Source: Clostridia bacterium | GTDB taxonomy: Bacteria > Bacillota > Clostridia > Oscillospirales > CAG-272 | DNA: 64,000 bases | Reading direction: 5' to 3' | Assembly: GCA_017540175.1 (NCBI GenBank) | Contig: JAFYBN010000059.1 | Coordinates: 3,768 to 67,767 of the forward strand | Shown here: positions 1-64,000 of the stretch, in pieces | Layout of the letters: every line of letters begins with the position of its first letter | How positions within the stretch are numbered: position 1 is the stretch's first letter | The notes under the pieces: generated by a model | What the model was told of the DNA's origin: nothing | Database searches by the model: none | The model's input: the letters and a program-made list of their open reading frames with translations, nothing else | Made by a program: the position numbers and the translations under genes

Positions 1-1
1 C

Positions 2-1213
2 ATCCGCACCGTCCTTCAGTGCCGCGCCCGTCACGGCGTCTGCGCACACTGCTACGGCTACGACCTCGCGAACAACAAGCCCGTGAACGTCGGCGAATCC
101 GTCGGCATCATCGCGGCGCAGTCCATCGGCGAACCGGGCACGCAGCTGACGATGCGTACCTTCCACACCGGCGGCGTCGCGGCGGCGAACATCACCCAGG
201 GTCTTCCCCGCGTGGAGGAACTCTTCGAAGCGAGAAAACCGAAGAAGACCGCCTATGTGGCGCAGAAATCCGGCGTCTGCAGCATTTCCCTCGTGAAAAA
301 GACGCATTCCATCACCATCACCCCGGACGACGGTTCCGATGAAATCACGGATACGATCCCGTTCGGCACGAACATCACGGTCGAGGACGGACAGCACGTG
401 AACGCGGGCGCCGCTCTGACCGAGGGCGACAAGAACCCGGCGGACATCCTCCGCATCAACGGCATCGAGGACGTCTACGACTATATCCTGCTCGAAGTCC
501 AGAAGGTTTACCGCGGACAGGGCATCAACATCAACGACAAGCACATCGAAGTCATCGCGCGCCAGATGACCCGCAAGGTCAAGGTCGCGGACGAGGGCGA
601 CACCGGTCTGCTCTCCGGCTCCACGGTCAACCTCAGCGAGTTCATGGCGGAAAACGAGGAAATCGCGAGAAGAAAGGCCGCCGGCGAGATCGACCTCAAG
701 GAAGCCGTCAGCGAGCCGCTGCTCCTCGGCATCACCAAGGCATCCCTCGGCACCGAGTCCTTCCTCTCCGCGGCGTCCTTCCAGGAAACCACGAAGGTCC
801 TCACCGAGGCCGCCATCAAGGGCAAGGTCGACCGCCTGCTCGCGCTGAAGGAAAACGTCCTGATCGGACGTCTGATCCCCGCCGGCACCGGCATGGACTG
901 CTACCGCAGCATCGAGGTCGAGCGCACCACGCCGCTTGAAAATCCGCTGCTCGATATGGATCTCTCCGAGTTCGAGCTCGAGGAGGCGAGAGCCGTCATC
1001 CACGGTACGGACGACGACCGCCGCGACGAGGATGACGACGACGATCTGCTCGACGACGGCGGCGAGGACGACGATCTCTTCGACGACGAGGAGTTCGGGG
1101 ACGACGACTCCGATCTCGAGGACGTGCTGAACGCGCTTGACGCCTCCCTCGACGACGAAGCGCGGGACGGGGACGACGGGAACGAACCCGGCGAACCCGG
1201 CGAAGATGCCTGA
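2..1213 (+). CDS. rpoC: DNA-directed RNA polymerase subunit beta' (C-terminal part; the 5' end lies upstream of the window)
   Basis: Frame is open from the window edge (…[52 protein letters not shown]…), the classic beta' conserved region. Ends in an Asp/Glu-rich tail. Confidence 0.95.
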
Positions 1214-1335
1214 TCCGACAGAGAACAATTCCATGAAACCCGGGCGCGGGGAGTTCATCCTGAAGCGGAACTCCCCGCCGTCCGTTCCCTGCGCGCAATT
1301 TTGCGCAGAGGACAATATTTTCCGGGCATGAGGTC

Positions 1336-1364
1336 TTGACAAACGCACGGTTCTGTGCTATACT
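1336..1364 (+). promoter_or_regulatory. Sigma-70-type promoter for the acyl-CoA synthetase gene
   Basis: TTGACA (1336-1341), 17 nt spacer, TATACT (1359-1364) with TGc extended -10. Lies 48 nt upstream of the ATG at 1412. Confidence 0.55.
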
Positions 1365-1411
1365 CCCTATAAAATGATTCCGGAAACGGAAGGATCTGTA
1401 ACCGAAGGACT

Positions 1412-3142
1412 ATGAAAAAACATTATCGCGTCAGAAATCATAAAGTCACCGATCATAATTACACCCTGGTCGACGACATCGGCGCATACATCGAGCTGCT
1501 CGCGTCGCACGGGTCCCGCACCATGTTTGTCTGGAAGGAAAAGGGCGAACGCAAGGAAATCACCTACGGCGAGTTCACCGACGTGACGCGCCGGCTGAGC
1601 ATGGGTCTTCTCAAAACGTTCGGCGACGAGGACAAGGCGAACGTCAAAATCGCCGTCATCGGGGAAACCTCGCCCCGGTGGTTTGCCTCCTACCTCGCGA
1701 TCATGGCGGCGGGATACGTCGTCGTGCCGATGGACAAGGAGCTCGCGCCGGAGGAGGTCTCGGGATTTCTGAACTTTGCCGGGATTTCCGCCGTCGTTTA
1801 CGCGCCGTCCTGGGAGGAGCCGCTGCGTCAGATCGCCGTGGGGCATGATTCCCTCAAACTCCTGATCCCGATGCGCGCGCCGGAGGAGACGGCCGCGGAC
1901 GTGCGGATGCTGCCGTTCGACGCGCTGTGCGAGCGCGGCGGGGAATGCCTCGCGGACGGCGCTGTGTTCGAGGCGGACACGGACACCGAGCGCGTGGCGG
2001 AGCTTCTCTTTACCTCCGGAACGACCGGGAGCTCAAAATGCGTCATGCTCTGCCAGCGGAACATTTTCGCCGCGATGAAGGCGGCGTGCCAGACCGTGGA
2101 CTTCAGCGGGGACGACGTGCTCATTTCCGTCCTGCCGCTGCACCACACCTATGAGCTGACCTGCACCTTCCTTGCCGGACTCAATTTCGGCATGACGATC
2201 TGCATCAACGAATCCCTCCGCTACCTGACGAAGGACTTCAAGGAATACCGTCCGACCGCCATCGTCGTCGTGCCGCTCTTTGTCACGACGATGTACAAAA
2301 AGATCCTGAGCGAGGCCAAGAAGTCGGGCAAGGAAAAGATCCTGCTCGGCGCGACGAAGGCCGCGCACGCCCTCAGCTTCCTCGGCATCGACATGAGCGA
2401 AAAGCTGTTCCGCGACGTGCGGGAATCCTTCGGCGGCAGGCTCGAGAAAATGGTCTGCGGCGGCGCTGCGCTTTCCCCCGAGCTGATTCCGATTTTCGAA
2501 ACCTTCGGCATCTCGATCTACGAGGGCTACGGCATCACCGAATGCTCCCCGCTCGTTGCCGTGACGCCGTACTTCAAGCGGAAATGCGGGTCCGTCGGTC
2601 CGTCGGTACCCTGCTGCGAAATGCGGATCGATGGCGTGGAAACCGACGACAAAGGCCACGTGGTCGGCGAGGTCCAGGTGCGCGGCGACAACGTCATGCT
2701 CGGCTACATGAACAACGACGAGGCGAACGAGGGGGCGTTCACGGAGGACGGCTGGTTCCGGACCGGGGACGTCGGCTACCTCGACAAGGACGGGTATCTC
2801 CACCTGACCGGGCGCATGAAATCCGTCATCGTGCTGGACAACGGCAAGAACGTCTTCCCGGAGGAGATCGAGGAGTATCTTGAAAAGATCGACCTCATCG
2901 CGGAATCCGTCGTGGTCGGGCGCGACGCGGGAGACGGGATGCGTCTGACCGCGGTCGTCTTCCCGAACTACGCGAAGTACCCGGAGATGCAGGAGAACGA
3001 ATTCCGCTCGGAGATCAAAAAGCAGATCACCGCGCTGAACAAGAAAATGCCGTCGTTCAAGCAGATCCACGAGATTGATTTCCGGAAGACGGAGTTCGAA
3101 AAAACCACGACGAAGAAAATCAAAAGACATCTTGTCAAATAG
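1412..3142 (+). CDS. AMP-dependent long-chain-fatty-acid--CoA ligase (FadD-like)
   Basis: AMP-binding motif TSGTTGSSKCVML, YGITE and GWFRTGDVGYLDKDGYLHLTGRMK motifs. 576 aa. Confidence 0.85.
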   Translation: MKKHYRVRNHKVTDHNYTLVDDIGAYIELLASHGSRTMFVWKEKGERKEITYGEFTDVTRRLSMGLLKTFGDEDKANVKIAVIGETSPRWFASYLAIMAAGYVVVPMDKELAPEEVSGFLNFAGISAVVYAPSWEEPLRQIAVGHDSLKLLIPMRAPEETAADVRMLPFDALCERGGECLADGAVFEADTDTERVAELLFTSGTTGSSKCVMLCQRNIFAAMKAACQTVDFSGDDVLISVLPLHHTYELTCTFLAGLNFGMTICINESLRYLTKDFKEYRPTAIVVVPLFVTTMYKKILSEAKKSGKEKILLGATKAAHALSFLGIDMSEKLFRDVRESFGGRLEKMVCGGAALSPELIPIFETFGISIYEGYGITECSPLVAVTPYFKRKCGSVGPSVPCCEMRIDGVETDDKGHVVGEVQVRGDNVMLGYMNNDEANEGAFTEDGWFRTGDVGYLDKDGYLHLTGRMKSVIVLDNGKNVFPEEIEEYLEKIDLIAESVVVGRDAGDGMRLTAVVFPNYAKYPEMQENEFRSEIKKQITALNKKMPSFKQIHEIDFRKTEFEKTTTKKIKRHLVK

Positions 3143-3169
3143 AAAATTCCCTTTGGCAATTATTCACAT

Positions 3170-3200
3170 AATCCCCCGTTTTCCGGGGGATTATATTTGT
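3170..3200 (+). terminator. Rho-independent terminator after the acyl-CoA ligase gene
   Basis: 8-bp stem aatccccc/gggggatt (3170-3192) followed by a T-rich tract (tatatttgtt). Confidence 0.55.
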
Positions 3201-3300
3201 TGTCGGAGGGACTTGTTTTTTGACGGAAGAATGTGTATAATGATATCAGTCTTATAATCAGCGCTTTATTTCTCACATTTCAACAGAACGGGAGATTTCC

Positions 3301-3879
3301 ATGAAGCTGCTCGAGGACAGAATCCTGAAAGACGGCAAGGTCGGCGCGGGGAACGTGCTGAAGGTGGACAGCTTTCTCAACCATCAGATCGACGTGCCGT
3401 TCCTTTCCGAACTCGGTGGGGAGTTTTACAGGCGTTACCGGAACGACGGAATCACCAAAATCCTGACCATCGAGGCGTCCGGAATCGGGATCGCGTGCCT
3501 TACGGCGGCTTATTTCGGAGTCCCCGTTGTTTTTGCCAAAAAAACGCCCACGAACAACATCTCCGGCGACGTCTACACCGCGGAAGTGTACAGCTACACC
3601 CATGAGCGCACCTATACGATCCGTCTCTCGCGCGAATTCCTCACATCCGACGACCGCGTTCTCATCATCGACGACTTCCTCGCGAAGGGCAGCGCCCTGC
3701 TCGCACTCCTGAAGCTCGTCCACGACGCGGGCGCGTCCGTCGCGGGCGCCGGCATCGTGATCGAGAAGGCGTACCAGCCCGGCGGCGGGATCGTGCGGGC
3801 GCAGGGTGTGCGCGTCGAATCGCTCGCGCGCATCGCGGCGATGGACGAGAGCGGCGTCGCCTTCGTCCCGGAGGAATAA
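3301..3879 (+). CDS. xpt: Xanthine phosphoribosyltransferase
   Basis: MKLLEDRILKDGKVGAGNVLKVDSFLNHQID… N-terminus and the PRPP-binding motif VLIIDDFLAKGSA are typical of Xpt. 192 aa. Confidence 0.9.
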   Translation: MKLLEDRILKDGKVGAGNVLKVDSFLNHQIDVPFLSELGGEFYRRYRNDGITKILTIEASGIGIACLTAAYFGVPVVFAKKTPTNNISGDVYTAEVYSYTHERTYTIRLSREFLTSDDRVLIIDDFLAKGSALLALLKLVHDAGASVAGAGIVIEKAYQPGGGIVRAQGVRVESLARIAAMDESGVAFVPEE

Positions 3880-3942
3880 ATCAGGTCTGATGCTCGGACG
3901 AGCCTTAGATACATCATCAAAATTATTCAGGAGGAACATGAC

Positions 3943-5229
3943 ATGTTCAAGAAGTTTGCCGCTCTGGCTTTGGCGGCGATGATGCTCTTCACCTTCGCGA
4001 CCCTGTTTGCGGGCTGTTCCGGCTCCGCCGCCGATCTGAAAATCGGCTGCATCATGGTCGGCGACGAAACCGAAGGCTACACCAAGGCGCACATGGACGG
4101 CATCAAGGACGCGGCGAAGTCGCTCGGCATCGCCGACAACCAGATCATCTGGAAGTACAAGATTGAAGAGACCTCCGACTGCCTCGATGCGGCGACCGAC
4201 CTTGTCGGACAGGGCTGCACCGTCATCATCTCGAATTCCTACGGCCATCAGACCTACATGGCGCAGGCCGCGGAACAGTTCCCGGACGTGACCTTCGTCT
4301 CCATGACCGGCGACTTTGCGTCGATCTCCGGACTGAAGAACCTGAAGAACGGCTTCACCAAGGTGTATGAATCCCGTTACGTCTCCGGCGTGGTTGCCGG
4401 CATGAAGCTTGCCGAGCTGATCGCGGACGGCAAGGTTTCGAAGACCGCGACTCCCTACGCCTACGACGGCGACAACGTGAAGATCGGCTACGTCGGTGCG
4501 TTCAACTATGCGGAAGTGGTTTCCGGCTACACCGCCTTCTTCCTCGGCATCCGCTCCATCGTTCCGAACGTGACCATGGAAGTCAACTACACCAACTCCT
4601 GGTTCGATATCGATAAGGAAGCCGCCGCCGCGGAAACGCTCGTCGCGAACGGCTGCGTCATCATCGGTCAGCACGCGGACTCCACCGGCGCTCCCTCCGC
4701 CTGCGAAAAGCTCCTCGCCTCCGGCAAGATCTGCTATTCCGTCGGCTACAACGTGGACATGCTCCCCACCGCTCCGAACGCGGCTCTGACCTCCCCCACC
4801 AACACTTGGTCCGAGTTCTATAAGGAACTCTTCAAGGACGTCATGGACGGTAAGGACTTCCCGGTCGACCTCGCGAAGGGCTACGACCAGAACGGCGTCG
4901 CCATTACCGCGCTCGGCAAGTCCTGCGCGGCCGGCACCCAGGAAAAGGTCGATCAGGTCATCGCCGATCTGAAGTCGGGCAAGCTCCATGTCTTCGACAC
5001 CTCCACGTTCACCGTATCTCAGGAACAGAACACCTGCACCGTTGTTACGGACGCCGAAGGTCATCTCACCTCCTGCAAGGTCGACATGTCCTTCATGGAC
5101 TGGAGCACCATGACGCCCATCTATAAGGGCGACGTCGTCGAGTGCATCACGAACGGCTACTTCTCCGAATCCACGTTCCGCAGCGCTCCGTACTTCTCCG
5201 TCCGCATCGACGGCATCATCGAAAAATAA
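3943..5229 (+). CDS. BMP-family (PnrA/Med-like) ABC transporter substrate-binding lipoprotein, probably nucleoside-binding
   Basis: Lipoprotein signal with lipobox LFAGC, BMP-type body. AGGAGG RBS. Followed by a cognate ATPase and two permeases. Confidence 0.88.
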   Translation: MFKKFAALALAAMMLFTFATLFAGCSGSAADLKIGCIMVGDETEGYTKAHMDGIKDAAKSLGIADNQIIWKYKIEETSDCLDAATDLVGQGCTVIISNSYGHQTYMAQAAEQFPDVTFVSMTGDFASISGLKNLKNGFTKVYESRYVSGVVAGMKLAELIADGKVSKTATPYAYDGDNVKIGYVGAFNYAEVVSGYTAFFLGIRSIVPNVTMEVNYTNSWFDIDKEAAAAETLVANGCVIIGQHADSTGAPSACEKLLASGKICYSVGYNVDMLPTAPNAALTSPTNTWSEFYKELFKDVMDGKDFPVDLAKGYDQNGVAITALGKSCAAGTQEKVDQVIADLKSGKLHVFDTSTFTVSQEQNTCTVVTDAEGHLTSCKVDMSFMDWSTMTPIYKGDVVECITNGYFSESTFRSAPYFSVRIDGIIEK

Positions 5230-5253
5230 TTCCGCCCTTATAACAGCGGGAAA

Positions 5254-5279
5254 CGAGGGAAGAATCAACTCTTCCCTCG
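5254..5279 (+). terminator. Intra-operon hairpin (partial terminator/attenuator) after the SBP gene
   Basis: 9-bp stem cgagggaag/cttccctcg followed by ctttgctt. This position is typical for raising the SBP:transporter transcript ratio. Confidence 0.35.
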
Positions 5280-5338
5280 CTTTGCTTCCATGCCTCGGGA
5301 CGGGACGGCAATGATCACGGAAAGGAACGGCGGCTTCG

Positions 5339-7453
5339 ATGCCGCGTCAAAACATGGAAGACGCAATCAGACTGGAACACATCACGAAGACCTTCGGCTC
5401 CGTCACGGCGAACCGGGATATCTCCCTTTCCATCCGGCGGGGGGAGATCCTCTCCCTGCTCGGTGAGAACGGCAGCGGCAAAACGACCCTGATGAACATT
5501 CTGTCCGGAATCTATTTTCCGGATGAAGGGCAGATTTTCGTGGGGGGAGAAGAGGTCACCATTTCCTCGCCCAAGGACGCGTTCGATCTCGGCATCGGCA
5601 TGATCCATCAGCATTTCAAGCTCGTGGACGTGTTTACCGCCGCGGAAAACATCGTCCTCGGTCTGCCTGCGGAGATGAACGGAGGGCGCCGCTTCGACAT
5701 CAAGGCGGCAACGTCAAAGATCCGGGAGATCTGCAGCCGCTACGGCTTCGACCTCGACCCGAATCAGAAGGTCTACGAAATGACCGTGTCGCAGAAGCAG
5801 ACGCTCGAGATCGTCAAGGTCCTCTACCGCGGCGCGGATATTCTCATTCTCGACGAGCCGACCGCGGTCCTCACGCCGCAGGAGACGCAGAAGCTCTTCG
5901 CCGTCATGCGGGAGATGAAGAAGGACAACAAAGCCGTCGTCATCATCACCCACAAGCTGCACGAGGTGCTCGACGTTTCCGACCGGGTCGCCATTCTCCG
6001 CAAGGGGGAGTACATCGGCACGGTCGATACGAAGGATGCCACCGAGCTTTCCCTTACCGAGATGATGGTGGGCAAAAAGGTCTCGCTCGACATCGAGCGG
6101 CAGGTTCCGAAGAACCCGGTTCGCCGGCTCAAGGTCGATCATCTGAGTGTGCTCGGGCCCGAGGGCGTTCCCGTGCTGAACGACGTCAGCTTCGAGGCGT
6201 TCGGCGGCGAGATCCTCGGCATCGCGGGCATCTCCGGCTGCGGGCAGAAGGAACTGCTCGAGGCCATCGCGGGACTGCAGATCACCGATGAAAATTCCTC
6301 GGTGAAGTTTTATCCGGCGGAGAACGAGCCGGAGAAGAAGAAAGAAGTCTCCAGACTTCTGAAAACAAACCGGACCCTCCTTCGGGTGCTGCTGCTGTCC
6401 CTCGTGACCTTCGGCATATACGGCATCGTCGCGAATACAAAACTCTCAAAGGATCTGAACCGCATCGCGTCCGGCAGGGACGGAAGAAAGACGATGAATT
6501 TCTGTCTGGCGCTCCTGCTCGGAGACGTGACGGCGGGAGTCGTGATGCTTGTATGGTTCCACAAGATTTCCAACCGGATCGGAAAAGAACTCGAAGCGCG
6601 CGGGATCTCCTATCCTATCAGCGCTTCGACCTTCTGGGGCTGGTTCTGTCTCGGCTCTTTGCTGTTCGGCGTCGGTCCGTTCGTCTATCTGCACAAATTC
6701 TATCAATCCATGTCTCTCCTGGCCGCGGATTATAACGCAAAGCTGATCGCGAAACAGGAAGAGGAAGACGCGAGAGACCTGGCGGAAGGCAGCAAAAGCG
6801 GCATTCAGCTTCTCGGCCTGACCCCGCGCCAGATCAAGGAGCTCGGCATCCACCTTTCCTTCGTGCCCGAGGATCGTCTCGGCATGGGGCTGGTCGGCTC
6901 GATGGGCATGACGGACAATATGATGCTCAAGAGCTACAACGAGGGCAAATCCCTCTTTACCGAGAAAAAAGCGCCGCGCTCGCTCGCGGAGGACGTCAAA
7001 TCCGAGCTCGCGGTCGTCGCCCCGTCGGTTAACACGCCCGTGAGGAGGCTGTCCGGCGGCAACGTGCAGAAGGTGCTCGTCGGGCGCGAGATCGCGGCGG
7101 CTCCCGCCGTTCTCATGACGGCGTACGCCGTGCGCGGACTCGATATCGGCACGTCCTATATGATCTACGTCCTGCTCAATGAGCAGAAGGCGAAGGGCGT
7201 CGCCGTGATCTATGTCGGCGAGGATCTCGACGTGCTGGTCGAGCTCTGCGACCGCATCCTCGTGCTCTGCGCGGGCAGGGTGACGGGCATCGTCGACGGA
7301 CGCACCGCGACCAAGGAAGAGATCGGACTTCTGATGACCAAGATCAAGAATACGAAGAACGGGGAACCGGAGAACGCAGAACCTGAAAACAGGGAAGCGG
7401 AGAACGGGGAACCGGAGAAAACGCCCGAAGAGACGAAAGGAGACGCGGAATGA
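5339..7453 (+). CDS. ABC transporter ATP-binding protein with two NBDs (BMP/ribose-type), carrying a ~165-aa membrane-domain insertion in NBD2
   Basis: NBD1: Walker A GENGSGKTT, Walker B ILILDEP. NBD2: GISGCGQKE, VPEDR, signature LSGGNVQK. Residues ~321-486 contain three hydrophobic helices resembling DUF4234. The stop overlaps the next start (ATGA). Confidence 0.9.
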   Translation: MPRQNMEDAIRLEHITKTFGSVTANRDISLSIRRGEILSLLGENGSGKTTLMNILSGIYFPDEGQIFVGGEEVTISSPKDAFDLGIGMIHQHFKLVDVFTAAENIVLGLPAEMNGGRRFDIKAATSKIREICSRYGFDLDPNQKVYEMTVSQKQTLEIVKVLYRGADILILDEPTAVLTPQETQKLFAVMREMKKDNKAVVIITHKLHEVLDVSDRVAILRKGEYIGTVDTKDATELSLTEMMVGKKVSLDIERQVPKNPVRRLKVDHLSVLGPEGVPVLNDVSFEAFGGEILGIAGISGCGQKELLEAIAGLQITDENSSVKFYPAENEPEKKKEVSRLLKTNRTLLRVLLLSLVTFGIYGIVANTKLSKDLNRIASGRDGRKTMNFCLALLLGDVTAGVVMLVWFHKISNRIGKELEARGISYPISASTFWGWFCLGSLLFGVGPFVYLHKFYQSMSLLAADYNAKLIAKQEEEDARDLAEGSKSGIQLLGLTPRQIKELGIHLSFVPEDRLGMGLVGSMGMTDNMMLKSYNEGKSLFTEKKAPRSLAEDVKSELAVVAPSVNTPVRRLSGGNVQKVLVGREIAAAPAVLMTAYAVRGLDIGTSYMIYVLLNEQKAKGVAVIYVGEDLDVLVELCDRILVLCAGRVTGIVDGRTATKEEIGLLMTKIKNTKNGEPENAEPENREAENGEPEKTPEETKGDAE

Positions 7454-8586
7454 ACGAACAGCCTGCAGCGAAAACCGTCTCCCGCGCGCACCGCGAGCCC
7501 CTCGTCCGGATCGCCATGCGCGACACCGTCTCCTTCGGCAAGAAGGCCGCCGTGCGCGCGGCCGCCATCGGAGCCGCGCTGATCCTCGACGCGATTTTCA
7601 TTGTCATCGTCACACGGCTCAACCCCATCGCCGTTTACAAGGAGATCGTCCTGGCGTCGTTCGGCACGCCCCTGCGCTTCATGTGGATGGTGCGCGACCT
7701 TGCCGCGCTTCTGTGCATCGGCATCGCGCTTGCCCCCGCGTTCAAAATGCGGTTCTGGAACATCGGCGCGGAAGGACAGGTACTCATGGGCGGCATGGCA
7801 ACCGCCATGTGCATGCTCTTCCTCGGCTCGAAGCTGCCGACGCCGCTGCTTTTCCTCGTCATGGTGCTGACCTCGCTTCTCGCCGGAGCGCTGTGGAGCT
7901 TCATTCCCGCGTTTTTCAAGGCGTTCTGGAACACCAACGAGACGCTGTTCACCCTGATGATGAACTACGTCGCCATTCAGATCGTCGCGTACGCGACGAA
8001 CATCTGGCGCGGACAGGCTTCCTCCCTCGGCATGATCAACATGGGGACGAAGGCGGGCTGGTTCCCGAAGCTGTTCGGGTACGATTTCTCGCTGAACATC
8101 ATCATCGTCGTCGTGCTGACGGTGCTTATGTATATCTACCTGCGCTTTACCAAGCACGGGTACGAAATCTCCGTCGTGGGCGAGAGCGAACGGACGGCGC
8201 GGTACGCCGGCATCGACGTGAAGAAGGTCACGATCCGCACGCTTCTCCTGTCCGGCGCGATCTGCGGACTTTGCGGCTTCATCATCGTCGCAGGCAACAA
8301 GCACACCATTTCGACCAATACCGCGGGCGGCGACGGCTTCACGGCGATCATCGTCGCGTGGCTTGCGAAATTCAATACCTTCTATATGGCGCTGATCTCC
8401 TTCCTGCTCATCTTCCTCGAAAAGGGAGCAGGACAGATCGCCTCGACCTACGGACTGAATGAGTACATCTCCGACATCATCTCCGGCATCATTCTGTTCT
8501 GCATCCTCGGCAGCGAATTCTTTATCCGCTACAAGATGATTTTCCGTCATAAGAGCGAAGAAGGAAAGGAGGGCGAGGACAAATGA
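7450..8586 (+). CDS. ABC transporter permease (BMP/ribose-type, first TMD)
   Basis: Polytopic membrane protein in operon position after the ATPase. Start overlaps the upstream stop. Confidence 0.88.
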   Translation: MNEQPAAKTVSRAHREPLVRIAMRDTVSFGKKAAVRAAAIGAALILDAIFIVIVTRLNPIAVYKEIVLASFGTPLRFMWMVRDLAALLCIGIALAPAFKMRFWNIGAEGQVLMGGMATAMCMLFLGSKLPTPLLFLVMVLTSLLAGALWSFIPAFFKAFWNTNETLFTLMMNYVAIQIVAYATNIWRGQASSLGMINMGTKAGWFPKLFGYDFSLNIIIVVVLTVLMYIYLRFTKHGYEISVVGESERTARYAGIDVKKVTIRTLLLSGAICGLCGFIIVAGNKHTISTNTAGGDGFTAIIVAWLAKFNTFYMALISFLLIFLEKGAGQIASTYGLNEYISDIISGIILFCILGSEFFIRYKMIFRHKSEEGKEGEDK

Positions 8587-9581
8587 TTCAGACCAATCTC
8601 CTTGCTTGGCTGCTCAGAGCCGTCCAGTTCGGCACGATCATCATCTTCGGCTCGCTCGGGGAGATTTTGACGGAGAAGTCCGGCAACCTCAACCTTGGCG
8701 TCCCCGGCATCATGTACCTCGGCTCGTTCGCGGGCTTTGCGTCCGCGTATCTCTATGAGAACAGCGCCGCGAATCCGATCCCGATCGTCTGCGTACTTCT
8801 CGCGCTCATCGCGGGATTCCTCGCCGCAGCGCTCGGCGGGCTGATTTACAGCTTCCTCACGATCACGCTTCGGGCGAACCAGAACGTGACCGGTCTCGCT
8901 CTGACGACCTTCGGCATGGGCGTGGCAAACTTCTTCGGCGGCTTCCTCCTGCAGGGCGAGGTCTACACCGCCGCCCCGATCTCCAACGCCGCCTTCGCGC
9001 ACAAGATCCCGTTTTTGTCCGATCGTCTCGGCGTCGTGGGAGAAGCGCTCTTCTCCTACGGTTTCCTCGCTTACGCGGCGATCCTGCTCGCCGTCGGGAT
9101 GCACATCTTTCTCAATAAGACGCGCGCCGGGCTGAATCTGCGCGCCGTCGGCGAAAACCCCGCGACCGCGGACGCCGCCGGCATCAGCGTGACGAAGTAC
9201 AAATACCTCGCTACCGTCATCGGCGCGGGCATTTCCGGCATCGGCGGACTCTATTACGTGCTAGACTACAACAACGGCATCTGGGCGACGACCGGACAGG
9301 TGGAAGCGCTCGGCTGGCTCGCCGTCGCGCTCGTCATCTTCACGACGTGGAAGCCTCTGAACGCCATCTGGGGCGCGTATCTGTTCGGCACGCTGTACTG
9401 GCTGTACAATTTCTTCCCGAAGCTGCTCGGCATGACCAATGTGGACCGCACCTCGGATCTCTTCCAGATGATCCCCTACCTTGTGACCATTCTGGTCCTT
9501 GTGATCGTCAGCCTGCGCCGCAAGCGCGAATCCCAGCCGCCCGCGTCGCTCGGCCTGGCATACTTCCGCGAAGAACGGTAA
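8583..9581 (+). CDS. ABC transporter permease (BMP/ribose-type, second TMD)
   Basis: Polytopic membrane protein. 4-nt overlap with the upstream gene. Confidence 0.88.
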   Translation: MIQTNLLAWLLRAVQFGTIIIFGSLGEILTEKSGNLNLGVPGIMYLGSFAGFASAYLYENSAANPIPIVCVLLALIAGFLAAALGGLIYSFLTITLRANQNVTGLALTTFGMGVANFFGGFLLQGEVYTAAPISNAAFAHKIPFLSDRLGVVGEALFSYGFLAYAAILLAVGMHIFLNKTRAGLNLRAVGENPATADAAGISVTKYKYLATVIGAGISGIGGLYYVLDYNNGIWATTGQVEALGWLAVALVIFTTWKPLNAIWGAYLFGTLYWLYNFFPKLLGMTNVDRTSDLFQMIPYLVTILVLVIVSLRRKRESQPPASLGLAYFREER

Positions 9582-9628
9582 AAGCCGGCGTAAAATCGGG
9601 TAGGCCCTGTGAAACTGTCCGAAATCTC

Positions 9629-9657
9629 TTGACATTTCCTGTCGAATGTGCTACACT
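9629..9657 (+). promoter_or_regulatory. Sigma-70-type promoter bracketed by a 10-bp inverted repeat
   Basis: TTGACA (9629-9634), 17 nt spacer, TACACT (9652-9657) with TGc extended -10. The inverted repeat tctcttgaca (9625-9634) / tgtcaagaga (9657-9666) encloses it. Confidence 0.5.
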
Positions 9658-9700
9658 GTCAAGAGACGAATAAAACGATTCCTCAAAGGAGATTACCTCA

Positions 9701-10429
9701 ATGCACCATCTCGACAGCTATAAGAAACGATTCATCATCGTCTCCGGTCCCGTATGCAGCGGCAAAACGACGCTTGCCCTGAACATCGCCGTGAACCGGA
9801 AGAAATGCTTCTATTTCGATAAGGACGACCTTGTCATCACGTCCAATTCGACGTTCGACGCCGTGAGCAAGCTCGTGCCGGAATCCGTCGAGCTGGAATA
9901 CCCCCGCGAAACGATCGAAGCCCGCGACCGTCACTCCCAGTTCTTCAAGGATTTTATCCGCAACCCGGAGTACGAATCCGCGCGCGACATTCTGATCAAG
10001 GGCATCCAGTTCAACGATTTCGTGATCGTCAACGCGCCGTACACCTCCGAGCTGAAAAAAGAGGCGAAGGGCGACTGCCCCGCGTTCGATGAGTTCCGCC
10101 GCGTCTTCGACAAGGAAGAGTGCGAGTTCATCGTCGTCTTCGTGCACATCTCGAAGGAAGAGCTGAAGGAACGCCTTCTCCGCCGCAAGAGAAAGGATCC
10201 CGTCGCCGCCGCGCGCGACACGCTGGTTTACAACGACCTCGACGGGTACGTCGAAAGAGAAAACATGGATCCGCCGGACTTCACGCTCGGCAAGAACGTG
10301 GACCGTCTCTTCATCTTCGACGCCAACACCGACGAAGAGCGCGATGCGTCCTACGCCCGCCTCATGAAAGAGCTTGAAATCGACGTGTACGAAAAGTACG
10401 ACCGGGATATCAAGGTCAACCGGATCTGA
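9701..10429 (+). CDS. P-loop NTPase / kinase-like protein of unknown function
   Basis: Walker A GPVCSGKTT near the N-terminus. 242 aa, with own promoter and terminator. AAGGAG RBS. Confidence 0.5.
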   Translation: MHHLDSYKKRFIIVSGPVCSGKTTLALNIAVNRKKCFYFDKDDLVITSNSTFDAVSKLVPESVELEYPRETIEARDRHSQFFKDFIRNPEYESARDILIKGIQFNDFVIVNAPYTSELKKEAKGDCPAFDEFRRVFDKEECEFIVVFVHISKEELKERLLRRKRKDPVAAARDTLVYNDLDGYVERENMDPPDFTLGKNVDRLFIFDANTDEERDASYARLMKELEIDVYEKYDRDIKVNRI

Positions 10430-10445
10430 GAAACAAATAAAAAAG

Positions 10446-10474
10446 AACTGCCGTACAAACGCGGCAGTTTTTTT
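10446..10474. terminator. Bidirectional rho-independent terminator between convergent genes
   Basis: Stem aactgccg/cggcagtt, flanked by an A-run upstream and a T-run downstream. Confidence 0.7.
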
Positions 10475-10543
10475 GTGCAGGAGATACGCGGCTTTTTCGG
10501 GAAAAAGCATGGCAAAAAGCTTTAATCGGGGCGCTCTGCGATC

Positions 10544-12859
10544 TCAGCGGTCGGAACGGATCAGCTTTCCGACCTCGGCCATGTCGTCCTTGCAGATTGT
10601 TCGCATGTCCGCGGCGACGGCGGCGAGCTCCCGTGCGATCTCGTCCCGCGACGACAGGATGTCCGCGGCCGCGGATCTGATCGCGGCGGAGAGGGCTCCG
10701 GGCTTTTCAAGGAGCTCGGACAGCTCGAGGGAGCGGGGCTGGCGGAGCTGCTTCATCATGGACGAGACCTTCGGATCGTAGGACAGCCCGATGACGGGCG
10801 TGCCCGCGGAGGACGCGAAGATCAGGGAGTGCAGGCGCATGCCGGTGACGAACGCCGCTTTGCCGAGCACGCCGATGAGGTCGGGCGCGCATTCGGGACG
10901 CCAGAGAACGGGGGAGACGCCGCGTTCCCGGGCGAGCCGGACGGCTTCCTCGCACGCGGCGGTGTCCTGACTGTTCTGCATGGGAATGATCACCGGGGTG
11001 AGCCCGTATGTCCGCGCCGTCTCTACGAGCGCGTCGACCGCTTCCGTGACAAGGAGGCGGTCTTTTTCGCCGAGCGCCGTTTTCCGCCCGTTTTTCGGGA
11101 GCTTCGCGAGGGGACGGAGGGAGAGGGCGAAATAGGAGCCGGGGGAGATCCCGAGACCCGCGAGCAGGGCATTCAGCCGCTCCGGCGAGGAGGGCTTGAT
11201 GAGAAAGGCGGGGTCGGCGCTGACGCGGACGCGCTCCGAATCCACCCCGAGAGAAATCAGCTCCGCCTTCGAGTCCTCGTCCCGCACGGAGACGTAATCG
11301 GAGTGCCCGACGACGGACGCCGTGACGGAACGGTTTTTCTCGTTGCGGATGGGACCGATGCCGTTTGCGAACACCGCCGTTTTCGTTTTGACGTGCTGCG
11401 CGTAGGAGATCAGCCCCGCATAATAGCGCAGGCTCCGGCGGCTCGTCGTGTCCTGCAGAAGGCTTCCCCCTCCGGAGAGGAGCAGGGAGGACCTCCGGAT
11501 CGCGCGCGGCGCTGAGAAAAGCCCGAACCGGGAAACGCAGGCAAGCCCCGTGCGCTTCGCGTCCTTTTTCGGCTTCTTCGTCAGCGCGGCGATCTTCACG
11601 CCGGGCTTGGCTTCGGCAAGCGTTTCGGAAATGATGTCGAGCAGGGATTCGTCCCCTAAATTCCCAAATCCGTAATAACCGCTGATGACCGCGTCCGGGG
11701 CGGTTTTTTTCATGTGGAAGGGAACGGGCGAGGCGAGGGTCTTCTCATACATCCCGAGATAATCCTCCGCCATGCGCCGGGCGGTGTAGCGTTCCTCGAT
11801 GAACGCCCGGTTGAAGCACCCCATTTTCTCCCGCTCTTCCCGAGTCATGGAAAGCAGGGAGGAGAGGTCGGAAAAGAGGCTCTCCTCGTCGGCGAGGGGC
11901 AGACCGCGGCAGCAGAAATTCGTATTCACCGCCAAATCGATTTTCGTTGGATCGAAGACGCCGAGATTGCCCTGACCGCCCGCGAGGATGACGGGCTTCG
12001 CCGCCGCCATCGCCTCCAGCGCGGAGCGGGAGACCCCGACGAACACGTCCGCCGCCGAGCAGTATTCGTTGGTATTGGAGACAGCGCCCGTCACGGTGAC
12101 ATAAGGCCGTCCGATCGCGCGGTTCGCGTCCTCGGCGAGCGCGCGGATCTCTTCGAACTTCGTGCCGCCGCCCACGATCAGAAGATCGGTGTCGGGGAAC
12201 GCTTCGGCGAGCTTTGGGGCGAGCCGCGCGAGCTTCACGGCGGGGTCGGCGCGGTCCTCGTCGAGACGGCTCATGGTGACGATGCGCCGGTGCGCCGGAT
12301 CGAGCCCGTGGAGCTCGAGAACGGGGGCGGGGGAGACGTCGGGCGAGAATTTCTCGCAGTCCACGCCGTTGATGGTCGTGTGGATTTTCGCGCGGGGATA
12401 GCCGTACCCACTCACGAGGTAATCCGCGATGTCATCCGAGACTGCCATGACCCGCTCGCCCCAGCGCGCGATCATACGGTACAGGGGACCGAGCGAGAAA
12501 TTAAGGTGCGCCGTCGTGACGAAGCGGAATTTCAGCCCGCCCTCCAGTGCGAGCCGATCCCAGAGCAGACCGCAGATGAACGCCGGGATGCGCGCGTGCG
12601 CGTGGACGATGTCGAATTTGCCGTTTTTGATCAGGTCTTTGAGCCCGCGGTAGGAGCGGAGAACGGACAGGGGGTGCTTCGTGTGGAGCGGGAGCGTGAC
12701 GTGCTCCACGCCCGATTTCATGACCTCGTCCGCGTAGACCCCGCCGAACGACGCGAGAACCACGTCGTTCCCCATCGCCTTCAGCTCGCGGCAGAGCTCG
12801 AGAATGTGGGTCTCCGCGCCGCCGATGTTCATGGACATTGTGATCATTAAGATTTTCAT
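10544..12859 (-). CDS. Fusion protein: N-terminal family-4-like glycosyltransferase plus C-terminal polysaccharide pyruvyl transferase (CsaB-like)
   Basis: N-terminus MKILMITMSMNIGGAETHILEL… has the GT4 pattern. C-terminal half VISGYYGFGNLGDESLLD… has the CsaB/pyruvyl-transferase pattern. Start chosen at the ATG at 12859 (AGGAAA RBS) rather than the ORF-track start at 12901. Confidence 0.75.
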   Translation of the reverse strand: MKILMITMSMNIGGAETHILELCRELKAMGNDVVLASFGGVYADEVMKSGVEHVTLPLHTKHPLSVLRSYRGLKDLIKNGKFDIVHAHARIPAFICGLLWDRLALEGGLKFRFVTTAHLNFSLGPLYRMIARWGERVMAVSDDIADYLVSGYGYPRAKIHTTINGVDCEKFSPDVSPAPVLELHGLDPAHRRIVTMSRLDEDRADPAVKLARLAPKLAEAFPDTDLLIVGGGTKFEEIRALAEDANRAIGRPYVTVTGAVSNTNEYCSAADVFVGVSRSALEAMAAAKPVILAGGQGNLGVFDPTKIDLAVNTNFCCRGLPLADEESLFSDLSSLLSMTREEREKMGCFNRAFIEERYTARRMAEDYLGMYEKTLASPVPFHMKKTAPDAVISGYYGFGNLGDESLLDIISETLAEAKPGVKIAALTKKPKKDAKRTGLACVSRFGLFSAPRAIRRSSLLLSGGGSLLQDTTSRRSLRYYAGLISYAQHVKTKTAVFANGIGPIRNEKNRSVTASVVGHSDYVSVRDEDSKAELISLGVDSERVRVSADPAFLIKPSSPERLNALLAGLGISPGSYFALSLRPLAKLPKNGRKTALGEKDRLLVTEAVDALVETARTYGLTPVIIPMQNSQDTAACEEAVRLARERGVSPVLWRPECAPDLIGVLGKAAFVTGMRLHSLIFASSAGTPVIGLSYDPKVSSMMKQLRQPRSLELSELLEKPGALSAAIRSAAADILSSRDEIARELAAVAADMRTICKDDMAEVGKLIRSDR

Positions 12860-12907
12860 GCCGTTTTCCTGCCTGTATGTTTTGAGGATATCGGAACGCA
12901 CCCGTGC

Positions 12908-15130
12908 TTACCGTTTTTTTCGGTTCTTTCCGCCGTTCGTTCCGCCGTCGGGAGTGTATTTGCCGCGCTTGTCGTCGTTTCTTCCGATCCCGGGCGCGTA
13001 CTTGCCGCGGCCCCGGTTGTTCTTTTCGTTGTCGAAGGAGTTCTTTCCGCCGTCGGAGGCGGAGCGGTTTGCGGCGTTTTTTCCCCGGCTCGGGGCGGTT
13101 TTGCCGCGCGCCGCCGCGCCGTCCCGCGGCTTTTGCTGCCTGCCGCGCCCGGATTCTGAACTCCGGTCCGCGTCCCGACGGTCGGACGCGGGCTTTTGCT
13201 GCCTGCCGCGCCCGGATTCTGAACTCCGATCCGCGTCCCGACGGTCGGACGCGGGCTTTTTCTGTCCGCGCGAATCGTTTTCCTTTGCCGACCGCACGCG
13301 CTCGGGATCGTGGATGCCGGGGGAGCCGCCGAGCAGCTCCTCGAGGTCCCGCACGCCCGCGGGGGTGCAGTACGCCATGGCTTCCCGGATCAGGCGGCGG
13401 TTTTCCGGCTTGAACCATTGGAGCAGGGCGCGCTGCAGCTGTTTCTCGCGGTAGTCCGTCACTGCGTAGACCTCCCTCGCCGTGAAGGGATCGAGCCCCG
13501 TGTAATACATGACCGTGGACGCCGTTCCGGGGGTGGGATAGAAATCCTGCACCTGCTCGGGGGAGAGCTTGCTTCTCTTGAGATAAACCGCGAGCCGCGC
13601 CGCGTCGTCCATCGTGCAGCCGGGGTGGGAGGACATGAGATAGGGAACGAGATACTGCTCCTTGCCGCATTCGGCACTGAGGGCGAAGAACTTCTCCCGG
13701 AAGCGGTCGTACACCTCCACCGGGGGCTTGCCCATGCGCGTGAGGGCATTGGGGGCGCAGTGCTCCGGCGCGACCTTGAGCTGTCCGCTGACGTGGTCGC
13801 GCACGAGCTTGCGGAAGAATTCGTCCGAGGGGTCTTCGAGCAGATAATCGAAGCGGATGCCGGAGCGGATGAAGACCTTCTTCACCCCCGGGATCGCCTC
13901 GAGCTCTTCGAGCAGGCGGACGTATTCCGAGTGATCGGCCCTCAGGTTCGGGCAGGGCTTCGGGAAGAGACAGCGCCGTCCCGGGCAGACCCCGCTCTTC
14001 AGCTGTTTTTCGCAGGCTGGGGCGCGGAAATTGGCGGTCGGACCGCCGACGTCGTGGATGTAACCCTTGAAATCCGGCAGGGAAGCGAGGAGCCGCCCCT
14101 CTTCGACGCAGGACTCAATGCTCCGCGAGCGCACGGCGCGCCCCTGATGAAAGGCAATGGCGCAGAAATTGCACCCGCCGAAGCATCCGCGGTTGTGCGT
14201 GATCGAGAAGCGGACCTCCTTGATCGCGGGAACGCCCCCGTCCTTTTCGTACATCGGATGATACGTGCGCGCGTAGGGCAGGGCATAGACCTCGTCGAGC
14301 TCTTCGCGCTCCAGCGGGGGCTGGGGCGGGTTGACCACGAGCATTTTCTCGTCGTAATACTCCACGATCGCCTTGCCGCGGATCGCGTCGTTGTTGTAAT
14401 ACTGGATGCGGAAGGCGTCGGCGTATGCCCGCTTGTCAGACTTCAGCTCCTCGTAGGTGTACCCGTTCGGCTGGCCGTCCTCGTCAAATCCCTCCGCGCA
14501 GTCGAAGGCGATTTTGTCCCCCGGCTTCGCGAGGTACGCCGTGCCGCGCACGTCCCGGATCTTTTTGACCGGCACGCCCTTCGCGAGCAGTTCGGCGAGG
14601 CGGACGACGGAGCGCTCCCCCATGCCGTACATGAGAATGTCGGCGCGGGAATCCACAAGGACGGAGCGGCGCACCGCGTCCTGCCAGTAGTCGTAATGCG
14701 CGAAGCGGCGCAGGGACGCCTCGAGCCCGCCGATAAGGATGGGGATATCCCCCCACGCCTCGCGGATGCGGTTGCAGTAGACAATGGTCGCACGGTCGGG
14801 GCGCAGTCCCGCGCGGCATCCGGGGGAGTAAAAGTCCTCGGAGCGGCGTTTTTTCGCGGCGGTGTAGTGCGCGACCATGGAATCGATGTTCCCCGCGGAA
14901 ACGAGAAAGCCGAGGCGGGGCTTGCCGAAGCGTTTGAAATCGTCCGTGGTCCGCCAGTCGGGCTGGCAGAGCATGGCGACCGTGAACCCGTGCGCCTCGA
15001 GCACGCGGGAAATGATCGCCGCGCCGAAGGAGGGGTGATCGACGTAGGCGTCGCCGTTGACATAGACGAAATCCGGCTGACCGTCGAGCTCCTCAGGGCT
15101 GACGGGGAGAAAGTGTTCGTTGATCTGCAT
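12908..15130 (-). CDS. ygiQ: YgiQ-family radical SAM protein (UPF0313) with a basic repeat-containing C-terminal tail
   Basis: N-terminus …FVYVNGDAYVDHPSFGAAIISRVLEAHGFTVAMLCQPDW, radical-SAM cluster motif CFGGCNFC. 740 aa. Confidence 0.88.
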   Translation of the reverse strand: MQINEHFLPVSPEELDGQPDFVYVNGDAYVDHPSFGAAIISRVLEAHGFTVAMLCQPDWRTTDDFKRFGKPRLGFLVSAGNIDSMVAHYTAAKKRRSEDFYSPGCRAGLRPDRATIVYCNRIREAWGDIPILIGGLEASLRRFAHYDYWQDAVRRSVLVDSRADILMYGMGERSVVRLAELLAKGVPVKKIRDVRGTAYLAKPGDKIAFDCAEGFDEDGQPNGYTYEELKSDKRAYADAFRIQYYNNDAIRGKAIVEYYDEKMLVVNPPQPPLEREELDEVYALPYARTYHPMYEKDGGVPAIKEVRFSITHNRGCFGGCNFCAIAFHQGRAVRSRSIESCVEEGRLLASLPDFKGYIHDVGGPTANFRAPACEKQLKSGVCPGRRCLFPKPCPNLRADHSEYVRLLEELEAIPGVKKVFIRSGIRFDYLLEDPSDEFFRKLVRDHVSGQLKVAPEHCAPNALTRMGKPPVEVYDRFREKFFALSAECGKEQYLVPYLMSSHPGCTMDDAARLAVYLKRSKLSPEQVQDFYPTPGTASTVMYYTGLDPFTAREVYAVTDYREKQLQRALLQWFKPENRRLIREAMAYCTPAGVRDLEELLGGSPGIHDPERVRSAKENDSRGQKKPASDRRDADRSSESGRGRQQKPASDRRDADRSSESGRGRQQKPRDGAAARGKTAPSRGKNAANRSASDGGKNSFDNEKNNRGRGKYAPGIGRNDDKRGKYTPDGGTNGGKNRKKR
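13130..13255. repeat. Two tandem copies of a 63-bp unit (one mismatch) inside the ygiQ 3' region
   Basis: 13130-13192 and 13193-13255 are identical except g/a at one position. They encode a duplicated 21-aa KPASDRRDADRSSESGRGRQQ unit on the minus strand. Confidence 0.9.
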
Positions 15131-15165
15131 GACGCGCTCCCGGGTGGTGTTTCTTCTGTTACCAT

Positions 15166-15194
15166 ATCATACCATAGAATCGGGGTTCTGTCAA
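15166..15194 (-). promoter_or_regulatory. Sigma-70-type promoter for ygiQ (and probably the downstream GT4-CsaB gene)
   Basis: On the minus strand: TTGACA (15194-15189), 17 nt spacer, TATGAT (15171-15166) with TGg extended -10. Confidence 0.6.
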
Positions 15195-15195
15195 C

Positions 15196-15233
15196 GAAAA
15201 AGAAACCCGCGCCTCCCCGAAAGAAAGCGCGGG
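15196..15233 (-). terminator. Rho-independent terminator downstream of the GNAT gene
   Basis: Stem cccgcgc/gcgcggg (15206-15233). On the minus strand it is followed by tttctttttc. Confidence 0.55.
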
Positions 15234-15245
15234 CACTATGCCGTC

Positions 15246-15818
15246 TCATTCGCACGGGCTCTCCATGCGCGAAGGATCCCGCCGGATCTCCCGGTACAGG
15301 CACCGATGGGTCTTCCCGCGGTATTCGATGTTCTCCTCCTCGCCGGTCAGCTCCATCCCGCATTTTTCCATGACGCGCCCGCTCGCGGCGTTCTCCTCGA
15401 AATATCCGGCGACTACGGCGGCGTAACCGACGCGCAGCAGTTCCCCGATGACGGCGGCGAGCGCTTCGGTCATGTATCCCCGGTTCCAGCAGTCGGGATG
15501 GAGGATATAGCCGAGCTCGATCTTTCCGTCCTTGTCCGCGACCTCGTTCAGGTATCCGATGAGCCGGTCCCGCTCGCCGTCCTTCTCCGGCTTCAGGGCG
15601 ATCCCGTAAACGAGGCGGTCCCCCTCGCCCAGCGAAAGGGCGCGGAGGCGCTCGAACAGGGGACGGGCGGCTTCCAGCTCCGGGTAGTCGGGGAGCATAT
15701 AGGTTTCGGCGCAGCGGGCGTTCGTGAGGACGCGGATCACGTCGGCGTCGTCGTCCGCGCGCATCGGGCGCAGGATGAGCCTTTCGGTTTCAAGCACGGG
15801 CTTTCTTTCCGTTTTCAT
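15246..15818 (-). CDS. GNAT-family N-acetyltransferase (RimJ/RimL-like)
   Basis: …ETERLILRPMRADD…GYILHPDCWNRGYMTEA… matches the acetyltransferase pattern. Start set at the ATG at 15818 (AAGGAGA RBS); the ATG at 15836 is an alternative. Confidence 0.8.
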   Translation of the reverse strand: MKTERKPVLETERLILRPMRADDDADVIRVLTNARCAETYMLPDYPELEAARPLFERLRALSLGEGDRLVYGIALKPEKDGERDRLIGYLNEVADKDGKIELGYILHPDCWNRGYMTEALAAVIGELLRVGYAAVVAGYFEENAASGRVMEKCGMELTGEEENIEYRGKTHRCLYREIRRDPSRMESPCE

Positions 15819-15883
15819 GTCGGTCTCCTTCGGCATGTGATTTCCTTCCCATTTTATCACATCCGCGCGGTTCTGAAAAGGGG

Positions 15884-15919
15884 GAAAAGAAAATCCGCCC
15901 GGAGAAAATCCGGGCGGAT
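15884..15919 (-). terminator. Rho-independent terminator ending the sigma/anti-sigma/lipoprotein operon
   Basis: 10-bp perfect stem atccgcccgg/ccgggcggat (15893-15919). On the minus strand it is followed by tttcttttc. Confidence 0.65.
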
Positions 15920-15999
15920 CGGCGGATGAACGGGAAGGGGCTCGCGGAAGGAGGCAGGGACCGCCGCTGCGCGCCGCGCCCGGCACGAGGTTCGGCTCC

Positions 16000-18252
16000 T
16001 CACGGCCTTGAGCAGGCAGCTTCGTCGAGAAACGCGATCAGGCGTTCCCCGTCCTCCGCTTCGTATTCGAGCAGCACGTCCGCTTTGCCGACGTTGTATG
16101 AGTTTCCGAGCAGCTTGCTCGCTGACCCGGAGCTGCCGGAGAAGCTGAAATGATAGACGTACCGGTCGGCGGAGGCGAGATCGCTCATAAGCTGGCTTTT
16201 CAGGATATACATGCCGTACCGCATGTGGTGAGCGGAATGCAGATGGTCCCCGTCCGACACATAGGAGGCGATGAATTCCCACGCCTCGTCCGGCTCCTCC
16301 GACCGGTTCATGACCGCGAAGACGTTGCGGCCGGACAGGGAGACGCCGACCGCCCCGTCCGCCGTCGGATAGCCCGCGAAGGTCCAGCCGCGGCTGCCGA
16401 AGAGGAAGGTCGGGTAGAGAATGGAATTGAAGCTTTTGATTTTCAGCGACGCCAGCGCGACGCCGCCTTCCCGGTAACTCCGGTATTTGTCAACGTCGGC
16501 GAGCCCTTCGAACGCCGAGCGCGCCCGAAGCTCCTCCTCACCCGACGGCAGCCGCATCAGAAAGCGCAGCCAGCGCAGATAGAGGGGATCGTCGAAGGAG
16601 CTCTCCCCGTTCACACGGTCGAAGAACACGTCGTAGCCCTGTTGTCCGAGCAGACGCTTCGCGGCGTTTTCGCGCGTCAGCCCTTCCATCAGGACCGCGT
16701 CCGGGGGCAGGGAATCGATGAAATCGAGGAGTTCTCCGGTCGTGCGTCCGCCTTCCGTCCGGAAGGCGGGCGAGGCGACGACGGTCGAGAGTTCAAACTC
16801 GTCCGGGATCGCCCACATGCCGCCGCTTTCCGTCGCGAAAGCATGCTGTACGCAGCCGAACACATTGTCCCTGTTCACGATGGGATCGGCGGCGAGATAC
16901 TGCCCGAGGTCGAGGGTCAGTCCCTTGTCGCGCAGATAAGAGAAGTCCGTGTTTGCATGGTTGGTCAGCACGATGTCCGGAGCGTACGCGCCGCTTTCCA
17001 GATCCCCGATCAGCCTTGACGCGCCGTCCGCATGCCTGTTTTCGCCGCTGTAATCCCGCACAGAGATCCGCACGTCCCGATGCGACGCGTTGAACGCCGT
17101 GACCGCCTCCGTGAGATATGCGGGAAGCCGGACCGTCGAGCAGAGCTCGATCACGCGGATTTGAGAGAGAGCATCGCCGCGCGCGGCTCTCCAGACGGAA
17201 AGCCCCGTCGCTTTTCCGCTCGGCCCATCCGTAGAGCCGATGAAAAGCGTGTCAGCGTCCGCCGCGCCGCACAGAACGGATGAGTCGGCGTCGCAGCCGG
17301 AGTTTTCGAAATTCATCAAGAGTTCCGCCGCCCCGCCGCGAAGGACCCAAATCCCCGCCGCGGTCCGCCAGATCAGCTCGTCTGCCGGGGTCATGAAAAA
17401 GTCGTACAGGGGGCTTTCGACAGCCGCGGCAGGGATCAGGACCGCTTCGTCCTCCAAAAGAGCAGCCCCCGCCTTGTCGATCGGGACGAGCGCGTAAGAG
17501 CCGTCCTTCTGCCGTGCCCGCGCGAGCAGGACCTTCCCCCGGCTGTCGGAAAGAAGCTCGGCGCGCACGTAGTTTTTCGGGAACGAGGTTCTGAGCGCAA
17601 GATCGGGTGAGAAGACCGCGATCTCCCGCCCGGTGAGGACGAAAACATCCCCATCCGCGTCGACGGCAAGGTCGGAGGGCGCGACCGATCCGGCGTTGTT
17701 CCGCTTCAGGAGCGCGGCGCATTCCGTGCCCCGGACGACGCTTCCGTCCGCGGGGTCGAGCGCGTTCAGCCGAAGCTCCTGCCGAGCGGCGTCAAGCCGT
17801 TCTTCTACATAATAAACCCTTTGATCCGACACCGCGAACAGCGTCACTTCGGCATCCTCTCCCACAGGCAGCTCGACGATGTGCGCCAGACCGCCGTGCT
17901 CCCCGATCTCCGCGTACGCGAAGCGTGCCGAACCGTCCCCTTCCGAGAGCATGAGAACGCATGCGAGCGTTCCCGCGTCCGCGTCAAAACGGGGTTCTCC
18001 CCGAACGGGCTCCCATCCCTCCGGGACGAGCGGCATGCCTCCCAGATAGAGGTTCGCGACGACCCTGCCCCCCCCTTGGTCGGGCAGGACCGGATCGTGC
18101 TCCGCGTCCGCGGGCAGGGGGGCAGGCGCGGGCGTCGTCTCACCGGCCGGGGGCGCGGGTGTTTTGCCGCACACGGAAAAGAGGAGCAGGACGGCGAGGG
18201 TGAGGGCGCAGACTCCCAAAATGCCGGGGCGGCGTTTTTTCCCGTTTCTCAT
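16000..18252 (-). CDS. Large exported lipoprotein: N-terminal beta-rich region plus C-terminal extracellular solute-binding-protein-like domain
   Basis: Signal/lipobox-like LLLFSVCGK, and a C-terminal half resembling family-1 SBPs. Start set at the ATG at 18252, which overlaps the anti-sigma stop (ATGA). Confidence 0.65.
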   Translation of the reverse strand: MRNGKKRRPGILGVCALTLAVLLLFSVCGKTPAPPAGETTPAPAPLPADAEHDPVLPDQGGGRVVANLYLGGMPLVPEGWEPVRGEPRFDADAGTLACVLMLSEGDGSARFAYAEIGEHGGLAHIVELPVGEDAEVTLFAVSDQRVYYVEERLDAARQELRLNALDPADGSVVRGTECAALLKRNNAGSVAPSDLAVDADGDVFVLTGREIAVFSPDLALRTSFPKNYVRAELLSDSRGKVLLARARQKDGSYALVPIDKAGAALLEDEAVLIPAAAVESPLYDFFMTPADELIWRTAAGIWVLRGGAAELLMNFENSGCDADSSVLCGAADADTLFIGSTDGPSGKATGLSVWRAARGDALSQIRVIELCSTVRLPAYLTEAVTAFNASHRDVRISVRDYSGENRHADGASRLIGDLESGAYAPDIVLTNHANTDFSYLRDKGLTLDLGQYLAADPIVNRDNVFGCVQHAFATESGGMWAIPDEFELSTVVASPAFRTEGGRTTGELLDFIDSLPPDAVLMEGLTRENAAKRLLGQQGYDVFFDRVNGESSFDDPLYLRWLRFLMRLPSGEEELRARSAFEGLADVDKYRSYREGGVALASLKIKSFNSILYPTFLFGSRGWTFAGYPTADGAVGVSLSGRNVFAVMNRSEEPDEAWEFIASYVSDGDHLHSAHHMRYGMYILKSQLMSDLASADRYVYHFSFSGSSGSASKLLGNSYNVGKADVLLEYEAEDGERLIAFLDEAACSRP

Positions 18253-18923
18253 TTGACCGTCAGGCTCTGCGCGATGAAGCGCAGGATTTGCGCGTCCGTT
18301 TCGATACCGGTGAGCTGAAAGCGGTAGTCGTCCGTCCACGTCAGGATCAGGGTGCCGTCCGGGCAGACAGCGAGCCGCGCGGGGATGCTGCCGAGCGAAA
18401 TCTCCTCGACGGAGGCTCCGTCAAACTCCCCGCCGTCTTTCGCTTCACCGCTTTTTCCGACGACGCTCTGGAGCACGAAGACCGTTCCGCTCTCATCCGT
18501 CAGACTGTAATGCGCCGCACTTTCACCGATGTCCGCGCCGACGAGCCGCCAGTCCGTCGGAAAGACCGCGGGGTAGCGGACCGCTTCGATTTTTTCGGGC
18601 AGGACGCGTTCGGGGGTGTCCCGGAGGTTCAAGGCTCCCGCGAGGGTTTCCCAGTAAGCGGCGCGCACCGGCTGTACCGCCATCGAAAGCGCGAAGAACA
18701 GGGAAACGAACGCGGCGAGCGCGACTCCCGCCCGTCTCAGCCCTGTGCCGAAGGTGTTTTTCCGGCGGGATGCGAGGGCGCGCCGGATGCTCTGTTCCGT
18801 CAGCGGGGAGAGCTCGATTTCGGAGACGTCAAGCGAGAGCATGTCCTTGGTCTGTTTTTCCGCCCAGCGCGCCGCGCCGTCCTGCGCGAGACGCGCGAGC
18901 CGGTCAGTCTTCCGTTTGCGCAT
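18249..18923 (-). CDS. Single-pass membrane anti-sigma-factor-like protein (DUF4367-like C-terminal domain)
   Basis: One TM helix (VALAAFVSLFFALSMAV). The extracytoplasmic domain has a …ISLGSIPARLAVCPDGTLILTWTDDYRFQLTG pattern. Overlaps the sigma gene by 20 nt. Confidence 0.6.
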   Translation of the reverse strand: MRKRKTDRLARLAQDGAARWAEKQTKDMLSLDVSEIELSPLTEQSIRRALASRRKNTFGTGLRRAGVALAAFVSLFFALSMAVQPVRAAYWETLAGALNLRDTPERVLPEKIEAVRYPAVFPTDWRLVGADIGESAAHYSLTDESGTVFVLQSVVGKSGEAKDGGEFDGASVEEISLGSIPARLAVCPDGTLILTWTDDYRFQLTGIETDAQILRFIAQSLTVK

Positions 18924-19494
18924 AGTCTTTCAGCTCCTTTCCGAGTTTTTTCAGGCTTTTGTGCAGAATCAGCCCGACTGCCGCCGTGGTCATGCCGTGT
19001 TCTTCGGCGATCTCGCGGTAGGTCCGGTCGAAATAATAGCGTTCCACGACGATTTCCCGCGCGGGGGAGCCGAGGTTTTCGACGGCGCGGCGGGTCGCTG
19101 CCTCCCCCTCCGTCCGCAGAAGAACGGTGAGCGGATCGGTGCGGTCTCCCCCGTCCCCGGCTTCGCTCTCGTCCCCGTCCCCGCCGTCGTCGGAAGGGGG
19201 AAAGAGGGTGATTTTCGGGCGGCGCGCGTTTTTGCGGATGTAATCGGCCGTGACGTTCTGCGTCATCATCATGAGGTTCGCGTTTTGAACATGCTCCGTC
19301 TGACCCACGAAGCGGGATTTGTACCGCACGACCTTCAAAAAGACTTCCTCGGTCAGATCCTCCGCGAGCTCGCGGTTTTCGGCGAAGGAGATGCCGAGCC
19401 TTCGGCAGATCAGCGCCGTGACGTGCTTTTTTCTTTTTTCGTACAGTTCGCTGAGCTCCCGGCTGTCCCGGTCGCCGCTGTCCGCGAAGAGCAT
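18904..19494 (-). CDS. Sigma-70-family (ECF-like) RNA polymerase sigma factor
   Basis: Region 2 (DLTEEVFLKVVRY) and region 4 HTH (YREIAEEHGMTTAAVGLILHKSLKKL). Strong AAGGAGG RBS. Confidence 0.85.
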   Translation of the reverse strand: MLFADSGDRDSRELSELYEKRKKHVTALICRRLGISFAENRELAEDLTEEVFLKVVRYKSRFVGQTEHVQNANLMMMTQNVTADYIRKNARRPKITLFPPSDDGGDGDESEAGDGGDRTDPLTVLLRTEGEAATRRAVENLGSPAREIVVERYYFDRTYREIAEEHGMTTAAVGLILHKSLKKLGKELKDYAQTED

Positions 19495-19716
19495 CGGTCA
19501 CATCCCTCCTTTCTGGGGCGCCGAAATCGGCATAATCATCCTTTTATACTATTATACGCGCGGACGCCGGAAATATTTCGCCATAGCGCAAAAAATTTTG
19601 TTTTTTTCATTTTTTCCGTCGAAAAAACCGGCAGAAAGCGGCGCATGGGTCTTTTCAAATCCCCCCGGAGGGTGTATAATGGGCGTGGAATCATGCGTGA
19701 CAAGCGGAGGATGCAG

Positions 19717-20841
19717 ATGAAGATCGTTTTGGAACACCTCACGAAGATATTCAAGAACCTCGACAAAAGGATCAAGGAGCCCGTGATCGCCGTGAGCGAT
19801 TTTACGTTCGAGATACCGGACGGCTCGCTCATCGGACTGCTCGGGCCCTCCGGCTGCGGGAAAAGCACGACGCTGAACCTCATCAGCGGGCTTGAGGAGC
19901 CCACGGAGGGGCGGATCTATTTCGGCGACAAGGACGTGACCGACCTTCCCCCCGAAAAGCGCGGCGTCGGGCTCGTTTTCCAGAACTACGCGCTCTACCC
20001 GCACATGACCGTGCTCGAAAACATCATGTTCCCCCTCGGCAATCTGCGCGGGGAGGACCGCCTGACCAAGGAAGAAATGCGGGACCGCGCGGTCCATGCC
20101 GCAGAGCTCGTACAGATCGAAGGCCTTCTCGAACGCCGCCCCGCTGAGATGTCGGGCGGCCAGCAGCAGCGAGTCGCCATCGCGCGGGCGCTCGTGAAGT
20201 CTCCCGAGGTGCTCCTGCTGGACGAGCCTCTTTCGAACCTCGACGCCCGCCTGCGCCTCCAGACCCGCGAAGAGATCCGCCGCATCCAGCGCGCGACGGG
20301 GATCACGACGATCTTCGTGACGCACGACCAGGAGGAGGCGATGAGCATTTCCGATCTCATCGTCGTGATGAAGGACGGCGCGGTGCATCAGATCGCGAAG
20401 CCCCAGGACGTGTACGACGATCCGGTGAATCTCTTTGTCGCGAAATTCCTCGGCACCCCCCAGATCAACGTCTTCTCCGGCGAGATCCGGGACGGCAAGC
20501 TCATGATCGGCCCCGAGGCGGTTTTCGCGGTATCCGGTGCCGAGGACCGTCCCGTGACCGTCGCCGTGCGCCCGGAGGGCTTCCTCCCCGCCGCGGACGG
20601 GGCGCTGAGCTGCGAGCTGAAGCGCGTGGAGGTCATGGGGCGCGACACGAGCGTCGTCTTCTCCCACCCCGCGCTCGACGCGGTTCAGGGGCGCGCCATC
20701 GTCGACGCGTCGCTCACCCGCGATCTTGAGCCGGGAGCGGTGCGCTTCTCCCTGAGGCCGGAAAAGACCCATCTTTTCGACGCGGAGAGCGGAGAAAGGA
20801 TCCGCTGCCGTCTGACGCGGAAGGAGGAGGAGCATGTTTAA
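19717..20841 (+). CDS. Sugar ABC transporter ATP-binding protein (MsmX/MalK/UgpC type)
   Basis: Walker A GPSGCGKST, Q-loop, signature MSGGQQQRVA, Walker B LLLDEP, MalK-type C-terminal regulatory domain. Start set at the ATG at 19717 (GGAGGA RBS); the ORF-track extension upstream is non-coding. Confidence 0.9.
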   Translation: MKIVLEHLTKIFKNLDKRIKEPVIAVSDFTFEIPDGSLIGLLGPSGCGKSTTLNLISGLEEPTEGRIYFGDKDVTDLPPEKRGVGLVFQNYALYPHMTVLENIMFPLGNLRGEDRLTKEEMRDRAVHAAELVQIEGLLERRPAEMSGGQQQRVAIARALVKSPEVLLLDEPLSNLDARLRLQTREEIRRIQRATGITTIFVTHDQEEAMSISDLIVVMKDGAVHQIAKPQDVYDDPVNLFVAKFLGTPQINVFSGEIRDGKLMIGPEAVFAVSGAEDRPVTVAVRPEGFLPAADGALSCELKRVEVMGRDTSVVFSHPALDAVQGRAIVDASLTRDLEPGAVRFSLRPEKTHLFDAESGERIRCRLTRKEEEHV

Positions 20842-21727
20842 GAAAAAGAATCTCAAGGCGTGGCTCTATCTGACGCCCGCGCTTTTGTTCCTCGCCGTCT
20901 TCATGATCTATCCCCTTCTGGACGTCGTCGTGTATTCGTTCGAGGAGGGCTACAATTCCGCGTCGCAGTCCTATTCCGGCGTCGGGGGCTTCAATTTCTC
21001 CTATGTCCTCCGCGACCCGTATTTTCTGCAGGCGCTCAAAAACACCTTCGTGATCGTGCTCATCACGGTGCCCGTTTCCACGGGGCTCGCCCTTCTCGTT
21101 GCCCTCGGGCTGAATTCGATCGGTCCGCTCAAGAAGATGTTCCAGACGATCTATTTCCTGCCCTACGTCACGAACACCCTCGCCGTGGGGCTCGTGTTCA
21201 TGATCCTCTTCAAAAAGACCGCCTATTCCGAAGGACTTGTGAATCTGCTTCTGAAACTCTTCGGCAGCCCGGGCGTGGACTTCATCGACGGCCCGTGGTG
21301 GGCGAAGATCCTCGTCGTGTGCATCTACACCGTCTGGATCGTGATGCCCTTCAAGGTCCTGATCCTCACAAGCGCTCTCGCCTCGGTCGACGAGACGTAT
21401 TACAAGGCGGCGCGGGTGGACGGCACCTCAAAGCCGCGGATCTTCTTCCGCATCACCCTGCCGATGATCTCGCCCATGCTGTTCTATCTCATCATCACGG
21501 GTTTCATCGGGGCGTTCAAGGCGTACAGCGACGAGGTCGCGCTCTTCGGCACCGATCTGAACGCGGCGGGCATGAATACCATCGTCGGCTATGTGTACGA
21601 CATGCTCTACGGCGATTCCGGCGGCTATCCGTCCTTTGCCGCGGCTGCCGCGCTCATTCTGTTCGCCATCGTCTTTACCATCACCTGCATCAACCTGCTC
21701 GTCAGCCGGAAGCATGTGTATTATTGA
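20834..21727 (+). CDS. Carbohydrate ABC transporter permease (MalF/UgpA type)
   Basis: 6-TM permease with an EAA-loop region (YYKAARVDGTSKPRIFFRITLPMISP). Confidence 0.9.
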   Translation: MFKKKNLKAWLYLTPALLFLAVFMIYPLLDVVVYSFEEGYNSASQSYSGVGGFNFSYVLRDPYFLQALKNTFVIVLITVPVSTGLALLVALGLNSIGPLKKMFQTIYFLPYVTNTLAVGLVFMILFKKTAYSEGLVNLLLKLFGSPGVDFIDGPWWAKILVVCIYTVWIVMPFKVLILTSALASVDETYYKAARVDGTSKPRIFFRITLPMISPMLFYLIITGFIGAFKAYSDEVALFGTDLNAAGMNTIVGYVYDMLYGDSGGYPSFAAAAALILFAIVFTITCINLLVSRKHVYY

Positions 21728-21739
21728 GGAGGACAAGGA

Positions 21740-22591
21740 ATGAAACCGAAGAAAAAATCCGTCGGGGCACGGATCGGGAAGGCGGCGGTCTACGCGCTGC
21801 TCTCGCTCTGGACGCTGATCGTGCTCTTTCCGTTTTACTGGATGGTCCTGACCTCGTTCAAAAGCTACAGCTCCTACAACGCCGAGTTCGTTCCGCGCTT
21901 TTTCGTGACCGACCCGACGCTCGCGAATTACGGAAACGCGTTTTCCTCCGTTCCGCTCGGACGCTATTTTCTCAACACACTCATCTTCACCGCCGCAACG
22001 ACTGCGATCATGCTGATCGTGACGGTGCTCGCGGCGTTCGCGTTTTCCCGGCTCGAGTTTGCCGGAAAGAACATCGTCTTCGCGCTCTTTCTGTCGCTCA
22101 TGATGATCCCGAACGAGCTCGTGATCATCACGAATTTCGTCACCATCACGAACTGGGATATGCGCAACACCTTCCTCGGGCTGATTCTGCCGTCGGTCAC
22201 GTCGGTTTTCTATATCTATTTATTGAAAGAAAACTTCGAGCAGATCCCGGACGAGCTCTATAAAGCCGCGAAGGTGGACGGCACGTCCGATTTCAAATAC
22301 CTCGTGCGCGTGATGCTGCCGATCTGCCGCCCGACCCTCGTCACCGTGACGATTCTGAAGGTCATCGAATGCTGGAACTCCTATGTCTGGCCGCGGCTCA
22401 TCACGGACGACAAGTCGTATTTCCTCGTTTCGAACGGCATTCAGGAGATCCGCGAGAACGGCTTCGGGCGCGAAAACATCCCCGCGATGATGGCGGCGGT
22501 GGTGGTGATCTCCCTCCCGCTCATCGTCCTGTTTCTGATCTTCCGCAGCCGGATCATGGCGGGGGTCATGAGAGGGGGCACGAAAAAATGA
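21740..22591 (+). CDS. Carbohydrate ABC transporter permease (MalG/UgpE type)
   Basis: EAA loop LYKAAKVDGTSDFKYLVRVMLPICRP. 283 aa. Confidence 0.9.
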   Translation: MKPKKKSVGARIGKAAVYALLSLWTLIVLFPFYWMVLTSFKSYSSYNAEFVPRFFVTDPTLANYGNAFSSVPLGRYFLNTLIFTAATTAIMLIVTVLAAFAFSRLEFAGKNIVFALFLSLMMIPNELVIITNFVTITNWDMRNTFLGLILPSVTSVFYIYLLKENFEQIPDELYKAAKVDGTSDFKYLVRVMLPICRPTLVTVTILKVIECWNSYVWPRLITDDKSYFLVSNGIQEIRENGFGRENIPAMMAAVVVISLPLIVLFLIFRSRIMAGVMRGGTKK

Positions 22592-24189
22592 AGAGAGGGA
22601 AACTCTTCCCGGCTCTCCTTGCCGCTTTGCTTCTTGTGCCCCTCTTCGCCTCCTGCCACGGCTCCCGCGCGCTCGATCCGTTCGTGATGCCGGAGAGCTT
22701 TGACACGGGACGGCAGTTTGAGATCACCTTCTGGGCGAAGAACGACACGAACAAGACGCAGATGAAGGTCTACACCGACGCGGTCGCGGGCTTTGAGGCG
22801 CTTTATCCGAACGTGAAGGTGAATCTCCGCTTCTATACGGATTACGGGCGGATCTACAACGACGTGATCACGAACATCGCGACCCGCACGACGCCGAACG
22901 TCTGCGTCACCTACCCCGACCACATCGCGACCTATATCACGGGCGTGAACACGGTCGTTCCCCTCGACAGTCTGTTCGCAGATCCCTCCTACGGTTTCGG
23001 CGGCTCCGAGCTGAGATACGACGGACCAGAGCGGGACGAAATGGTCGAAAAATTCCTCGACGAATGTGTGATCGACGGCGAGCATTACGCCATCCCCTTC
23101 ATGCGCTCCACCGAGGCGTGCTATATCAACGTCACCATGCTCGAAAGCCTCGGCTATGAACTCCCCGACGTGCTGACGTGGGATTTCGTCTGGGAGGTCT
23201 CGGACCGGGCGGCGGAGAAGCGGGAGGACGGGATCTACAAGGCGAACGGCCAGAAGACCATGATCCCCTTCATCTACAAGTCCACGGACAACATGATGAT
23301 CCAGTACCTCGCCCAGCGCGGCGCGGGCTATTCCACGCCGGAGGGGGACATCCTTCTGTTCAACGATACCGCGCTCTCCCTGCTCAGGGACGTGGCGCGT
23401 CACACGGCGACGGGCGCGTTTTCCACCTTCAAGATTTCGAGCTATCCCGGCAATTTTCTCAACGCCGGTCAGTGCCTGTTCGCGGTCGACTCCACGGCGG
23501 GCGCGACCTGGATGGGAAGCCTCGCCCCGCACGCCGACATCCCGCCGGAGCAGTTCGTGGAGTACGAGATCGCGGTGCGCCCCATCCCGCAGGCGGACCC
23601 GGAAAACCCGAAAATGATCTCGCAGGGCCCCTCCGTCTGCGTCTTCAACAAGAGCGATCCGCAGGAGGTCCTCGCGTCGTGGCTGTTCGCGCAGTATCTG
23701 CTGACGAACGACGTGCAGATCGGATACGCCTCGAGCGAGGGCTACATTCCCGTGACGAAAAAAGCGCACCAAAGCGAGGCGTACCGGGAATACCTCGAGA
23801 GGGGCGGGGAAGACGGACTCGAACACTATGACGTGAAAATCGCCGCGACCCAGCTTCTGCTCTCAAACATCGACCGCACCTTCGTCACCCCGGTCTTCAA
23901 CGGCTCCGCGTCCCTGCGGGACGCCGCCGGACAGATGATCGAAAACACGTCGAAATCCGTGCGGCGCAGGGAGACCGTGGACGACGCGTATTTCGAGAAG
24001 CTCGTCTCCGACGTACGCTCGCTGTACCGGCTCGATCAGCACACCCCCGGCGCGGGAGGGAGCGGAGCGGAGCTCGGAAAACTGCCCGGCCCGTCCGTCG
24101 CGCTGATTGCCGCGCTTCTCGTCGCATGGCTGGTCATGGGCGGCGTCGTGCTCGCGAGATTTCTGCACAACAGGGAAGGAAAATCTTAA
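22588..24189 (+). CDS. Extracellular solute-binding lipoprotein (family 1) with an additional C-terminal hydrophobic anchor
   Basis: Start at the ATG at 22588 overlapping the upstream stop (ATGA). Lipobox LFASC, SBP body, and a C-terminal LPGPS + 20 hydrophobic residues + RFLHNREGKS. Confidence 0.85.
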   Translation: MKRGKLFPALLAALLLVPLFASCHGSRALDPFVMPESFDTGRQFEITFWAKNDTNKTQMKVYTDAVAGFEALYPNVKVNLRFYTDYGRIYNDVITNIATRTTPNVCVTYPDHIATYITGVNTVVPLDSLFADPSYGFGGSELRYDGPERDEMVEKFLDECVIDGEHYAIPFMRSTEACYINVTMLESLGYELPDVLTWDFVWEVSDRAAEKREDGIYKANGQKTMIPFIYKSTDNMMIQYLAQRGAGYSTPEGDILLFNDTALSLLRDVARHTATGAFSTFKISSYPGNFLNAGQCLFAVDSTAGATWMGSLAPHADIPPEQFVEYEIAVRPIPQADPENPKMISQGPSVCVFNKSDPQEVLASWLFAQYLLTNDVQIGYASSEGYIPVTKKAHQSEAYREYLERGGEDGLEHYDVKIAATQLLLSNIDRTFVTPVFNGSASLRDAAGQMIENTSKSVRRRETVDDAYFEKLVSDVRSLYRLDQHTPGAGGSGAELGKLPGPSVALIAALLVAWLVMGGVVLARFLHNREGKS

Positions 24190-24195
24190 AACACC

Positions 24196-24223
24196 TTGAT
24201 TTTTCGGAAAAAAGCGGTATAAT
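24196..24223 (+). promoter_or_regulatory. Candidate sigma-70 promoter for the lipoprotein gene
   Basis: TTGATT (24196-24201), 16 nt spacer, TATAAT (24218-24223). Confidence 0.45.
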
Positions 24224-24282
24224 AACAAACGGAGAGATCACTTCCAAACTCATTGAATCAAAGAAAGGATGAAAACAAAAGA

Positions 24283-24990
24283 ATGAAAAAACTCCTGTTG
24301 CTCGCGTTTGCGCTGATGATGGTCTTCGCTGTCGTCGCCTGTTCCGATACGGACAAAAAGGGCGAAGGCGTCATGACCTACGCGGAATATGACGCGGCGG
24401 AACTCCAGACCCAGGTCGTGGTCGAGACCTATGTCCAGGCGAAGCAGTCCTGGTGGGACAACAAGGCGACCCTCTACACGCAGGACAAGGACGGCGCGTA
24501 CTTCATCTATGAAGCGGCGTGCTCCGAAGCCGATTACGCAAAGCTGACCCCCGGCACGAAGATCAAGGTTACCGGCTACAAGGCCGAGTGGTCCGGTGAG
24601 ATCGAAATCGCCGACGCCACGTTCGAAATCGAAACCGGAAACTATGTCGCGAAAGCGGAAGACGTCACCTCCCTGCTCGGAACGGACGATCTGGTCAAGC
24701 ATCAGAACAAGTTCGTCTCCTTCAAGGGTATGAAGGTCGAGGCTTACGACGAAAGCGGCGCCGCGTTCGCGTACAAGGATCCGGAGGGCAAGAGCGACGA
24801 CCTTTACTTCAAGGTCTCGAAGGACGGCAAGACGTATGATTTCTGCGTCGAGTACTATCTCTGCGGCAAGGACACCGACGTTTACAAAGCGGTCGAAGGT
24901 TTGAAGGTCGGCGATACCGTCGATATGGAAGGCTTCCTCTACTGGTACAACGGCGCGAACCCGCACATCACGTCCGTAACGGTGAAATAA
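24283..24990 (+). CDS. Small lipoprotein of unknown function (two OB-fold-like halves)
   Basis: MKKLLLLAFALMMVFAVVAC lipoprotein signal. Two internally similar beta-rich halves. The ORF-track start at 24253 is a TTG upstream. Confidence 0.6.
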   Translation: MKKLLLLAFALMMVFAVVACSDTDKKGEGVMTYAEYDAAELQTQVVVETYVQAKQSWWDNKATLYTQDKDGAYFIYEAACSEADYAKLTPGTKIKVTGYKAEWSGEIEIADATFEIETGNYVAKAEDVTSLLGTDDLVKHQNKFVSFKGMKVEAYDESGAAFAYKDPEGKSDDLYFKVSKDGKTYDFCVEYYLCGKDTDVYKAVEGLKVGDTVDMEGFLYWYNGANPHITSVTVK

Positions 24991-25078
24991 GCCCGGTATC
25001 GAATCGGGCGGATAGCACCGCCCACCGCCGAAGCGACGCTGCCGAGGCGCTGCGAGCGCATCCCGTGCCATAAGAAAA

Positions 25079-25117
25079 CTGCCGCGTTTCCTTTCGGAGA
25101 CGCGGCAGCGCTTTTTT
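25079..25117. terminator. Bidirectional terminator between convergent genes
   Basis: 9-bp stem ctgccgcgt/acgcggcag followed by cgctttttt. Confidence 0.7.
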
Positions 25118-25124
25118 GCGGGAT

Positions 25125-26573
25125 TCACAATTCCCTGAGCACCCGGACTCCTCCGTCAAACGTCCCGCGCGAGGTCGTGACGGCGATCCCGTCTCCGGCA
25201 AGCCGACGCACGAGGTGAATGAGGCTGCCTTCGATGATTTCTCCGGGCGCGAGGAGGGGGATTCCGGGGGGATAGGCGGTGAGGAACTCTCCCCCGATCC
25301 GCCCGGCGGCGTCTTCGAGGGGGATGAGCTCGCTTTCCCGAGCCGCGGCGTCGCCCATGGTCATGCGCGCGTCCGGAAGGTCTGCGCGGGCGCCGGAGAG
25401 GGAGGGGGGTGTCCGCCCTTCGTCCGAGACGGCGCGTTCGGCGAGGCACCGGAGAGCGGCAATCAGGGCGTCGGCGTGGCGTTCGTTCGTGCCCGCGCCC
25501 GTCATGAGCAGAACGTACCGCGCCGAGACCATCTCCGGCTCGATGCGAAAGTCCCGCCTCAGGATCTGAGCAGCGTCCGGGCCGCTCATGCCCGGCACGG
25601 CGAGGATCAGCTTGCTCGCGTCAAACGCGAAGACTCCGCTCCCGGGATCAGCGGGATCGGCGGAATACGGATCGTCCGCGGAGCCGGGGACGACGAGCAG
25701 GCCGCGGGCGTTCTCGCGTATCCTCGCGAGGCAAGCGCGCCAGTTTTCAAACAGGGCGTCGTCGCCCATCGCGTTGATACACCCGTCCGCGGAGGCGAGC
25801 AGGGGATAGGAAGGGCTCGAGGTCTCAAAGATCCCGAGCGCGGCGGCGATTCCGTCGGGATCGATCCGGCTGCCGTTCACATGCAGCACGGCGGTCTGCG
25901 TCAGGGCGGGGAGGGTCTTGTGCAGACTCATGAAGACGAGATCGGCTCCGAGCCGCACGGGATTCAAAACAGACGGATCGAGAAAGCCGAGATGTGCCCC
26001 GTGCGCCGCGTCCGCGATGAGGACCGCGCCGTGCCTGTGACAGACCGCCGCGATCGAGGCGACGTCGCTGACGACGCCGTCGTAGGTGGGCGAGGTGATC
26101 ACGAGCGCCGCGGCGGAGGGGGATTTTTCGAACGCCTCTTCCGCGTCGGCAGCCGTGATGCCGAGGGCGAAGCCGAGAGGATGCAGCCGCGGGGCGATAT
26201 ACGTCACGGGCGAGCCCGTGAGCATGGCGGCGTGATAAACCGAGCGGTGGCAGCTGCGGGCGAGGATCAAAGGTCTGCCGTCCTTCACAGCCGTCCAAAC
26301 CGCCGCGAGCGCGCCGACCGTGGAACCTCCTGTGAGGAGGAACGAGCGGTCCGCGCCCCAGCGCCGCGCCGCGCGATCAGACGCGTCCCGAAGAATGCCC
26401 TCCGGCGCGTGAAGATTGTCGAGTCCTTCGATTTCGGTGAAATCGATTCGCGCGGCGTCTCCCAGCCACGGGAACGAGGCGCGCTGATGCCCGGGCATGT
26501 GAAAGGGAACGCGTCCCGCCGCAGAAAACTTCAGGAGCTGATCGTAAAGGGAAGGGGCGTGCTTTTCGTCCAT
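25125..26573 (-). CDS. PLP-dependent Orn/Lys/Arg decarboxylase-family protein
   Basis: …FHMPGHQ…, SLHKTLPALTQTAVLHV (PLP-lysine region), and overall OKR_DC_1-like layout. Start set at the ATG at 26573 (AAAGGA RBS). Confidence 0.82.
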   Translation of the reverse strand: MDEKHAPSLYDQLLKFSAAGRVPFHMPGHQRASFPWLGDAARIDFTEIEGLDNLHAPEGILRDASDRAARRWGADRSFLLTGGSTVGALAAVWTAVKDGRPLILARSCHRSVYHAAMLTGSPVTYIAPRLHPLGFALGITAADAEEAFEKSPSAAALVITSPTYDGVVSDVASIAAVCHRHGAVLIADAAHGAHLGFLDPSVLNPVRLGADLVFMSLHKTLPALTQTAVLHVNGSRIDPDGIAAALGIFETSSPSYPLLASADGCINAMGDDALFENWRACLARIRENARGLLVVPGSADDPYSADPADPGSGVFAFDASKLILAVPGMSGPDAAQILRRDFRIEPEMVSARYVLLMTGAGTNERHADALIAALRCLAERAVSDEGRTPPSLSGARADLPDARMTMGDAAARESELIPLEDAAGRIGGEFLTAYPPGIPLLAPGEIIEGSLIHLVRRLAGDGIAVTTSRGTFDGGVRVLREL

Positions 26574-26597
26574 GACCGGCATCCTTTCTCAAGACGA

Positions 26598-26627
26598 TAA
26601 AAAAGACAGGTTGTGAAAAACCTGTCT
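26598..26627 (-). terminator. Rho-independent terminator immediately downstream of tRNA-Gln
   Basis: Stem agacagg/cctgtct (26604-26627). On the minus strand it is followed by a T-run. Confidence 0.6.
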
Positions 26628-26629
26628 AC

Positions 26630-26700
26630 CAGCGGTACAGGGATTCGAACCCCGACATACAGAGTCAGAGTCTGCTGTGCTACCTTTACACAATACCGCT
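26630..26700 (-). tRNA. tRNA-Gln (anticodon CUG), 71 nt, no encoded CCA
   Basis: Hand-folded cloverleaf: acceptor AGCGGTA/TACCGCT, D-arm GTGT-AAAGGTA-GCAC, anticodon arm GCAGA-CTCTGAC-TCTGT, variable loop ATGT, T-arm CGGGG-TTCGAAT-CCCTG, discriminator G. Confidence 0.9.
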
Positions 26701-26718
26701 GTTTCTCTGACGGGCTAT

Positions 26719-26747
26719 ATTATAGCAGATGCGAAGCGCTTTGTCAA
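26719..26747 (-). promoter_or_regulatory. Consensus sigma-70 promoter driving tRNA-Gln
   Basis: Minus strand: TTGACA (26747-26742), 17 nt spacer, TATAAT (26724-26719). The tRNA 5' end is about 19 nt downstream. Confidence 0.75.
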
Positions 26748-27327
26748 GGGCTTGACGAAAATTTTTTCGGGAAATGCAAAAATGCGGAAATCGATGCGGA
26801 ACCCACAGCCGGAGCCGCGCGCGGCGGAAGAGAAGGGGAGAATGTCGGAACTCTACACATTTGGCGCTTTTTCGGGCATGATTTTCGTTCCGCGGCGCGT
26901 TCCGAGGGGGAAATCCGGGGCCAAACGAGGGTTTTGGAGCGGTTTTTTCAATTTTGTGCATTCTGTCGATGTGTAGAAAATTTCGGCAAAATTTTATGCA
27001 AATCCTCCAAAGACAGATGTCGCCTTTTCATCTTGCCGTCACGGAGATACCACACAGAATTCGGGTGGACGCGCCAGTATAATTTACCCGGCGCAAAACA
27101 ATGGTCCGCGGCGCGTTTCCGTATCCGAAAAACAGCCTGTTTACAAGGCTTTTTCGGCATTTCGGATCGGGAGACAGTAAAAATTATTTACACTTGCAAT
27201 CCGCCCGTCCGGCGCGTCCGGGGCTTTTTCGCCCCGATCCGCGCGCGGCCGCTTTCGGCGGGAAGGTGAGGGAAGGACGAAGTCCGCCGCGGCCTTATGG
27301 GAACGGATGAAAGTCCGTGAAGCGCGC

Positions 27328-27356
27328 TTGACTTTTTTGTGAACATGTGCTATGAT
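27328..27356 (+). promoter_or_regulatory. Sigma-70 promoter of the 12.7-kb ABC-like operon
   Basis: TTGACT (27328-27333), 17 nt spacer, TATGAT (27351-27356) with TGc extended -10. Followed by a ~220-nt leader. Confidence 0.6.
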
Positions 27357-27578
27357 ATGGGCATATAAATATCGGGAGACGTGTCATTTCGCGCGTTTTC
27401 CGGGGATTTTCGGGTAAAAACCGGGGGACGGATCGCCTCGGTTTTGGCCCGAGAGTCCCGAATCCCATGCTTTCGGACGCTCGCTGCCCCGCTCGGGGAG
27501 AAGCACCCGTCGGGAAAGCGGCGGGCGGCGGCCGTCGGTCAGCGGTCGACGCTCAAAAAATTGCAGGAGGAAGGCTCT

Positions 27579-30500
27579 ATGAGAAAAACCCAAAGCAAAA
27601 AGCTGACATGCCTCGTGCTGTCGTTCCTGATGCTCTTGTCGGTTCTTCCCATGACGGTTTACGCCGCCGGAGAAGAAGAGGAAGCGCCGGCCCAGAGCGG
27701 CAGAACGACACTTCAGGAAATCAGCGAAACCCTCATCTCATTCTCTTACGCCGACTACGTTGAGCAGCCGGAGTACCAGAGTGCGTCGAGGGGCAAACAA
27801 ACGGTCGTGATCAAAGCGATTGACTATGACGCCGCCGCGACGACCGCGGAGGTGGAAATCGTTAACGACTACAATGTCTCCGCCGCCACCGGGGATGCCG
27901 GCAAGGGCAAATCCTTGAAGATGAGCGACGACGGCAAGGTCGTGTGGAAGGTCAACATCCCCGAAACGGGCCTCTACGCGATCAAGATGGATTACTGCTC
28001 CGTCACCGACAAGACGAACTCCATCGAGCGCGGCTTCTACATCAACGACGCGCTCCCGTTCGCGGAGGCGCGCGACCTCACGATGAAGAAGATCTGGGTC
28101 AACGCCTATACGAAGAACGAAGAAACCGGCGAAGAGCGGTTCGAAGTCGACTCCAACGGCAACGAGCTGCGTCCGGTGTCCTCCGTTGTGCACGAGTGGC
28201 AGGAATACGTGTTCATTGACCCGAACACCTTCTTCGCCGATCCGTTCGAATTCTATTTCGAAAAGGGCGAAAACACCATCGCGCTCAACGCGGTCCGCGA
28301 AGCGGTCGTGATTCAGAACATCACGATTTACCCCTACGAGGATCTCCCCTCGTACGAGGCGTACGCCGCGGGCAAATCCCCCGCAAACACGTCGGATAAG
28401 TACCACGTTGTCGCGGAGACCCCGTACAGAACGTCCGACTTCACCGTGTATCCGATTTATGACCGTAAATCGGCGCTGACGGAGCCGCAGGACGCTTCCA
28501 AGATCCGACTCAACACCATCGGTTCGGATAAGTGGCAGACCGCGAGCCAGTGGGTGGAATACGAAATCGAAGCTCCCGAAACGGGTCTGTACGAAGTCGT
28601 GTTCCGCTTCCGCCAGAACGAGCAGCAGGGTATGTACACCTCCCGCAAGCTCTATATCGACGGCAAGATCCCGTTCGAAGAAGCGAACTACCTGAAGTTC
28701 AACTACAATTCGAACTTCCAGGTGGCCGCGGCGAACGACGGCGCCGACACCTTCCAGTTCTACCTTGAGAAGGGCAAGCACACCCTCCGCCTCGAGGCTT
28801 CCCTCGGCGAGATGGGCAACGTTGTGCGCAAGGTTTCCGCCATCATGACCTCGATCAACAACGACTACCTCTCCCTCCTGAAGCTCACCGGCGCGAGCCC
28901 CGACGCGTACCGTGACTACGGTTTCGGCCGCGTGCTTCCCGAGGTGGTGCAGGACCTCGTCGTTCAGTCGAACAACCTGAAAGAGGTCATCTCCTACATC
29001 GAGAACATGGCGAACATCAAGTCCGAAAACTCCGCGACGCTCGACACCATCGCGCGTCTGCTCAGAAAGATGGGTACGGACGAAGATGAAATCGCGAAGA
29101 ACATGAGCCAGCTCAAGACCCAGATCGGTAACCTCGGTTCCTGGATCTCCTCCGCGAAGAACCAGCCGCTCGAAATCGACTGGATCGACATCCAGCCCGC
29201 GGGCGTGAAGTATCCGAAGGCGGAAGGCAACTTCTTCCAGTCCCTCTGGTTCGAGCTGAAGCAGTTCTTTGCATCCTTCTTTACCGATTATAACTCCCTC
29301 GGCGCTTCCGTGGACGGCAAGAAGGCCGACCGGAAGGTCGAAGTCTGGGTCACCGCGAACCGCGACCAGGCGCAGATCACCCGTAACCTCATGGACAACG
29401 ATTTCGGTCCCACGACCGGCATCGACGCGTCCCTGAAGCTCGTCGCGGGCGGCACGCTGCTTCCTTCCGTTCTCGCGGGCGTCGGCCCCGACGTAGCGCT
29501 TCCCGGCACGGGCGCGGACCCGATCCAGTACGCGATCCGTTCCGCCGTTGTGGCGATCAACCCCGAAGCCTATGAGGACACGACGGGGCTGAAGCAGAAG
29601 GAGATCGACAAGTACAACGAATACTCTCAGATCTTCTCGAACTTCCACGATATCGAAAAGCGCTTCACCGCTGCGGCGATGATCCCGCTGACGCTGTACG
29701 GCAAGACCTACGGTCTGCCGGATAAGCAGACGTGGAACATGATGTTCTACCGCACCGACATCCTCGCGAACCTCGGTCTTGAGGTCCCGAGAACATGGGA
29801 CGACCTGCTCGCCGCCATCCCGGTGCTCCAGTTCAACAACATGACCATCGGTCTGTCGCAGGACTACCAGATGTACATGTACCAGCTCGGCGGTCACCTC
29901 TGGGCGGACGACGGCATGAGAATCAACCTCGACGCGAACCTCTCGCTCGAAGCGTTTGAGACCATGTGCAACATGTTCACGCAGTACTCCCTGCCGATCT
30001 CCTACGACTTCGCGAACCGCTTCAGAACCGGTGAAATGCCGATCGGCATCGCGGGTTATACCTATTATAATAACATCATCATCTTCGCGACCGAGCTTGC
30101 GGGTCTGTGGGAATTCGGTCCCGTTCCCGGCTTCCTCCAGGAAGACGGCACGATCAACCACACCGCAATGTCCGGCTCCGACGCGCTCGTTATGATGTCG
30201 GGCGTGAGGGACGTCGATGCCGCGTGGACCTTCATGTGCTGGTACACCGACACAAAGTTCCAGGTCGACTACTCCAACGAAATGGTAGCGATCCTCGGTC
30301 CCGCTGCGAAGAACCCGACCGCGAACCAGGAGGCTCTCGAAGAGCTCCCGTGGACTTCCCGCGAGTACGGTCAGCTGATGAAGCAGATGGATGTGACGAT
30401 CGCCGTTACCCAGTATCCCGGCTCCTACATCCTCGGCCGTTATACCAGCTTCGCATTCCTCAACGCGTACAACAACAAGGCGGACCCGGTTGACTCCCTG

Positions 30501-30809
30501 CTCGGCTACATCAACATCATCAACAAGGAAATCAACCGTAAGAGAACCGAGTTCAACCTCGAAACTCTTGAAGTCGGTCAGACCCTCGCATCCAAGCGTC
30601 TCGGTCAGGCGGAGGAAGCCATCGCCAAACTGAGCGACACGCAGAAGGGCTCCGCCGCCGTCTCCGCCGCAAGCGCGGCCATCGCCTCGCACGACATCGA
30701 AGCCCTCCGCGCGGCGGCTGACGGACTCGGAACCTCCGATGAAGCTCTCGCGGTCATCGCAGGATATCTGAGAGACGCTGCCGGCGCTCTCGAGTCCTAT
30801 CTTGACTGA
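27579..30809 (+). CDS. Secreted 1076-aa protein: two carbohydrate-binding-module-like domains, a helical region and a family-1 extracellular solute-binding domain
   Basis: AGGAGGAAGG RBS. SPase-I-type signal (…PMTVYA/AGEEEE). Internal duplication (PETGLYAIKMDY…YINDALPFAEA… versus PETGLYEVVFRF…YIDGKIPFEEA…). C-terminal SBP-like region (VEVWVTANRD…GKTYGLPDKQTWNMMFYRTDIL…). Confidence 0.8.
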   Translation: MRKTQSKKLTCLVLSFLMLLSVLPMTVYAAGEEEEAPAQSGRTTLQEISETLISFSYADYVEQPEYQSASRGKQTVVIKAIDYDAAATTAEVEIVNDYNVSAATGDAGKGKSLKMSDDGKVVWKVNIPETGLYAIKMDYCSVTDKTNSIERGFYINDALPFAEARDLTMKKIWVNAYTKNEETGEERFEVDSNGNELRPVSSVVHEWQEYVFIDPNTFFADPFEFYFEKGENTIALNAVREAVVIQNITIYPYEDLPSYEAYAAGKSPANTSDKYHVVAETPYRTSDFTVYPIYDRKSALTEPQDASKIRLNTIGSDKWQTASQWVEYEIEAPETGLYEVVFRFRQNEQQGMYTSRKLYIDGKIPFEEANYLKFNYNSNFQVAAANDGADTFQFYLEKGKHTLRLEASLGEMGNVVRKVSAIMTSINNDYLSLLKLTGASPDAYRDYGFGRVLPEVVQDLVVQSNNLKEVISYIENMANIKSENSATLDTIARLLRKMGTDEDEIAKNMSQLKTQIGNLGSWISSAKNQPLEIDWIDIQPAGVKYPKAEGNFFQSLWFELKQFFASFFTDYNSLGASVDGKKADRKVEVWVTANRDQAQITRNLMDNDFGPTTGIDASLKLVAGGTLLPSVLAGVGPDVALPGTGADPIQYAIRSAVVAINPEAYEDTTGLKQKEIDKYNEYSQIFSNFHDIEKRFTAAAMIPLTLYGKTYGLPDKQTWNMMFYRTDILANLGLEVPRTWDDLLAAIPVLQFNNMTIGLSQDYQMYMYQLGGHLWADDGMRINLDANLSLEAFETMCNMFTQYSLPISYDFANRFRTGEMPIGIAGYTYYNNIIIFATELAGLWEFGPVPGFLQEDGTINHTAMSGSDALVMMSGVRDVDAAWTFMCWYTDTKFQVDYSNEMVAILGPAAKNPTANQEALEELPWTSREYGQLMKQMDVTIAVTQYPGSYILGRYTSFAFLNAYNNKADPVDSLLGYINIINKEINRKRTEFNLETLEVGQTLASKRLGQAEEAIAKLSDTQKGSAAVSAASAAIASHDIEALRAAADGLGTSDEALAVIAGYLRDAAGALESYLD

Positions 30810-30828
30810 ACCGTGAAAGGAGAGAGAC

Positions 30829-31773
30829 ATGTCAAAAAACACTGACAGACAAGCCAAGACGCGTCACGAGATGACAAAGAGCGAGTGGACGTGGTTTCTG
30901 ATCAAGAGAAACAAAACGGCATACTTCATGATCGCGCCGTTTATGATCCTCTTCTTCATCTTCACCATCATCCCGGTCGCTCTCTCCCTCGTGCTCAGTC
31001 TGACGTCGTTCAACATGCTCCAGTGGCCGAAGTTCGTCTTCATGGACAACTACATCACCCTGTTCCTTGACGACGACCTCTTCATCACCGCTCTGAAGAA
31101 CACGCTGATCTTCGCGGCGGTCACCGGCCCCGCTTCGTACATTATTTCCTTCGTCGTTGCGTGGTTCATCAACGAGCTGCCTCCGAAGGTCCGCGCGATC
31201 GTTACCCTCGTCTTCTACGCGCCGTCCATCGCCGGCAACGTCTACCTGATCTGGCAGACGATCTTCTCCTCGGACTCCTACGGTCTGATGAACGGTTTCC
31301 TGCTCCAGTACGGTATCATAGACGAACCGATCCTGTGGTTCCAGAACGCGAAATACGTCATGCCGCTCTGTATCATGGTCGCGCTCTGGACGTCCCTCGG
31401 TACCTCCTTCCTGTCCTTCATCGCAGGTCTTCAGGGCATCAACAAGAGCTTGTTCGAGGCCGGCGCGATCGACGGTATCAAGAACCGCTGGCAGGAGCTC
31501 TGGTACATCACCCTGCCGTCCATGAAGCCTCAGCTGATGTTCGGCGCGATCATGTCCATTACCGGCTCCTTCAACTTCGGCGGCATCGTTACAGCGCTTG
31601 CCGGCAACCCGTCCGTGGATTACGTCGCATACACGCTGACACACCATTTGGAAGAATATCAGAACAACCGCTGGGAGGTCGGTTACGCCTCAGCGATCTC
31701 GTTCCTGCTCTTCCTCATGATGATCGGCATGAACGTCGTGATCTCCAAGCTGATTTCTAAGTTGGGAGAATAA
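30829..31773 (+). CDS. Carbohydrate ABC transporter permease (MalF type), pair 1
   Basis: 6 TM helices. EAA loop GLQGINKSLFEAGAIDGIKNRWQELWYITLPSMKP. Confidence 0.88.
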   Translation: MSKNTDRQAKTRHEMTKSEWTWFLIKRNKTAYFMIAPFMILFFIFTIIPVALSLVLSLTSFNMLQWPKFVFMDNYITLFLDDDLFITALKNTLIFAAVTGPASYIISFVVAWFINELPPKVRAIVTLVFYAPSIAGNVYLIWQTIFSSDSYGLMNGFLLQYGIIDEPILWFQNAKYVMPLCIMVALWTSLGTSFLSFIAGLQGINKSLFEAGAIDGIKNRWQELWYITLPSMKPQLMFGAIMSITGSFNFGGIVTALAGNPSVDYVAYTLTHHLEEYQNNRWEVGYASAISFLLFLMMIGMNVVISKLISKLGE

Positions 31774-31776
31774 GTC

Positions 31777-32652
31777 ATGGCAAGAAGATTAAGAACAAGA
31801 AAACATGAGGTAGTCCTCAACCGGTCGGCGGGCGGCGACGTCGGGATCACGATCATCCTCACCCTCTTCGGCATCGCGATGTTCCTCCCGATGTACTACA
31901 CCATCATTCAGTCTCTGAAACCCCTGAACGAGCTGTTCTACTTCCCGCCGCGCTTCTACGTCTCCCATCCGACGATGAACAACTTCGCCGACCTCTTCAA
32001 CCTGATGGGCGACTCTTGGGTACCGTTCTCCCGCTACATCTTCAACACGGTTCTGATTTCCGTGGGCGGTACGTTCGGCAACCTCGTTCTCTCCTCCCTC
32101 TGCGCGTACGCTCTTGCGAAGATCGACTTCCCGGGCGCGAAGGGCTTCTTCTGGATCATCCAGAAATCCCTGATGTTCACGGCGACCGTTACCGGTATCG
32201 TCAACTTCATCACGCTCTCCATGCTCGGCTGGATCGATACCTACCTTGCGATCATCATTCCCGCATGGTGCTCGACGCTCGGCCTCTACCTGATGAAGCA
32301 GTTCATGGAATCGAACGTCACCACCGAAGTTCTGGAGTCCGCCCGTCTGGACGGCGCTTCCGAACTCAGGACCTTCTGGTCGATCGCGATGCCGATGGTC
32401 AAGCCGGCATGGCTGACCCTCATCATCTACTCCTTCCAGGGCCTCTGGAACGCGGGCGCATCTTCCTTCATCTATTCCGAGCAGTTAAAGACCCTGAACT
32501 ACGCGATCTCCCAGATCACGAACGGTACGATCGCGCGTTCCGGCGCAGCGGCTGCCTCCACCGTCGTCATGATGATCGTTCCGATTCTGGTCTTCGTTAT
32601 TTCCCAGTCGAACATCATCGAGACGATGGGTTCGAGCGGCATGAAAGACTAA
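31777..32652 (+). CDS. Carbohydrate ABC transporter permease (MalG type), pair 1
   Basis: EAA loop VLESARLDGASELRTFWSIAMPMVKP. 3-nt gap to the upstream gene. Confidence 0.88.
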   Translation: MARRLRTRKHEVVLNRSAGGDVGITIILTLFGIAMFLPMYYTIIQSLKPLNELFYFPPRFYVSHPTMNNFADLFNLMGDSWVPFSRYIFNTVLISVGGTFGNLVLSSLCAYALAKIDFPGAKGFFWIIQKSLMFTATVTGIVNFITLSMLGWIDTYLAIIIPAWCSTLGLYLMKQFMESNVTTEVLESARLDGASELRTFWSIAMPMVKPAWLTLIIYSFQGLWNAGASSFIYSEQLKTLNYAISQITNGTIARSGAAAASTVVMMIVPILVFVISQSNIIETMGSSGMKD

Positions 32653-32662
32653 GGAGGACTGT

Positions 32663-34795
32663 ATGAAAAGAATCACAAGCTTACTCCTTTGCGCGCTGCT
32701 GCTCATGTCTGTCCTCGCTGTGACGGCTTCCGCGAACGCGCCGTACGCGACCTACACCTACTCCGCGCAGGGGCAGGTGCTGACCTCTCCGACGGCATAC
32801 GTTCCCGATACCGTTGTCGACTCCTCATACATGGGCGTCAGCCCCGCAATCGACGACCCCCGCGACCTCTTCATAGGACCTGATCTCAAGGTCTACATCG
32901 TGGATGCCGCGAACAACCGCGTGGTGGTCCTCGACCGTTACTACAAGCTCCAGTTCTACATCACCAACTTCACGAACGAACACGGCGTGCCGGACAGCTT
33001 CAACAACCCCTCCGGCGTGTTCGTCAATGAAACCAACATCTACGTCTGCGACACCGACAACAACCGTATCATCATGTTCGATACGGAAGGCAACTACATC
33101 AAGATCATTCCGAAACCGGAATCCTCCCTCTTCGAGGAAGGCTCGATCTACAAGCCGATCGCCTGCGTCGCCGACGAATACGGACGTCTCTTCGTCGTAT
33201 CCTCCACGACCTACCAGGGCATCATCGTGCTGAACGACGACGGCGACTTCTACGGCTTCATCGGTGCGCAGAAGGTCACCATCTCCGCTCTCGAAATCCT
33301 GTGGAGAAAGATCCAGACGGATGAACAGAGAGCGCAGAGCCAGGAATACGTCTCCACCGAGTTCAACAACATCTCGATCGACAAGGACAACTTCATCTAC
33401 GTGACGACGTCCTCCATCGAAGAGAGCCAGCAGCAGGGCGCGATCAACTCCAAATCCAAGAGCTCCGACTACGCCCCCGTCAAGAAGCTGAACGCGTCCG
33501 GTTCCGACGTTATGAAGCGCAACGGCTTCTACCCGCCGTCCGGCGAGGTCCGCATCACCAACCTCTCGACCGCGAACATCACGGGCGCTTCGAAGATCAT
33601 CGACGCCGCGGTGGGTCCAGAGGGAACGTGGTCGATCATCGACGAAAAGCGCGCAAAGGTCTTCACGTACAACGACAACGGCGACCTGCTCTTCGTCTTC
33701 GGCGATATCGGTCAGCAGACCGGCAACATCCAGTCCGTTGAAGCGATCGCTTATCAGGGCACGAAGATCCTTCTGCTCGACAAGACGAACGACAACTTCG
33801 TCGTGTACCGCCGCACCGAATACGGCGATCTGCTGATCCGGGCGCTCGAGCACGACAACAACCGTCAGTATGACATCACCATCGACGACTGGACGGAGAT
33901 CCTGAAGAGAAACAACAACTTCGACTCCGCCTACATCCAGATCGGAAAGTCCCTGTACCGTCAGGGCAAGTACGAAGAGGCGATGGATTACTACAAGTCC
34001 GCGTACGAGACCGAGAACTACTCCGAAGCCTATAAGGAAATCCGGAAGAACTGGGCAAACAAGTTCTTCTGGCTCATCCCGATCGCGATCGTCGCCATCT
34101 GCATCCTGCTTGCGAAGTTCTTCGGACACGCGGGCAAGGTCAACAAGCGCACGGCTCTCAAGGTCGGACGCAAGAGCCTGAAGGAGGAACTGCTCTACGC
34201 CTTCCATGTGATCCTGCATCCGTTCGACGGATTCTGGGATCTGAAGCATGAGCAGCGAGGCTCGGTCAAATCCGGCTTCGTCATCCTCCTCATCACCGTT
34301 ATCGTTTACTTCTACAACACCATCGGTACCGGCTACATCTTCAACCCGCGTCCGTCCACGAGCTTCAACATCATGGGCGCGATCACGGCCGTTGTGGTGC
34401 CGCTGCTCCTGTGGACTGTCGCGAACTGGTGTCTCACCACGCTGTTCGAAGGCGAAGGCTCGATGAGCGACATCTTCACCGCGTGCTGCTACGCGATGAC
34501 GCCTCTGCCGATGATCATCCTGCCCGTCACCATCATTTCGAACTTCCTGACCAGAACCGAGGGCGGCATCATCACGATGCTCACCTCCTTCGCGTACATC
34601 TGGATGGGCATCCTCGTCTTCGTCGGCATGATGGTCACGCATGACTACTCCGTCGGCAAGAACATCCTGACCTGCATCGCGACCATCGTCGGCATGGCGT
34701 TCATCATGTTCATCGGTGTGCTCTTCTCCAGCCTGATGGCGAAGATCGTCAGCTTCGTCGTCAACATCTTCAAAGAAGTCACATACCGAGTATAA
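32663..34795 (+). CDS. Membrane protein: signal peptide, extracytoplasmic NHL-repeat beta-propeller, TPR-like hairpin and C-terminal Yip1-like polytopic domain
   Basis: NHL-type blades (DLFIGPDLKVYIVDAANNRVVVLD; PSGVFVNETNIYVCDTDNNRIIMFD; KPIACVADEYGRLFVVS). TPR-like GKSLYRQGKYEEAMDYYKSAY. About 6 hydrophobic helices in the last ~240 aa. AAGGAGGA RBS. Confidence 0.75.
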   Translation: MKRITSLLLCALLLMSVLAVTASANAPYATYTYSAQGQVLTSPTAYVPDTVVDSSYMGVSPAIDDPRDLFIGPDLKVYIVDAANNRVVVLDRYYKLQFYITNFTNEHGVPDSFNNPSGVFVNETNIYVCDTDNNRIIMFDTEGNYIKIIPKPESSLFEEGSIYKPIACVADEYGRLFVVSSTTYQGIIVLNDDGDFYGFIGAQKVTISALEILWRKIQTDEQRAQSQEYVSTEFNNISIDKDNFIYVTTSSIEESQQQGAINSKSKSSDYAPVKKLNASGSDVMKRNGFYPPSGEVRITNLSTANITGASKIIDAAVGPEGTWSIIDEKRAKVFTYNDNGDLLFVFGDIGQQTGNIQSVEAIAYQGTKILLLDKTNDNFVVYRRTEYGDLLIRALEHDNNRQYDITIDDWTEILKRNNNFDSAYIQIGKSLYRQGKYEEAMDYYKSAYETENYSEAYKEIRKNWANKFFWLIPIAIVAICILLAKFFGHAGKVNKRTALKVGRKSLKEELLYAFHVILHPFDGFWDLKHEQRGSVKSGFVILLITVIVYFYNTIGTGYIFNPRPSTSFNIMGAITAVVVPLLLWTVANWCLTTLFEGEGSMSDIFTACCYAMTPLPMIILPVTIISNFLTRTEGGIITMLTSFAYIWMGILVFVGMMVTHDYSVGKNILTCIATIVGMAFIMFIGVLFSSLMAKIVSFVVNIFKEVTYRV

Positions 34796-34814
34796 CAGAG
34801 AAGGAGAGTATGAT

Positions 34815-37800
34815 ATGAAAGTTAAAAGAATCGTTTCGGCGTTCCTGACTCTCGTCATGGTTCTCGGTTCTCTGGTGATTTCCGTGGATGCCGCGTATGA
34901 AGACAAAATCGACGAAAACGGCGATCCGATCATCGACTACATGAGCGAGAACTACGCGAGTGCGGACGCAAAGCTTGCCGACATGATCCTCGTGAAGGAA
35001 CAGAACGGCTACCAGCTCTGGTACGAAGAGTTCACCGGCGAAATCGCCGTCGTGGACCTCGCCACCGGCGTTCCGACATTCTCGAACCCGTGGAACCTCA
35101 ACAACGGCTATCAGGGGATTTCGGAAGCTGTCAAGCAGCAGCTGATGTCCCAGCTCATCATCACCTACCTGGAAAACGACGTCCAGAAGACGATGAACAG
35201 CTACTACGAAGCCGCGCTTCGCAACCAGATCACCAAGAAGAACATCAAAAACGGTATCCGCGTGGAGTACATCCTCGGTGAAGAACAGACGACCCGTCTG
35301 GTTCCCCGTCTGATCCGCACCGACCGTATGGATACCCTCATCCTCGAGAACATCGACGACGACTGGCTCCACGAAAAGTTCATCGCCTTCTACACGAAGA
35401 AGGATAAGGACGACGAGTCCCTGACCGAGCGCGGCGTCGCGGAAATGATCGCGAAATTCCCGATCACCGCGGAAATGCCCGTTTACGTCTGCGACCCGGA
35501 TATCAAGGCCAGAGAGCTCAGAGAACTTGAAAACATCGTCAAGAATTTCTGCCCGCTCTACACGTACGAAGAACTTGACTACGACCACGAAATCACCCGT
35601 TACACGGGCGCCGACGCCGCTCCTCCGCGTTTCCGCATGAGCATTGAGTACACCCTCAACGACTGGGGTCTCGAAGCGAGACTTCCCGCCGCCGGTATCG
35701 ATTTCGACGAATCCGCGTACAAGTTCCAGACGGTGTCGTTCCTCCCGTTCTTCGGCGCAGGCAGCAACGAGCACACCGGCTACACCTTCATTCCCGACGG
35801 CTCCGGCGCTCTGATCCGCCACGAGCAGTTCAAGGGACAGTCCGTAAACCTCTCCGGTCAGCTCTACGGTTCCGACTACGCTTACCACGAAATCAGCGGT
35901 CAGCACGCGGAATCCATGAGAATGCCGGTCTACGGCGTCGTGACCGATTACCCGTTCGACATTCATGAGAAAGCTGCGCCCGAGGAAGCCACGGATTCCG
36001 GAGCAGCCGAGATCGCGGCCACGGCGGCGGAAGAAGAGCCGACCGGCTACACCAACGGCTACTTCGCCATCATCACGGAAGGCGACTCGCTGGCATCGCT
36101 CATGGCGGTCTGCGGCGGCTCGCTCCACCCGTACAACAGCGTTTACCCGATGTTCACGCCTCGTCCGTCCGACGAATACAACCTTGCCGATTCGATTTCC
36201 GTATCCGGCAGCGCGACATGGACGGTCACCTCGAAGAGAAAGTACACCAACTCCTACCGCGTCCAGTTCGTCTTCCTCACCGACAAGAAAGTCGCCGAGG
36301 AAAACGGCATCAAGGATTACTACAGCGCTGACTGGGTCGGCATGGCTACGGCATACCGCGATTACCTCACCGAGAAGGGCGACCTCGTCAAGATGACCGG
36401 CGATCAGGTGAAGGACGACGTTCCGCTCTTCATCGAGACCTTCGGTTCCACCAAGACGACCGAAAGAGTTCTCTCCTTCCCGATCGAAGTCGATACTCCG
36501 CTCACGACCTTCGATGACATCAAGACGATGTACACCGAACTGACGGATACCGGCATCAAGAATGTCAACTTCAAGCTCACGGGTTACGCGAACGGCGGTC
36601 TTTCCCCGACCGTACCGTACAGACTGAAGTGGATGAAGGTTGTAGGCGGCAACAAAGGCTTCACCGATCTTGTCGACTATGCGAAGGAAAAGAATTTCGA
36701 CGTCTATCCCGATTTCGACTTTGTGTACATCCGCAACCAGACGCTCTTTGACGGTATTTCGCTGAAGCAGCACGCGGTCCGCACCATCGATGACCGCTAC
36801 ACCACGAGACGTGCGTATGACGCAGCGACCCAGTCCTTCGACCGGTCCTTCGCCATCGCGATCTCCCCGGCGTACTTCGACAGACTGTACAAAGAGTTCG
36901 GACCCAACTACCTCTCCTATGGCAACGACTCCATCGCCGTCTCCACGCTCGGTACCGACCTCAACTCCGACTTTGACGAAGATGAGCCCTACCACCGCGA
37001 GGACGACAAGGAGTTTACGCTTGAACTCCTTGAGAACATCAAGAACGACTACGCGAACGTCATGATCGAAGAAGGCAACGCCTACGCGGTCAAGTACGCC
37101 GACGTCATTCTGAAAACGTCCCTGACCTCTTCCAACTATGTGAAGGCAAGCGAATCCGTCCCGTTCAAGGGCATGGTTTACCACGCGTCGAAGGTCTTCA
37201 CCGGCTCCGCTACGAACATGGAGGGCGACCTCAACGAGTCCATCCTCCACGCGATCGAAAACGGCGCGGCGATGTACTTCATCCTCTCCTACCAGAACAC
37301 GAGCGTGCTGAAGGAAGACTTCCGTATGTCGAAGTATTACTCCGTCGCGTACGAAATCTGGAAGGATGACGTCGCGCAGTATTACAACATGCTCAACGAC
37401 GCGATCAAGGATCTGCAGACCTCCTACATCGTCGATCACGAATTCCTGAGCGCAGAACGTGTTCCCGACGAGGATGAAGCGGAAGCCGACCGCATCGCGG
37501 AGGAGATCGCCACCGCTGAAGCAAAGGCAGAGGAAGAAGCCAAGGCGGAAAAAGCAGCGAGAGCACAGAGACTCAAGGAACGTCTCGATGCGGAAGCCGC
37601 CGCAGCCGCGGGCGAAGTGACCGAGGAACCCGCGACGGAAGAAGAGACCACCGAGACTCCCCAGGAGGAGGAAGCTCCTCAGGAAACCGTGATCGCCGCC
37701 AACGGACGTGAAGTTCCCGCCGGTTACACGCTCGGCGAGGACGGCCTCACCCTGTTCGACGAAAACGGTGAAGAAGTGCCGTGGCCTGAAGAAGAAGCCG

Positions 37801-37964
37801 CGGAAGCTCCCGACAAGTACAAGACGCAGTCCGGCACCGTCGTCCGCGTCGAATACGAGGGCAACGTGAACTTCATCCTCAACTACAACTCCTTCGAAAT
37901 CAAGGTCACGTGGAACGGTCAGACCTACACGATCGCTCCTCTGAGCTATGAGAGAATCGGTTAA
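34815..37964 (+). CDS. Secreted/anchored 1049-aa protein resembling the DUF5696 family, with an acidic coiled-coil and a C-terminal beta domain
   Basis: N-terminal signal/anchor (IVSAFLTLVMVLGSLVISVDA). Large alpha/beta body. EAEADRIAEEIATAEAKAEEEAKAEKAARAQRLKERLDAEAAAAA coiled-coil. The family call comes from memory of annotation patterns and is not verified. Confidence 0.6.
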   Translation: MKVKRIVSAFLTLVMVLGSLVISVDAAYEDKIDENGDPIIDYMSENYASADAKLADMILVKEQNGYQLWYEEFTGEIAVVDLATGVPTFSNPWNLNNGYQGISEAVKQQLMSQLIITYLENDVQKTMNSYYEAALRNQITKKNIKNGIRVEYILGEEQTTRLVPRLIRTDRMDTLILENIDDDWLHEKFIAFYTKKDKDDESLTERGVAEMIAKFPITAEMPVYVCDPDIKARELRELENIVKNFCPLYTYEELDYDHEITRYTGADAAPPRFRMSIEYTLNDWGLEARLPAAGIDFDESAYKFQTVSFLPFFGAGSNEHTGYTFIPDGSGALIRHEQFKGQSVNLSGQLYGSDYAYHEISGQHAESMRMPVYGVVTDYPFDIHEKAAPEEATDSGAAEIAATAAEEEPTGYTNGYFAIITEGDSLASLMAVCGGSLHPYNSVYPMFTPRPSDEYNLADSISVSGSATWTVTSKRKYTNSYRVQFVFLTDKKVAEENGIKDYYSADWVGMATAYRDYLTEKGDLVKMTGDQVKDDVPLFIETFGSTKTTERVLSFPIEVDTPLTTFDDIKTMYTELTDTGIKNVNFKLTGYANGGLSPTVPYRLKWMKVVGGNKGFTDLVDYAKEKNFDVYPDFDFVYIRNQTLFDGISLKQHAVRTIDDRYTTRRAYDAATQSFDRSFAIAISPAYFDRLYKEFGPNYLSYGNDSIAVSTLGTDLNSDFDEDEPYHREDDKEFTLELLENIKNDYANVMIEEGNAYAVKYADVILKTSLTSSNYVKASESVPFKGMVYHASKVFTGSATNMEGDLNESILHAIENGAAMYFILSYQNTSVLKEDFRMSKYYSVAYEIWKDDVAQYYNMLNDAIKDLQTSYIVDHEFLSAERVPDEDEAEADRIAEEIATAEAKAEEEAKAEKAARAQRLKERLDAEAAAAAGEVTEEPATEEETTETPQEEEAPQETVIAANGREVPAGYTLGEDGLTLFDENGEEVPWPEEEAAEAPDKYKTQSGTVVRVEYEGNVNFILNYNSFEIKVTWNGQTYTIAPLSYERIG

Positions 37965-37982
37965 AGAAAGGGGAGTGCATTC

Positions 37983-38984
37983 ATGAACTTAAACATTGAC
38001 GCCGGTAAAGGCGGAAAAAAGCAAAAGATTCAGCTCGACGCCCCCGGAAAGAAAAAGAAACACAACGCATCCCTTGAGTCGAAAAAAGCGAGAGCAGGAT
38101 GGATCTTCGTTCTCCCCTTCGTGATCGGTTTCGTTCTGATCTACATCCCCATTATTTACGACTCGATCAAGTACTCCTTCAACGAGATCAAGATCCTGGT
38201 CGGCGGCGGTTACAAGCTTGAACCCGTCGGATTCAAAAACTACTCCGACGCGCTCTTCGTCGATACCTCCTATGTAACGACGCTGATTTCAGGTCTTAAA
38301 CAGCTCGTCCTTGACATCCCCTCGATCGTCATCTTCTCCCTGTTCGTGGCGATCATCCTGAACCAGAAGATCGCGGGCCGCGCCGCGTTCCGTGCGATCT
38401 TCTTCATCCCCGTTATTCTGACCACCGGTCTGATCGCCAACATCGACGCCGCGAACAACCTCCAGAGCTACATGGAGAACACGCAGGGTATCGACGACGG
38501 CTCCGGGCAGACCTCAACGGCAACACAGATCGTCTCAGTGCTCGATGTCGAGCGATTGTTCGACAACATGATGGTCGGTACGGAAATCGTGGAATACGTC
38601 GTGCAGATGGTGAACAACATCTTCAACATTGTTAACCGCTGCGGCGTTCAGATGCTTGTCTTCCTCTCCGGTCTGCAGTCCATCTCCCCCGCGATTTACG
38701 AATCCTGCTCCATCGACGGCGCGTCCGGCTGGGAAACCTTCTGGAAGATCACTCTCCCGATGGTAAGCCCGATGATCTTGGTGAATACGATTTATACCAT
38801 CATCGACGCATTTACATCAAACGACAACCAGGTCATGTCGTACATCGCGCGTGTCTATGAACAGGCGGACGGCAACGTCCTGTCCTCCGCGATGTCGTGG
38901 ATGTACTTCCTGATTGTCATCCTGATCATTGCGGCGGTTGCCGGTATCCTCAGTGCGTTCGTATTCTACCAGAGAAGAGACTGA
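37983..38984 (+). CDS. Carbohydrate ABC transporter permease (MalF type), pair 2, with a Lys-rich N-terminal extension
   Basis: EAA loop GLQSISPAIYESCSIDGASGWETFWKITLPMVSP. 333 aa. Confidence 0.85.
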   Translation: MNLNIDAGKGGKKQKIQLDAPGKKKKHNASLESKKARAGWIFVLPFVIGFVLIYIPIIYDSIKYSFNEIKILVGGGYKLEPVGFKNYSDALFVDTSYVTTLISGLKQLVLDIPSIVIFSLFVAIILNQKIAGRAAFRAIFFIPVILTTGLIANIDAANNLQSYMENTQGIDDGSGQTSTATQIVSVLDVERLFDNMMVGTEIVEYVVQMVNNIFNIVNRCGVQMLVFLSGLQSISPAIYESCSIDGASGWETFWKITLPMVSPMILVNTIYTIIDAFTSNDNQVMSYIARVYEQADGNVLSSAMSWMYFLIVILIIAAVAGILSAFVFYQRRD

Positions 38985-38998
38985 GAAAGGAGGAAATT

Positions 38999-40057
38999 AT
39001 GAATAACGTTGAATCCGCACCGAAAATCAAAAGAGAGACAAAGAACACGATTCGCGTCGATTTTGAACGTACTCCTTTTTGGGAGAGAGTGAAAGCGAAA
39101 CTCCTGAACCTGTACACCCTGAAAAAGGTTGTCTGGTATCTCTTCCGCCTCCTCCTGCTGCTCGGTATCTCTTACGTCATCCTGTTCCCGTTCTTCTCGA
39201 AGATTTCCTCGTCCTTCATGTCGAAGGAAGACTTCGTGGACGTGACGGTCATCCTGATCCCGAAGCACCCGAACCTTGATATCTACCGCGCAATCATCAA
39301 GGACAACAAGTACTTTGAAGCGCTGGGCAACACGTTCGTTCTTTCCCTCATCTGCGCTGCCATCCAGACCTTCGTCTGCATGTTCATCGCATATGGCTTC
39401 GCAAAGTTCAAATTCAAGGGCAACGGCCTCCTGTTCATGTGCGTCATCTTCACCCTCGTTGTGCCGCACGCGACCTTGCAGTTGTCACTGTTCATGAAGT
39501 TCAGGTATTTCGACGTCTTGGGCATCTTGAACTTGCTAGGCGGAGGTGTATTTGACGGCCTCAACATAACAGGAGGGGTCACATCCGTCAACTTTATAAA
39601 CACGAACTGGCCGCTGTATATCCTATCGTTGACCGGTCTCGGGTTTAAAAACGGTCTGTACATCTTCATGCTCCGTCAGTTCTTCCGCGGTATTCCGGAC
39701 GAACTTGAAGAATCCGCTTACCTCGACGGCTCCGGCATCATGAGAACCTTCTTCTCGATCATTATCCCGCTTTCCACCACGATGATGATCACGGTCTTCA
39801 TGTTCGCGTTCTGCTGGCAGTGGACGGATAACTTCTACACCGAGCTGTTCTACACGACCGCGGGTCAGAAACTCCTCCCGGATATCATCAAGATTCCGAA
39901 ATCCCTCGACACGAACTATGCAGGTCAGTCCCTGTACTCCTCGGCGATTACAAACACCTGCGGTATCATGATCATTGCGCCGCTGATCGTCCTCTACCTC
40001 TTCGGGCAGAGATACATCGTTCAGGGTATCGAGCGCTCCGGTCTGACCGCGGATTAA
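38999..40057 (+). CDS. Carbohydrate ABC transporter permease (MalG type), pair 2
   Basis: Start at the ATG at 38999 (AAAGGAGGAAA RBS). EAA loop LEESAYLDGSGIMRTFFSIIIPLS. 352 aa. Confidence 0.85.
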   Translation: MNNVESAPKIKRETKNTIRVDFERTPFWERVKAKLLNLYTLKKVVWYLFRLLLLLGISYVILFPFFSKISSSFMSKEDFVDVTVILIPKHPNLDIYRAIIKDNKYFEALGNTFVLSLICAAIQTFVCMFIAYGFAKFKFKGNGLLFMCVIFTLVVPHATLQLSLFMKFRYFDVLGILNLLGGGVFDGLNITGGVTSVNFINTNWPLYILSLTGLGFKNGLYIFMLRQFFRGIPDELEESAYLDGSGIMRTFFSIIIPLSTTMMITVFMFAFCWQWTDNFYTELFYTTAGQKLLPDIIKIPKSLDTNYAGQSLYSSAITNTCGIMIIAPLIVLYLFGQRYIVQGIERSGLTAD

Positions 40058-40082
40058 TCCCGCAAAGGCAAACCAGCAAAAA

Positions 40083-40112
40083 AGAGGATTCTTCGTGAAT
40101 CCTCTTTTTTTT
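40083..40112. terminator. Strong (bidirectional) rho-independent terminator ending the 12.7-kb operon
   Basis: 9-bp perfect stem agaggattc/gaatcctct, 5-nt loop, 8-T run, and an A-run upstream. Confidence 0.8.
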
Positions 40113-40272
40113 GACGGATTGTCCCGATCGGAAGCTTCATCGCCGGATCATTGTTTTCGGCACTGCGGCAGATTGATAATATAAATGCTCCCCCTGTGAT
40201 CATCGGCGTATCTGTTTTCGCTGTCTCACAGAGGGAGCGTTTTTCAGCTGGATGGGCCAAATCCGGTTTTCG

Positions 40273-42210
40273 TCAGTAAGAAATCCTCGAAAGGTATTCC
40301 TCCAGACACAGGTTGTTGTCGTGGATGATTTTCGCGTGATAGCGGCCGACGTAACGGAAATGCCACGCTTCCCATTTCGTGCCGGTCACTTCTTCCTTAC
40401 CCTGCGGGTATCGGAGAATAAAACCGAATTTCCAGGCGTTGTCCTGCAGCCAGTAGGATTCTCTCGTCCATGCGAAGTCGCTCGTGAACAATCCCGTGTT
40501 GTCCATGTCGACGGCAAGGCCGGTCTGATGCTCGTCCGTGCCGGGACGGGTCGAATAAGCCGCCACAATGTCTTCCGCTTCCTCGCGGGTCTTGCTCGGA
40601 TCAGCAGTCAATTCGTTCTTGACGAATTCCTCGAACGCCGTCGACTGTTCTTCGTAGGAGCGGTAAGCGGTATAGACCGCCATGTCGTAGAAACCGTTGT
40701 AGAGCATTTCCCGGAACATGGCTTCGAGCGCGCGTTCGGGATATTCTCTCAACAGCAGCTGATCGCGCGAAATGCTTTTGTTGGCCACGTTGACGAGGTC
40801 GCGCGGAACGTCGCGCGCCGTAAGCGGGGACTCCTCGTTGACAAGAACGAGGAAGGCGTCGCGCAAATCGCCGGTCGGATTCATATACATCTCGTATTCC
40901 GAGACGTCTGTCTGGAAGTTCAGCTCGTATTGCGTCGCCTCCAGGATGAGGCCGATCCCGGCGTTTTCCTCAAGCGCGTCAAGCGGCGCGTTGCTCTTGA
41001 GACGGAAGGAAACGGGAAGGTAATGGGTCTTTTTGTTTTCATCCTTAGCCGTCGCTTCCTCGTCGATCACGCGTGCGATCCGGACTTCGCGCCTGTTCTC
41101 CTTGTACTGGAAGGTGAGATTGTTCATCCAGTCGGTCACAAAGGAGGACGAGACCCAGATCTTCTCTCCTTCGAGGCGGTTCGGCACGTCGAGCAGCTCG
41201 ATCTGTCCGTTGACGACGATCTTGTGTTCCCCGGTGACGAAGGTCACGGATTCCTCGCGGCCCGTGCCCGCGGAAGTCTCGGGAGTCTCCTCGCCGACGA
41301 TCAGGAATTTCATTTCCTCCGCCGACCCGGACTCCTTCATATCGAGGTAGTTCGCCAGATCGTTGAAGCAGATATAAATCCCGTCTCCCGCGACGCAGTC
41401 CGCGGCGGCTGCCGTCCTTGTGCGCGTTCCGCCGTAGTAGAAGTAAATGTTTCCGGAATCGAGGGGCTTGTCGGGAGCGTGACGGAAAATCAGATAGATC
41501 CCGACGCCGACTAAAACGGCAAGTGAAACAAAGGCGATAGCGAGACGGAGCACATACAGCTTGAAGCTTTTCTTTCGTTCAAGGCGGGCGCGGGTCTTTT
41601 CACGCTTTTCCTGAACGCGGATGTGGCGCTCATATTCTTCGTCGCTTCTGCGGCGGTCCGCCGCTTCCTGACGTCTGCGCCTCTCCTCGGGAGTAAGCTG
41701 CCGCCGTCCGCGCGGATCCGCCCGGTTCTGCGCGTTTGAGCGCGTGTCGCGCTGCCCGCCGTTCATGGAGCGGTTCGGGCGCGGTCCGCCGGGATTTGAC
41801 CGGCCGCGTCCGGGATCATTCAGCCTCGGACGGTTCGGGACCTGTTCGTAGGCGCCCGCGCCGCCGGAGCGCGGATCGTAAGAGCCGCGGGTCTGCGCGC
41901 TCCCGTTCGGAGCGGGGCGGTTCTGAGTTCCCGGAGTGCCGAAGCGCGGGTCGTAAGCGCCGCGGGACTCACGTCCGGCGTTCGGCGGACGGTTCGGAGT
42001 CTGTTCGGGGGCGGGTCTTTGCCGCAGCGTGCCGCTGTGCGGATTCTGACCGCGCGCGTCCCGGTTTTGCCGGTTCCGCTCCCTGCCTCCGGCGTTCAGC
42101 CACTCTTGATAACGGGCGAATTCCTGCGGCGTCATCTGCGACGGATGCTTTCCGCGCGGACGCCCGCCGCTCGGGGATCCGCGGGGTTTTTCTTCGTTGT
42201 TCTGGTTCAT
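40273..42210 (-). CDS. D-alanyl-D-alanine carboxypeptidase (VanY / peptidase M15B) with a long disordered N-terminal region and one TM helix
   Basis: C-terminal motifs YRSYEEQ, TDEHQTGLAVD and EAWHFRYVG. The N-terminal ~200 aa are rich in R/G/P/N/Q. Confidence 0.85.
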   Translation of the reverse strand: MNQNNEEKPRGSPSGGRPRGKHPSQMTPQEFARYQEWLNAGGRERNRQNRDARGQNPHSGTLRQRPAPEQTPNRPPNAGRESRGAYDPRFGTPGTQNRPAPNGSAQTRGSYDPRSGGAGAYEQVPNRPRLNDPGRGRSNPGGPRPNRSMNGGQRDTRSNAQNRADPRGRRQLTPEERRRRQEAADRRRSDEEYERHIRVQEKREKTRARLERKKSFKLYVLRLAIAFVSLAVLVGVGIYLIFRHAPDKPLDSGNIYFYYGGTRTRTAAAADCVAGDGIYICFNDLANYLDMKESGSAEEMKFLIVGEETPETSAGTGREESVTFVTGEHKIVVNGQIELLDVPNRLEGEKIWVSSSFVTDWMNNLTFQYKENRREVRIARVIDEEATAKDENKKTHYLPVSFRLKSNAPLDALEENAGIGLILEATQYELNFQTDVSEYEMYMNPTGDLRDAFLVLVNEESPLTARDVPRDLVNVANKSISRDQLLLREYPERALEAMFREMLYNGFYDMAVYTAYRSYEEQSTAFEEFVKNELTADPSKTREEAEDIVAAYSTRPGTDEHQTGLAVDMDNTGLFTSDFAWTRESYWLQDNAWKFGFILRYPQGKEEVTGTKWEAWHFRYVGRYHAKIIHDNNLCLEEYLSRISY

Positions 42211-42219
42211 GCGCGTCTC

Positions 42220-42798
42220 CTACTTGGTCTCGCAGACGATGAAAAACGGACTTGACGGGGAATTGAGCATGCGGAACTGCGCGATGCTGTACCGAAAACG
42301 GGAAAGGGAGGCGAAGTACCGTCCGAGCTCCTCGCCCTCCGCCGCTCCTTCCGGATGCCCGGGATAAACGGCGACGAGCAGAACGGCGTCCTCTCCGAGC
42401 ATCTCGAGGGCGCGCTCGACGGCGGGCAGGGTGGTCGAGCGCATGGTGGTGAGCTCTTTCTTTCCGCTGCCCGGCAGGTAGCCGAGGTTGAACATCCCCG
42501 CCTTGATCGGTCCGCGCACGAACTCGTTTGCCCGCTCGTGGGACGCACAGATCAGCCGCCAGTTGTTCGGACAGCCGCTTGCGCGCAGATTCCGCTCGGC
42601 GGACAGGAGCGCGGCGGGCTGGATGTCGAACGCCGTGACCTCACCGCTCCCACCTACGGTCTTGCTGAGAAAGACGGTATCGTATCCGTTGCCCATGGTG
42701 AAATCGACCGCCCGGCCGCCTTCTTTCAGATGGGCGAGAATGAAGTGTTTCTGTAAGGAGAGCAGGTCCACCACGGCGTTTTCCTTTCGCTTGTCCAA
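42220..42798 (-). CDS. Class I SAM-dependent methyltransferase, YtqB/MnmM-like (putative tRNA/rRNA methylase)
   Basis: VDFTMGNGYDTVFL SAM-binding motif, GNLGYLPG motif. 192-aa size is typical of the YtqB family. Confidence 0.65.
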   Translation of the reverse strand: MDKRKENAVVDLLSLQKHFILAHLKEGGRAVDFTMGNGYDTVFLSKTVGGSGEVTAFDIQPAALLSAERNLRASGCPNNWRLICASHERANEFVRGPIKAGMFNLGYLPGSGKKELTTMRSTTLPAVERALEMLGEDAVLLVAVYPGHPEGAAEGEELGRYFASLSRFRYSIAQFRMLNSPSSPFFIVCETK

Positions 42799-42844
42799 TA
42801 TGTGTCGTCGGTCAACGGCCGTTTTCGCAGGGCCCTGTGCCGAT

Positions 42845-43423
42845 TTATTCGGCGGCGAGCTTCACGGCGAGATCGAAAGCCTTCAGGTTGATCTCAAGCG
42901 CCTTCTGCGGAACGCACGCGGCGACGGCGTCGCGGAGAACGGGGAGCTCGAAGCCGAGCACGTCCGCGGCAAGCCCGATCAGCGCGACGTTGGAGGCGCG
43001 GACGCTGCCCGCTTCCTCGGCGATCTTCATGGCGTCGAAGGCGCGGATGTCCACGCCAAGCGCCCGAATGTCGTCGATCAGATGCGGGGGATATTCCGCC
43101 GCGCCGGTGATCACCGGCATCGGGTTGATCTGCTGGGTGGAGGTGACGATGGTGCCGCCGATCTTGAGGTTGGGGAGCCAGCGCGCCGCTTCGAGAACCT
43201 CGAAGCTGAGGATCACGTCCGCGTCTCCCTTGCCGATCACGGGGGAATAAACCTCGTCGCCCACGCGCACATAGGTCACGACGGAGCCGCCGCGCTGGGA
43301 CATTCCGTGGACCTCGGACACCTTGACGTCCATGCCGGAATCCATGGCGGCTTTTCCGAGAATTTTCGACGCGAGCAGCGTTCCCTGGCCGCCGACGCCG
43401 ACGATCATGATATTCTTTGCCAT
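42845..43423 (-). CDS. iorB: Indolepyruvate:ferredoxin oxidoreductase subunit beta
   Basis: MAKNIMIVGVGGQGTLLASKILG…VHGMSQRGGSV pattern. Directly downstream of iorA. Confidence 0.88.
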   Translation of the reverse strand: MAKNIMIVGVGGQGTLLASKILGKAAMDSGMDVKVSEVHGMSQRGGSVVTYVRVGDEVYSPVIGKGDADVILSFEVLEAARWLPNLKIGGTIVTSTQQINPMPVITGAAEYPPHLIDDIRALGVDIRAFDAMKIAEEAGSVRASNVALIGLAADVLGFELPVLRDAVAACVPQKALEINLKAFDLAVKLAAE

Positions 43424-43449
43424 ATCTTACCTACTTTCTGGATCAGCGC

Positions 43450-45171
43450 TCAAAGCGCGCCGAATTTGCACATTTCGGCGCAGAGACCGCAGCCGACGCA
43501 CATGGACTGATCGATGACGGCTTTCTTATCGACAACGGAGATGCACGGGCAGCCCAGCCGCATGCAGGAGCGGCATCCGACGCATTTTTCCGCGTTCACC
43601 TGGATCGGAGGATTGTGCTTCACGGATTTGAGCAGGGCGCACGGACGGCGGCAGATCACGACGGAGGGGCAGGGAGCGGCGACTTCTTCCTTGATGGCCG
43701 TCTCGAGCGCGCCGAGATCGTTCGGGTCGACCGCGCGGATGTGCTCTCTCGGAACACCGAGCGCGGCGCAGATATCCTCGAGGCAGAGGTTCGGAGCGGG
43801 CTCGCCCATGAGGGTCTTGCCCGTGAGCGGGTTGTCCTGATGTCCGGTCATGCCGGTGATGGAGTTGTCGAGAATGAGGGTCGTGGAACGCCCGCCGTTG
43901 TACACGACGTTGACGAGTCCGGTCAACCCCGAGTGCATGAAGGTCGAGTCACCGATCACGGCGACGCATTTGTCCTCTTCGCCGCGGACCTTCTCCGTGC
44001 CGTGCAGGGTGGAGATGGACGCGCCCATGCAGTAGACGGAATCGATGGCGGCGAGCGGGGGCACCGCGCCGAGCGTATAGCAGCCGATGTCGCCGGAGAC
44101 GCGCAGACCGAGCTTCTTCAGCGTGTAGAAGACGCCGCGGTGCGGGCAGCCCGGGCAGAGAACCGGAGGACGGGCGGGGATCGCCGCGCCGACTTCGCAG
44201 TAATCCGGCTCCTCACCGAGCAGGCGTGCGCACAGGAGCTCTTCGGAGTATTCGTCGCAGAGGGGCAGCACGTCCTTCCCGGTTACCTCGATGCCGAGGG
44301 TGCGGAGATGGTTTTCGATCACGGGATCGAGCTCTTCGATCACGATGATCTTCTCGTGCTTCGCGGCGAAATCGAGAAGGAGCTTCGTCGGAAGGGGATT
44401 CAAAAGTCCGAGCTTCAGATAGGAGGCGTTTTTGCCGAAGGTCTCCTTCGCGTAGTTCAGGCAGTTGCCCGCGGTGACGATGCCGATTTTGGTCCCGTTG
44501 TCCTCAACGGTGTTGAGTGGGGTGGTCTCCGCGTATTCGGCGAGCTTCAGAAGCCGCTCTTCCACGACGACGTGGCGCTTTTTCGCGTTCGCGGGCATCA
44601 TGACGTGCTTGCCGGGATCTTTTACGTAGGGCTCGATTTCCTTTTCAACGCGTTCGCCGAGCTCGACCGGGGAACGACTGTGGCTGACGCGGGTCGTGAG
44701 CCGGAGCAGGACCGGGGTGTCGAAGGTCTCGGAAAGCTCGAAGGCGATTTTCGTGAATTCCTTGCATTCCGCGGAATTTGAGGGCTCGACCATGGGCAGC
44801 TTCGCGGCGATCGCGTAGTGCCGGGAGTCCTGTTCGTTCTGGGAGGAGTGCATGCCGGGGTCGTCCGCCACGCCGATCACCATGCCCGCGCCGACGCCGG
44901 TGGGGCCTGCCACGAAGAGGGGGTCGGCTGCGACGTTCAGCCCGACGTGCTTCATGCCGCAGAAGGCACGTCCTCCGCCCACGGCCGCGCCGAGCGCTGC
45001 CTCGAGGGCGACCTTTTCGTTCGGAGCCCATTCCGCGTAGATTTCGGGATAGGTCGCGGCGAATTCCGTGATCTCCGTGCTGGGGGTTCCCGGATAGCTG
45101 GAAACAAAGCGAACGCCAGCCTCGTACAGACCGCGCGCGACGCTTTCATTGCCTAATAGGAGTTTCTTCAT
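43450..45171 (-). CDS. iorA: Indolepyruvate:ferredoxin oxidoreductase subunit alpha
   Basis: N-terminus GNESVARGLYEAGVRFVSSYPGTPSTEI, a TPP-binding region, and two C-terminal CxxCxxCxxxC ferredoxin motifs. Confidence 0.9.
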   Translation of the reverse strand: MKKLLLGNESVARGLYEAGVRFVSSYPGTPSTEITEFAATYPEIYAEWAPNEKVALEAALGAAVGGGRAFCGMKHVGLNVAADPLFVAGPTGVGAGMVIGVADDPGMHSSQNEQDSRHYAIAAKLPMVEPSNSAECKEFTKIAFELSETFDTPVLLRLTTRVSHSRSPVELGERVEKEIEPYVKDPGKHVMMPANAKKRHVVVEERLLKLAEYAETTPLNTVEDNGTKIGIVTAGNCLNYAKETFGKNASYLKLGLLNPLPTKLLLDFAAKHEKIIVIEELDPVIENHLRTLGIEVTGKDVLPLCDEYSEELLCARLLGEEPDYCEVGAAIPARPPVLCPGCPHRGVFYTLKKLGLRVSGDIGCYTLGAVPPLAAIDSVYCMGASISTLHGTEKVRGEEDKCVAVIGDSTFMHSGLTGLVNVVYNGGRSTTLILDNSITGMTGHQDNPLTGKTLMGEPAPNLCLEDICAALGVPREHIRAVDPNDLGALETAIKEEVAAPCPSVVICRRPCALLKSVKHNPPIQVNAEKCVGCRSCMRLGCPCISVVDKKAVIDQSMCVGCGLCAEMCKFGAL

Positions 45172-45253
45172 TCTGATTTGTCCTTTCGGATATCGGATAA
45201 GGGTGCCGAACTTGTATGAACAAAGTCCGATTGGAGATAATAATACAAACTAT

Positions 45254-45282
45254 ATTATACTACAAAAACGGGGATAACGCAA
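45254..45282 (-). promoter_or_regulatory. Sigma-70 promoter for the iorA-iorB-methyltransferase-vanY operon
   Basis: Minus strand: TTGCGT (45282-45277), 17 nt spacer, TATAAT (45259-45254). Confidence 0.55.
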
Positions 45283-45523
45283 GATGGTATCGTGAAAAAA
45301 CGGGTGTGAAAGAAGAGGAATTTCGAGGATTCCACGGGGTCCGCGGCGAATGCGGACATCGCGCCTGTCTTCTCGATTCGCCGCGGGGGAGGCTCCGATC
45401 GTCCGGCCCGAACGCCGCGGCGTGCCGCGCCTTGTGCGGCACGGTTTTCAAAAAAGTGAGAAAAAACGCAAAATAGTGAGATCAAGTGAGAAAAGCATGA
45501 GCTGATTCGGCGCGGCACGAGAT

Positions 45524-45557
45524 ATTTGACTTTGACTGACTTTATTTGACTTTGACC
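45524..45557. repeat. Two copies of atttgactttgac (GTCAAA heptad direct repeats read on the minus strand) overlapping the -35 of the ctsR promoter
   Basis: atttgactttgac occurs at 45524-45536 and 45544-45556, a 20-bp register. The sequence relates to the CtsR heptad GTCAAA. Confidence 0.6.
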
Positions 45558-45580
45558 TTTCCTGACTTTCGGGGTATAAT
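45552..45580 (+). promoter_or_regulatory. Sigma-70 promoter of the ctsR operon
   Basis: TTGACC (45552-45557), 17 nt spacer, TATAAT (45575-45580). Confidence 0.7.
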
Positions 45581-45594
45581 AAGGGCACAATAAA

Positions 45595-45611
45595 GGACAA
45601 AGAAAGTCAAA
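45595..45611 (+). promoter_or_regulatory. CtsR operator (heptad direct repeat) just downstream of the -10
   Basis: GGACAAA-GAA-AGTCAAA matches the published CtsR box (A/G)GTCAAA-NAN-(A/G)GTCAAA with one mismatch. Confidence 0.7.
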
Positions 45612-45710
45612 GTTAAAACCGAACACGCAGCCACAAGCGCCGAGGCAGACACAGAAGTGTCAGCGAACGCAAAGGCGGGGACGGAGACGGGGAAGAAGGG
45701 AGGAACAGGC

Positions 45711-46169
45711 ATGGTTTTGTCCGATCACATTGCCGCTCTGATCAACCGCATGCTCGAAGAAGGCGGCGGAAGCGCGGAGGTCAAACGGAACGAGCTGGCA
45801 CAGCAGCTCGGATGCGTGCCGAGCCAGATCTCCTACGTCATCACCTCGCGGTTCACGCCGGAACGCGGCTATGTCATCGATTCGCGCAGGGGCGGCGGCG
45901 GGTACATCCGCATTGTCCGCGTCCAGATGAGCCGGAACGGGTACCTGATGCACTTCTTTCAGGCGATCGGGCCGGCGGTCACCGCGGCGGAAGCGGAGGC
46001 TTACCTCAGAAACCTCTGCGAGCACGGCATCATGACCGAGCGGGAGGCAAAGGTCGCGCTCGGAACCATGAGTCAGGGCGCGCTCGCCGAATGCCCGCCG
46101 CAGAAGCGGGACGCCGTCCGCGCCGACATGCTGCGTCATGTGATCATGCTCTACATGATGCAGACCTGA
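45711..46169 (+). CDS. ctsR: Class III stress-gene transcriptional repressor CtsR
   Basis: MVLSDHIAALINRMLEE…VKRNELAQQLGCVPSQISYVITSRFTPERGYVIDSRRGGGGYIRI is a typical CtsR sequence. Start set at the ATG at 45711 (GGGAGGAAC RBS). Confidence 0.9.
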   Translation: MVLSDHIAALINRMLEEGGGSAEVKRNELAQQLGCVPSQISYVITSRFTPERGYVIDSRRGGGGYIRIVRVQMSRNGYLMHFFQAIGPAVTAAEAEAYLRNLCEHGIMTEREAKVALGTMSQGALAECPPQKRDAVRADMLRHVIMLYMMQT

Positions 46170-46218
46170 TCATCAGTCAACAATCAGTCAATTTATTACG
46201 GAAACGGAGGAACGAACT

Positions 46219-46848
46219 ATGCTCTGCGAAAAATGCAAGAAGAATGAAGCATCCTTTTATTATCACGAAAACGTCAACGGGAAAACCAAAACCTACCGCC
46301 TCTGCAAGGACTGCGCGGACGAGATGACCGAGAGCGGGGAACTGAAGGAGTTCGACGCCGACCGTTATTTCGAGGAATTCGATTCCTTCTTCAAGGATCC
46401 GTTCCGCTCGATGGACAATCTGCTCTCCGGCTTCTTCGGCGGCGAGAGAGCGGCGCTGGCGTCCGGCGGCAGACGCGAGGGAGAGGAGAAGGGCGAAGAA
46501 AAGAAATGCCCGAACTGCGGCATGACCATTTCCCAGTTCGCGCAGAATGGCAGGATCGGGTGCCCGAAGTGCTACGAGACCTTTGAAAAAGAACTCGCCC
46601 CGACCATCAGCCGCGTGCACGGGAGAGCCGCTCATGTGGGCCGCGCCCCGGCGAAGTTCCGCGAAAAGATCGATTTGAAGCGCAGGATCGAAAGCCTCGA
46701 AAACGAACAGCGGGAAGCCGTCCGCGGCGAGAACTATGAACGCGCTGCAGAGATCCGTGACGAGCTCAAAAAGCTCCGCGCCGCGGTGAACGGAAATCAC
46801 GCGGCAGAGACCGCCGAGCCCGCCGAGGGCGCGCAGCAGGCGGAATGA
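46219..46848 (+). CDS. mcsA: McsA (UvrB/UvrC-motif, zinc-finger activator of McsB)
   Basis: CEKC…CKDC and CPNCG…CPKC zinc-finger pairs plus a UVR motif ENYERAAEIRDELKKLR. Lies between ctsR and mcsB. Confidence 0.85.
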   Translation: MLCEKCKKNEASFYYHENVNGKTKTYRLCKDCADEMTESGELKEFDADRYFEEFDSFFKDPFRSMDNLLSGFFGGERAALASGGRREGEEKGEEKKCPNCGMTISQFAQNGRIGCPKCYETFEKELAPTISRVHGRAAHVGRAPAKFREKIDLKRRIESLENEQREAVRGENYERAAEIRDELKKLRAAVNGNHAAETAEPAEGAQQAE

Positions 46849-46877
46849 ACAAGAGCGACGAGGAAAGGAGAAAGACC

Positions 46878-47879
46878 ATGTGGTATAACGAAACCGGAAA
46901 AGACTGCGACGTTGTTCTCGCCTCGCGCGTCGCGCTGAACAGAAATCTCGAGGACTTCCCGTTCACCGACCGGATGACCGGAGAGCAGGCGAAAAAACTC
47001 GTTGAAACGGTGAAAGCCGTTTATCCCGAGGCCGACGGATGGACCTTTACCGATCTGGAGACCGCTGATGCCGAAACGAAGAAGCGCCTCGCGGAACAGA
47101 ATATCATCTCCCGCGAGCTTGCCGAAAAGAAGGGCGCGGCGGCGCTCTTTGAGAAGAACGGCGTGACCGTGACCGCGGGCGGGGAGGATCACGTCCGCAT
47201 CGAAGCGGTGCGGGCGGGCAATGATCTCGAAGGCGCGATGAACGCTGCCTTCGAGGCCGAAGCGCTGCTCGACGAAAAGACTTCCATCGCCTTTACCGAG
47301 CAGTTCGGCTACGTCACGCGCAATCCGGGCGAGCTTGGCACGGGCATGACGGCGTCCGCGACGCTGCACCTGCCCGTCAGCGCCGACACCGGCTGGCTCG
47401 GCAGGATCTCGTTCCGCCTCGCGAAGGACGGCATTTCCCTCCGCTCCGTGGACCGCGGCGGCGCGGCGACCGACGTGTACCTCGCGGCGAGCCGGGTCGC
47501 GATGGGTGTGGACGAGGACGGCATCCTGAAGCGGGTTTGTGATACCGTCGAAGCGCTCGTCTCGAAGGAACGCGAGCTGCGCGGCAAGCTGACCGAGGAA
47601 TATAAGGAAGATCTCGCCGAATACACGCGGCGCAGTTACGGCTCCCTGGTTTACGCCGAGCGCCTCGGCATGAGGGAACTCATGGGGATGTATTCGAGAA
47701 TGCGTCTCGCGGCATCCCTCGAGCTGGTCGGCATTCCGGTCGGACTCATCGATCAGGCGATGTTCGGCAGTCTGCCCCACACCATTTCCTGCGGCGCTGG
47801 CGAAGACGAGGACATCGGCAAAAAGCGCGCGGCATATGTCCGCGAGCTCATGAAAAAAGCGCCGATCTACGCCTCCTGA
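46878..47879 (+). CDS. mcsB: Protein arginine kinase McsB (ATP:guanido phosphotransferase family)
   Basis: …VVLASRVALNRNLEDFPF…, GELGTGMTASATLHLP phosphagen-kinase-like motif. Start set at the ATG at 46878 (GGAAAGGAGAAAG RBS). Confidence 0.85.
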   Translation: MWYNETGKDCDVVLASRVALNRNLEDFPFTDRMTGEQAKKLVETVKAVYPEADGWTFTDLETADAETKKRLAEQNIISRELAEKKGAAALFEKNGVTVTAGGEDHVRIEAVRAGNDLEGAMNAAFEAEALLDEKTSIAFTEQFGYVTRNPGELGTGMTASATLHLPVSADTGWLGRISFRLAKDGISLRSVDRGGAATDVYLAASRVAMGVDEDGILKRVCDTVEALVSKERELRGKLTEEYKEDLAEYTRRSYGSLVYAERLGMRELMGMYSRMRLAASLELVGIPVGLIDQAMFGSLPHTISCGAGEDEDIGKKRAAYVRELMKKAPIYAS

Positions 47880-47945
47880 CGGGACTCGCGCTCAAAACTG
47901 AATAGAAACGCTCCCTTTTTCCTATAATAGGAAGGGAACGGCAAA

Positions 47946-47969
47946 AGCCGGGTCAGCCCCGGCTTTTTT
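47946..47969 (+). terminator. Terminator-like hairpin between mcsB and clpC
   Basis: Stem agccggg/cccggct with a 5-nt loop, followed by tttttt and preceded by aaaa. Confidence 0.5.
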
Positions 47970-47999
47970 CTATGCGGACAGAGAAGAAAGGAAATCATT

Positions 48000-50420
48000 A
48001 TGACCGTCGGATTTACGAAGAGAGCGCGGGGCGCTTTGAACCGCGCGCTCGATCTCGCTTCGGATATGGGGCACGCCGCCGTGGGGAGCGAGCATCTTCT
48101 GCTCGGGCTCGCAGGAGAGCGCGACGGGATCGCGGCGCGTGTGCTCGAGGAACGGGGCGTCACCTTTGAAAAGATCAAGCGGCTGATCGGCGAGGCGCAG
48201 GGCATCGGCACGCCGACCGCGCTCACCCCCGCGGACATCACCCCCCGTGTGAAGCGGATCATCGAAGCGTCCGCGAGCATCGCGGTCGGCATGGGGCACG
48301 GCTATATCGGTACGGAGCACCTTCTGCTCGCCGTGACGGAGGAGGGGGAATGCGGCGCGAACCGGCTGATTCGGGAAGCGGGAGCCGCGCCGGAGGACGT
48401 CAAGCGCGGCATCCTCTCCTGCTTCGGCGTGGGGGAGAGCGGGGAGAGCAGAAAGAAAAAGTCCGACGACGGGCTTGGGGAAGCGCTCGGACTGTACGGC
48501 AGGAATCTGTGCCGCGCGGCGCGGGAAGGCAGACTCGATCCCATCATCGGACGGGAAGCGGAAACCGCGCGGCTCATTCAGATCCTGATGCGGCGCACGA
48601 AAAACAATCCCTGCCTGATCGGGGAGCCCGGCGTTGGAAAGACCGCGGTGGTGGAGGGACTGGCGCAGCGGATCGCGGACGGTCAGGTCCCCGAACCGCT
48701 CGAAAACCGGATCATCGTCACCCTCGATCTCTCCGCCATGGTCGCCGGGGCGAAATACCGCGGCGAATTCGAGGAGAGGATGAAAAACGTCCTTGCCGAG
48801 GCACGGAAAAATCCCGCTGTCATTCTGTTCATCGACGAACTGCACGTGATCGTCGGCGCGGGCGGCGCGGAGGGCGCGGTCGACGCTGCGAACATCATGA
48901 AGCCCGCGCTCGCGCGGGGGGAGATCCAGCTGATCGGCGCGACGACCGTCGACGAATACCGCCGCCGCATCGAAAAGGACGCCGCGCTCGAGAGGCGGTT
49001 CCAGTCCGTGCTCGTGAGCGAGCCGACACCGGAGGAAAGCGAGAAGATCCTCTTCGGACTGAGGGACAAATATGAGGCGCACCACAAGCTGAAAATCACC
49101 GACGCGGCGGTGCGGGCGGCGGTCTCCCTGTCCGTGCGCTATATCGGCGACCGGTTCCTGCCGGATAAGGCGATCGATCTCATCGACGAGGCGGCGAGCA
49201 AAAAGCGGACCGCGGGTTTTTCCGCGTCCCCGGACGTGCGCGAGCTCGAAAAATCCCTCAAGACCGTCGGCGCGGAGAAGGAGGAGGCGATCCTCGGGGA
49301 GGACTACGAGGGCGCTGCGCGGCTGAGGGATGAGGAAAAGCGCATCACTGATCGCCTGGCAGCACGCCGGAGTGACTCCGCCCTCCGCCCGCGGACCGCG
49401 GAGGTCACGGCGGACGACGTCGCACAGATCGTGACCGAATGGACGCGCATCCCCGTGAAGCAGCTTGCCGAGGAGGAAAGCGAACGGCTTCTGCACCTCG
49501 GCGAGCTTTTGAAGGAGAGGATCATCGGGCAGGACGAGGCGGCGGACAGCGTGGCGCGCGCCATCCGACGGGGAAGGGTCGGCGTGAGGGACCCGCGCCG
49601 CCCCATCGGGAGCTTTCTCTTTCTCGGCCCGACCGGGGTGGGGAAAACCGAGCTTTCCAAAGTACTCGCCGAGGTGCTGTTCGGGGACGCGGGCGCGATG
49701 ATTCGCGTGGATATGTCGGAATATATGGAAAGGCACAGCGTCTCGAAGCTCATCGGGTCGCCGCCCGGGTACGTCGGCTACGGAGAGGGCGGTCAGCTTA
49801 CGGAAAAGGTCCGCCGCCGTCCCTATTCCGTCGTCCTCTTCGACGAGATCGAAAAAGCGCATCCCGACGTGTTTCACGTGCTGCTGCAAATCCTCGAGGA
49901 CGGGTGTCTGACCGACTCCGAGGGCCGCCGCGCGGATTTCAAGAACACCGTGCTGATCATGACTTCGAACGTCGGCGCGGAACAGATCGCGGAGCCGAAG
50001 CGGATGGGCTTTCTCGACGACGAAGGCGCGGACCGGGAAAACGAAAAAATGCGCGTGCGCGTGAAGGATGCACTGAAACGCGTCTTCCGTCCCGAGTTCC
50101 TCAACCGGATCGACGAGACGATCATCTTCAACAAGCTCTCGGGCGCGGACATCGAAAAAATCGCCGGGCTCATGCTCGGCGAGGTAAAAAAGCGGATCGA
50201 AGCGCTGGGGATCGACGTGAGCTTCGACAGCGAGGTCGTCGCGGCTCTCGCGCGGGAGGGCTTCGATCCCGTCTGCGGGGCGCGTCCTCTGCGCAGAGTC
50301 ATCGTGCGGCGGGTCGAGGATTCGTTTTCCGAGGCTCTCTTGACCGGAGAGGTGAAGCCGGGAGAGCGGGTGAGGGCGGTGCTTGCCGAAGAGGGGATCC
50401 GATACAAAAGAGAGGACTGA
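48000..50420 (+). CDS. clpC: ATP-dependent Clp protease ATP-binding subunit ClpC
   Basis: Clp_N repeats (GSEHLLLGL / GTEHLLLAV), two AAA+ modules (GEPGVGKTA; GPTGVGKTE), UVR-like linker. 806 aa. Confidence 0.93.
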
Positions 50421-50466
50421 GGCGACGCGATTTTTCGCCGCTCCTCCGCGTTCACACGTCAAACTG

Positions 50467-50495
50467 TTGAAATCGATCCGTAATTGTTCTATAAT
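50467..50495 (+). promoter_or_regulatory. Sigma-70 promoter for the repeat lipoprotein gene
   Basis: TTGAAA (50467-50472), 17 nt spacer, TATAAT (50490-50495). Confidence 0.55.
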
Positions 50496-50571
50496 AATTG
50501 CGGTAAAACGCCGCGGGGACAGGAACGCGCCCGCCCGCGCGGCGTCAGAATTTCTCAAAAAGGGGATCGTC

Positions 50572-51930
50572 ATGAGAAAGCCGTTTCTGATTATCCTCGC
50601 GCTGACCCTGTGTCTGAGCCTCGCCAGCTCCTGCGGCAAGTCGGAGCAAAAGCCCGACACGCAGCCTAAGACCGATGAAACGCCGAAGGCCGATGCGCCT
50701 GCAGCCGAAGAACCCGCAGCGGAAGAACCTGCTGTCGAACCGGAACAGCCTGCCGAAGAACCGGCTGCCGAAGAGCCGGCCGCCGAGGAACCTGCCGCAG
50801 AGGAACCGGCTGCCGAGGCCGCCGGATCCGGCTTTGATGGCGTCGAAATCCCCGCGGACGGCGTCATCCGGACCGCCGCGGAACTCGGCAAGGTCCTCAC
50901 CGACGGCGATCTTGCCGGTCAGTACAAGGTGGAGGCGTCCGAACTCGATATGAGCGGGATCCTTTACGGCTCGCTCGGCAGAGAAGACGCGCCGTTCACC
51001 GGCTCCTTCGACTTCGGCGGATGCACGCTGAAGAATCTGTACCGACCCCTCTTCCTCTATACCTCCGGGGCGGAGATCCGCAATCTGAAGATTGCCGACA
51101 CAAAGATCGTCAACGAGGATGAAATCCCCGAGGATATGATCCGCTGGGGACTCGTCGTTTCCGACGCGACGGATACCGGCATCACCGACGTTGAAATCGC
51201 GGACACCGTGGATCTCTACGTCTGCATCTACACGAACGACGCCTGCGTCGGCGGGATCGTCGGACACGCCGCCGGAAACTGCGAATTCGTCCGCCTCAGC
51301 AGCGCGGCGAAGGTTGCGACCGAAAGCATGAAAGTTTTCGTCTCGCCTCTGGTCGGGTGGTTCGAGGGCTCCGGCAACGATACCGCCCTCATGGACAGCT
51401 GCGTCTTCACGGGCACGCTCGATGACACCGCGGTCGGAAACGACTCGAAGGTCGGCGGCATCGCGGGCACTCTCGGCGACGCGACGGTTGTCAACTGCGC
51501 GAACTACGGCAAGATCACGAGCACCGACGGCGGTCAGTGCGCGGGCGTGGTCGGCTGGGCGTGCGGCAGCGGATACTACATGGAAAACTGCCTGAACGCG
51601 GGTGCGGTGGACGGCGGCACCTTCACGGGCGGCGTCATGGGCTATTCCAACCGCGCGGCGGGCGAGATGGTTCTCTGCGTCAACGTCGGCGAGGTCGTCG
51701 GAGCCAATCCCGACAACACGGGCGCGATCGGCGGTCTGATCAAGAACACGGAAACATGGTCCTTCTGCTACTGGACGGAGGACAACTGCGCGGTCGGCTA
51801 TAATACCACCGGAAACGCGTCGATCACCGATTTCGAAGCATGCGCGGACACAGCGGCAGCCATGAGCGCGGCGGCCGCCTCGGGCGGTGAGTTCACGATG
51901 GACGGAGACCGCGTCGTCATCAATCCGTGA
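50572..51930 (+). CDS. Surface lipoprotein with a (P-A-A-E-E)n linker and a GLUG-like beta-helical repeat domain
   Basis: Start at the ATG at 50572. Lipobox LASSC. Repeats such as VGGIVGHAAGN, VGGIAGTLGDATVVNCANYG, CAGVVGWACG and TGGVMGYSN. Confidence 0.65.
   Translation: MRKPFLIILALTLCLSLASSCGKSEQKPDTQPKTDETPKADAPAAEEPAAEEPAVEPEQPAEEPAAEEPAAEEPAAEEPAAEAAGSGFDGVEIPADGVIRTAAELGKVLTDGDLAGQYKVEASELDMSGILYGSLGREDAPFTGSFDFGGCTLKNLYRPLFLYTSGAEIRNLKIADTKIVNEDEIPEDMIRWGLVVSDATDTGITDVEIADTVDLYVCIYTNDACVGGIVGHAAGNCEFVRLSSAAKVATESMKVFVSPLVGWFEGSGNDTALMDSCVFTGTLDDTAVGNDSKVGGIAGTLGDATVVNCANYGKITSTDGGQCAGVVGWACGSGYYMENCLNAGAVDGGTFTGGVMGYSNRAAGEMVLCVNVGEVVGANPDNTGAIGGLIKNTETWSFCYWTEDNCAVGYNTTGNASITDFEACADTAAAMSAAAASGGEFTMDGDRVVINP
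50698..50820 (+). repeat. About 8 imperfect 15-bp in-frame tandem repeats encoding PAAEE-type pentapeptides
   Basis: cct gca gcc gaa gaa / ccc gca gcg gaa gaa / … read directly from the sequence. Confidence 0.85.
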
Positions 51931-51968
51931 CCGCGGCAAGGCAAAACAGAATACGCGAGCAAATCGAA

Positions 51969-52006
51969 AGGGGACGTCCGGTGAGGCGTCCCCTGTACGT
52001 TTTTTT
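51969..52006. terminator. Terminator between the convergent lipoprotein and paaK genes
   Basis: 8-bp stem aggggacg/cgtcccct, then gtacg + ttttttt. Confidence 0.7.
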
Positions 52007-52014
52007 GATCGGGA

Positions 52015-53316
52015 TCAATACAGCTTTCTCTTGTCGATGACGCGGACGGCCTTGCCTTCGCTTCTCGTGATGGACTTCGGCGCGACAAGGTGGATGCGGG
52101 CGGTGATGCCAAGCATGGCGCGCATGGCGTTCACGAGCTCGTTTTCCTTCTTCGTGATCGCGGCGACGGTGTCGGAGAAGATGTCGGGCGTCATTTCGAC
52201 TTCGACGTCGAGAGTGTCCGAATTGTTCACGCGGTCGACGATGATCTGGTAGTTCGCCGGCATGCCGTTGTTGAGCAGAACTGTCTCGATCTGGGACGGG
52301 AAGACGTTCACGCCGCGCACGATGAGCATGTCGTCCGAGCGGCCCATGGGCTTGGACATGCGGATGTGCGTCCGGCCGCAGGAGCAGGGCTGTGCGTTCA
52401 GCACGCAGATGTCGCGCGTCCGGTAGCGGATCATCGGGAAGGCTTCCTTCGTCAGAGCGGTGAAGACCAGCTCGCCCTTCGTGCCGTAGGGAAGAACTTC
52501 TTCGGTGATGGGGTCGATGATTTCGGCGATGAAGTGGTCCTCGTTGATGTGCATGCCGTGCTGTTCTTCGCACTCGAACGCGACGCCGGGGCCGGAGATC
52601 TCGGTCAGACCGTAGATGTCATACGCCTTCAGCCCGAGCTTCGCTTCGATGTCGTGCCGCATTTCCTCGGTCCACGCCTCCGCGCCGAAGATGCCCGCCT
52701 TGAGCTTCAGCTTGTCCGTCAGCCCCGCTTCGATGGCAGATTCGGCGAGATAAGCGGCATAGGACGGCGTGCAGCAGAGGATGGTCGCGCCGAGGTCGGT
52801 CATGAACTGCAGCTGGCGCTCGGTATTGCCGGAGGACATGGGAAGGGTGAGACAGCCGACGCGGTGGGAGCCGCCGTTGAGACCGGGACCGCCCGTGAAG
52901 AGACCGTAGCCGTAGCAGACCTGGCAGACGTCCTCGTTCGTTCCGCCCGCGGCAACGATGGCGCGCGCGCAGCAGTCCTCCCAAAGGTCGATGTCATGCT
53001 GGGTATAGAACGCGACGACACGGCGGCCGGTCGTGCCGGACGTGGACTGGATGCGGACGCACTCCTTGAGGGGTTTCGCGAGCAGACCGTAGGGGTAGGC
53101 GTCTCTCAGATCGGCCTTCGAGAGGAAGGGCAGCTTCGACAGGTCTTCGATGCCGCGGATATCCTCGGGCGTGACACCCTTCGCCTGCATTTTTTCACGG
53201 TAATAAGGAACATTGTCCCACACGTGGCGGATCTGACGGACAAGGCGCTCGCTCTGAAGCTCATGGAGCTGTTCGCGGGGCATGGTTTCGATCTCGGGAT
53301 GGAAATATCTTTTCAT
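52015..53316 (-). CDS. paaK: Phenylacetate--CoA ligase family protein
   Basis: MKRYFHPEIETMPREQLHELQSERL…VPYYREKM…LSKLPFLSKADLRDAYPYGL…SSGTTG is a typical PaaK N-terminus. Start set at the ATG at 53316 (GGAGAC RBS). Confidence 0.85.
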   Translation of the reverse strand: MKRYFHPEIETMPREQLHELQSERLVRQIRHVWDNVPYYREKMQAKGVTPEDIRGIEDLSKLPFLSKADLRDAYPYGLLAKPLKECVRIQSTSGTTGRRVVAFYTQHDIDLWEDCCARAIVAAGGTNEDVCQVCYGYGLFTGGPGLNGGSHRVGCLTLPMSSGNTERQLQFMTDLGATILCCTPSYAAYLAESAIEAGLTDKLKLKAGIFGAEAWTEEMRHDIEAKLGLKAYDIYGLTEISGPGVAFECEEQHGMHINEDHFIAEIIDPITEEVLPYGTKGELVFTALTKEAFPMIRYRTRDICVLNAQPCSCGRTHIRMSKPMGRSDDMLIVRGVNVFPSQIETVLLNNGMPANYQIIVDRVNNSDTLDVEVEMTPDIFSDTVAAITKKENELVNAMRAMLGITARIHLVAPKSITRSEGKAVRVIDKRKLY

Positions 53317-53377
53317 CGGCGTCTCCGTTCGAATGACTGCATGGCGGTTATGCAGATTTTCGGTATAATATACGAGT

Positions 53378-53406
53378 ATTATACACCGCACACGAGAGAG
53401 TGTCAA
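53378..53406 (-). promoter_or_regulatory. Sigma-70 promoter for paaK
   Basis: Minus strand: TTGACA (53406-53401), 17 nt spacer, TATAAT (53383-53378). Confidence 0.6.
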
Positions 53407-53434
53407 GCGTTTTGTAGATTTCAAAAGCGAGAAC

Positions 53435-53463
53435 TTGTCAAGCGAAAAGAAATATGCTATAAT
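53435..53463 (+). promoter_or_regulatory. Sigma-70 promoter for the aroE-aroK fusion gene
   Basis: TTGTCA (53435-53440), 17 nt spacer, TATAAT (53458-53463) with TGc extended -10. Confidence 0.6.
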
Positions 53464-53504
53464 GCAATTTGCATAAATTCGCCTGTTTCGGAAGGAGAAG
53501 CCCC

Positions 53505-54758
53505 ATGATCCACCGCAAAGAACTGCGCTGCGGACTGATCGGAAACCCGCTCGGACACAGCTATTCCCCCGAGATCCACGCCCTGCTCGCGGATTACGAG
53601 TACCGGCTTTTCCCGCTTGAAGAGGAGGAGGTGGCCCCGTTCCTTGCCGCGCGCGCGTTCGACGCGATCAATGTGACGATCCCGTACAAGAAAACCGTCA
53701 TGCCGTATTTAGACGAGATCTCCCCCGAAGCGCGGCGCATCGGCTCCGTGAACACGATCGTCCGGGACGGGGACGGGCGGCTTCTCGGGTATAATACGGA
53801 TTACGCGGGATTTTCGTTCATGCTCCGCCGGCGCGGCATCGCGCTCTCGGGAAAGAAGGTCCTCATTCTCGGCAGCGGGGGCGCGTGCGCGACGGTGAAG
53901 ACGGTCGCGGAGGACGCGGGCGCGGAATCGGTCACGGTGATCGGCAGGCGCGACAACAACCCGCAGACCCTCGTGCTCCACGCGGGCGCGGAGGTCCTCA
54001 TCAACACCACACCGGTCGGCATGTTTCCGAACAACGGCCAAAGCCCGGTCGACCTCTCGCTTTTCCCCCGTCTCGAGGCTGTCGCGGACGTGATCTACAA
54101 CCCGGCGCGGACCGCCCTGATCCTCGACGCGGAACAGAAGGGCGTCAAAACCGCGTCCGGGCTTCCCATGCTGGTCGCGCAGGCCAAGGCGGCGGCGGAG
54201 CTGTTTACCGGGGAGCATGTCCCGGACGAGGAGACGGAGCGGATCATCCGCGCCGTTTCCCTCGTCAAGCGGAACATCGCGCTCATCGGTATGCCCGGGG
54301 CGGGGAAATCCACCCTCGGACGAGCGCTCGCCCGGCAGCTCGGCCGGGATTTCGTCGATCTGGACGACGAGATCGTGAAAGCCGCGGGCAAGCCGATCCC
54401 CGAAATCTTCGCGGAGGACGGCGAACCGGCTTTCCGGGACCTCGAAAGCGCGTGTCTCGCACAGATCTCTGCGCGTTCATCCCTTGTGATCGCGACGGGG
54501 GGCGGCGCGGTGATCCGCGCGGAAAACCGGAGACTGCTCAGGCAGAACAGCACGGCGGTGCTTCTGCGCCGACCGCTCGGCGAACTGGATTCCAACGGCA
54601 GACCCCTGTCGAAGCTGCATTCGGCGGAGGAACTGTGGGCGGCGCGGCGTGCGTATTACGAAAGCGCCGCGGACGCCGAGATCACGGTCGAGCCCGACGT
54701 CTCCCGCTCGCTCGAAAAATTGCTCGCGGCGATCGAGGCGGCGGACGCGGACGCGTGA
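53505..54758 (+). CDS. Bifunctional shikimate dehydrogenase (N-terminal) / shikimate kinase (C-terminal) fusion
   Basis: AroE motifs (GLIGNPLGHSYSPEIH, NVTIPYK, GYNTDY, GSGGA). AroK motifs (IALIGMPGAGKSTLGRALA…DLD…FRDLE…ATGGG). Start at the ATG at 53505 (GGAAGGAGAAG RBS). Confidence 0.85.
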   Translation: MIHRKELRCGLIGNPLGHSYSPEIHALLADYEYRLFPLEEEEVAPFLAARAFDAINVTIPYKKTVMPYLDEISPEARRIGSVNTIVRDGDGRLLGYNTDYAGFSFMLRRRGIALSGKKVLILGSGGACATVKTVAEDAGAESVTVIGRRDNNPQTLVLHAGAEVLINTTPVGMFPNNGQSPVDLSLFPRLEAVADVIYNPARTALILDAEQKGVKTASGLPMLVAQAKAAAELFTGEHVPDEETERIIRAVSLVKRNIALIGMPGAGKSTLGRALARQLGRDFVDLDDEIVKAAGKPIPEIFAEDGEPAFRDLESACLAQISARSSLVIATGGGAVIRAENRRLLRQNSTAVLLRRPLGELDSNGRPLSKLHSAEELWAARRAYYESAADAEITVEPDVSRSLEKLLAAIEAADADA

Positions 54759-54836
54759 GGGGAGGGGTCCCGCTGACGCGGGGATAACGGAACGAATGCT
54801 TCGTTTCAAAGAGACCGTTTTCCCCTTGCCTCGCCG

Positions 54837-54980
54837 GTGCGACTGCCGTGCCGACGCAGTCGCACTTGGCACGCGGGAGAGGTGTCACCGTCGTGAGACG
54901 GTGACGGAGAGGAGAACCACAGAGGTTGTAATATTTGACCCTCTCAGTCAGCTTCGCTGACAGCTCCCCCGGAGGGGGAG
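54837..54980. repeat. Cluster of four near-perfect hairpins (REP-like intergenic element / bidirectional terminator region)
   Basis: Hairpin 1: gtgcgactgc/gcagtcgcac (54837-54865). Hairpin 2: gtcaccgtc-GTGA-gacggtgac (54884-54905). Hairpin 3: gtcagc-ttc-gctgac (54945-54959). Hairpin 4: ctccccc-gga-gggggag (54964-54980). Confidence 0.7.
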
Positions 54981-55012
54981 CCAAGACGGGGGCTTTCTTC
55001 CCCCCTCCCCCC

Positions 55013-55525
55013 TCACATCATCCTATACGCTTCCTCCGCGAGCCGGTGCCACATTTCCCGGTCCGCGCCGCCGTCCGGCTCCATGCCCGCCCGCTCGCGG
55101 TACTGCCGGACGGCTTTTTCCGTGGGACCGTCGTAGATCCCTGTGACGGGCACGGGATCGAAACCGTAGAACGCGCCCAGCTCGCCGAGCAGCGCCTGCA
55201 AAACGCGGACGCTGTCCGACCGGTCCCCCTCTCTCAGGCGGAAATCCGGATCGGCCGGCACGGAGAGCAGGGGCACAGGCGCGATCCGGCCGCTTTCTCG
55301 GCGGCTGAGATCCACAAGCCGATCCCATGTTTCCCGTCCGCAGACCCCGGTCGCGGGCAGACCGCCCCACTCCTGAAACGCCCGCACCGCCGCCTCCGTC
55401 TGCGGGTTGTACACTCCCGTGACGTTGACCTTGATCTTCGGGAGATCGAATCTTCGGGCAAGCCAGCGCAGCATCCTCTGCAGCCGCGCGATCCGTTCCC
55501 GGTCGTTCGTTTGATTGACGAGCAT
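55013..55525 (-). CDS. Protein with two peptidoglycan-binding (PG_binding_1-like) domains, no signal peptide
   Basis: Two copies of the …TGVYNPQTEAAVRAFQEWGGLPATGVCGRETWDRL… / …TGIYDGPTEKAVRQYRERAGMEPDGGADREMWHRL… pattern. Confidence 0.7.
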   Translation of the reverse strand: MLVNQTNDRERIARLQRMLRWLARRFDLPKIKVNVTGVYNPQTEAAVRAFQEWGGLPATGVCGRETWDRLVDLSRRESGRIAPVPLLSVPADPDFRLREGDRSDSVRVLQALLGELGAFYGFDPVPVTGIYDGPTEKAVRQYRERAGMEPDGGADREMWHRLAEEAYRMM

Positions 55526-55615
55526 AGTACCACCTCTTATCCGTTTCGTAAAATCGCCCGCGGAGCCGTCGGGTATTCCGATCCAAAACCTACTCCGCTG
55601 CGTTCGGCCTCTTCT

Positions 55616-57022
55616 TTACGCGCCCATGCTTCCGCCGAACTGCGCCGCGTCCCCGTATTCTCCTTCGACGACGGCGCGGTACGCGGAGGCGAGGGAATCC
55701 CAGGTGAAGGACGAGATGACGCCCGTCGGATCGAGCCCCGCGATCCGCTGCCAGGTGCGGACGGCAAGCGCGGTCGCGGGACCGAAGATCCCGTCCTCCG
55801 TGAGGGGAGGGATCGCGGAATAAATCTCCCCAAGCCGGTTCAGCCAGCGCTGGACGGCGCGCACGTCCTCCCCGCGCGAGCCCTGCCGCAGGGGCATCCC
55901 GGGATAGGGAGCGGTGCGCGCCGCGAAGTAATCGTCCGGAAGGGACGCGCGGAGGTTCACATAGGCGTCGTACAGCCGCTCGCCCGTTTCGGCATCGACC
56001 TCCCCGGTCACGGACAGACCGACCTCGTATTGAAAATCTTCCACGGACTGCTTGGTCAGCGGCCCGAAAATGCCGTCGATCTCCACGGGGCGCACTGCCT
56101 CGATGAAATCCGAGACGAACCGGAGCAGGTACTGCAGCTCCCGCACCTCCGAGCCGCGCAGTCCTTCGTAGAGCCGGTCGTCGAACAGCAGGGTCACGTC
56201 CTCGATGGAGACGCCTTCGGAATTCAGGTCCGAAAGGCTTTTGACCGCGGCGTAAACCCGCTCGATGGCGTACCACGTGCCGCGGTCGATCTCCCCGGTC
56301 TCCTCCAGCGCGAACTGACGCTGAAAGCTCTTCACGGCGTCCGCGGTTTCCGCCGAGTAGAAGCCGTTCACATCCCGGATCTTCGGGATGCCGGGGAAGT
56401 TCTTCGAGATGCGGTTCAGCCTGATCTGCGCGAGGTACACGTCGTCGCCGAACATTTCCGGTTTGAGGGGCTCGCCGGGCCAGCTCTCCCGCACGCCCTC
56501 CACGGCGACGTTTTCCACAAGCTCGATGTCGTCCCCATAGTAATAGCGCAGAATGTCCACGGGAGAGTACCCGGCGTTCGCGAGCTCCACGGAGCCCCAC
56601 TGCGAGAGCCCGCCGCACTGCACCTCGAGTCCGTCGCAGTACAGGGCGAAGAGAGGTTCGACCGAGCCCTCGCGCCGGATGTAGGAATTGAAGACCTGAT
56701 CGACGAGACGGGAGACGTTCTCGAAAATGTCGCGCCCGTAGACGTAGGACTGATCGATCGAGGTGGAGTTCGTGATCTGAAAATCGTAGCCCCGGCTCGG
56801 GTAGTATTCGGTGTAAACGCGGTTGAGGGCAAAGCTGATCTGGGCGTAGATGTTCGCGAGCAGGGCGCTTTCGGGCCAGGTCGGGTAGATTTCGCTCGAC
56901 GCGACGTTTTTGATGTAATCCGCGAACGGCACGGTGACGTTGCGCGCCGGGGTGTTCGGAGAGCCGAGATGCACCGTGATGTTTTCCGGTATGATCGGCA
57001 AAAGGGCGTTTTGAGCGTTCAA
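55616..57022 (-). CDS. SpoIID/LytB-like N-terminal domain protein with three to four PG_binding_1-like repeats
   Basis: TTG start with a strong AAAGGAGGAT RBS. N-terminus …VPFADYIKNVASSEIYPTWPESALLANIYAQISFALNRVY… is SpoIID-like. Repeated …DGIFGPLTKQSVEDFQ… / …DGIFGPATALAVRTWQ… motifs. Confidence 0.65.
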   Translation of the reverse strand: MNAQNALLPIIPENITVHLGSPNTPARNVTVPFADYIKNVASSEIYPTWPESALLANIYAQISFALNRVYTEYYPSRGYDFQITNSTSIDQSYVYGRDIFENVSRLVDQVFNSYIRREGSVEPLFALYCDGLEVQCGGLSQWGSVELANAGYSPVDILRYYYGDDIELVENVAVEGVRESWPGEPLKPEMFGDDVYLAQIRLNRISKNFPGIPKIRDVNGFYSAETADAVKSFQRQFALEETGEIDRGTWYAIERVYAAVKSLSDLNSEGVSIEDVTLLFDDRLYEGLRGSEVRELQYLLRFVSDFIEAVRPVEIDGIFGPLTKQSVEDFQYEVGLSVTGEVDAETGERLYDAYVNLRASLPDDYFAARTAPYPGMPLRQGSRGEDVRAVQRWLNRLGEIYSAIPPLTEDGIFGPATALAVRTWQRIAGLDPTGVISSFTWDSLASAYRAVVEGEYGDAAQFGGSMGA

Positions 57023-57109
57023 TCGGATCCTCCTTTCGGGGATGGGGCAGGGATCGGACGGGAGAAGGAGAGGGACGGACGGGGCATCGGCGGGGCTGCG
57101 CGGCGGGGA

Positions 57110-57571
57110 TCAGCGGGTGCCGCCGGTGAGCATTCCGTTTTCGTTTCCGATGTCCTCGCGCCGCAGTCCGCCCGGCTGAAGCGCTTCGACGTCCGGCGTC
57201 TCGTACAGCGCGGTGCGCCCGAACGCGCCGGGCATCGCGTCCGCTTCGCCGAGGGGGATGAGCGTGACGTTCTGGAGCGAAACGACGCCGGGAAAAACCG
57301 GCACGGCGACGTATTCGGCGGGGTAATAACCGTCCGCCATGACCTGTATGCCGTACAGCGCGTAGGGCCGGGCGGCGCCGGGACGCAGGCTTTCCCCTTC
57401 GTCGGGGGCGGGAAGCCCGACGGTGGGCGTCAGACCGTCCTCGTCCGTGCGCAGGGAATAGAGCACGTCGCCCCCGCCCTCCTCCGCGTAGTCCGTGATA
57501 TACACGAGCGCGCCCGCTATCGGGATCGTGCCGTTCGCTTCCGAAACGAAAATCCTTTGAAATCCGGTCAT
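57110..57571 (-). CDS. Small beta-sandwich (carboxypeptidase-regulatory-like) protein, first gene of the PG-binding trio
   Basis: Start set at the ATG at 57571 (AGAGGTGAT RBS). …IPIAGALVYITDY…LRTDEDGLTP…QVMADGYYP… pattern. The function call is weak. Confidence 0.45.
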   Translation of the reverse strand: MTGFQRIFVSEANGTIPIAGALVYITDYAEEGGGDVLYSLRTDEDGLTPTVGLPAPDEGESLRPGAARPYALYGIQVMADGYYPAEYVAVPVFPGVVSLQNVTLIPLGEADAMPGAFGRTALYETPDVEALQPGGLRREDIGNENGMLTGGTR

Positions 57572-57984
57572 GGGATCACCTCTTTTTGAAGCAGTCTTTC
57601 CCATTGTATGCGCACGCCCGAAAATCGGTTCGTGCAAGCGGAATATACATTGGAATTCACATGCTAATGGATAAATATGCAAAAATTCAAGGGTCGGTTG
57701 AATGCAGAAGCTGCCAATATATGGAATTACAACGGCCAAATAATGGTAAAATAAATACCATTAAATGGGAATTTTCAGCCGTTATTTCACATAAAACGCA
57801 AAAACGTGTGAAATTTTGCAAGTGTTTCTTGAATTTTTGAATTTTTCGTAAATTCAAGAACGGCTTTATTGCAATCCGCGTCAAAATGTGGTACCCTGTG
57901 ATCGGAAACAAAACCCGCCCCAAAAATGCATAAACGAACGCGGGAGCGGAAACCGATTTTTATCATCGAAAAGGAGAGTTTATC

Positions 57985-59391
57985 ATGACGGACAGAAGCA
58001 TCATCGGACAGCGGATCGCGGAGCTGAGAAAAGAAAAGGGCTGGACGCAGGCGGAGCTTGCGGACAAGCTCTGTGTGACTCATCAGGCGGTCTCCCAGTG
58101 GGAGCGCAGCGAAACCCTGCCGGACATCCTCACCCTGCCGAAGCTCGCGGAGATCTTCGGCGAAAGCATCAATGCCATCCTCGGAACCGAGGAACCCGCG
58201 GCCGCGCCGACGCCCGACACAGCCGCGCCGACCCCCGAGGTGTCCGCTGAGGAAGCGGCCCTGAAACAGAGCATCGAAGAAAGACTCGCCGCGCTGAACG
58301 AGGAGCTGAAGGCGCGCGAAGCGGCGGAGCTTGCCGCGCAGCAGGCGCAGGAGAATGCAAAAGAAGAAGCGGAAGACGGGCAGGAAGCGGAAAACACGGA
58401 AGACGCGGAAACCGTCGAAGGCAAGAGCGAAGCGGCCGGGGAAGAGCAGTCTCAGAAATCCGACGACGGCTTCTATCACTTCGAGATCCCGGCGATCAAT
58501 ATCCCGGCGGTCCCCGAGCTTCACATTCCCCTCATCAACATCCCCGCGAAGCAGATCAGCATTCCGAAATTCAACATGCCGAACAGAGAGACGGTCGAGG
58601 ATAAGATCAAGAGCGGCGCGGAGCAGTTCAGGGCGCAAACCGAAAAAATCGAGAAGCAGATCCGTGACGGCGTCGAAAAGAGCCGTGCGCAGTTTGAAAA
58701 GGCGTTCTCCGATGTTGAGACCGACCGGTCCCGCGCGGATGTGAACGTCGAAGCGGACGACTTCTCCCTCCCGGAGACGGATTACGTTTTCGATTTTGAG
58801 GACAGCGACGAGGACTACGAAATCGCAATCATCAAGGACGGCGAGATCGTCACGAGCTTTGTCGGCAGCCCGGACAGCTTTGTGAAGATCGAGCTGAACA
58901 ACCTCGGCGGCTCGCTCAAATCCACTCTCAGCGTCACGGTGAACGGCGATGTCAGCGGCGATGTCGAAGCCGGTACCTCCGTCACGGTGAACGGCGATGT
59001 CAGCGGAGATCTGGACGCCGGGAGCTCCGTCACGGTCGGCGGGTCGGCGGCAGGCAGCATCGACGCGGGCGCGGGCGTCACGGTCGGCGGGACGGTCGAA
59101 GGCAGCGTCGACGCGGGCGCGGGCGTGACGGTCGGCGGAAACGTCGAAGGCGACGTGGATGCGGGCGGCCGGGTCGAGATCGGCGGGGACGTCGAAGGAA
59201 ACGTGGACGCGGGCGGAAGCGTTGAGATCAGAGGCTCGGTCGACGGCGACGTGGACGCCGGTTCCCGCGTGGAGATCGAAGGGGATGTGGACGGCTCGGT
59301 TTCCACCAGCGGCAACATCCAGATCGGCGGCGACGTGAACGGCGACGTCGAAGGCGGCAAGGTCATCATCAACGGTGATCTGAACAACTGA
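57985..59391 (+). CDS. XRE-family HTH protein fused to an acidic linker and a C-terminal 16-aa-periodic beta-helical (bactofilin-like) repeat domain
   Basis: HTH: IGQRIAELRKEKGWTQAELADKLCVTHQAVSQWERSETLPDILTLPKLAEIF. C-terminus: about 9 repeats of V(T/E)(V/I)GG.V.G.VDAG…. AAAGGAGAG RBS. Confidence 0.8.
   Translation: MTDRSIIGQRIAELRKEKGWTQAELADKLCVTHQAVSQWERSETLPDILTLPKLAEIFGESINAILGTEEPAAAPTPDTAAPTPEVSAEEAALKQSIEERLAALNEELKAREAAELAAQQAQENAKEEAEDGQEAENTEDAETVEGKSEAAGEEQSQKSDDGFYHFEIPAINIPAVPELHIPLINIPAKQISIPKFNMPNRETVEDKIKSGAEQFRAQTEKIEKQIRDGVEKSRAQFEKAFSDVETDRSRADVNVEADDFSLPETDYVFDFEDSDEDYEIAIIKDGEIVTSFVGSPDSFVKIELNNLGGSLKSTLSVTVNGDVSGDVEAGTSVTVNGDVSGDLDAGSSVTVGGSAAGSIDAGAGVTVGGTVEGSVDAGAGVTVGGNVEGDVDAGGRVEIGGDVEGNVDAGGSVEIRGSVDGDVDAGSRVEIEGDVDGSVSTSGNIQIGGDVNGDVEGGKVIINGDLNN
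58933..59364 (+). repeat. Nine in-frame 48-bp tandem repeats (diverging 5' to 3')
   Basis: Units start at 58933, 58981, 59029 and so on. The first two share gtcacggtgaacggcgatgtcagcgg. Confidence 0.9.
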
Positions 59392-59445
59392 GGCACCGGA
59401 GCCGGCGGGAGGCGCCTCCCGAACACGCCGGACTGAACGGAAAAA

Positions 59446-59476
59446 CCGCTTTCCCCTCCCGGGAGAGCGGTTTTTT
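59446..59476 (+). terminator. Rho-independent terminator after the HTH-repeat gene
   Basis: Stem ccgcttt/agagcgg enclosing cccctcccggg, followed by tttttt. Confidence 0.6.
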
Positions 59477-59507
59477 GCGAGCAGGGGGCGAAGTCACGCT
59501 TTTCCCC

Positions 59508-59536
59508 TTGCTTTTTCCGTCCGATTACGGTATAAT
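59508..59536 (+). promoter_or_regulatory. Sigma-70 promoter for the amidotransferase-thiI gene string
   Basis: TTGCTT (59508-59513), 17 nt spacer, TATAAT (59531-59536). Confidence 0.55.
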
Positions 59537-59571
59537 AAAGCATTACAAAACGCCATAATCGGAGTGATTCC

Positions 59572-60273
59572 ATGCTGACCGTTGCCATGACCCCGTCCGT
59601 TACCGAAACGGGGATCCAAATCCACGCGCGCTACGAAAATTATGTCCTCTCCGGCGCTCCCTTCGTCGGGGAGACCGTCTGCCCCGTGATCCTGCCCCTC
59701 ACTGCGGACCTCTCCCTCGTTTCCCGTTACGCGGAGATGTTCGACGCCTATCTCATGACGGGCGGAGGCGACGTCGATCCAAAATATTACGGCGAAGAGC
59801 GGCATCCGCTCTGCGGGGAGCCGAGCGAAAAACGCGACCGGTTCGAGATCGCCCTGCTGCACGAGCTCGTCCGGCTGAAGCGTCCCGTCTTCGGCATCTG
59901 CCGCGGCATTCAAATGATGAACGTCGCGCTCGGCGGCACCCTCTGGCAGGACATCGGTTCCCAGCTGACCGTGGAGCCCCACCTCTCAAACCCGGAGCAG
60001 ACGCACACCGTGTATGTGTCCGGCTCGCTCGCGGAGCTTTTCGGCAAAACGGAGATTCTGACGAACAGCTGGCACCATCAGGCGGTCGCCGTCCCCGGCG
60101 AGGGGCTGAAGGTGTTCGCGCGCTCGCGGGACGGCGTGATCGAGGCGGTCGCGCACGAAAGCCTGCCGTTCTACCGCGCGGTGCAGTGGCATCCCGAAAT
60201 GCACCCGGAAGACGAAATCTCAAAAAAACTGATCGCGGCCTTCCTCGCGGCGGCGCGGGACAACAAGGCATAA
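59572..60273 (+). CDS. Class I glutamine amidotransferase-like / peptidase C26 (gamma-glutamyl-GABA hydrolase family)
   Basis: GICRGIQMMNVALGGTLWQDI catalytic Cys motif, NSWHHQAV, and QWHPE at the C-terminus. Confidence 0.8.
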   Translation: MLTVAMTPSVTETGIQIHARYENYVLSGAPFVGETVCPVILPLTADLSLVSRYAEMFDAYLMTGGGDVDPKYYGEERHPLCGEPSEKRDRFEIALLHELVRLKRPVFGICRGIQMMNVALGGTLWQDIGSQLTVEPHLSNPEQTHTVYVSGSLAELFGKTEILTNSWHHQAVAVPGEGLKVFARSRDGVIEAVAHESLPFYRAVQWHPEMHPEDEISKKLIAAFLAAARDNKA

Positions 60274-60305
60274 CAAAATCACAAGGGCGGAAAAGGATTA
60301 TCAAT

Positions 60306-61502
60306 ATGGAAAAGAAAATCACGGAGGTCATCCTCTGCAAATACGGCGAACTCATTCTGAAGGGCACCAACCGGAGCACCTTCGAGGCCCAGCTTCTGCG
60401 CGAGGTGCGCCGCCGCGCCGCGTTCTTCGGGCGCTTCGACGTGCACGCGAACCAGTCGACGGTCTACGTCGAGCCGGAGAATGAGGAGTCCGCCGACCGC
60501 ATCGACGAGCTGTACGCGCAGCTCAAAAAGGTCTTCGGCTTCGTCGCGCTGTGCAAGGCGGCTGTGAGCGAAAAGACGCTCGAGGCGATCCTCGAGACGG
60601 CGAAGGCGTATCTGCCCGCGAAGCTCGCGGGCGTGAAGACCTTCAAATGCGAGGCGAAGCGCAGCGACAAGCGCTTCCCCCTGTCCTCCCCCGAGCTCGC
60701 GGGCGAGGCGGGCGGCGCGATCCTTGAGGCGATGCCCCATCTCACGGTCAATCTCACCGAGCCGGACGTCGTCGTCAAGATCGAGGTGCGGGAGCAGTAC
60801 GCCTACATCCACGCCGGTCAGGACAAGGGCGCGGGCGGCATGCCCATCGGCTCGGCGGGGAAGGGAATGCTTCTCCTCTCCGGCGGCATCGATTCCCCCG
60901 TCGCGGGCTGGCGCATGATGCGCCGCGGCATGACGGTGGAATGCGTGCATTTCGAATCCTTCCCCTACACGAGCGAGGCGGCGCGCGAAAAGGTCTTCGA
61001 GCTTGCCGCCGAGCTTGCCGAGTTCTGCGGAAAAATCAAGGTCCACGTCATATCCCTCACGCACATTCAGGAATCCCTGCGCGACCGGTGCGAGGAGGAT
61101 TATTTCACCCTGCTGCTGCGCCGGTTCATGATGAAGCTCGCGTCGCGCAGCGCGGAGGAAAACGGCTGTCCCGCGCTCATCACCGGGGAATCCCTCGGTC
61201 AGGTCGCGTCCCAGACCTTAAAGGCGATGGTCGTGACCGAGGACGCCGCGGACCGCCCGGTCTTCCGTCCCCTCATCGGCATGGATAAGGAGGAAATCGT
61301 CGTGAACGCCCGCGAGATCGGCACGTTCGACACATCCATCCTCCCCTACGACGACTGCTGCACCGTCTTCACGCCGCGGCATCCCCGCACCCAGCCGGAG
61401 CTTGAAAAGGTGCTCCGCGAGGAAGGCCGCGTGGATGTCGACGCCCTGCTTGAGGAAGCGTGGGGAACGCGTCACTGCGTCGTGATCGAGCAGCAGATCT
61501 GA
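60306..61502 (+). CDS. thiI: tRNA 4-thiouridine(8) synthase ThiI
   Basis: N-terminal ferredoxin-like/THUMP region (ILCKYGELILKG.NR), PP-loop SGGIDSPVA. Start at the ATG at 60306. Confidence 0.88.
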   Translation: MEKKITEVILCKYGELILKGTNRSTFEAQLLREVRRRAAFFGRFDVHANQSTVYVEPENEESADRIDELYAQLKKVFGFVALCKAAVSEKTLEAILETAKAYLPAKLAGVKTFKCEAKRSDKRFPLSSPELAGEAGGAILEAMPHLTVNLTEPDVVVKIEVREQYAYIHAGQDKGAGGMPIGSAGKGMLLLSGGIDSPVAGWRMMRRGMTVECVHFESFPYTSEAAREKVFELAAELAEFCGKIKVHVISLTHIQESLRDRCEEDYFTLLLRRFMMKLASRSAEENGCPALITGESLGQVASQTLKAMVVTEDAADRPVFRPLIGMDKEEIVVNAREIGTFDTSILPYDDCCTVFTPRHPRTQPELEKVLREEGRVDVDALLEEAWGTRHCVVIEQQI

Positions 61503-61537
61503 GCGCGTGAAAAAGCTCATGAACGGAACCAGCTGCG

Positions 61538-62476
61538 ATGATGAGTGAATGCAGGCTATGTCCGCGGCTCTGCTGCGTCGACCGGAGGAGCGCGCGCGGC
61601 TTCTGCGGCGCGGGAGAGGAGATCGAGGTCTCAAAGATCATGCTCCACCACTGGGAGGAGCCGCCCATTTCGGGCGATCCCCGGGGGGAGAGGGGCTCAG
61701 GCGCGATTTTCTTCACCCATTGCTCCCTCGGGTGCGTCTATTGCCAGAACCGGAAAATCAGCGTCCGCCGCGCACAGGGGGAGAGCTATTCCCCCGCCCG
61801 CCTCGCGGACGAAATGCTCCGCCTCGAGGAGCAGGGCGCGTACAACATCAACCTTGTGACGCCGACCCATTATTCGGACGCCCTGACCGAAGCGGTCCAT
61901 GAGGCGAGAAAACGGGGGCTGAGCGTGCCCGTCGTGTGGAACACGGGGGGATACGAGCTGCCCGAGGTCATAGAATCGCTCCGCGGCACGGTCGACATCT
62001 TCCTCACGGATTTCAAATACGCCTCCTCCGCGCTCGCCGAACGCTATTCCGGCGCGCCGGATTACCCCGAGCGCGCCCGCGCGTCGCTCGAGGTCATGGC
62101 AAAGATCGCGGGGCCGTGCGAATTCGGGGACGACGGCATGATGAAGCGCGGCGTGATCGTGCGCCATCTCGTGCTGCCCTCGCACGCCGACGATTCGATC
62201 CGGGTCCTGTGCACCGTTGCGGAAACGACCGGAACCGAAGCCGTGCGCCTGTCCCTCATGGCGCAGTACACACCCGATTTTCTCCCGCCGCCTTCCGCCT
62301 CGTCCTCATTGAAGCCGGACGCGGAAGGGGCTGAGCGGGACCGCTATCGATCCCTGCGCCGCCGCGTGACGACCTATGAGTACGACAAGGTTTCGAAAGA
62401 GGCGGTCCGTCTCGGCTTCGACGGCTGGATGCAGGAACGCTCGTCCGCCGTCACGCGGTTTACTCCCGATTTTTGA
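61538..62476 (+). CDS. Radical SAM protein, PflX/YjjW-like (activase-like)
   Basis: N-terminal Cys cluster CRLCPRLCCVDRRSARGFCG and radical-SAM motif CSLGCVYCQN. Confidence 0.8.
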   Translation: MMSECRLCPRLCCVDRRSARGFCGAGEEIEVSKIMLHHWEEPPISGDPRGERGSGAIFFTHCSLGCVYCQNRKISVRRAQGESYSPARLADEMLRLEEQGAYNINLVTPTHYSDALTEAVHEARKRGLSVPVVWNTGGYELPEVIESLRGTVDIFLTDFKYASSALAERYSGAPDYPERARASLEVMAKIAGPCEFGDDGMMKRGVIVRHLVLPSHADDSIRVLCTVAETTGTEAVRLSLMAQYTPDFLPPPSASSSLKPDAEGAERDRYRSLRRRVTTYEYDKVSKEAVRLGFDGWMQERSSAVTRFTPDF

Positions 62477-62493
62477 AGGAGAACCAAAGGAAG

Positions 62494-63195
62494 ATGACAT
62501 ATGTAATGGCGGATCTTCATGGCAACGCGCAGCGGTTTCGCGACGTGATGGAGAAAATCGATCTCAAGGCGGACGACACGCTCTATGTGCTCGGCGACGT
62601 GATCGACCGTTATCCGGACGGCGTCGCCATCCTGCAGACGCTCATGGAGCTGCCGCAGGCGAAGATGCTGCTTGGCAATCACGAATATATGATGCTGAAC
62701 GCCCTCGACCCGCAGAGTGCCGGGGACGGCGGGGCGGAAGCGGAAGACGCGCGTGCGTATGCGCTCGCGCTGTGGTATTACAACGGTGGAATGGCGACGC
62801 ACGACGCGATGAACGCGCTGAGCGGTGAGGAGAGAAGCCGGATTTTCCGCCGTCTCCGCAGCCTGCCTCTGAACCTGGAAGCGACGGTCGGGGAGAAGAA
62901 GTTTCTCTTTGTCCACGGCGCGCCCGTTTCGCTTTGTCCGGAGGGCGAGGACCCGACGTACTGGGCGGTCTGGACGAGACTGACGCCCGACTGCGAACTG
63001 CCGGAGGACAAAACCGTGATTTTCGGGCACACGCCGACTTCGCATTACCAGTTTACAAATCCCCTGTCCGTCTGGTTCGGACAGAGCCGGATCGGCATCG
63101 ACTGCGGCGCGGGCTATCCGTCCGATTGCGCGCGGAGCGGCAGACTCGCGTGCGTGCGGCTCGAGGACATGGCGATTTATTATTCGGAGAACTGA
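62494..63195 (+). CDS. Metallophosphoesterase (Ser/Thr phosphatase / PrpE-ApaH-like)
   Basis: DLHGN, GDVIDRYPDG and GNHEY motifs. The start is ambiguous (TTG 62473, ATG 62494 or ATG 62506). Confidence 0.8.
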   Translation: MTYVMADLHGNAQRFRDVMEKIDLKADDTLYVLGDVIDRYPDGVAILQTLMELPQAKMLLGNHEYMMLNALDPQSAGDGGAEAEDARAYALALWYYNGGMATHDAMNALSGEERSRIFRRLRSLPLNLEATVGEKKFLFVHGAPVSLCPEGEDPTYWAVWTRLTPDCELPEDKTVIFGHTPTSHYQFTNPLSVWFGQSRIGIDCGAGYPSDCARSGRLACVRLEDMAIYYSEN

Positions 63196-63220
63196 TTCGA
63201 AAGCAAGGACGGTTTTCGGC

Positions 63221-64000
63221 ATGAAAATCAAAGTGAAGGACATTCCCCTTGAAAAAGCGCTTGCAGAGCCGGAGCAGACTCACAAACAGCCGCTGCGGCC
63301 CAAGCGGTTCTGGCGCTGGCTGATCAAGACCCTGGCGGCGGGCGACATGAAAAAAACGCGGTTCACCGTCTCGAAAATCGGGATGGACCGGCTTGCTCAG
63401 AACGAGCCCTGCCTCGTCCTTATGAACCATTCCTGCTTTCTCGATCTCGAGATCGCCGAGACGATCCTGTACCCGCGTCCCTTGAATATTATCTGCACCT
63501 CGGACGGCTTTGTCGGCAAGGAGTGGCTGATGCGGCACATCGGGTGCATCCCGACGGAGAAATTCGTGCCCGATATCACCCTGCTGCGCGACATGAAATA
63601 CGCGCTCAAGGAACTCGGAAGCTCCATCCTCATGTACCCTGAGGCGAGCTATACCTTCGACGGCACGGCGACGCCCATGCCCGAATCCCTCGGCGGGACC
63701 CTGAAACTGCTCGGCGTCCCGGTCGTGACGATCATGACCGAAGGGGCCTTCCTGCGCGATCCGCTGTACAACGGACTGCAGCTGCGCGACGTGACGGTGA
63801 GCGCGGAGGTAAAATACCTGCTTTCCCCGGAGGAGATCAAGGAGAAAACCGCCGACGAGCTGAACGCGATTTTGAAAGAGGCGTTCACGTTCGACAATTT
63901 CCGCCGTCAGCAGGAAAAACGGGTGAAGGTTTCCGAACCTTTCCGCGCCGACGGGCTGAACCGCGTTCTGTATAAATGCCCGCACTGCCTGACGGAGGGC
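63221..64000 (+). CDS. PlsC-family acyltransferase (1-acyl-sn-glycerol-3-phosphate acyltransferase-like), 3'-truncated by the window end
   Basis: Open frame from the ATG at 63221 to the window end. HX4D motif NHSCFLD and a YPEASYTFDG block. Not in the ORF track because no stop falls in the window. Confidence 0.7.
   Translation, partial: MKIKVKDIPLEKALAEPEQTHKQPLRPKRFWRWLIKTLAAGDMKKTRFTVSKIGMDRLAQNEPCLVLMNHSCFLDLEIAETILYPRPLNIICTSDGFVGKEWLMRHIGCIPTEKFVPDITLLRDMKYALKELGSSILMYPEASYTFDGTATPMPESLGGTLKLLGVPVVTIMTEGAFLRDPLYNGLQLRDVTVSAEVKYLLSPEEIKEKTADELNAILKEAFTFDNFRRQQEKRVKVSEPFRADGLNRVLYKCPHCLTEG

What the first reader, a model, noticed from the sequence alone, without database searches (positions are those of the whole stretch)
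6299..6796. DUF4234-like transmembrane module inserted inside NBD2 of an ABC ATPase
The BMP-system ATPase is a normal tandem-NBD protein except for one region. After the NBD2 Walker A (GISGCGQKELLEAIAGLQ), about 165 residues are inserted before the conserved …GIQLLG…VPEDR segment.

The insert has three strongly hydrophobic helices (LLRVLLLSLVTFGIYGIV; FCLALLLGDVTAGVVMLVWF; FWGWFCLGSLLFGVGPFVYL). It also has the TxGIY…L(S/N)xxL(N)R and …VW(F)xK(I)…R(I/L)G pattern I associate with DUF4234. It is flanked by charged linkers (EPEKKKE; KQEEEDARD).

A membrane-embedded domain within a cytoplasmic NBD is structurally surprising. It could tether or gate the ATPase, or be a domain-insertion event. G+C in the insert looks slightly lower than in the flanks.
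Basis: partly seen in the sequence, partly recalled or inferred. Interest (0 to 1): 0.62.

Follow-up and report, generated by a model that had tools for sequence, protein, structure and literature searches.

The report
Membrane protein nested in ABC ATPase
In one lineage of uncultured gut Clostridia, a whole small membrane protein of the DUF4234 family has been spliced in frame into a surface loop of the cytoplasmic ATPase of a nucleoside-type ABC importer; the fusion is real, transcribed and evolutionarily young, the same loop has independently gained membrane-like inserts in other bacteria, and what the insert does is still untested.

Summary
ORF 5339-7453 (704 aa) is the tandem-NBD ATPase of a Bmp/PnrA-type ABC importer operon. 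It carries a 154-aa insert (aa 334-487, nt 6338-6799) that scores 68.8 bits on Pfam DUF4234 (cut-off 25.3). The insert sits at the tip of the beta-hairpin after the Walker-A helix of the catalytically degenerate NBD2. More than 100 orthologues, up to 84% identical, lack it, including a syntenic one. It corresponds to the entire conserved core of free-standing 130-230-aa DUF4234 proteins (55-60% identity). Its GC3 is foreign (0.70 against 0.856 +/- 0.021), and it has no flanking repeats. It is not an assembly artefact: it occurs on 8+ contigs from independent assemblies, as two alleles, and RNA-seq contigs cross both junctions. AlphaFold models the insert confidently (pLDDT 93-98) as six helices with no solved structural analogue. 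Unexpectedly, unrelated hydrophobic inserts occupy the same NBD2 hairpin, and an NBD1 loop, in other Bmp-type ATPases. One is a Chloroflexota-like clade in which the inserts persist down to 67% identity. The most likely reading is a recent capture of a whole gene, now acting as an autonomous membrane anchor on the non-catalytic NBD. Function, topology and selection on the insert remain unproven.

The parts
3301..3879 (+). Phosphoribosyltransferase gene (192 aa), first gene of the conserved salvage/uptake cluster.
   Evidence: ORF. It is called PF00156 Pribosyltran at the same position in L087-L091 and in the insert-free locus L002.
3943..5229 (+). Bmp/PnrA-like substrate-binding lipoprotein (428 aa).
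   Evidence: Pfam PF02608 Bmp, E = 3e-24.
5339..7453 (+). Tandem-NBD ABC ATPase with the nested DUF4234 module (704 aa). Gene callers start it at Met6, nt 5354.
   Evidence: P0500 is the same protein read from Met6.
6227..6253 (+). Degenerate Walker A of NBD2 (GISGCGQKE, aa 297-305). It has Q where the canonical Lys sits and K where Ser/Thr sits.
   Evidence: Read from the sequence. The residues are invariant in A1. The canonical motif is GxxGxGK[ST] (established knowledge).
6311..6376 (+). N-side linker (aa 325-346): native acidic loop residues (YPAENEPEKK) followed by the tail of the donor's variable N-terminal region (KEVSRLLKTNRT).
   Evidence: A1 and A2. pLDDT is below 50 at aa 331-337 in the full-length model.
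6338..6799 (+). The insert (aa 334-487, 154 aa): a captured DUF4234 gene core plus a C-side linker.
   Evidence: Absent from all insert-free orthologues (A1). 55-60% identical to free-standing DUF4234 proteins over 83% of its length. GC3 is 0.70. tblastn finds it as a single copy in the window.
6371..6583 (+). Pfam DUF4234 match (aa 345-415), covering hydrophobic segments 1 and 2.
6377..6430 (+). Hydrophobic segment 1 (aa 347-364, LLRVLLLSLVTFGIYGIV), with a kink at TFG in the model.
   Evidence: KD 2.17. Helices 347-356 and 360-381.
6500..6559 (+). Hydrophobic segment 2 (aa 388-407, FCLALLLGDVTAGVVMLVWF), with a kink at TAG. It contains both allele differences, D396A and G400E.
   Evidence: KD 2.17. 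Helices 388-397 and 401-420. Allele differences.
6632..6691 (+). Hydrophobic segment 3 (aa 432-451, FWGWFCLGSLLFGVGPFVYL). It is only moderately hydrophobic, rich in W, G and P, and kinked at GVGP. It is a candidate re-entrant or interfacial element.
   Evidence: KD 1.51. Helices 429-441 and 446-483.
6692..6799 (+). C-side connector (aa 452-487): the donor's C-terminal amphipathic segment (…ADYNAK) running on into a charged linker (LIAKQEEEDARDLAEGSKS). It is modelled as one long helix back to NBD2.
   Evidence: A2 shows that free-standing proteins end at …YNxKG. Helix 446-483.
6800..7342 (+). Remainder of NBD2. It includes VPEDR (the Q-loop equivalent), the canonical signature LSGGNVQK (nt 7049-7072) and the degenerate Walker B VLMTAYAV (nt 7109-7132, no Asp-Glu).
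   Evidence: The sequence and the invariant columns of A1.
7343..7450 (+). Acidic, low-complexity C-terminal tail (…NGEPENAEPENREAENGEPEKTPEETKGDAE). It is hypervariable between alleles.
7450..8586 (+). Permease 1 (BPD_transp_2). Its start codon overlaps the ATPase stop codon.
   Evidence: Pfam E = 1.4e-31. ORF coordinates.
8583..9581 (+). Permease 2 (BPD_transp_2).
   Evidence: Pfam E = 7.8e-34.

Best explanation
SHOWN. The gene encodes the single ATPase subunit of a Bmp/PnrA-type (nucleoside-type) ABC importer operon: PRTase, Bmp binding protein, ATPase and two permeases. In one narrow lineage of uncultured gut Clostridia, the conserved core of a complete free-standing DUF4234 small-membrane-protein gene was captured in frame. 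It landed at the tip of a short, length-variable acidic beta-hairpin loop that follows the Walker-A helix of NBD2. NBD2 in this family is catalytically degenerate: Walker A is GxxGxGQKE and Walker B lacks Asp-Glu, while NBD2 still supplies the canonical LSGGN signature to the active NBD1 site. The capture happened after the split from the nearest insert-free orthologue (dS ~0.7). The insert is still compositionally foreign, it is fixed in two alleles seen in many samples, and it is transcribed through both junctions.

INFERRED. The module folds on its own as a compact six-helix, membrane-embedded unit. Both of its ends lie on the cytoplasmic face. The most likely arrangement is two membrane-spanning helices plus a W/G/P-rich re-entrant or interfacial third element. 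It is joined to NBD2 by a flexible ~22-residue N-side linker and a long (~30-residue) cytoplasmic helix. It therefore acts as an extra membrane anchor placed beside the permeases on the non-catalytic NBD, and the ATPase cycle at the NBD1 site stays intact. Whether the anchor is selectively useful or merely tolerated is open. The recurrence of unrelated hydrophobic inserts at this same hairpin in other Bmp-type ATPases shows that the architecture is viable and can be retained over the long term.
For: - Identity and boundaries: Pfam DUF4234 E = 4.4e-19. Alignment A1 shows a clean 154-aa gap in 12 orthologues.
- Restricted distribution: only one 90%-identity cluster carries the insert, among 8000 scored relatives of which the best 120 were listed, and none of the 150 best 50%-identity representatives does.
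- Orthology: the insert-free L002/L003 locus has the same PRTase-Bmp-ATPase-permease-permease synteny. The window holds no second Bmp-type ATPase and no other DUF4234 gene.
- Whole-gene capture: the insert aligns from LKTNR to the C-terminal ADYNxK of 130-230-aa free-standing proteins.
- Foreign composition: GC3 of 0.70 lies more than 7 SD below the operon windows.
- Not an artefact: Logan contigs from two studies span both junctions with 0 mismatches. Allele A is on 8 contigs from four or more assemblies next to rpoBC. Allele B is on L001 and L091.
- Transcription: RNA-seq contigs cross the 5' junction (X22, X23) and the 3' junction (X24) with 0 mismatches.
- Fold: pLDDT is 93-98 over aa 341-470 in the full model. 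The insert-only model has pTM 0.80.
- N-terminus cytoplasmic: relatives carry an N-terminal J-domain and zinc ribbons.
- Charge distribution: the 2-TM-plus-re-entrant model puts 9.0 K+R residues inside against 3.4 outside on the family average.
- The host NBD is degenerate across the whole family (invariant columns of A1; A9).
- Viability of the architecture: P0307 and P0381-P0387 (682-702 aa, 67-100% identical) keep hydrophobic inserts at the same NBD2 hairpin and in an NBD1 loop, within a Bmp operon. P0364, P0261 and the 10-member P0378 cluster are further independent cases.
Against: - Nothing here shows directly that the module is in the membrane, or that the transporter still works.
- The module has three hydrophobic segments. 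A plain 3-TM topology would put its two ends on opposite sides of the membrane and is incompatible with nesting.
- In the window's copy, loop 1 carries 6 K+R residues (net +4), against a family mean of 3.4 (net +1.1). That is awkward for an exported loop.
- The two alleles differ by only 3 nt in the insert, the same as the ~99.6% backbone identity, so purifying selection on the insert cannot be demonstrated.
- The insert is an outlier within its family. It mismatches 8 of 44 positions that are at least 90% conserved, against a family median of 2.3%. Its nearest neighbour is 61% identical, against a family median of 82%. Allele B changes a Gly (G400E) that is invariant in the 14-sequence alignment A2. 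Both observations fit relaxed constraint equally well.
- The NBD2 helical subdomain (aa 510-581) was poorly modelled.
- DUF4234 has no known function, no structural analogue, and no genomic association with transporters.
Confidence: 0.6

Rival explanations
1. Tolerated passenger or crippling insertion. The capture is a recent accident with no benefit. NBD2 folding or docking is impaired, the transporter is weakened or dead, and the gene has not yet had time to decay.
For: - The event is young. GC3 has not ameliorated, and there are only 3 nt differences between alleles in the insert.
- The insert departs from family-conserved positions far more than typical members do, 18% against a median of 2.3%.
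- Allele B has G400E, and allele A has Asp396 inside hydrophobic segment 2.
- There is no conserved link between DUF4234 and transporters.
- The fusion is confined to a single narrow lineage.
Against: - The reading frame is intact in every copy seen: two alleles on 10 or more contigs.
- The gene is transcribed across both junctions.
- It is the only ATPase of a syntenic core-genome operon.
- The flanking NBD sequence shows omega 0.13-0.24 between the insert-bearing alleles, although recombination patches blur this measure.
- All residues invariant in the 14-sequence family alignment are retained.
- Comparable inserts at the same loop are stably retained in another clade.
Confidence: 0.27
2. 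Neofunctionalised regulatory module. The DUF4234 unit does more than anchor. It might contact the permeases, or sense the state of the membrane or a ligand, and so gate ATP binding or hydrolysis through the degenerate NBD2 site.
For: - The insert lies directly after the Walker-A helix of the regulatory (degenerate) site.
- A rigid ~38-residue helix links the module back to the hairpin, which could transmit movement.
- The module keeps the family's conserved loop motifs.
- Loop 1 has gained positive charge relative to the family.
Against: - No function is known for DUF4234. Only one paper mentions it, in a table of domain annotations.
- It has no structural analogue.
- It does not co-occur with Bmp operons: 0 of 80 loci.
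- The analogous inserts in other lineages are unrelated in sequence. That argues for a generic property, hydrophobic anchoring, rather than a specific activity.
Confidence: 0.1
3. Artefact. The region is an assembly chimera or a hidden frameshift that joins two genes, or it is only a normal variable loop without membrane helices.
For: The source is metagenomic. The exact 704-aa translation is not itself in the protein collection.
Against: - The same protein read from Met6 (P0500) is on 8 contigs from independent assemblies.
- Logan contigs from different studies and RNA-seq contigs cross both junctions with 0 mismatches, and no excision joint at 6338/6799 is seen.
- Depth across the insert equals that of the flanking unique sequence.
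- The frame is continuous.
- The Pfam match and the hydropathy profile rule out an ordinary loop.
Confidence: 0.02

Closest known systems
ATPase subunits of Bmp/PnrA-type nucleoside ABC importers (CUT2-like tandem-NBD ATPases; binding proteins such as B. burgdorferi BmpD and S. pneumoniae PnrA)
   Same: It has two ABC_tran domains in one chain and sits in an operon with a Bmp binding protein and two BPD_transp_2 permeases. It is 74-84% identical to insert-free orthologues outside the insert. NBD1 is canonical and NBD2 is degenerate. The role of the family in nucleoside uptake comes from PMC7093131.
   Different: It carries a 154-aa membrane-protein module nested inside NBD2. It therefore scores far below every NCBIfam equivalog cut-off. 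The substrate was not tested.
Free-standing DUF4234 (PF14018) small membrane proteins of Clostridia, often with an N-terminal zinc ribbon
   Same: The insert covers their whole conserved core at 55-60% identity, with the same three hydrophobic segments and the same motifs (TxGIY, DGKKTM, VWxHK, GPFxY, YN).
   Different: All 80 closest genomic relatives are separate genes of 131-305 aa that end at …YNxKG. Their only extensions are N-terminal ones. In the window, both ends of the module are covalently continuous with a cytoplasmic ATPase domain. The copy is also an unusually divergent member of the family.
Bmp-type ATPases with unrelated hydrophobic NBD inserts, found here: the P0307/P0381-P0387 clade, P0388/P0389, P0424, P0364, P0261 and the P0378 cluster
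   Same: They belong to the same ATPase family and operon type. Their inserts occupy the identical NBD2 hairpin, or an NBD1 loop after the Q-loop, and each contains membrane-helix-like segments.
   Different: The inserts are not DUF4234 and match no Pfam family. Most look like two-helix hairpins. They are older and conserved within a clade, down to 67% identity, whereas the window's insert is a recently captured, recognisable gene.
Known insertions and fusions in ABC ATPases: the CFTR NBD1 regulatory insertion, the ABCF arm and linker, the SMC/Rad50 coiled coil, the UvrA insertion domains, and end-to-end TMD-NBD fusions (recalled from general knowledge, not tested here)
   Same: The ABC NBD tolerates large insertions in surface loops. 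The CFTR regulatory insertion also lies in the beta-subdomain. Membrane and ATPase domains are often joined in a single chain. P0234, found here, is an ATPase-permease fusion.
   Different: The known nested inserts are soluble or disordered, and the known membrane fusions are end to end. Here a membrane module is nested within the NBD fold. I found no paper describing this, but the searchable library is incomplete.

Membership tests
Bmp/PnrA-type (CUT2-like) ABC importer ATPase | Two ABC_tran nucleotide-binding domains in one polypeptide. | tested here: met
   PF00005 matches in 2 stretches, E = 3.7e-37. The best NCBIfam hits are tandem-NBD sugar, B6 and ribose ATPases, each matched in two stretches.
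Bmp/PnrA-type (CUT2-like) ABC importer ATPase | Operon with a Bmp-family binding protein and two BPD_transp_2 permeases. | tested here: met
   Pfam on the neighbouring ORFs. The same order occurs in L002, L086, L087-L091.
Bmp/PnrA-type (CUT2-like) ABC importer ATPase | Canonical NBD1 (Walker A GENGSGKT, Walker B ILILDEPT) paired with a degenerate NBD2 that still carries the LSGGN signature. | tested here: met
   Read from the sequence. The residues are invariant across A1 and A9.
Bmp/PnrA-type (CUT2-like) ABC importer ATPase | Full-length match above a curated equivalog cut-off. | tested here: not met
   The best hit is NF047930 at 381 bits against a cut-off of 670. The insert splits the match, and no equivalog model exists for this subfamily.
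Bmp/PnrA-type (CUT2-like) ABC importer ATPase | Energises nucleoside uptake. | not testable with these tools
   Inferred only from the Bmp binding protein, the adjacent phosphoribosyltransferase gene, and the literature on BmpD and PnrA.
DUF4234 (PF14018) | Score above Pfam's gathering threshold. | tested here: met
   68.8 bits in the whole protein and 74.3 bits for the insert alone, against a cut-off of 25.3.
DUF4234 (PF14018) | Conserved residues of the close subfamily. | tested here: met
   All 28 invariant columns of the 14-sequence alignment A2 are retained. Of the positions at least 90% conserved in A7, 36 of 44 are retained. The 8 mismatches are mostly conservative but make the insert an outlier in its family.
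DUF4234 (PF14018) | Small free-standing protein with a free C-terminus, optionally with an N-terminal zinc ribbon. | tested here: not met
   All 80 genomic relatives are separate ORFs of 131-305 aa ending at …YNxKG. The window's copy is nested in a 704-aa protein.
DUF4234 (PF14018) | Integral membrane location and a defined topology. | not testable with these tools
   Only hydropathy, charge bias and AlphaFold secondary structure are available. No topology predictor and no model coordinates were on hand.
Mobile-element or transposon-type insertion | Terminal inverted repeats or a target-site duplication at the insert boundaries. | tested here: not met
   Only short chance repeats are found, none at positions 6338 or 6799. 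Junction alignments show no duplication.

The most novel reading that the evidence does not exclude
Nested membrane anchors in the nucleotide-binding domains may define an unrecognised architectural class of Bmp-type ABC importers, in which the 'cytoplasmic' ATPase is itself an integral membrane protein. On this reading, the class arose repeatedly at two permissive loops (the NBD2 hairpin and the loop after the NBD1 Q-loop) and is maintained by selection in some clades. The window would then preserve the youngest known example, and it would show the birth mechanism directly: in-frame capture of an entire small membrane-protein gene whose two ends lie on the cytoplasmic side.
Probability: 0.3. 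Interest if true: 0.75.

Novelty: new variant of a known kind. Interest (0 to 1): 0.6.

Why it matters
ABC transporter NBDs are the textbook example of soluble engine domains that dock beneath the membrane. A membrane module nested within one is unexpected.

- If the fused protein works, the beta-hairpin after the Walker-A helix of the degenerate NBD faces the membrane closely enough to be tethered there, and the domain tolerates a 154-aa insertion. That is useful for engineering, for example as an insertion site for reporters or anchors.
- The case gives a dated, recognisable example of how multi-domain membrane proteins arise by capture of a whole gene.
- The nesting constrains the topology of the uncharacterised DUF4234 family, because both ends must lie on the same, cytoplasmic side.
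- The independent hydrophobic inserts at the same loop in Chloroflexota-like ATPases suggest a wider, undescribed phenomenon in this transporter family.

Tried and rejected
1. A combined alignment of 33 ATPases and 67 DUF4234 proteins (A3) scattered the short sequences along the whole ATPase. I discarded it and rebuilt it as A4 and A5.

2. dN/dS on the insert between the two alleles is uninformative, because there are only 3 differences. A 13-kb comparison shows that the strains are ~99.6% identical, apart from patches that look imported by recombination. The large divergent block starts at ~7019, not at the insert edge. There is therefore no sweep or barrier signal tied to the insert.

3. Rosetta-stone idea: that free-standing DUF4234 genes sit next to Bmp operons. 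None of 80 loci does. The neighbours are mainly other small zinc-ribbon, DUF2752 or TM2 membrane proteins.

4. Donor search. The exact-peptide scan of 185,579 species genomes found nothing. The profile scan found 519 DUF4234 loci, but none more than 59% identical. The window holds no paralogue. The donor remains unidentified.

5. A mobile-element footprint (terminal repeats or a target-site duplication) was not found.

6. Structural analogues of the module: none in the PDB or BFVD. The best E-values are 2 and 0.97, with TM-scores of 0.30 or less.

7. My first ORF script read through stop codons and suggested C-terminal fusions in L006, L028, L049 and L064. Inspection showed that every one of them ends at …YNxKG*.

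8. The literature searches found only one incidental mention of DUF4234, and nothing on membrane domains nested in NBDs.

9. Geometry, that is, whether the hairpin tip faces the membrane and whether the three units are re-entrant, could not be measured. Model coordinates are not exposed.
Full report
**What is there.** The window carries a five-gene cluster on the + strand:

| Gene | Coordinates |
|---|---|
| Phosphoribosyltransferase | 3301-3879 |
| Bmp/PnrA-like substrate-binding protein | 3943-5229 |
| 704-aa tandem-NBD ABC ATPase | 5339-7453 |
| BPD_transp_2 permease 1 | 7450-8586 |
| BPD_transp_2 permease 2 | 8583-9581 |

Longer contigs that carry the identical gene place the cluster just downstream of rpoB, rpoC and an AMP-dependent ligase, so it lies in core chromosome. 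Bmp-family binding proteins serve nucleoside ABC importers (PMC7093131, found). The substrate here is inferred, not tested.

**Checking the observation.** Pfam finds two ABC_tran domains. Between the parts of the second one it finds DUF4234 (PF14018) at aa 345-415, E = 4.4e-19, 68.8 bits against a cut-off of 25.3. Hydropathy shows two strong hydrophobic segments (aa 347-365 and 388-406, about 2.15) and a weaker third segment rich in W, G and P (aa 432-451, 1.51). Nothing comparable occurs elsewhere in the protein.

Alignment with insert-free orthologues gives clean boundaries (A1). The insert is aa 334-487 (nt 6338-6799), 154 residues. It replaces nothing. It sits inside a short acidic loop, which in relatives reads …SSIEFYPP-EQEGGE-ELVGRSPREIK…. 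One relative, P0039, has its own 12-residue expansion there, so the loop is naturally variable in length.

In the AlphaFold model the flanking strands are aa 321-324 and 489-490. The insertion point is therefore the tip of the beta-hairpin that follows the Walker-A helix of NBD2.

**How restricted it is.** Of the 8000 relatives scored, the best 120 were listed. Only one 90%-identity cluster among them carries DUF4234. The rest are about 509-590 aa and up to 84% identical.

An exhaustive HMMER pass over 1.84 billion cluster representatives listed 150 best matches, and none has DUF4234. The closest insert-free orthologue (P0003, locus L002) has identical synteny, so this is the orthologous locus and not a paralogue. 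The window contains no second Bmp-type ATPase and no other DUF4234 gene.

**Where the insert came from.** Searched alone, the insert finds about 110 free-standing DUF4234 proteins, mostly 130-230 aa, at 45-60% identity over about 83% of its length. The alignment runs from their conserved LKTNR, just before the first hydrophobic segment, to their C-terminal …ADYNxKG (A2).

In 80 named genomes, mostly Oscillospiraceae, Acutalibacteraceae, Ruminococcus and other Clostridia MAGs, every relative is a separate small ORF ending at that motif. The only extensions are N-terminal zinc ribbons and P/Q-rich linkers.

The insert is thus essentially an entire gene, lacking only its start, its variable N-terminus and its stop. 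About 20 extra residues (LIAKQEEEDARDLAEGSKS) lead back into NBD2. Three further points bear on its origin:

- Its GC3 is 0.70, against 0.856 +/- 0.021 (minimum 0.79) for equal-sized windows of the operon. It is therefore compositionally foreign and has not ameliorated.
- No repeats or target-site duplication flank it.
- No donor closer than 61% identity exists in the databases.

**Is it real and expressed?**

- Logan contigs from two different studies (X1 record 7 and X4 record 28) cover 6214-7077 with no mismatch. Depth over the insert equals the depth of the unique flanks, and no joint corresponding to a precise excision is seen.
- The same protein read from Met6 (P0500) is on 8 contigs from at least four assemblies.
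- A second allele (P0001/P0501, loci L001 and L091) differs in the insert only by D396A and G400E.
- RNA-seq contigs from two studies cross the 5' junction (6245-6492 and 6279-6475), and another crosses the 3' junction (6768-6918), all without mismatches. Depth is low, and DNA carry-over cannot be excluded.

A chimera or a frameshift is therefore excluded as far as public data allow.

**Age and selection.** Against the insert-free orthologue the flanks show dS of about 0.72-0.75 and omega of about 0.16, which sets an upper bound on the age of the capture.

The two insert-bearing strains are about 99.6% identical over 13 kb, apart from a few strongly divergent patches that look imported by recombination. 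These lie at 3547-3796, 4797-5046, 5836-5935 and 7019-8046, and reach 36% divergence at 7297-7546. The 3 differences in the insert simply match the backbone. Selection on the insert therefore cannot be measured, and no sweep centres on it.

Measured against its family, the captured copy is an outlier. It mismatches 8 of 44 positions that are at least 90% conserved, against a family median of 2.3%, which ranks it 8th worst of 111. Most of the changes are conservative. Its nearest neighbour is 61% identical, against a family median of 82%. This fits either an unsampled donor lineage or altered constraint after capture.

**Structure and topology.** With a combined alignment (A5), AlphaFold models aa 341-470 at pLDDT 93-98. 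The N-side linker falls below 50. The NBD2 helical subdomain (aa 510-581) is poorly modelled, probably because the ATPase part of the alignment is shallow and noisy.

The insert alone gives pTM 0.80. Both models show six helices arranged as three helix-kink-helix units, kinked at the conserved TFG, TAG and GVGP motifs. The last helix (446-483, 38 residues) runs unbroken into the linker. No solved or viral predicted structure resembles the module.

Nesting in a cytoplasmic domain requires both ends of the module to be on the cytoplasmic side. The N-end is cytoplasmic in relatives that carry a J-domain or zinc ribbons. A plain three-span topology is therefore excluded for a functional fusion.

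Family-wide K+R counts are N-flank 2.0, loop 1 3.4, loop 2 4.5 and C-flank 2.5. They favour two spans plus a re-entrant or interfacial third element (9.0 inside against 3.4 outside). They are also compatible with three monotopic hairpins. The Pfam model itself covers only the first two segments.

About 30 helical residues beyond the hydrophobic part give roughly 45 Å at 1.5 Å per residue. Together with a 22-residue flexible linker, this is long enough to bridge from the membrane to an NBD. That is arithmetic on secondary structure, not a measured model.

**Why this site is permissive.** NBD1 is canonical: Walker A GENGSGKT, Walker B ILILDEPT. NBD2 has Walker A GISGCGQKE, a Walker B region VLMTAYAV without Asp-Glu, and a canonical LSGGNVQK signature. 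The NBD1 signature is degenerate (VSQKQ). All of these residues are invariant in the orthologues.

By standard ABC logic there is one catalytic composite site (NBD1 P-loop with NBD2 signature) and one degenerate site. The insert lies next to the degenerate P-loop, in a surface loop of variable length.

**An unexpected wider pattern.** Among the 150 best representatives, several distant Bmp-type ATPases (41-48% identical) carry long hydrophobic inserts that are not DUF4234 and match no Pfam family.

- P0364 (702 aa) and P0307 (684 aa) have their inserts at the same NBD2 hairpin.
- P0307, P0261 (a Chloroflexia MAG) and the 10-member P0378 cluster have one in the NBD1 loop after the Q-loop.
- P0307 lies in a Bmp-ATPase-permease-permease operon.
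- The relatives of P0307, P0381-P0387 (682-702 aa), keep both inserts down to 67% identity at 99-100% coverage.
- P0388 and P0389 have only a shorter NBD2 insert, and P0424 only the NBD1 insert.

Membrane-helix-like modules nested in these two loops have thus arisen several times, and they can persist. This is the strongest indirect evidence that the window's architecture is viable and that the hairpin can reach the membrane.

**Native role of DUF4234.** Unknown. The only paper that mentions the family lists it as a domain annotation of an E. faecalis low-biofilm transposon mutant. Genes flanking the free-standing homologues are mainly other small zinc-ribbon, DUF2752 or TM2 membrane proteins. 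None of 80 loci has a Bmp or permease neighbour. The fusion is therefore not a Rosetta stone for a general link between DUF4234 and transporters.

**Verdict.** The finding is real and correctly interpreted as a DUF4234 membrane module nested in NBD2. It is best explained as a recent capture of a whole gene into a permissive, membrane-proximal loop of the non-catalytic NBD, which yields an ATPase with its own membrane anchor. Whether the anchor is adaptive, neutral or harmful is open. The recurrence of analogous inserts elsewhere makes 'viable, and possibly useful' the more likely answer. I found no published description of such an architecture, but the searchable library is incomplete.

Noticed in passing
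L086:5466-7520 (P0307); proteins P0381-P0389, P0424, P0364 (L085:350-2458), P0261, P0378: Other Bmp-type tandem ATPases carry unrelated hydrophobic inserts that match no Pfam family. The inserts lie at the same NBD2 hairpin and/or in the NBD1 loop after the Q-loop. In a Chloroflexota-like clade they are conserved down to 67% identity, and variants exist with only one of the two inserts.
   Followed up: partly
window 3547-3796, 4797-5046, 5836-5935, 7019-8046: Compared with strain L091, which is ~99.6% identical elsewhere, these patches are strongly divergent, reaching 91 differences in 250 nt at 7297-7546. This looks like imported recombination tracts within the Bmp operon. None of the patches removes or abuts the insert.
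   Followed up: partly
window 7343-7546: The ATPase ends in an acidic, repetitive tail (NGEPENAEPENREAENGEPEKTPEE…). That tail and the N-terminus of the first permease are the most divergent stretch between the alleles (dS ~1.8 in the tail).
   Followed up: no
window 5339 vs 5354: The start codon is ambiguous. The longest ORF starts at ATG 5339, with a GGAAAGGA Shine-Dalgarno-like element 12 nt upstream. Gene callers and all orthologues start at the MEDAI… Met, nt 5354.
   Followed up: partly
window 6524-6538 (aa 396 and 400): Both alleles place one acidic residue inside hydrophobic segment 2, but at different positions one helical turn apart: D396 with G400 in the window, A396 with E400 in allele B. 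Free-standing relatives have no acidic residue there, and G400 is invariant in the 14-sequence alignment A2.
   Followed up: no
window 6431-6499 (loop 1, aa 365-387): In the captured copy, loop 1 has 6 K+R residues (net +4), against a family mean of 3.4 (net +1.1). The changes include Y-to-R at a position that is at least 90% conserved. This may be a sign of changed topology or constraint after capture.
   Followed up: no
L005-L084 (80 DUF4234 loci in named genomes): Free-standing DUF4234 genes tend to neighbour other small membrane or zinc-ribbon proteins: Zn_Ribbon_1 x10, DUF2752 x7, TM2 x6 and DZR x5 among 132 flanking ORFs. One hit lies in a Bifidobacterium indicum genome, outside the Clostridia.
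   Followed up: partly
proteins P0234, P0265, P0233: Other unusual architectures occur in the same ATPase family. P0234 is a 913-aa ATPase-permease fusion. P0265 is an ATPase fused to BspA-type leucine-rich repeats. P0233 has hydrophilic, Lys/Glu-rich inserts at both of the loops that elsewhere carry hydrophobic inserts.
   Followed up: no
window 10544-12901 (-): A 785-aa ORF downstream of the operon combines glycosyltransferase (Glyco_transf_4/Glycos_transf_1) and polysaccharide pyruvyl-transferase domains, according to the precomputed Pfam hits for the identical gene in L087.
   Followed up: no

Follow-up and report, generated by a model that had tools for sequence, protein, structure and literature searches.

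CUT1-type ABC importers, among them the MsmX-dependent systems of B. subtilis, MalEFGK2 and UgpBAEC, combine a MalE-like extracytoplasmic SBP with one heterodimer of MalF/MalG- or UgpA/UgpE-type TMDs that carry EAA coupling loops, and the ATPase is often missing from their loci. Gram-positive polysaccharide utilisation loci, where a regulator and CAZymes are co-localised, encode glycan binding together with extracellular depolymerisation and import, as do the loci of the Sus-like 'utilisome' of Bacteroidetes, which includes a TonB-dependent transporter and SusD. A third kind of association is found in YknWXYZ of Bacillus, where the Yip1-family membrane protein YknW is encoded with an ABC transporter and is needed for its assembly (PMC4887032). 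The cassette described here resembles each of these in part.

Seven co-directional genes form a real operon at positions 27579-40057 of the window (the whole 64,000-nucleotide stretch of Clostridia DNA that was analysed), between a promoter and a strong terminator. An ORF check placed all seven exactly where an initial annotation, made from the sequence alone, had put them, with gaps of 19, 3, 10, 19, 18 and 14 nt in order from g1 to g7. The features are as follows.

26952..26978, plus strand: conserved distal box in non-coding sequence, TTTGTGCATTCTGTCGATGTGTAGAAA, some 600 nt 5' of g1
27328..27356, plus strand: sigma-A-type promoter, TTGACT-17-(TG)cTATGAT, 10/12 in a consensus scan
27357..27578, plus strand: 5' leader, structured and about 220 nt long, with a GGAGG ribosome-binding site at its end
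27579..30809, plus strand: g1, 1076 aa, giant CBM-like/SBP protein; ATG start after the GGAGG site
30829..31773, plus strand: g2, 314 aa, MalF/UgpA-type subunit of pair 1
31777..32652, plus strand: g3, 291 aa, MalG/UgpE-type subunit of pair 1
32663..34795, plus strand: g4, 710 aa, NHL-propeller/TPR/Yip1 membrane protein
34815..37964, plus strand: g5, 1049 aa, secreted DUF5696 protein
37983..38984, plus strand: g6, 333 aa, MalF/UgpA-type subunit of pair 2
38999..40057, plus strand: g7, 352 aa, MalG/UgpE-type subunit of pair 2; ATG after AGGAGG
about 40078..40112, plus strand: intrinsic terminator: A-run, GC-containing stem of 8 bp, loop of 5 nt, T8 tail

Pfam backs the domain calls made earlier for the permeases, Yip1, NHL, TPR and DUF5696, and the SBP call is upheld by sequence matches in the PDB together with the fold. 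As had also been noted, neither an NBD nor a transcription factor is encoded within 27328-40112. The earlier suggestion of a glycan-capture and import machine, rather than a simple importer, gains support from the analysis: in our judgement the chances are about even that the cassette specifies a composite machine by which Gram-positive bacteria would capture, trim and import extracellular glycans with the help of a shared ATPase.

Taken alone, the consensus scan does not raise the site at 27328-27356 above chance, as 4 promoter-like sites were seen against 6.4 expected. However, its -35 box, spacer T-run, extended -10 and +1 region are almost unchanged in an alignment of 19 related loci that share only 60-79% identity at the protein level, and this near-invariance leads us to regard the promoter proposed in the initial annotation as real. 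The leader (229 nt at 27362-27590) folds with z = -5.25 relative to shuffles, has no family match in Rfam, and shows weak covariation support for its first hairpin. Further upstream, the pattern TTTGTGCANNNNGTNNATGTGTAGAAA occupies an equal relative position in 11 loci, including the deeply diverged L044, L079 and L082, regardless of which gene lies upstream, and this distal box may serve the cassette as an operator or as a distal promoter. At the 3' end, direct reading gives GAGGATTC-TTCGT-GAATCCTC followed by T8, and the folding energy of -19.3 kcal/mol (z = -4.63) agrees with the strong terminator that had been claimed 3' of g7. An automatic terminator scan did not pick up 40078-40112; base pairing between the flanking A-run and the T-run is the probable cause.

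The order SBP, pair 1, Yip1/NHL, DUF5696, pair 2 spans bacterial classes. Of 65 complete related loci, 64 have all seven genes collinear, the order is also intact in a clade of about 40% identity, and two cultured bacteria, Butyrivibrio fibrisolvens and Paenibacillus cellulosilyticus, carry the cassette gene for gene at 25-57% identity. Many Gram-positive bacteria of gut and soil keep it, and the co-occurrence of Yip1, DUF5696 and four permeases, which the initial annotation had proposed as a check, holds with conserved order down to 25% identity. The same annotation described such gene sets as unstudied, and we concur: relatives are labelled only 'YIP1 family protein', 'DUF5696 domain-containing protein' or 'permease' in databases, and the searchable literature holds no study of the cassette and no homologous cluster tied to a substrate.

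The genomic surroundings differ between lineages. In Oscillospiraceae-like genomes the neighbours are tRNA-Gln, a VanY-type carboxypeptidase, an rRNA methylase, ribosomal proteins L13 and S9, NifS/NifU and alaS; no CAZyme, regulator or ATPase lies beside the cassette in these genomes. For a locus devoted to one nutrient, this would be unusual. The pairing of a regulator with recognised CAZymes that marks Gram-positive polysaccharide utilisation loci is likewise absent beside the cassette in the window. The Butyrivibrio version alone has both: it resides on a 243-kb plasmid, flanked by a YesM-type histidine kinase, a response regulator and a GH43 gene. Unlike Gram-positive polysaccharide utilisation loci, then, the Oscillospiraceae-like cassettes come without regulator or other CAZymes, and any complex formation would be hypothetical; unlike the Sus-like systems, the cassette has no TonB-dependent transporter or SusD.

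This setting amid core genes is what would be expected if the cassette had a housekeeping task, the turnover of a glycopolymer from the cell's own surface (for example capsule, EPS or wall polysaccharide), with DUF5696 trimming the polymer and the twin importers recovering the fragments. A near-consensus, highly conserved promoter, the lack of a dedicated regulator and the very strong conservation of the permeases (median identity 66-75%) are in keeping with such recycling. Yet the plasmid-borne Butyrivibrio cassette, next to a sugar-sensing two-component system and GH43, looks like a nutrient-acquisition locus, wall-synthesis genes do not consistently adjoin the cassette, and the conserved distal box suggests regulation in trans. 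We therefore consider recycling of a surface polymer distinctly unlikely, and prefer a role in the capture and import of external glycans.

All four permeases score above the gathering threshold for BPD_transp_1 in Pfam (43.7 bits for g2), and their best NCBIfam matches are to UgpA/UgpE, MalF/MalG and GlcT/GlcU, with g2 matching UgpA. A motif search found an EAA loop in each, at residue 210 in g2 (EAGAIDG...LP), 187 in g3, 240 in g6 and 238 in g7, and each of the four should therefore couple to an NBD. In g6 the TM3-TM4 loop is enlarged, and g7 has an N-terminal extension. Where known CUT1 systems have one TMD heterodimer, the cassette has two complete ones, whose mutual identity is only 21-27%. 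Positional orthologues in Butyrivibrio and Paenibacillus are respectively 53% and 41% identical for g2, 57% and 38% for g3, and 42% and 27% for g7; g6 is 40% and 34% identical to its pair-2 orthologues as against only about 22% to g2, and the match between g7 and g3 is confined to the C-terminal third, at about 27% identity. Each permease thus has position-specific orthologues, and the two pairs must have been distinct before the split between Clostridia and Bacilli.

The g1 protein is secreted or anchored, with an N-terminal signal or anchor helix (the single N-terminal hydrophobic segment in a hydropathy analysis). Two CBM-like beta-sandwiches (residues ~70-255 and ~275-410) and a helical bundle (412-527) precede a complete oligosaccharide-type SBP (~585-1000) and a helical tail. 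Its own Pfam matches, to CBM_35 and Golvesin_C, are weak, and its SBP half has none at E <= 0.01, though homologues carry CBM_35, CBM_6, SBP_bac_1 and SBP_bac_8. Sequence comparison with the PDB relates this half to sugar SBPs (E from 1e-5 to 1e-3), and in an AF2 model of mean pLDDT 80.7 its closest Foldseek matches are the sophoro-oligosaccharide, cycloisomalto-oligosaccharide, MalE and cycloalternan SBPs (E 1e-14; target-normalised TM 0.72-0.79). The MalE-like fold is therefore that of CUT1 importers, but the protein is about 2.5 times the normal size, with two CBM-like domains and helical modules added.

Do the two pairs belong to a single system? The initial annotation had them share one SBP; the two EAA-loop pairs are confirmed, but the sharing is called into question by Butyrivibrio, where pair 2 is followed directly by two genes for ordinary SBPs (501 and 536 aa; SBP_bac_1/8). 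One could accordingly envisage two independent CUT1 importers in one operon, with g1 serving pair 1 only, pair 2 using ordinary SBPs encoded elsewhere or downstream, and the Yip1/NHL and DUF5696 proteins being uncoupled accessory exoproteins. The low identity between the pairs fits transporters of different substrates, and CUT1 loci frequently lack an ATPase. Chance co-transcription, however, does not predict an order strictly retained from Oscillospiraceae-like genomes to Paenibacillus, and no extra SBP occurs inside the cassette at the 60-odd complete Clostridial loci. Independent importers are on balance unlikely; in a joint machine, g1 may serve pair 2 as well.

The absence of an ATPase gene from the operon is common among CUT1 importers in Firmicutes, and the initial annotation had invoked a shared MsmX-type ATPase, for which it named one gene in the window:

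19717..20841, plus strand: candidate energising ATPase outside the operon, a CUT1-type NBD with a TOBE domain

This protein contains ABC_tran and TOBE_2 and matches the UgpC, MalK and GlcV models over their full length. Its gene lies 6.5 kb upstream of the cassette, but it is the first of a separate ATPase-permease-permease-SBP operon (19717-24189) rather than an MsmX-like orphan. At 85 of 86 Clostridial loci no ATPase is encoded in the operon or within 10 kb or less. The idea of a shared ATPase as such fares better, for in Paenibacillus cellulosilyticus a UgpC/MsmX-type gene lies directly 5' of the cassette, and its product is 40% identical to the 19717-20841 protein. The latter may energise the cassette permeases.

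Between the pairs of the cassette, and obligatorily so, lie a Yip1/NHL membrane protein and a GH-like exoprotein of 1000 aa, for which known CUT1 importers offer no counterpart. The first, g4, comprises a signal peptide, an extracytoplasmic NHL beta-propeller (~60-380), a TPR region (~390-460) and six C-terminal TM segments by hydropathy, which include a Yip1 domain at 514-683. Pfam detects Yip1 (PF04893) at 54.1 bits, above the cut-off of 28.6, as well as NHL and TPR, and PDB matches are to the NHL propellers of Thin, TRIM71 and PknD and to TPR proteins. In Butyrivibrio two genes, one NHL and one YIP1, take the place of g4, the stand-alone 'YIP1 family protein' being 44% identical to the matching part of g4. 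A Yip1-domain membrane protein co-encoded with an ABC transporter recalls YknWXYZ (PMC4887032), with two differences: YknYZ, a MacB-type exporter, has a membrane-fusion protein as partner, whereas the partners here are type-I importers, Pfam finding no MacB or MFP domains in the cassette proteins, and the Yip1 domain here forms one protein with a large NHL-propeller/TPR ectodomain, or in Butyrivibrio is encoded next to it.

The second, g5, belongs to DUF5696 (PF18952; 458.2 bits against a gathering threshold of 25.6, with 615 and 623 bits for the Butyrivibrio and Paenibacillus orthologues), a very large family whose members are often fused to long extracellular extensions. A signal peptide and an N-terminal domain come first. 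In the AF2 model, which is of moderate confidence only (mean pLDDT 69.6, pTM 0.62), residues ~273-490 make up a beta-sandwich and ~500-870 a (beta/alpha)8-like barrel; a long helix spans 886-931, followed by an acidic linker and, at the C-terminus (~1000-1049), a small beta domain. The closest Foldseek matches are DagB, a GH129-like 3,6-anhydro-D-galactosidase (8rzk/5opq, E 1e-21), NagBb of GH129 (5wzn, 1e-15) and the GH101 endo-alpha-GalNAc-ases (1e-11), all three at probability 1.00, followed by GH31 and GH36. DagB has the same order of beta-sandwich then TIM barrel, and an essential acidic residue is contributed by its N-terminal domain (PMC5698469). NagBb and GH101 likewise share with the model a beta-sandwich preceding the barrel, but identity to these three is only about 10-12%, and DUF5696 adds the N-terminal domain, long helix, acidic linker and C-terminal beta domain. 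Catalysis in these families relies on a conserved Asp nucleophile, D435 in NagBb and D486 in DagB, together with an acid/base. Nothing among the Pfam GH families matches g5 at E <= 10, and a profile search of the PDB reaches NagBb only marginally (E = 0.1 to 0.7). The earlier statement that no nameable GH signature is visible thus holds for sequence, but the modelled fold makes g5 a candidate hydrolase: it is probably a glycosidase of GH129-like/GH101-like fold, and the likely missing enzyme.

Which residues would act is less clear-cut. Eight are strictly invariant in DUF5696 across very deep divergence (E278, D328, D354, R728, N755, H790, N801 and E815), the first three of them in the beta-sandwich. 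Among 239 diverse members, only about 83% and 76%, respectively, retain the candidate acids D719 and D721 in the loop after barrel strand 4. This lack of universal acids at the canonical barrel positions, and of a GH sequence signature, would suit a non-catalytic pseudo-glycosidase that binds and delivers surface glycans, in effect the substrate receptor of pair 2; the order of receptor then pair would then occur twice, g1 before pair 1 and g5 before pair 2. Nonetheless, the invariant residues fit an active site, very large families with frequent long extracellular fusions are typical of secreted enzymes, and we know of no type-I importer on which a receptor other than an SBP docks. A purely binding role for g5 strikes us as very improbable, and we retain that of a putative glycan-trimming enzyme.

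If the cassette does encode a machine for glycan capture, trimming and import, its parts might act as follows. The two CBM-like domains of g1 would catch the glycan, and its MalE-like SBP domain would hold oligosaccharides. At the cell surface g5, a distant structural relative of GH129-like, GH101, GH31 and GH36 alpha-glycosidases, would trim the captured glycan. Embedded in the membrane, g4 could be an accessory or scaffold that holds the soluble ectoproteins near the translocators, much as YknW does for YknXYZ. The anciently diverged CUT1-type heterodimers g2g3 and g6g7 would import the products, probably as two size or linkage classes, both powered by an MsmX/UgpC/MalK-type ATPase encoded elsewhere. 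As to substrate, one can only guess at an alpha-linked, plant or host glycan. Against the scheme stand the non-universal D719 and D721, the absent or marginal sequence link to GH families, the modest confidence of the g5 model and the housekeeping-gene context.

A bolder form of this scheme, which we put forward tentatively and consider fairly unlikely, is that the seven proteins and a shared MsmX-type ATPase constitute a single cell-surface complex, a 'Gram-positive utilisome', in which Yip1 would bridge the two CUT1 translocators and the NHL/TPR ectodomain would dock DUF5696 and the CBM-bearing SBP. To our knowledge, such an architecture is undescribed for ABC importers. If it exists, glycan capture, cleavage and the import of two product classes would be physically coupled, and DUF5696 would be the founding member of a new glycoside-hydrolase family.

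The initial annotation described seven same-strand genes, separated by 3-19 nt, between one promoter and one terminator, and the open reading frames, their gaps (19, 3, 10, 19, 18 and 14 nt in order from g1 to g7), a conserved promoter and a terminator together confirm this layout in full.

Layout of the cassette
27328-27356, +: sigma-A-like promoter, TTGACT-17-TATGAT with an upstream TG (consensus scan)
27579-30809, +: g1, CBM-like/SBP giant, 1076 aa
30829-31773, +: g2, permease of pair 1, 314 aa
31777-32652, +: g3, permease of pair 1, 291 aa
32663-34795, +: g4, NHL/TPR/Yip1 protein, 710 aa
34815-37964, +: g5, DUF5696 protein, 1049 aa
37983-38984, +: g6, permease of pair 2, 333 aa
38999-40057, +: g7, permease of pair 2, 352 aa
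~40078-40112, +: terminator with an 8-bp stem, 5-nt loop and T8 tail (fold -19.3 kcal/mol, z = -4.6)

As a bare consensus match the promoter is not above chance; its -35 element, T-rich spacer, extended -10 and start region are almost invariant against 18 related loci (promoter alignment A2), the proteins of which are just 60-79% identical. The terminator was missed by the automatic scan, probably because an upstream A-run pairs with the T-run, and an internal promoter-like site at 30043-30071 was dismissed as chance because the scan yielded fewer sites than did shuffled sequences.

The leader of ~220 nt (27362-27590, +) is much more stably folded than its shuffled versions (z = -5.25) and has no match to an Rfam family. 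A riboswitch or other known RNA in the leader and upstream region was rejected, Rfam giving just a tRNA-Gln and one sub-threshold chance match. Neither do we claim a conserved 5' hairpin past the transcription start, its RNAalifold consensus energy being almost nil and covariation weak. Further upstream lie the following features.

Region upstream of the leader
26629-26701, -: tRNA-Gln (CTG) gene, directly upstream of the cassette control region
26747-26719, -: tRNA-Gln promoter, a perfect 12/12 consensus
26952-26978, +: conserved non-coding box of 27 nt, TTTGTGCA-N4-GT-N2-ATGTGTAGAAA, ~600 nt upstream of g1

This box stands at the same distance from g1 in 11 related loci, very divergent ones included, irrespective of which gene lies upstream. 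Related boxes occur near 26990-27005 and 27073-27092 of the window, and in many loci the conserved box has a TTTGTGCAnnnnTGCACAAA palindrome and a GGTAAATATAATTTACC-like box after it. The conserved box may serve as an operator, its regulator being encoded at another site, or as a distal promoter; no conserved regulator gene was found near the cassette.

When one genome per GTDB species was scanned with just two exact peptide patterns, the cassette matched in at least 417 of ~186,000 species-representative genomes, the best being mostly from gut and rumen Clostridia. The best 80 of the 417 loci, with DUF5696 proteins 41-79% identical, come from gut and rumen MAGs that carry labels such as Oscillospiraceae, 'Ruminococcus', Eubacteriales and Lachnospiraceae; these were taken for comparison, 88 loci being compared in all. 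The association of Yip1, DUF5696 and four permeases, for which the initial annotation proposed a co-occurrence search, is borne out: 65 of the 88 loci have the complete set of seven genes, and 64 of these have it collinear on a single strand; in the remaining entries contig ends cut the cassette or the g5 match is split by a low-complexity linker. The same seven genes also occur in a clade at ~40% identity. The permeases evolve slowest (median identity 66-75%), and the SBP and DUF5696 proteins fastest (52%). Two of the loci, L021 and L045, are on separate contigs of a single MAG, RGIG4734, with DUF5696 proteins 58% and 62% identical to g5, so some genomes may carry two copies, or the bin may be mixed. 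The same cassette is found on a contig labelled as archaeal (L005, JAGARL010000319.1, Methanocorpusculum sp.); as its per-gene identities to the window almost equal those of the Oscillospiraceae contig L006, this is probably a mis-binned bacterial contig.

Conserved neighbours were considered as a clue to substrate and set aside: the commonest, an upstream ROK glucokinase-like gene, is present in just 26 of 57 loci, and all other neighbours are of the housekeeping type. This core-genome context, like the strong conserved promoter, would suit a housekeeping system that recycles the cell's own surface polymer, a reading we hold to be distinctly unlikely. The two matching plasmid records, both from cultured organisms, have these gene orders.

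Cassette order in cultured carriers
Butyrivibrio fibrisolvens D1, pNP243: YesM-type histidine kinase, response regulator, GH43, giant SBP, two permeases, NHL protein, separate YIP1 protein, DUF5696, two permeases, two ordinary SBPs
Paenibacillus cellulosilyticus, plasmid: UgpC ATPase, then directly the same seven genes

All four permeases carry BPD_transp_1 above the Pfam threshold and an EAA coupling loop; in NCBIfam, g2 and g6 match UgpA/MalF/GlcT best, and g3 and g7 match UgpE/MalG/GlcU best. The two complete EAA-loop pairs proposed from the sequence are thus upheld, as two CUT1-type heterodimers. The pairs are not recent duplicates: g2 and g6 are 22% identical, and g3 and g7 27% over the C-terminal third only. 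BLASTP against the Butyrivibrio and Paenibacillus cassettes gives 38-57% identity between first pairs, 27-42% between second pairs and 21-27% across pairs, and this position-specific orthology shows that the twin-pair design is older than the divergence of Clostridia from Bacilli. The two pairs could also be independent importers with nothing in common but their operon, in keeping with the extra SBPs that follow pair 2 in Butyrivibrio; we consider this unlikely, though with a real chance of being correct.

What might energise the permeases? In 85 of 86 Clostridial loci, the 10 kb around the cassette hold no CUT1 ATPase; the Paenibacillus cassette does have one beside it. The candidate named in the initial annotation, 19717-20841, is the sole CUT1-type NBD in the window. 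It comes first in a separate CUT1 operon (19717-24189, +) of unusual order: ATPase, permease, permease, SBP. An adjoining Orn/Lys/Arg decarboxylase gene had led to the guess that it is PotA-like; this was overturned by full-length UgpC/MalK/GlcV NCBIfam matches and by the UgpA/UgpE-like permeases beside it, which assign it to the CUT1 type. The full-length protein includes a TOBE domain and shares 40% identity with UgpC of Paenibacillus. ATPase sharing between importers is established for the MsmX, MsiK and MsmK systems, and the cassette could plausibly be energised in the MsmX manner. Upstream of this operon, the window also holds the following loci.

Other loci in the window
16000-19494, -: probable ECF-type sigma factor unit
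18904-19494, -: sigma factor, Sigma70_r2/r4
18249-18923, -: 224-aa protein without Pfam matches, possibly an anti-sigma factor
16000-18339, -: 779-aa lipoprotein-like protein, the C-terminal part matching SBP_bac_1
10544-12901 and 12908-15130, both -: fused GT4 glycosyltransferase/polysaccharide pyruvyl transferase (785 aa), adjoining a DUF3362-containing radical-SAM protein

In Pfam, g1 gives weak matches to CBM_35 and Golvesin_C, and its homologues carry CBM_35, CBM_6, SBP_bac_1 and SBP_bac_8. In its AlphaFold model (pLDDT 80.7), two beta-sandwiches are followed by a helical bundle, then by a complete SBP domain and a helical tail, the SBP domain resembling sophoro-oligosaccharide, cycloisomalto-oligosaccharide, MalE and cycloalternan binding proteins (target-normalised TM 0.72-0.79, with sequence support too). 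The make-up first read for g4 is borne out: behind a signal peptide come an NHL beta-propeller and a TPR segment, and the C-terminal part has six TM segments with a Yip1 domain (54 bits). YknW in YknWXYZ is a precedent for a Yip1 protein as an ABC accessory (PMC4887032).

The protein first called DUF5696-like, g5, is confirmed as a true DUF5696 member (458 bits), and a single hydrophobic segment lies at its N-terminus. Its structure was predicted from an alignment of 44 homologues (pLDDT 69.6, pTM 0.62); the N-terminal half is beta-rich and is followed by alternating beta/alpha elements.

Foldseek matches of the g5 model in the PDB
DagB, GH129-like 3,6-anhydro-D-galactosidase (8rzk, 5opq): E 1e-21, probability 1.00
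NagBb, GH129 alpha-N-acetylgalactosaminidase: E 1e-15, probability 1.00
GH101 endo-alpha-GalNAc-ases: E 1e-11, probability 1.00
GH31 and GH36 enzymes: E ~1e-7, probability 1.00

DagB comprises an N-terminal beta-sandwich, a TIM barrel and an Ig-like domain, and its essential residues are D486, E517 and E531, plus D202 from the N-terminal domain (PMC5698469). Mapping catalytic residues by sequence failed: profiles from alignments A1 and A5 run against the PDB gave low-complexity noise and a marginal NagBb match (120 residues, E = 0.1), and Pfam yields no GH family even at E <= 10. The polar residues E278, D328 (in a PDGSG motif), D354, R728, N755, H790, N801 and E815 are strictly invariant across 239 diverse members and in a set of 30 sequences that takes in the orthologues from Butyrivibrio and Paenibacillus; 26 of the 30 have D719, which lies in the loop past barrel strand 4. 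DUF5696 is probably a glycosidase whose fold is GH129/GH101-like and which belongs to a new family; that it is instead a non-catalytic receptor for pair 2 seems to us very improbable.

The family has 4100 representatives at 50% clustering (E <= 1e-3), many of them 1200-2500 aa long. The long proteins (2100-2500 aa) contain no other Pfam domains, and no fusions with SBP or Yip1 proteins were found among 270 members. A low-complexity acidic loop at g5 residues ~386-409 (window ~35970-36041) is an insertion hot spot, with ~540 residues inserted at the corresponding position of the divergent member P0249 (alignment A5); a second variable acidic linker spans residues ~930-1000. A metagenome scan with P0249 as query found nothing.

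The best-supported reading, to which we give about an even chance, is that the cassette is a composite machine for glycan capture, processing and import. The CBM-bearing SBP (g1) would capture the glycan, DUF5696 (g5) would trim it extracellularly, and the Yip1/NHL protein (g4) would act as a membrane scaffold or accessory as YknW does, with the two permease pairs importing two product classes and a shared CUT1 ATPase supplying energy. The only possible pointers to a substrate are that the fold relatives of DUF5696 are alpha-glycosidases and that the sole informative neighbour is GH43. Searchable literature yielded nothing relevant on DUF5696, on Yip1 with ABC or solute-binding, or on NHL with Butyrivibrio or Paenibacillus. 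Each part of the cassette is of a known kind, and the invariant set of twin translocators, oversized CBM-SBP, Yip1/NHL protein and GH-like DUF matches no characterised system.

If the glycan-import reading is right, DUF5696, which counts over 4000 cluster representatives at 50% identity, would be a new glycoside-hydrolase family, bacterial Yip1 and NHL proteins would have a role in import, and monoderm bacteria would have a way to couple extracellular glycan processing to two ABC translocators. The two cultured carriers, cultivable Butyrivibrio and Paenibacillus, make the cassette directly testable, and the answer would bear on how abundant, uncultured gut Oscillospiraceae feed.
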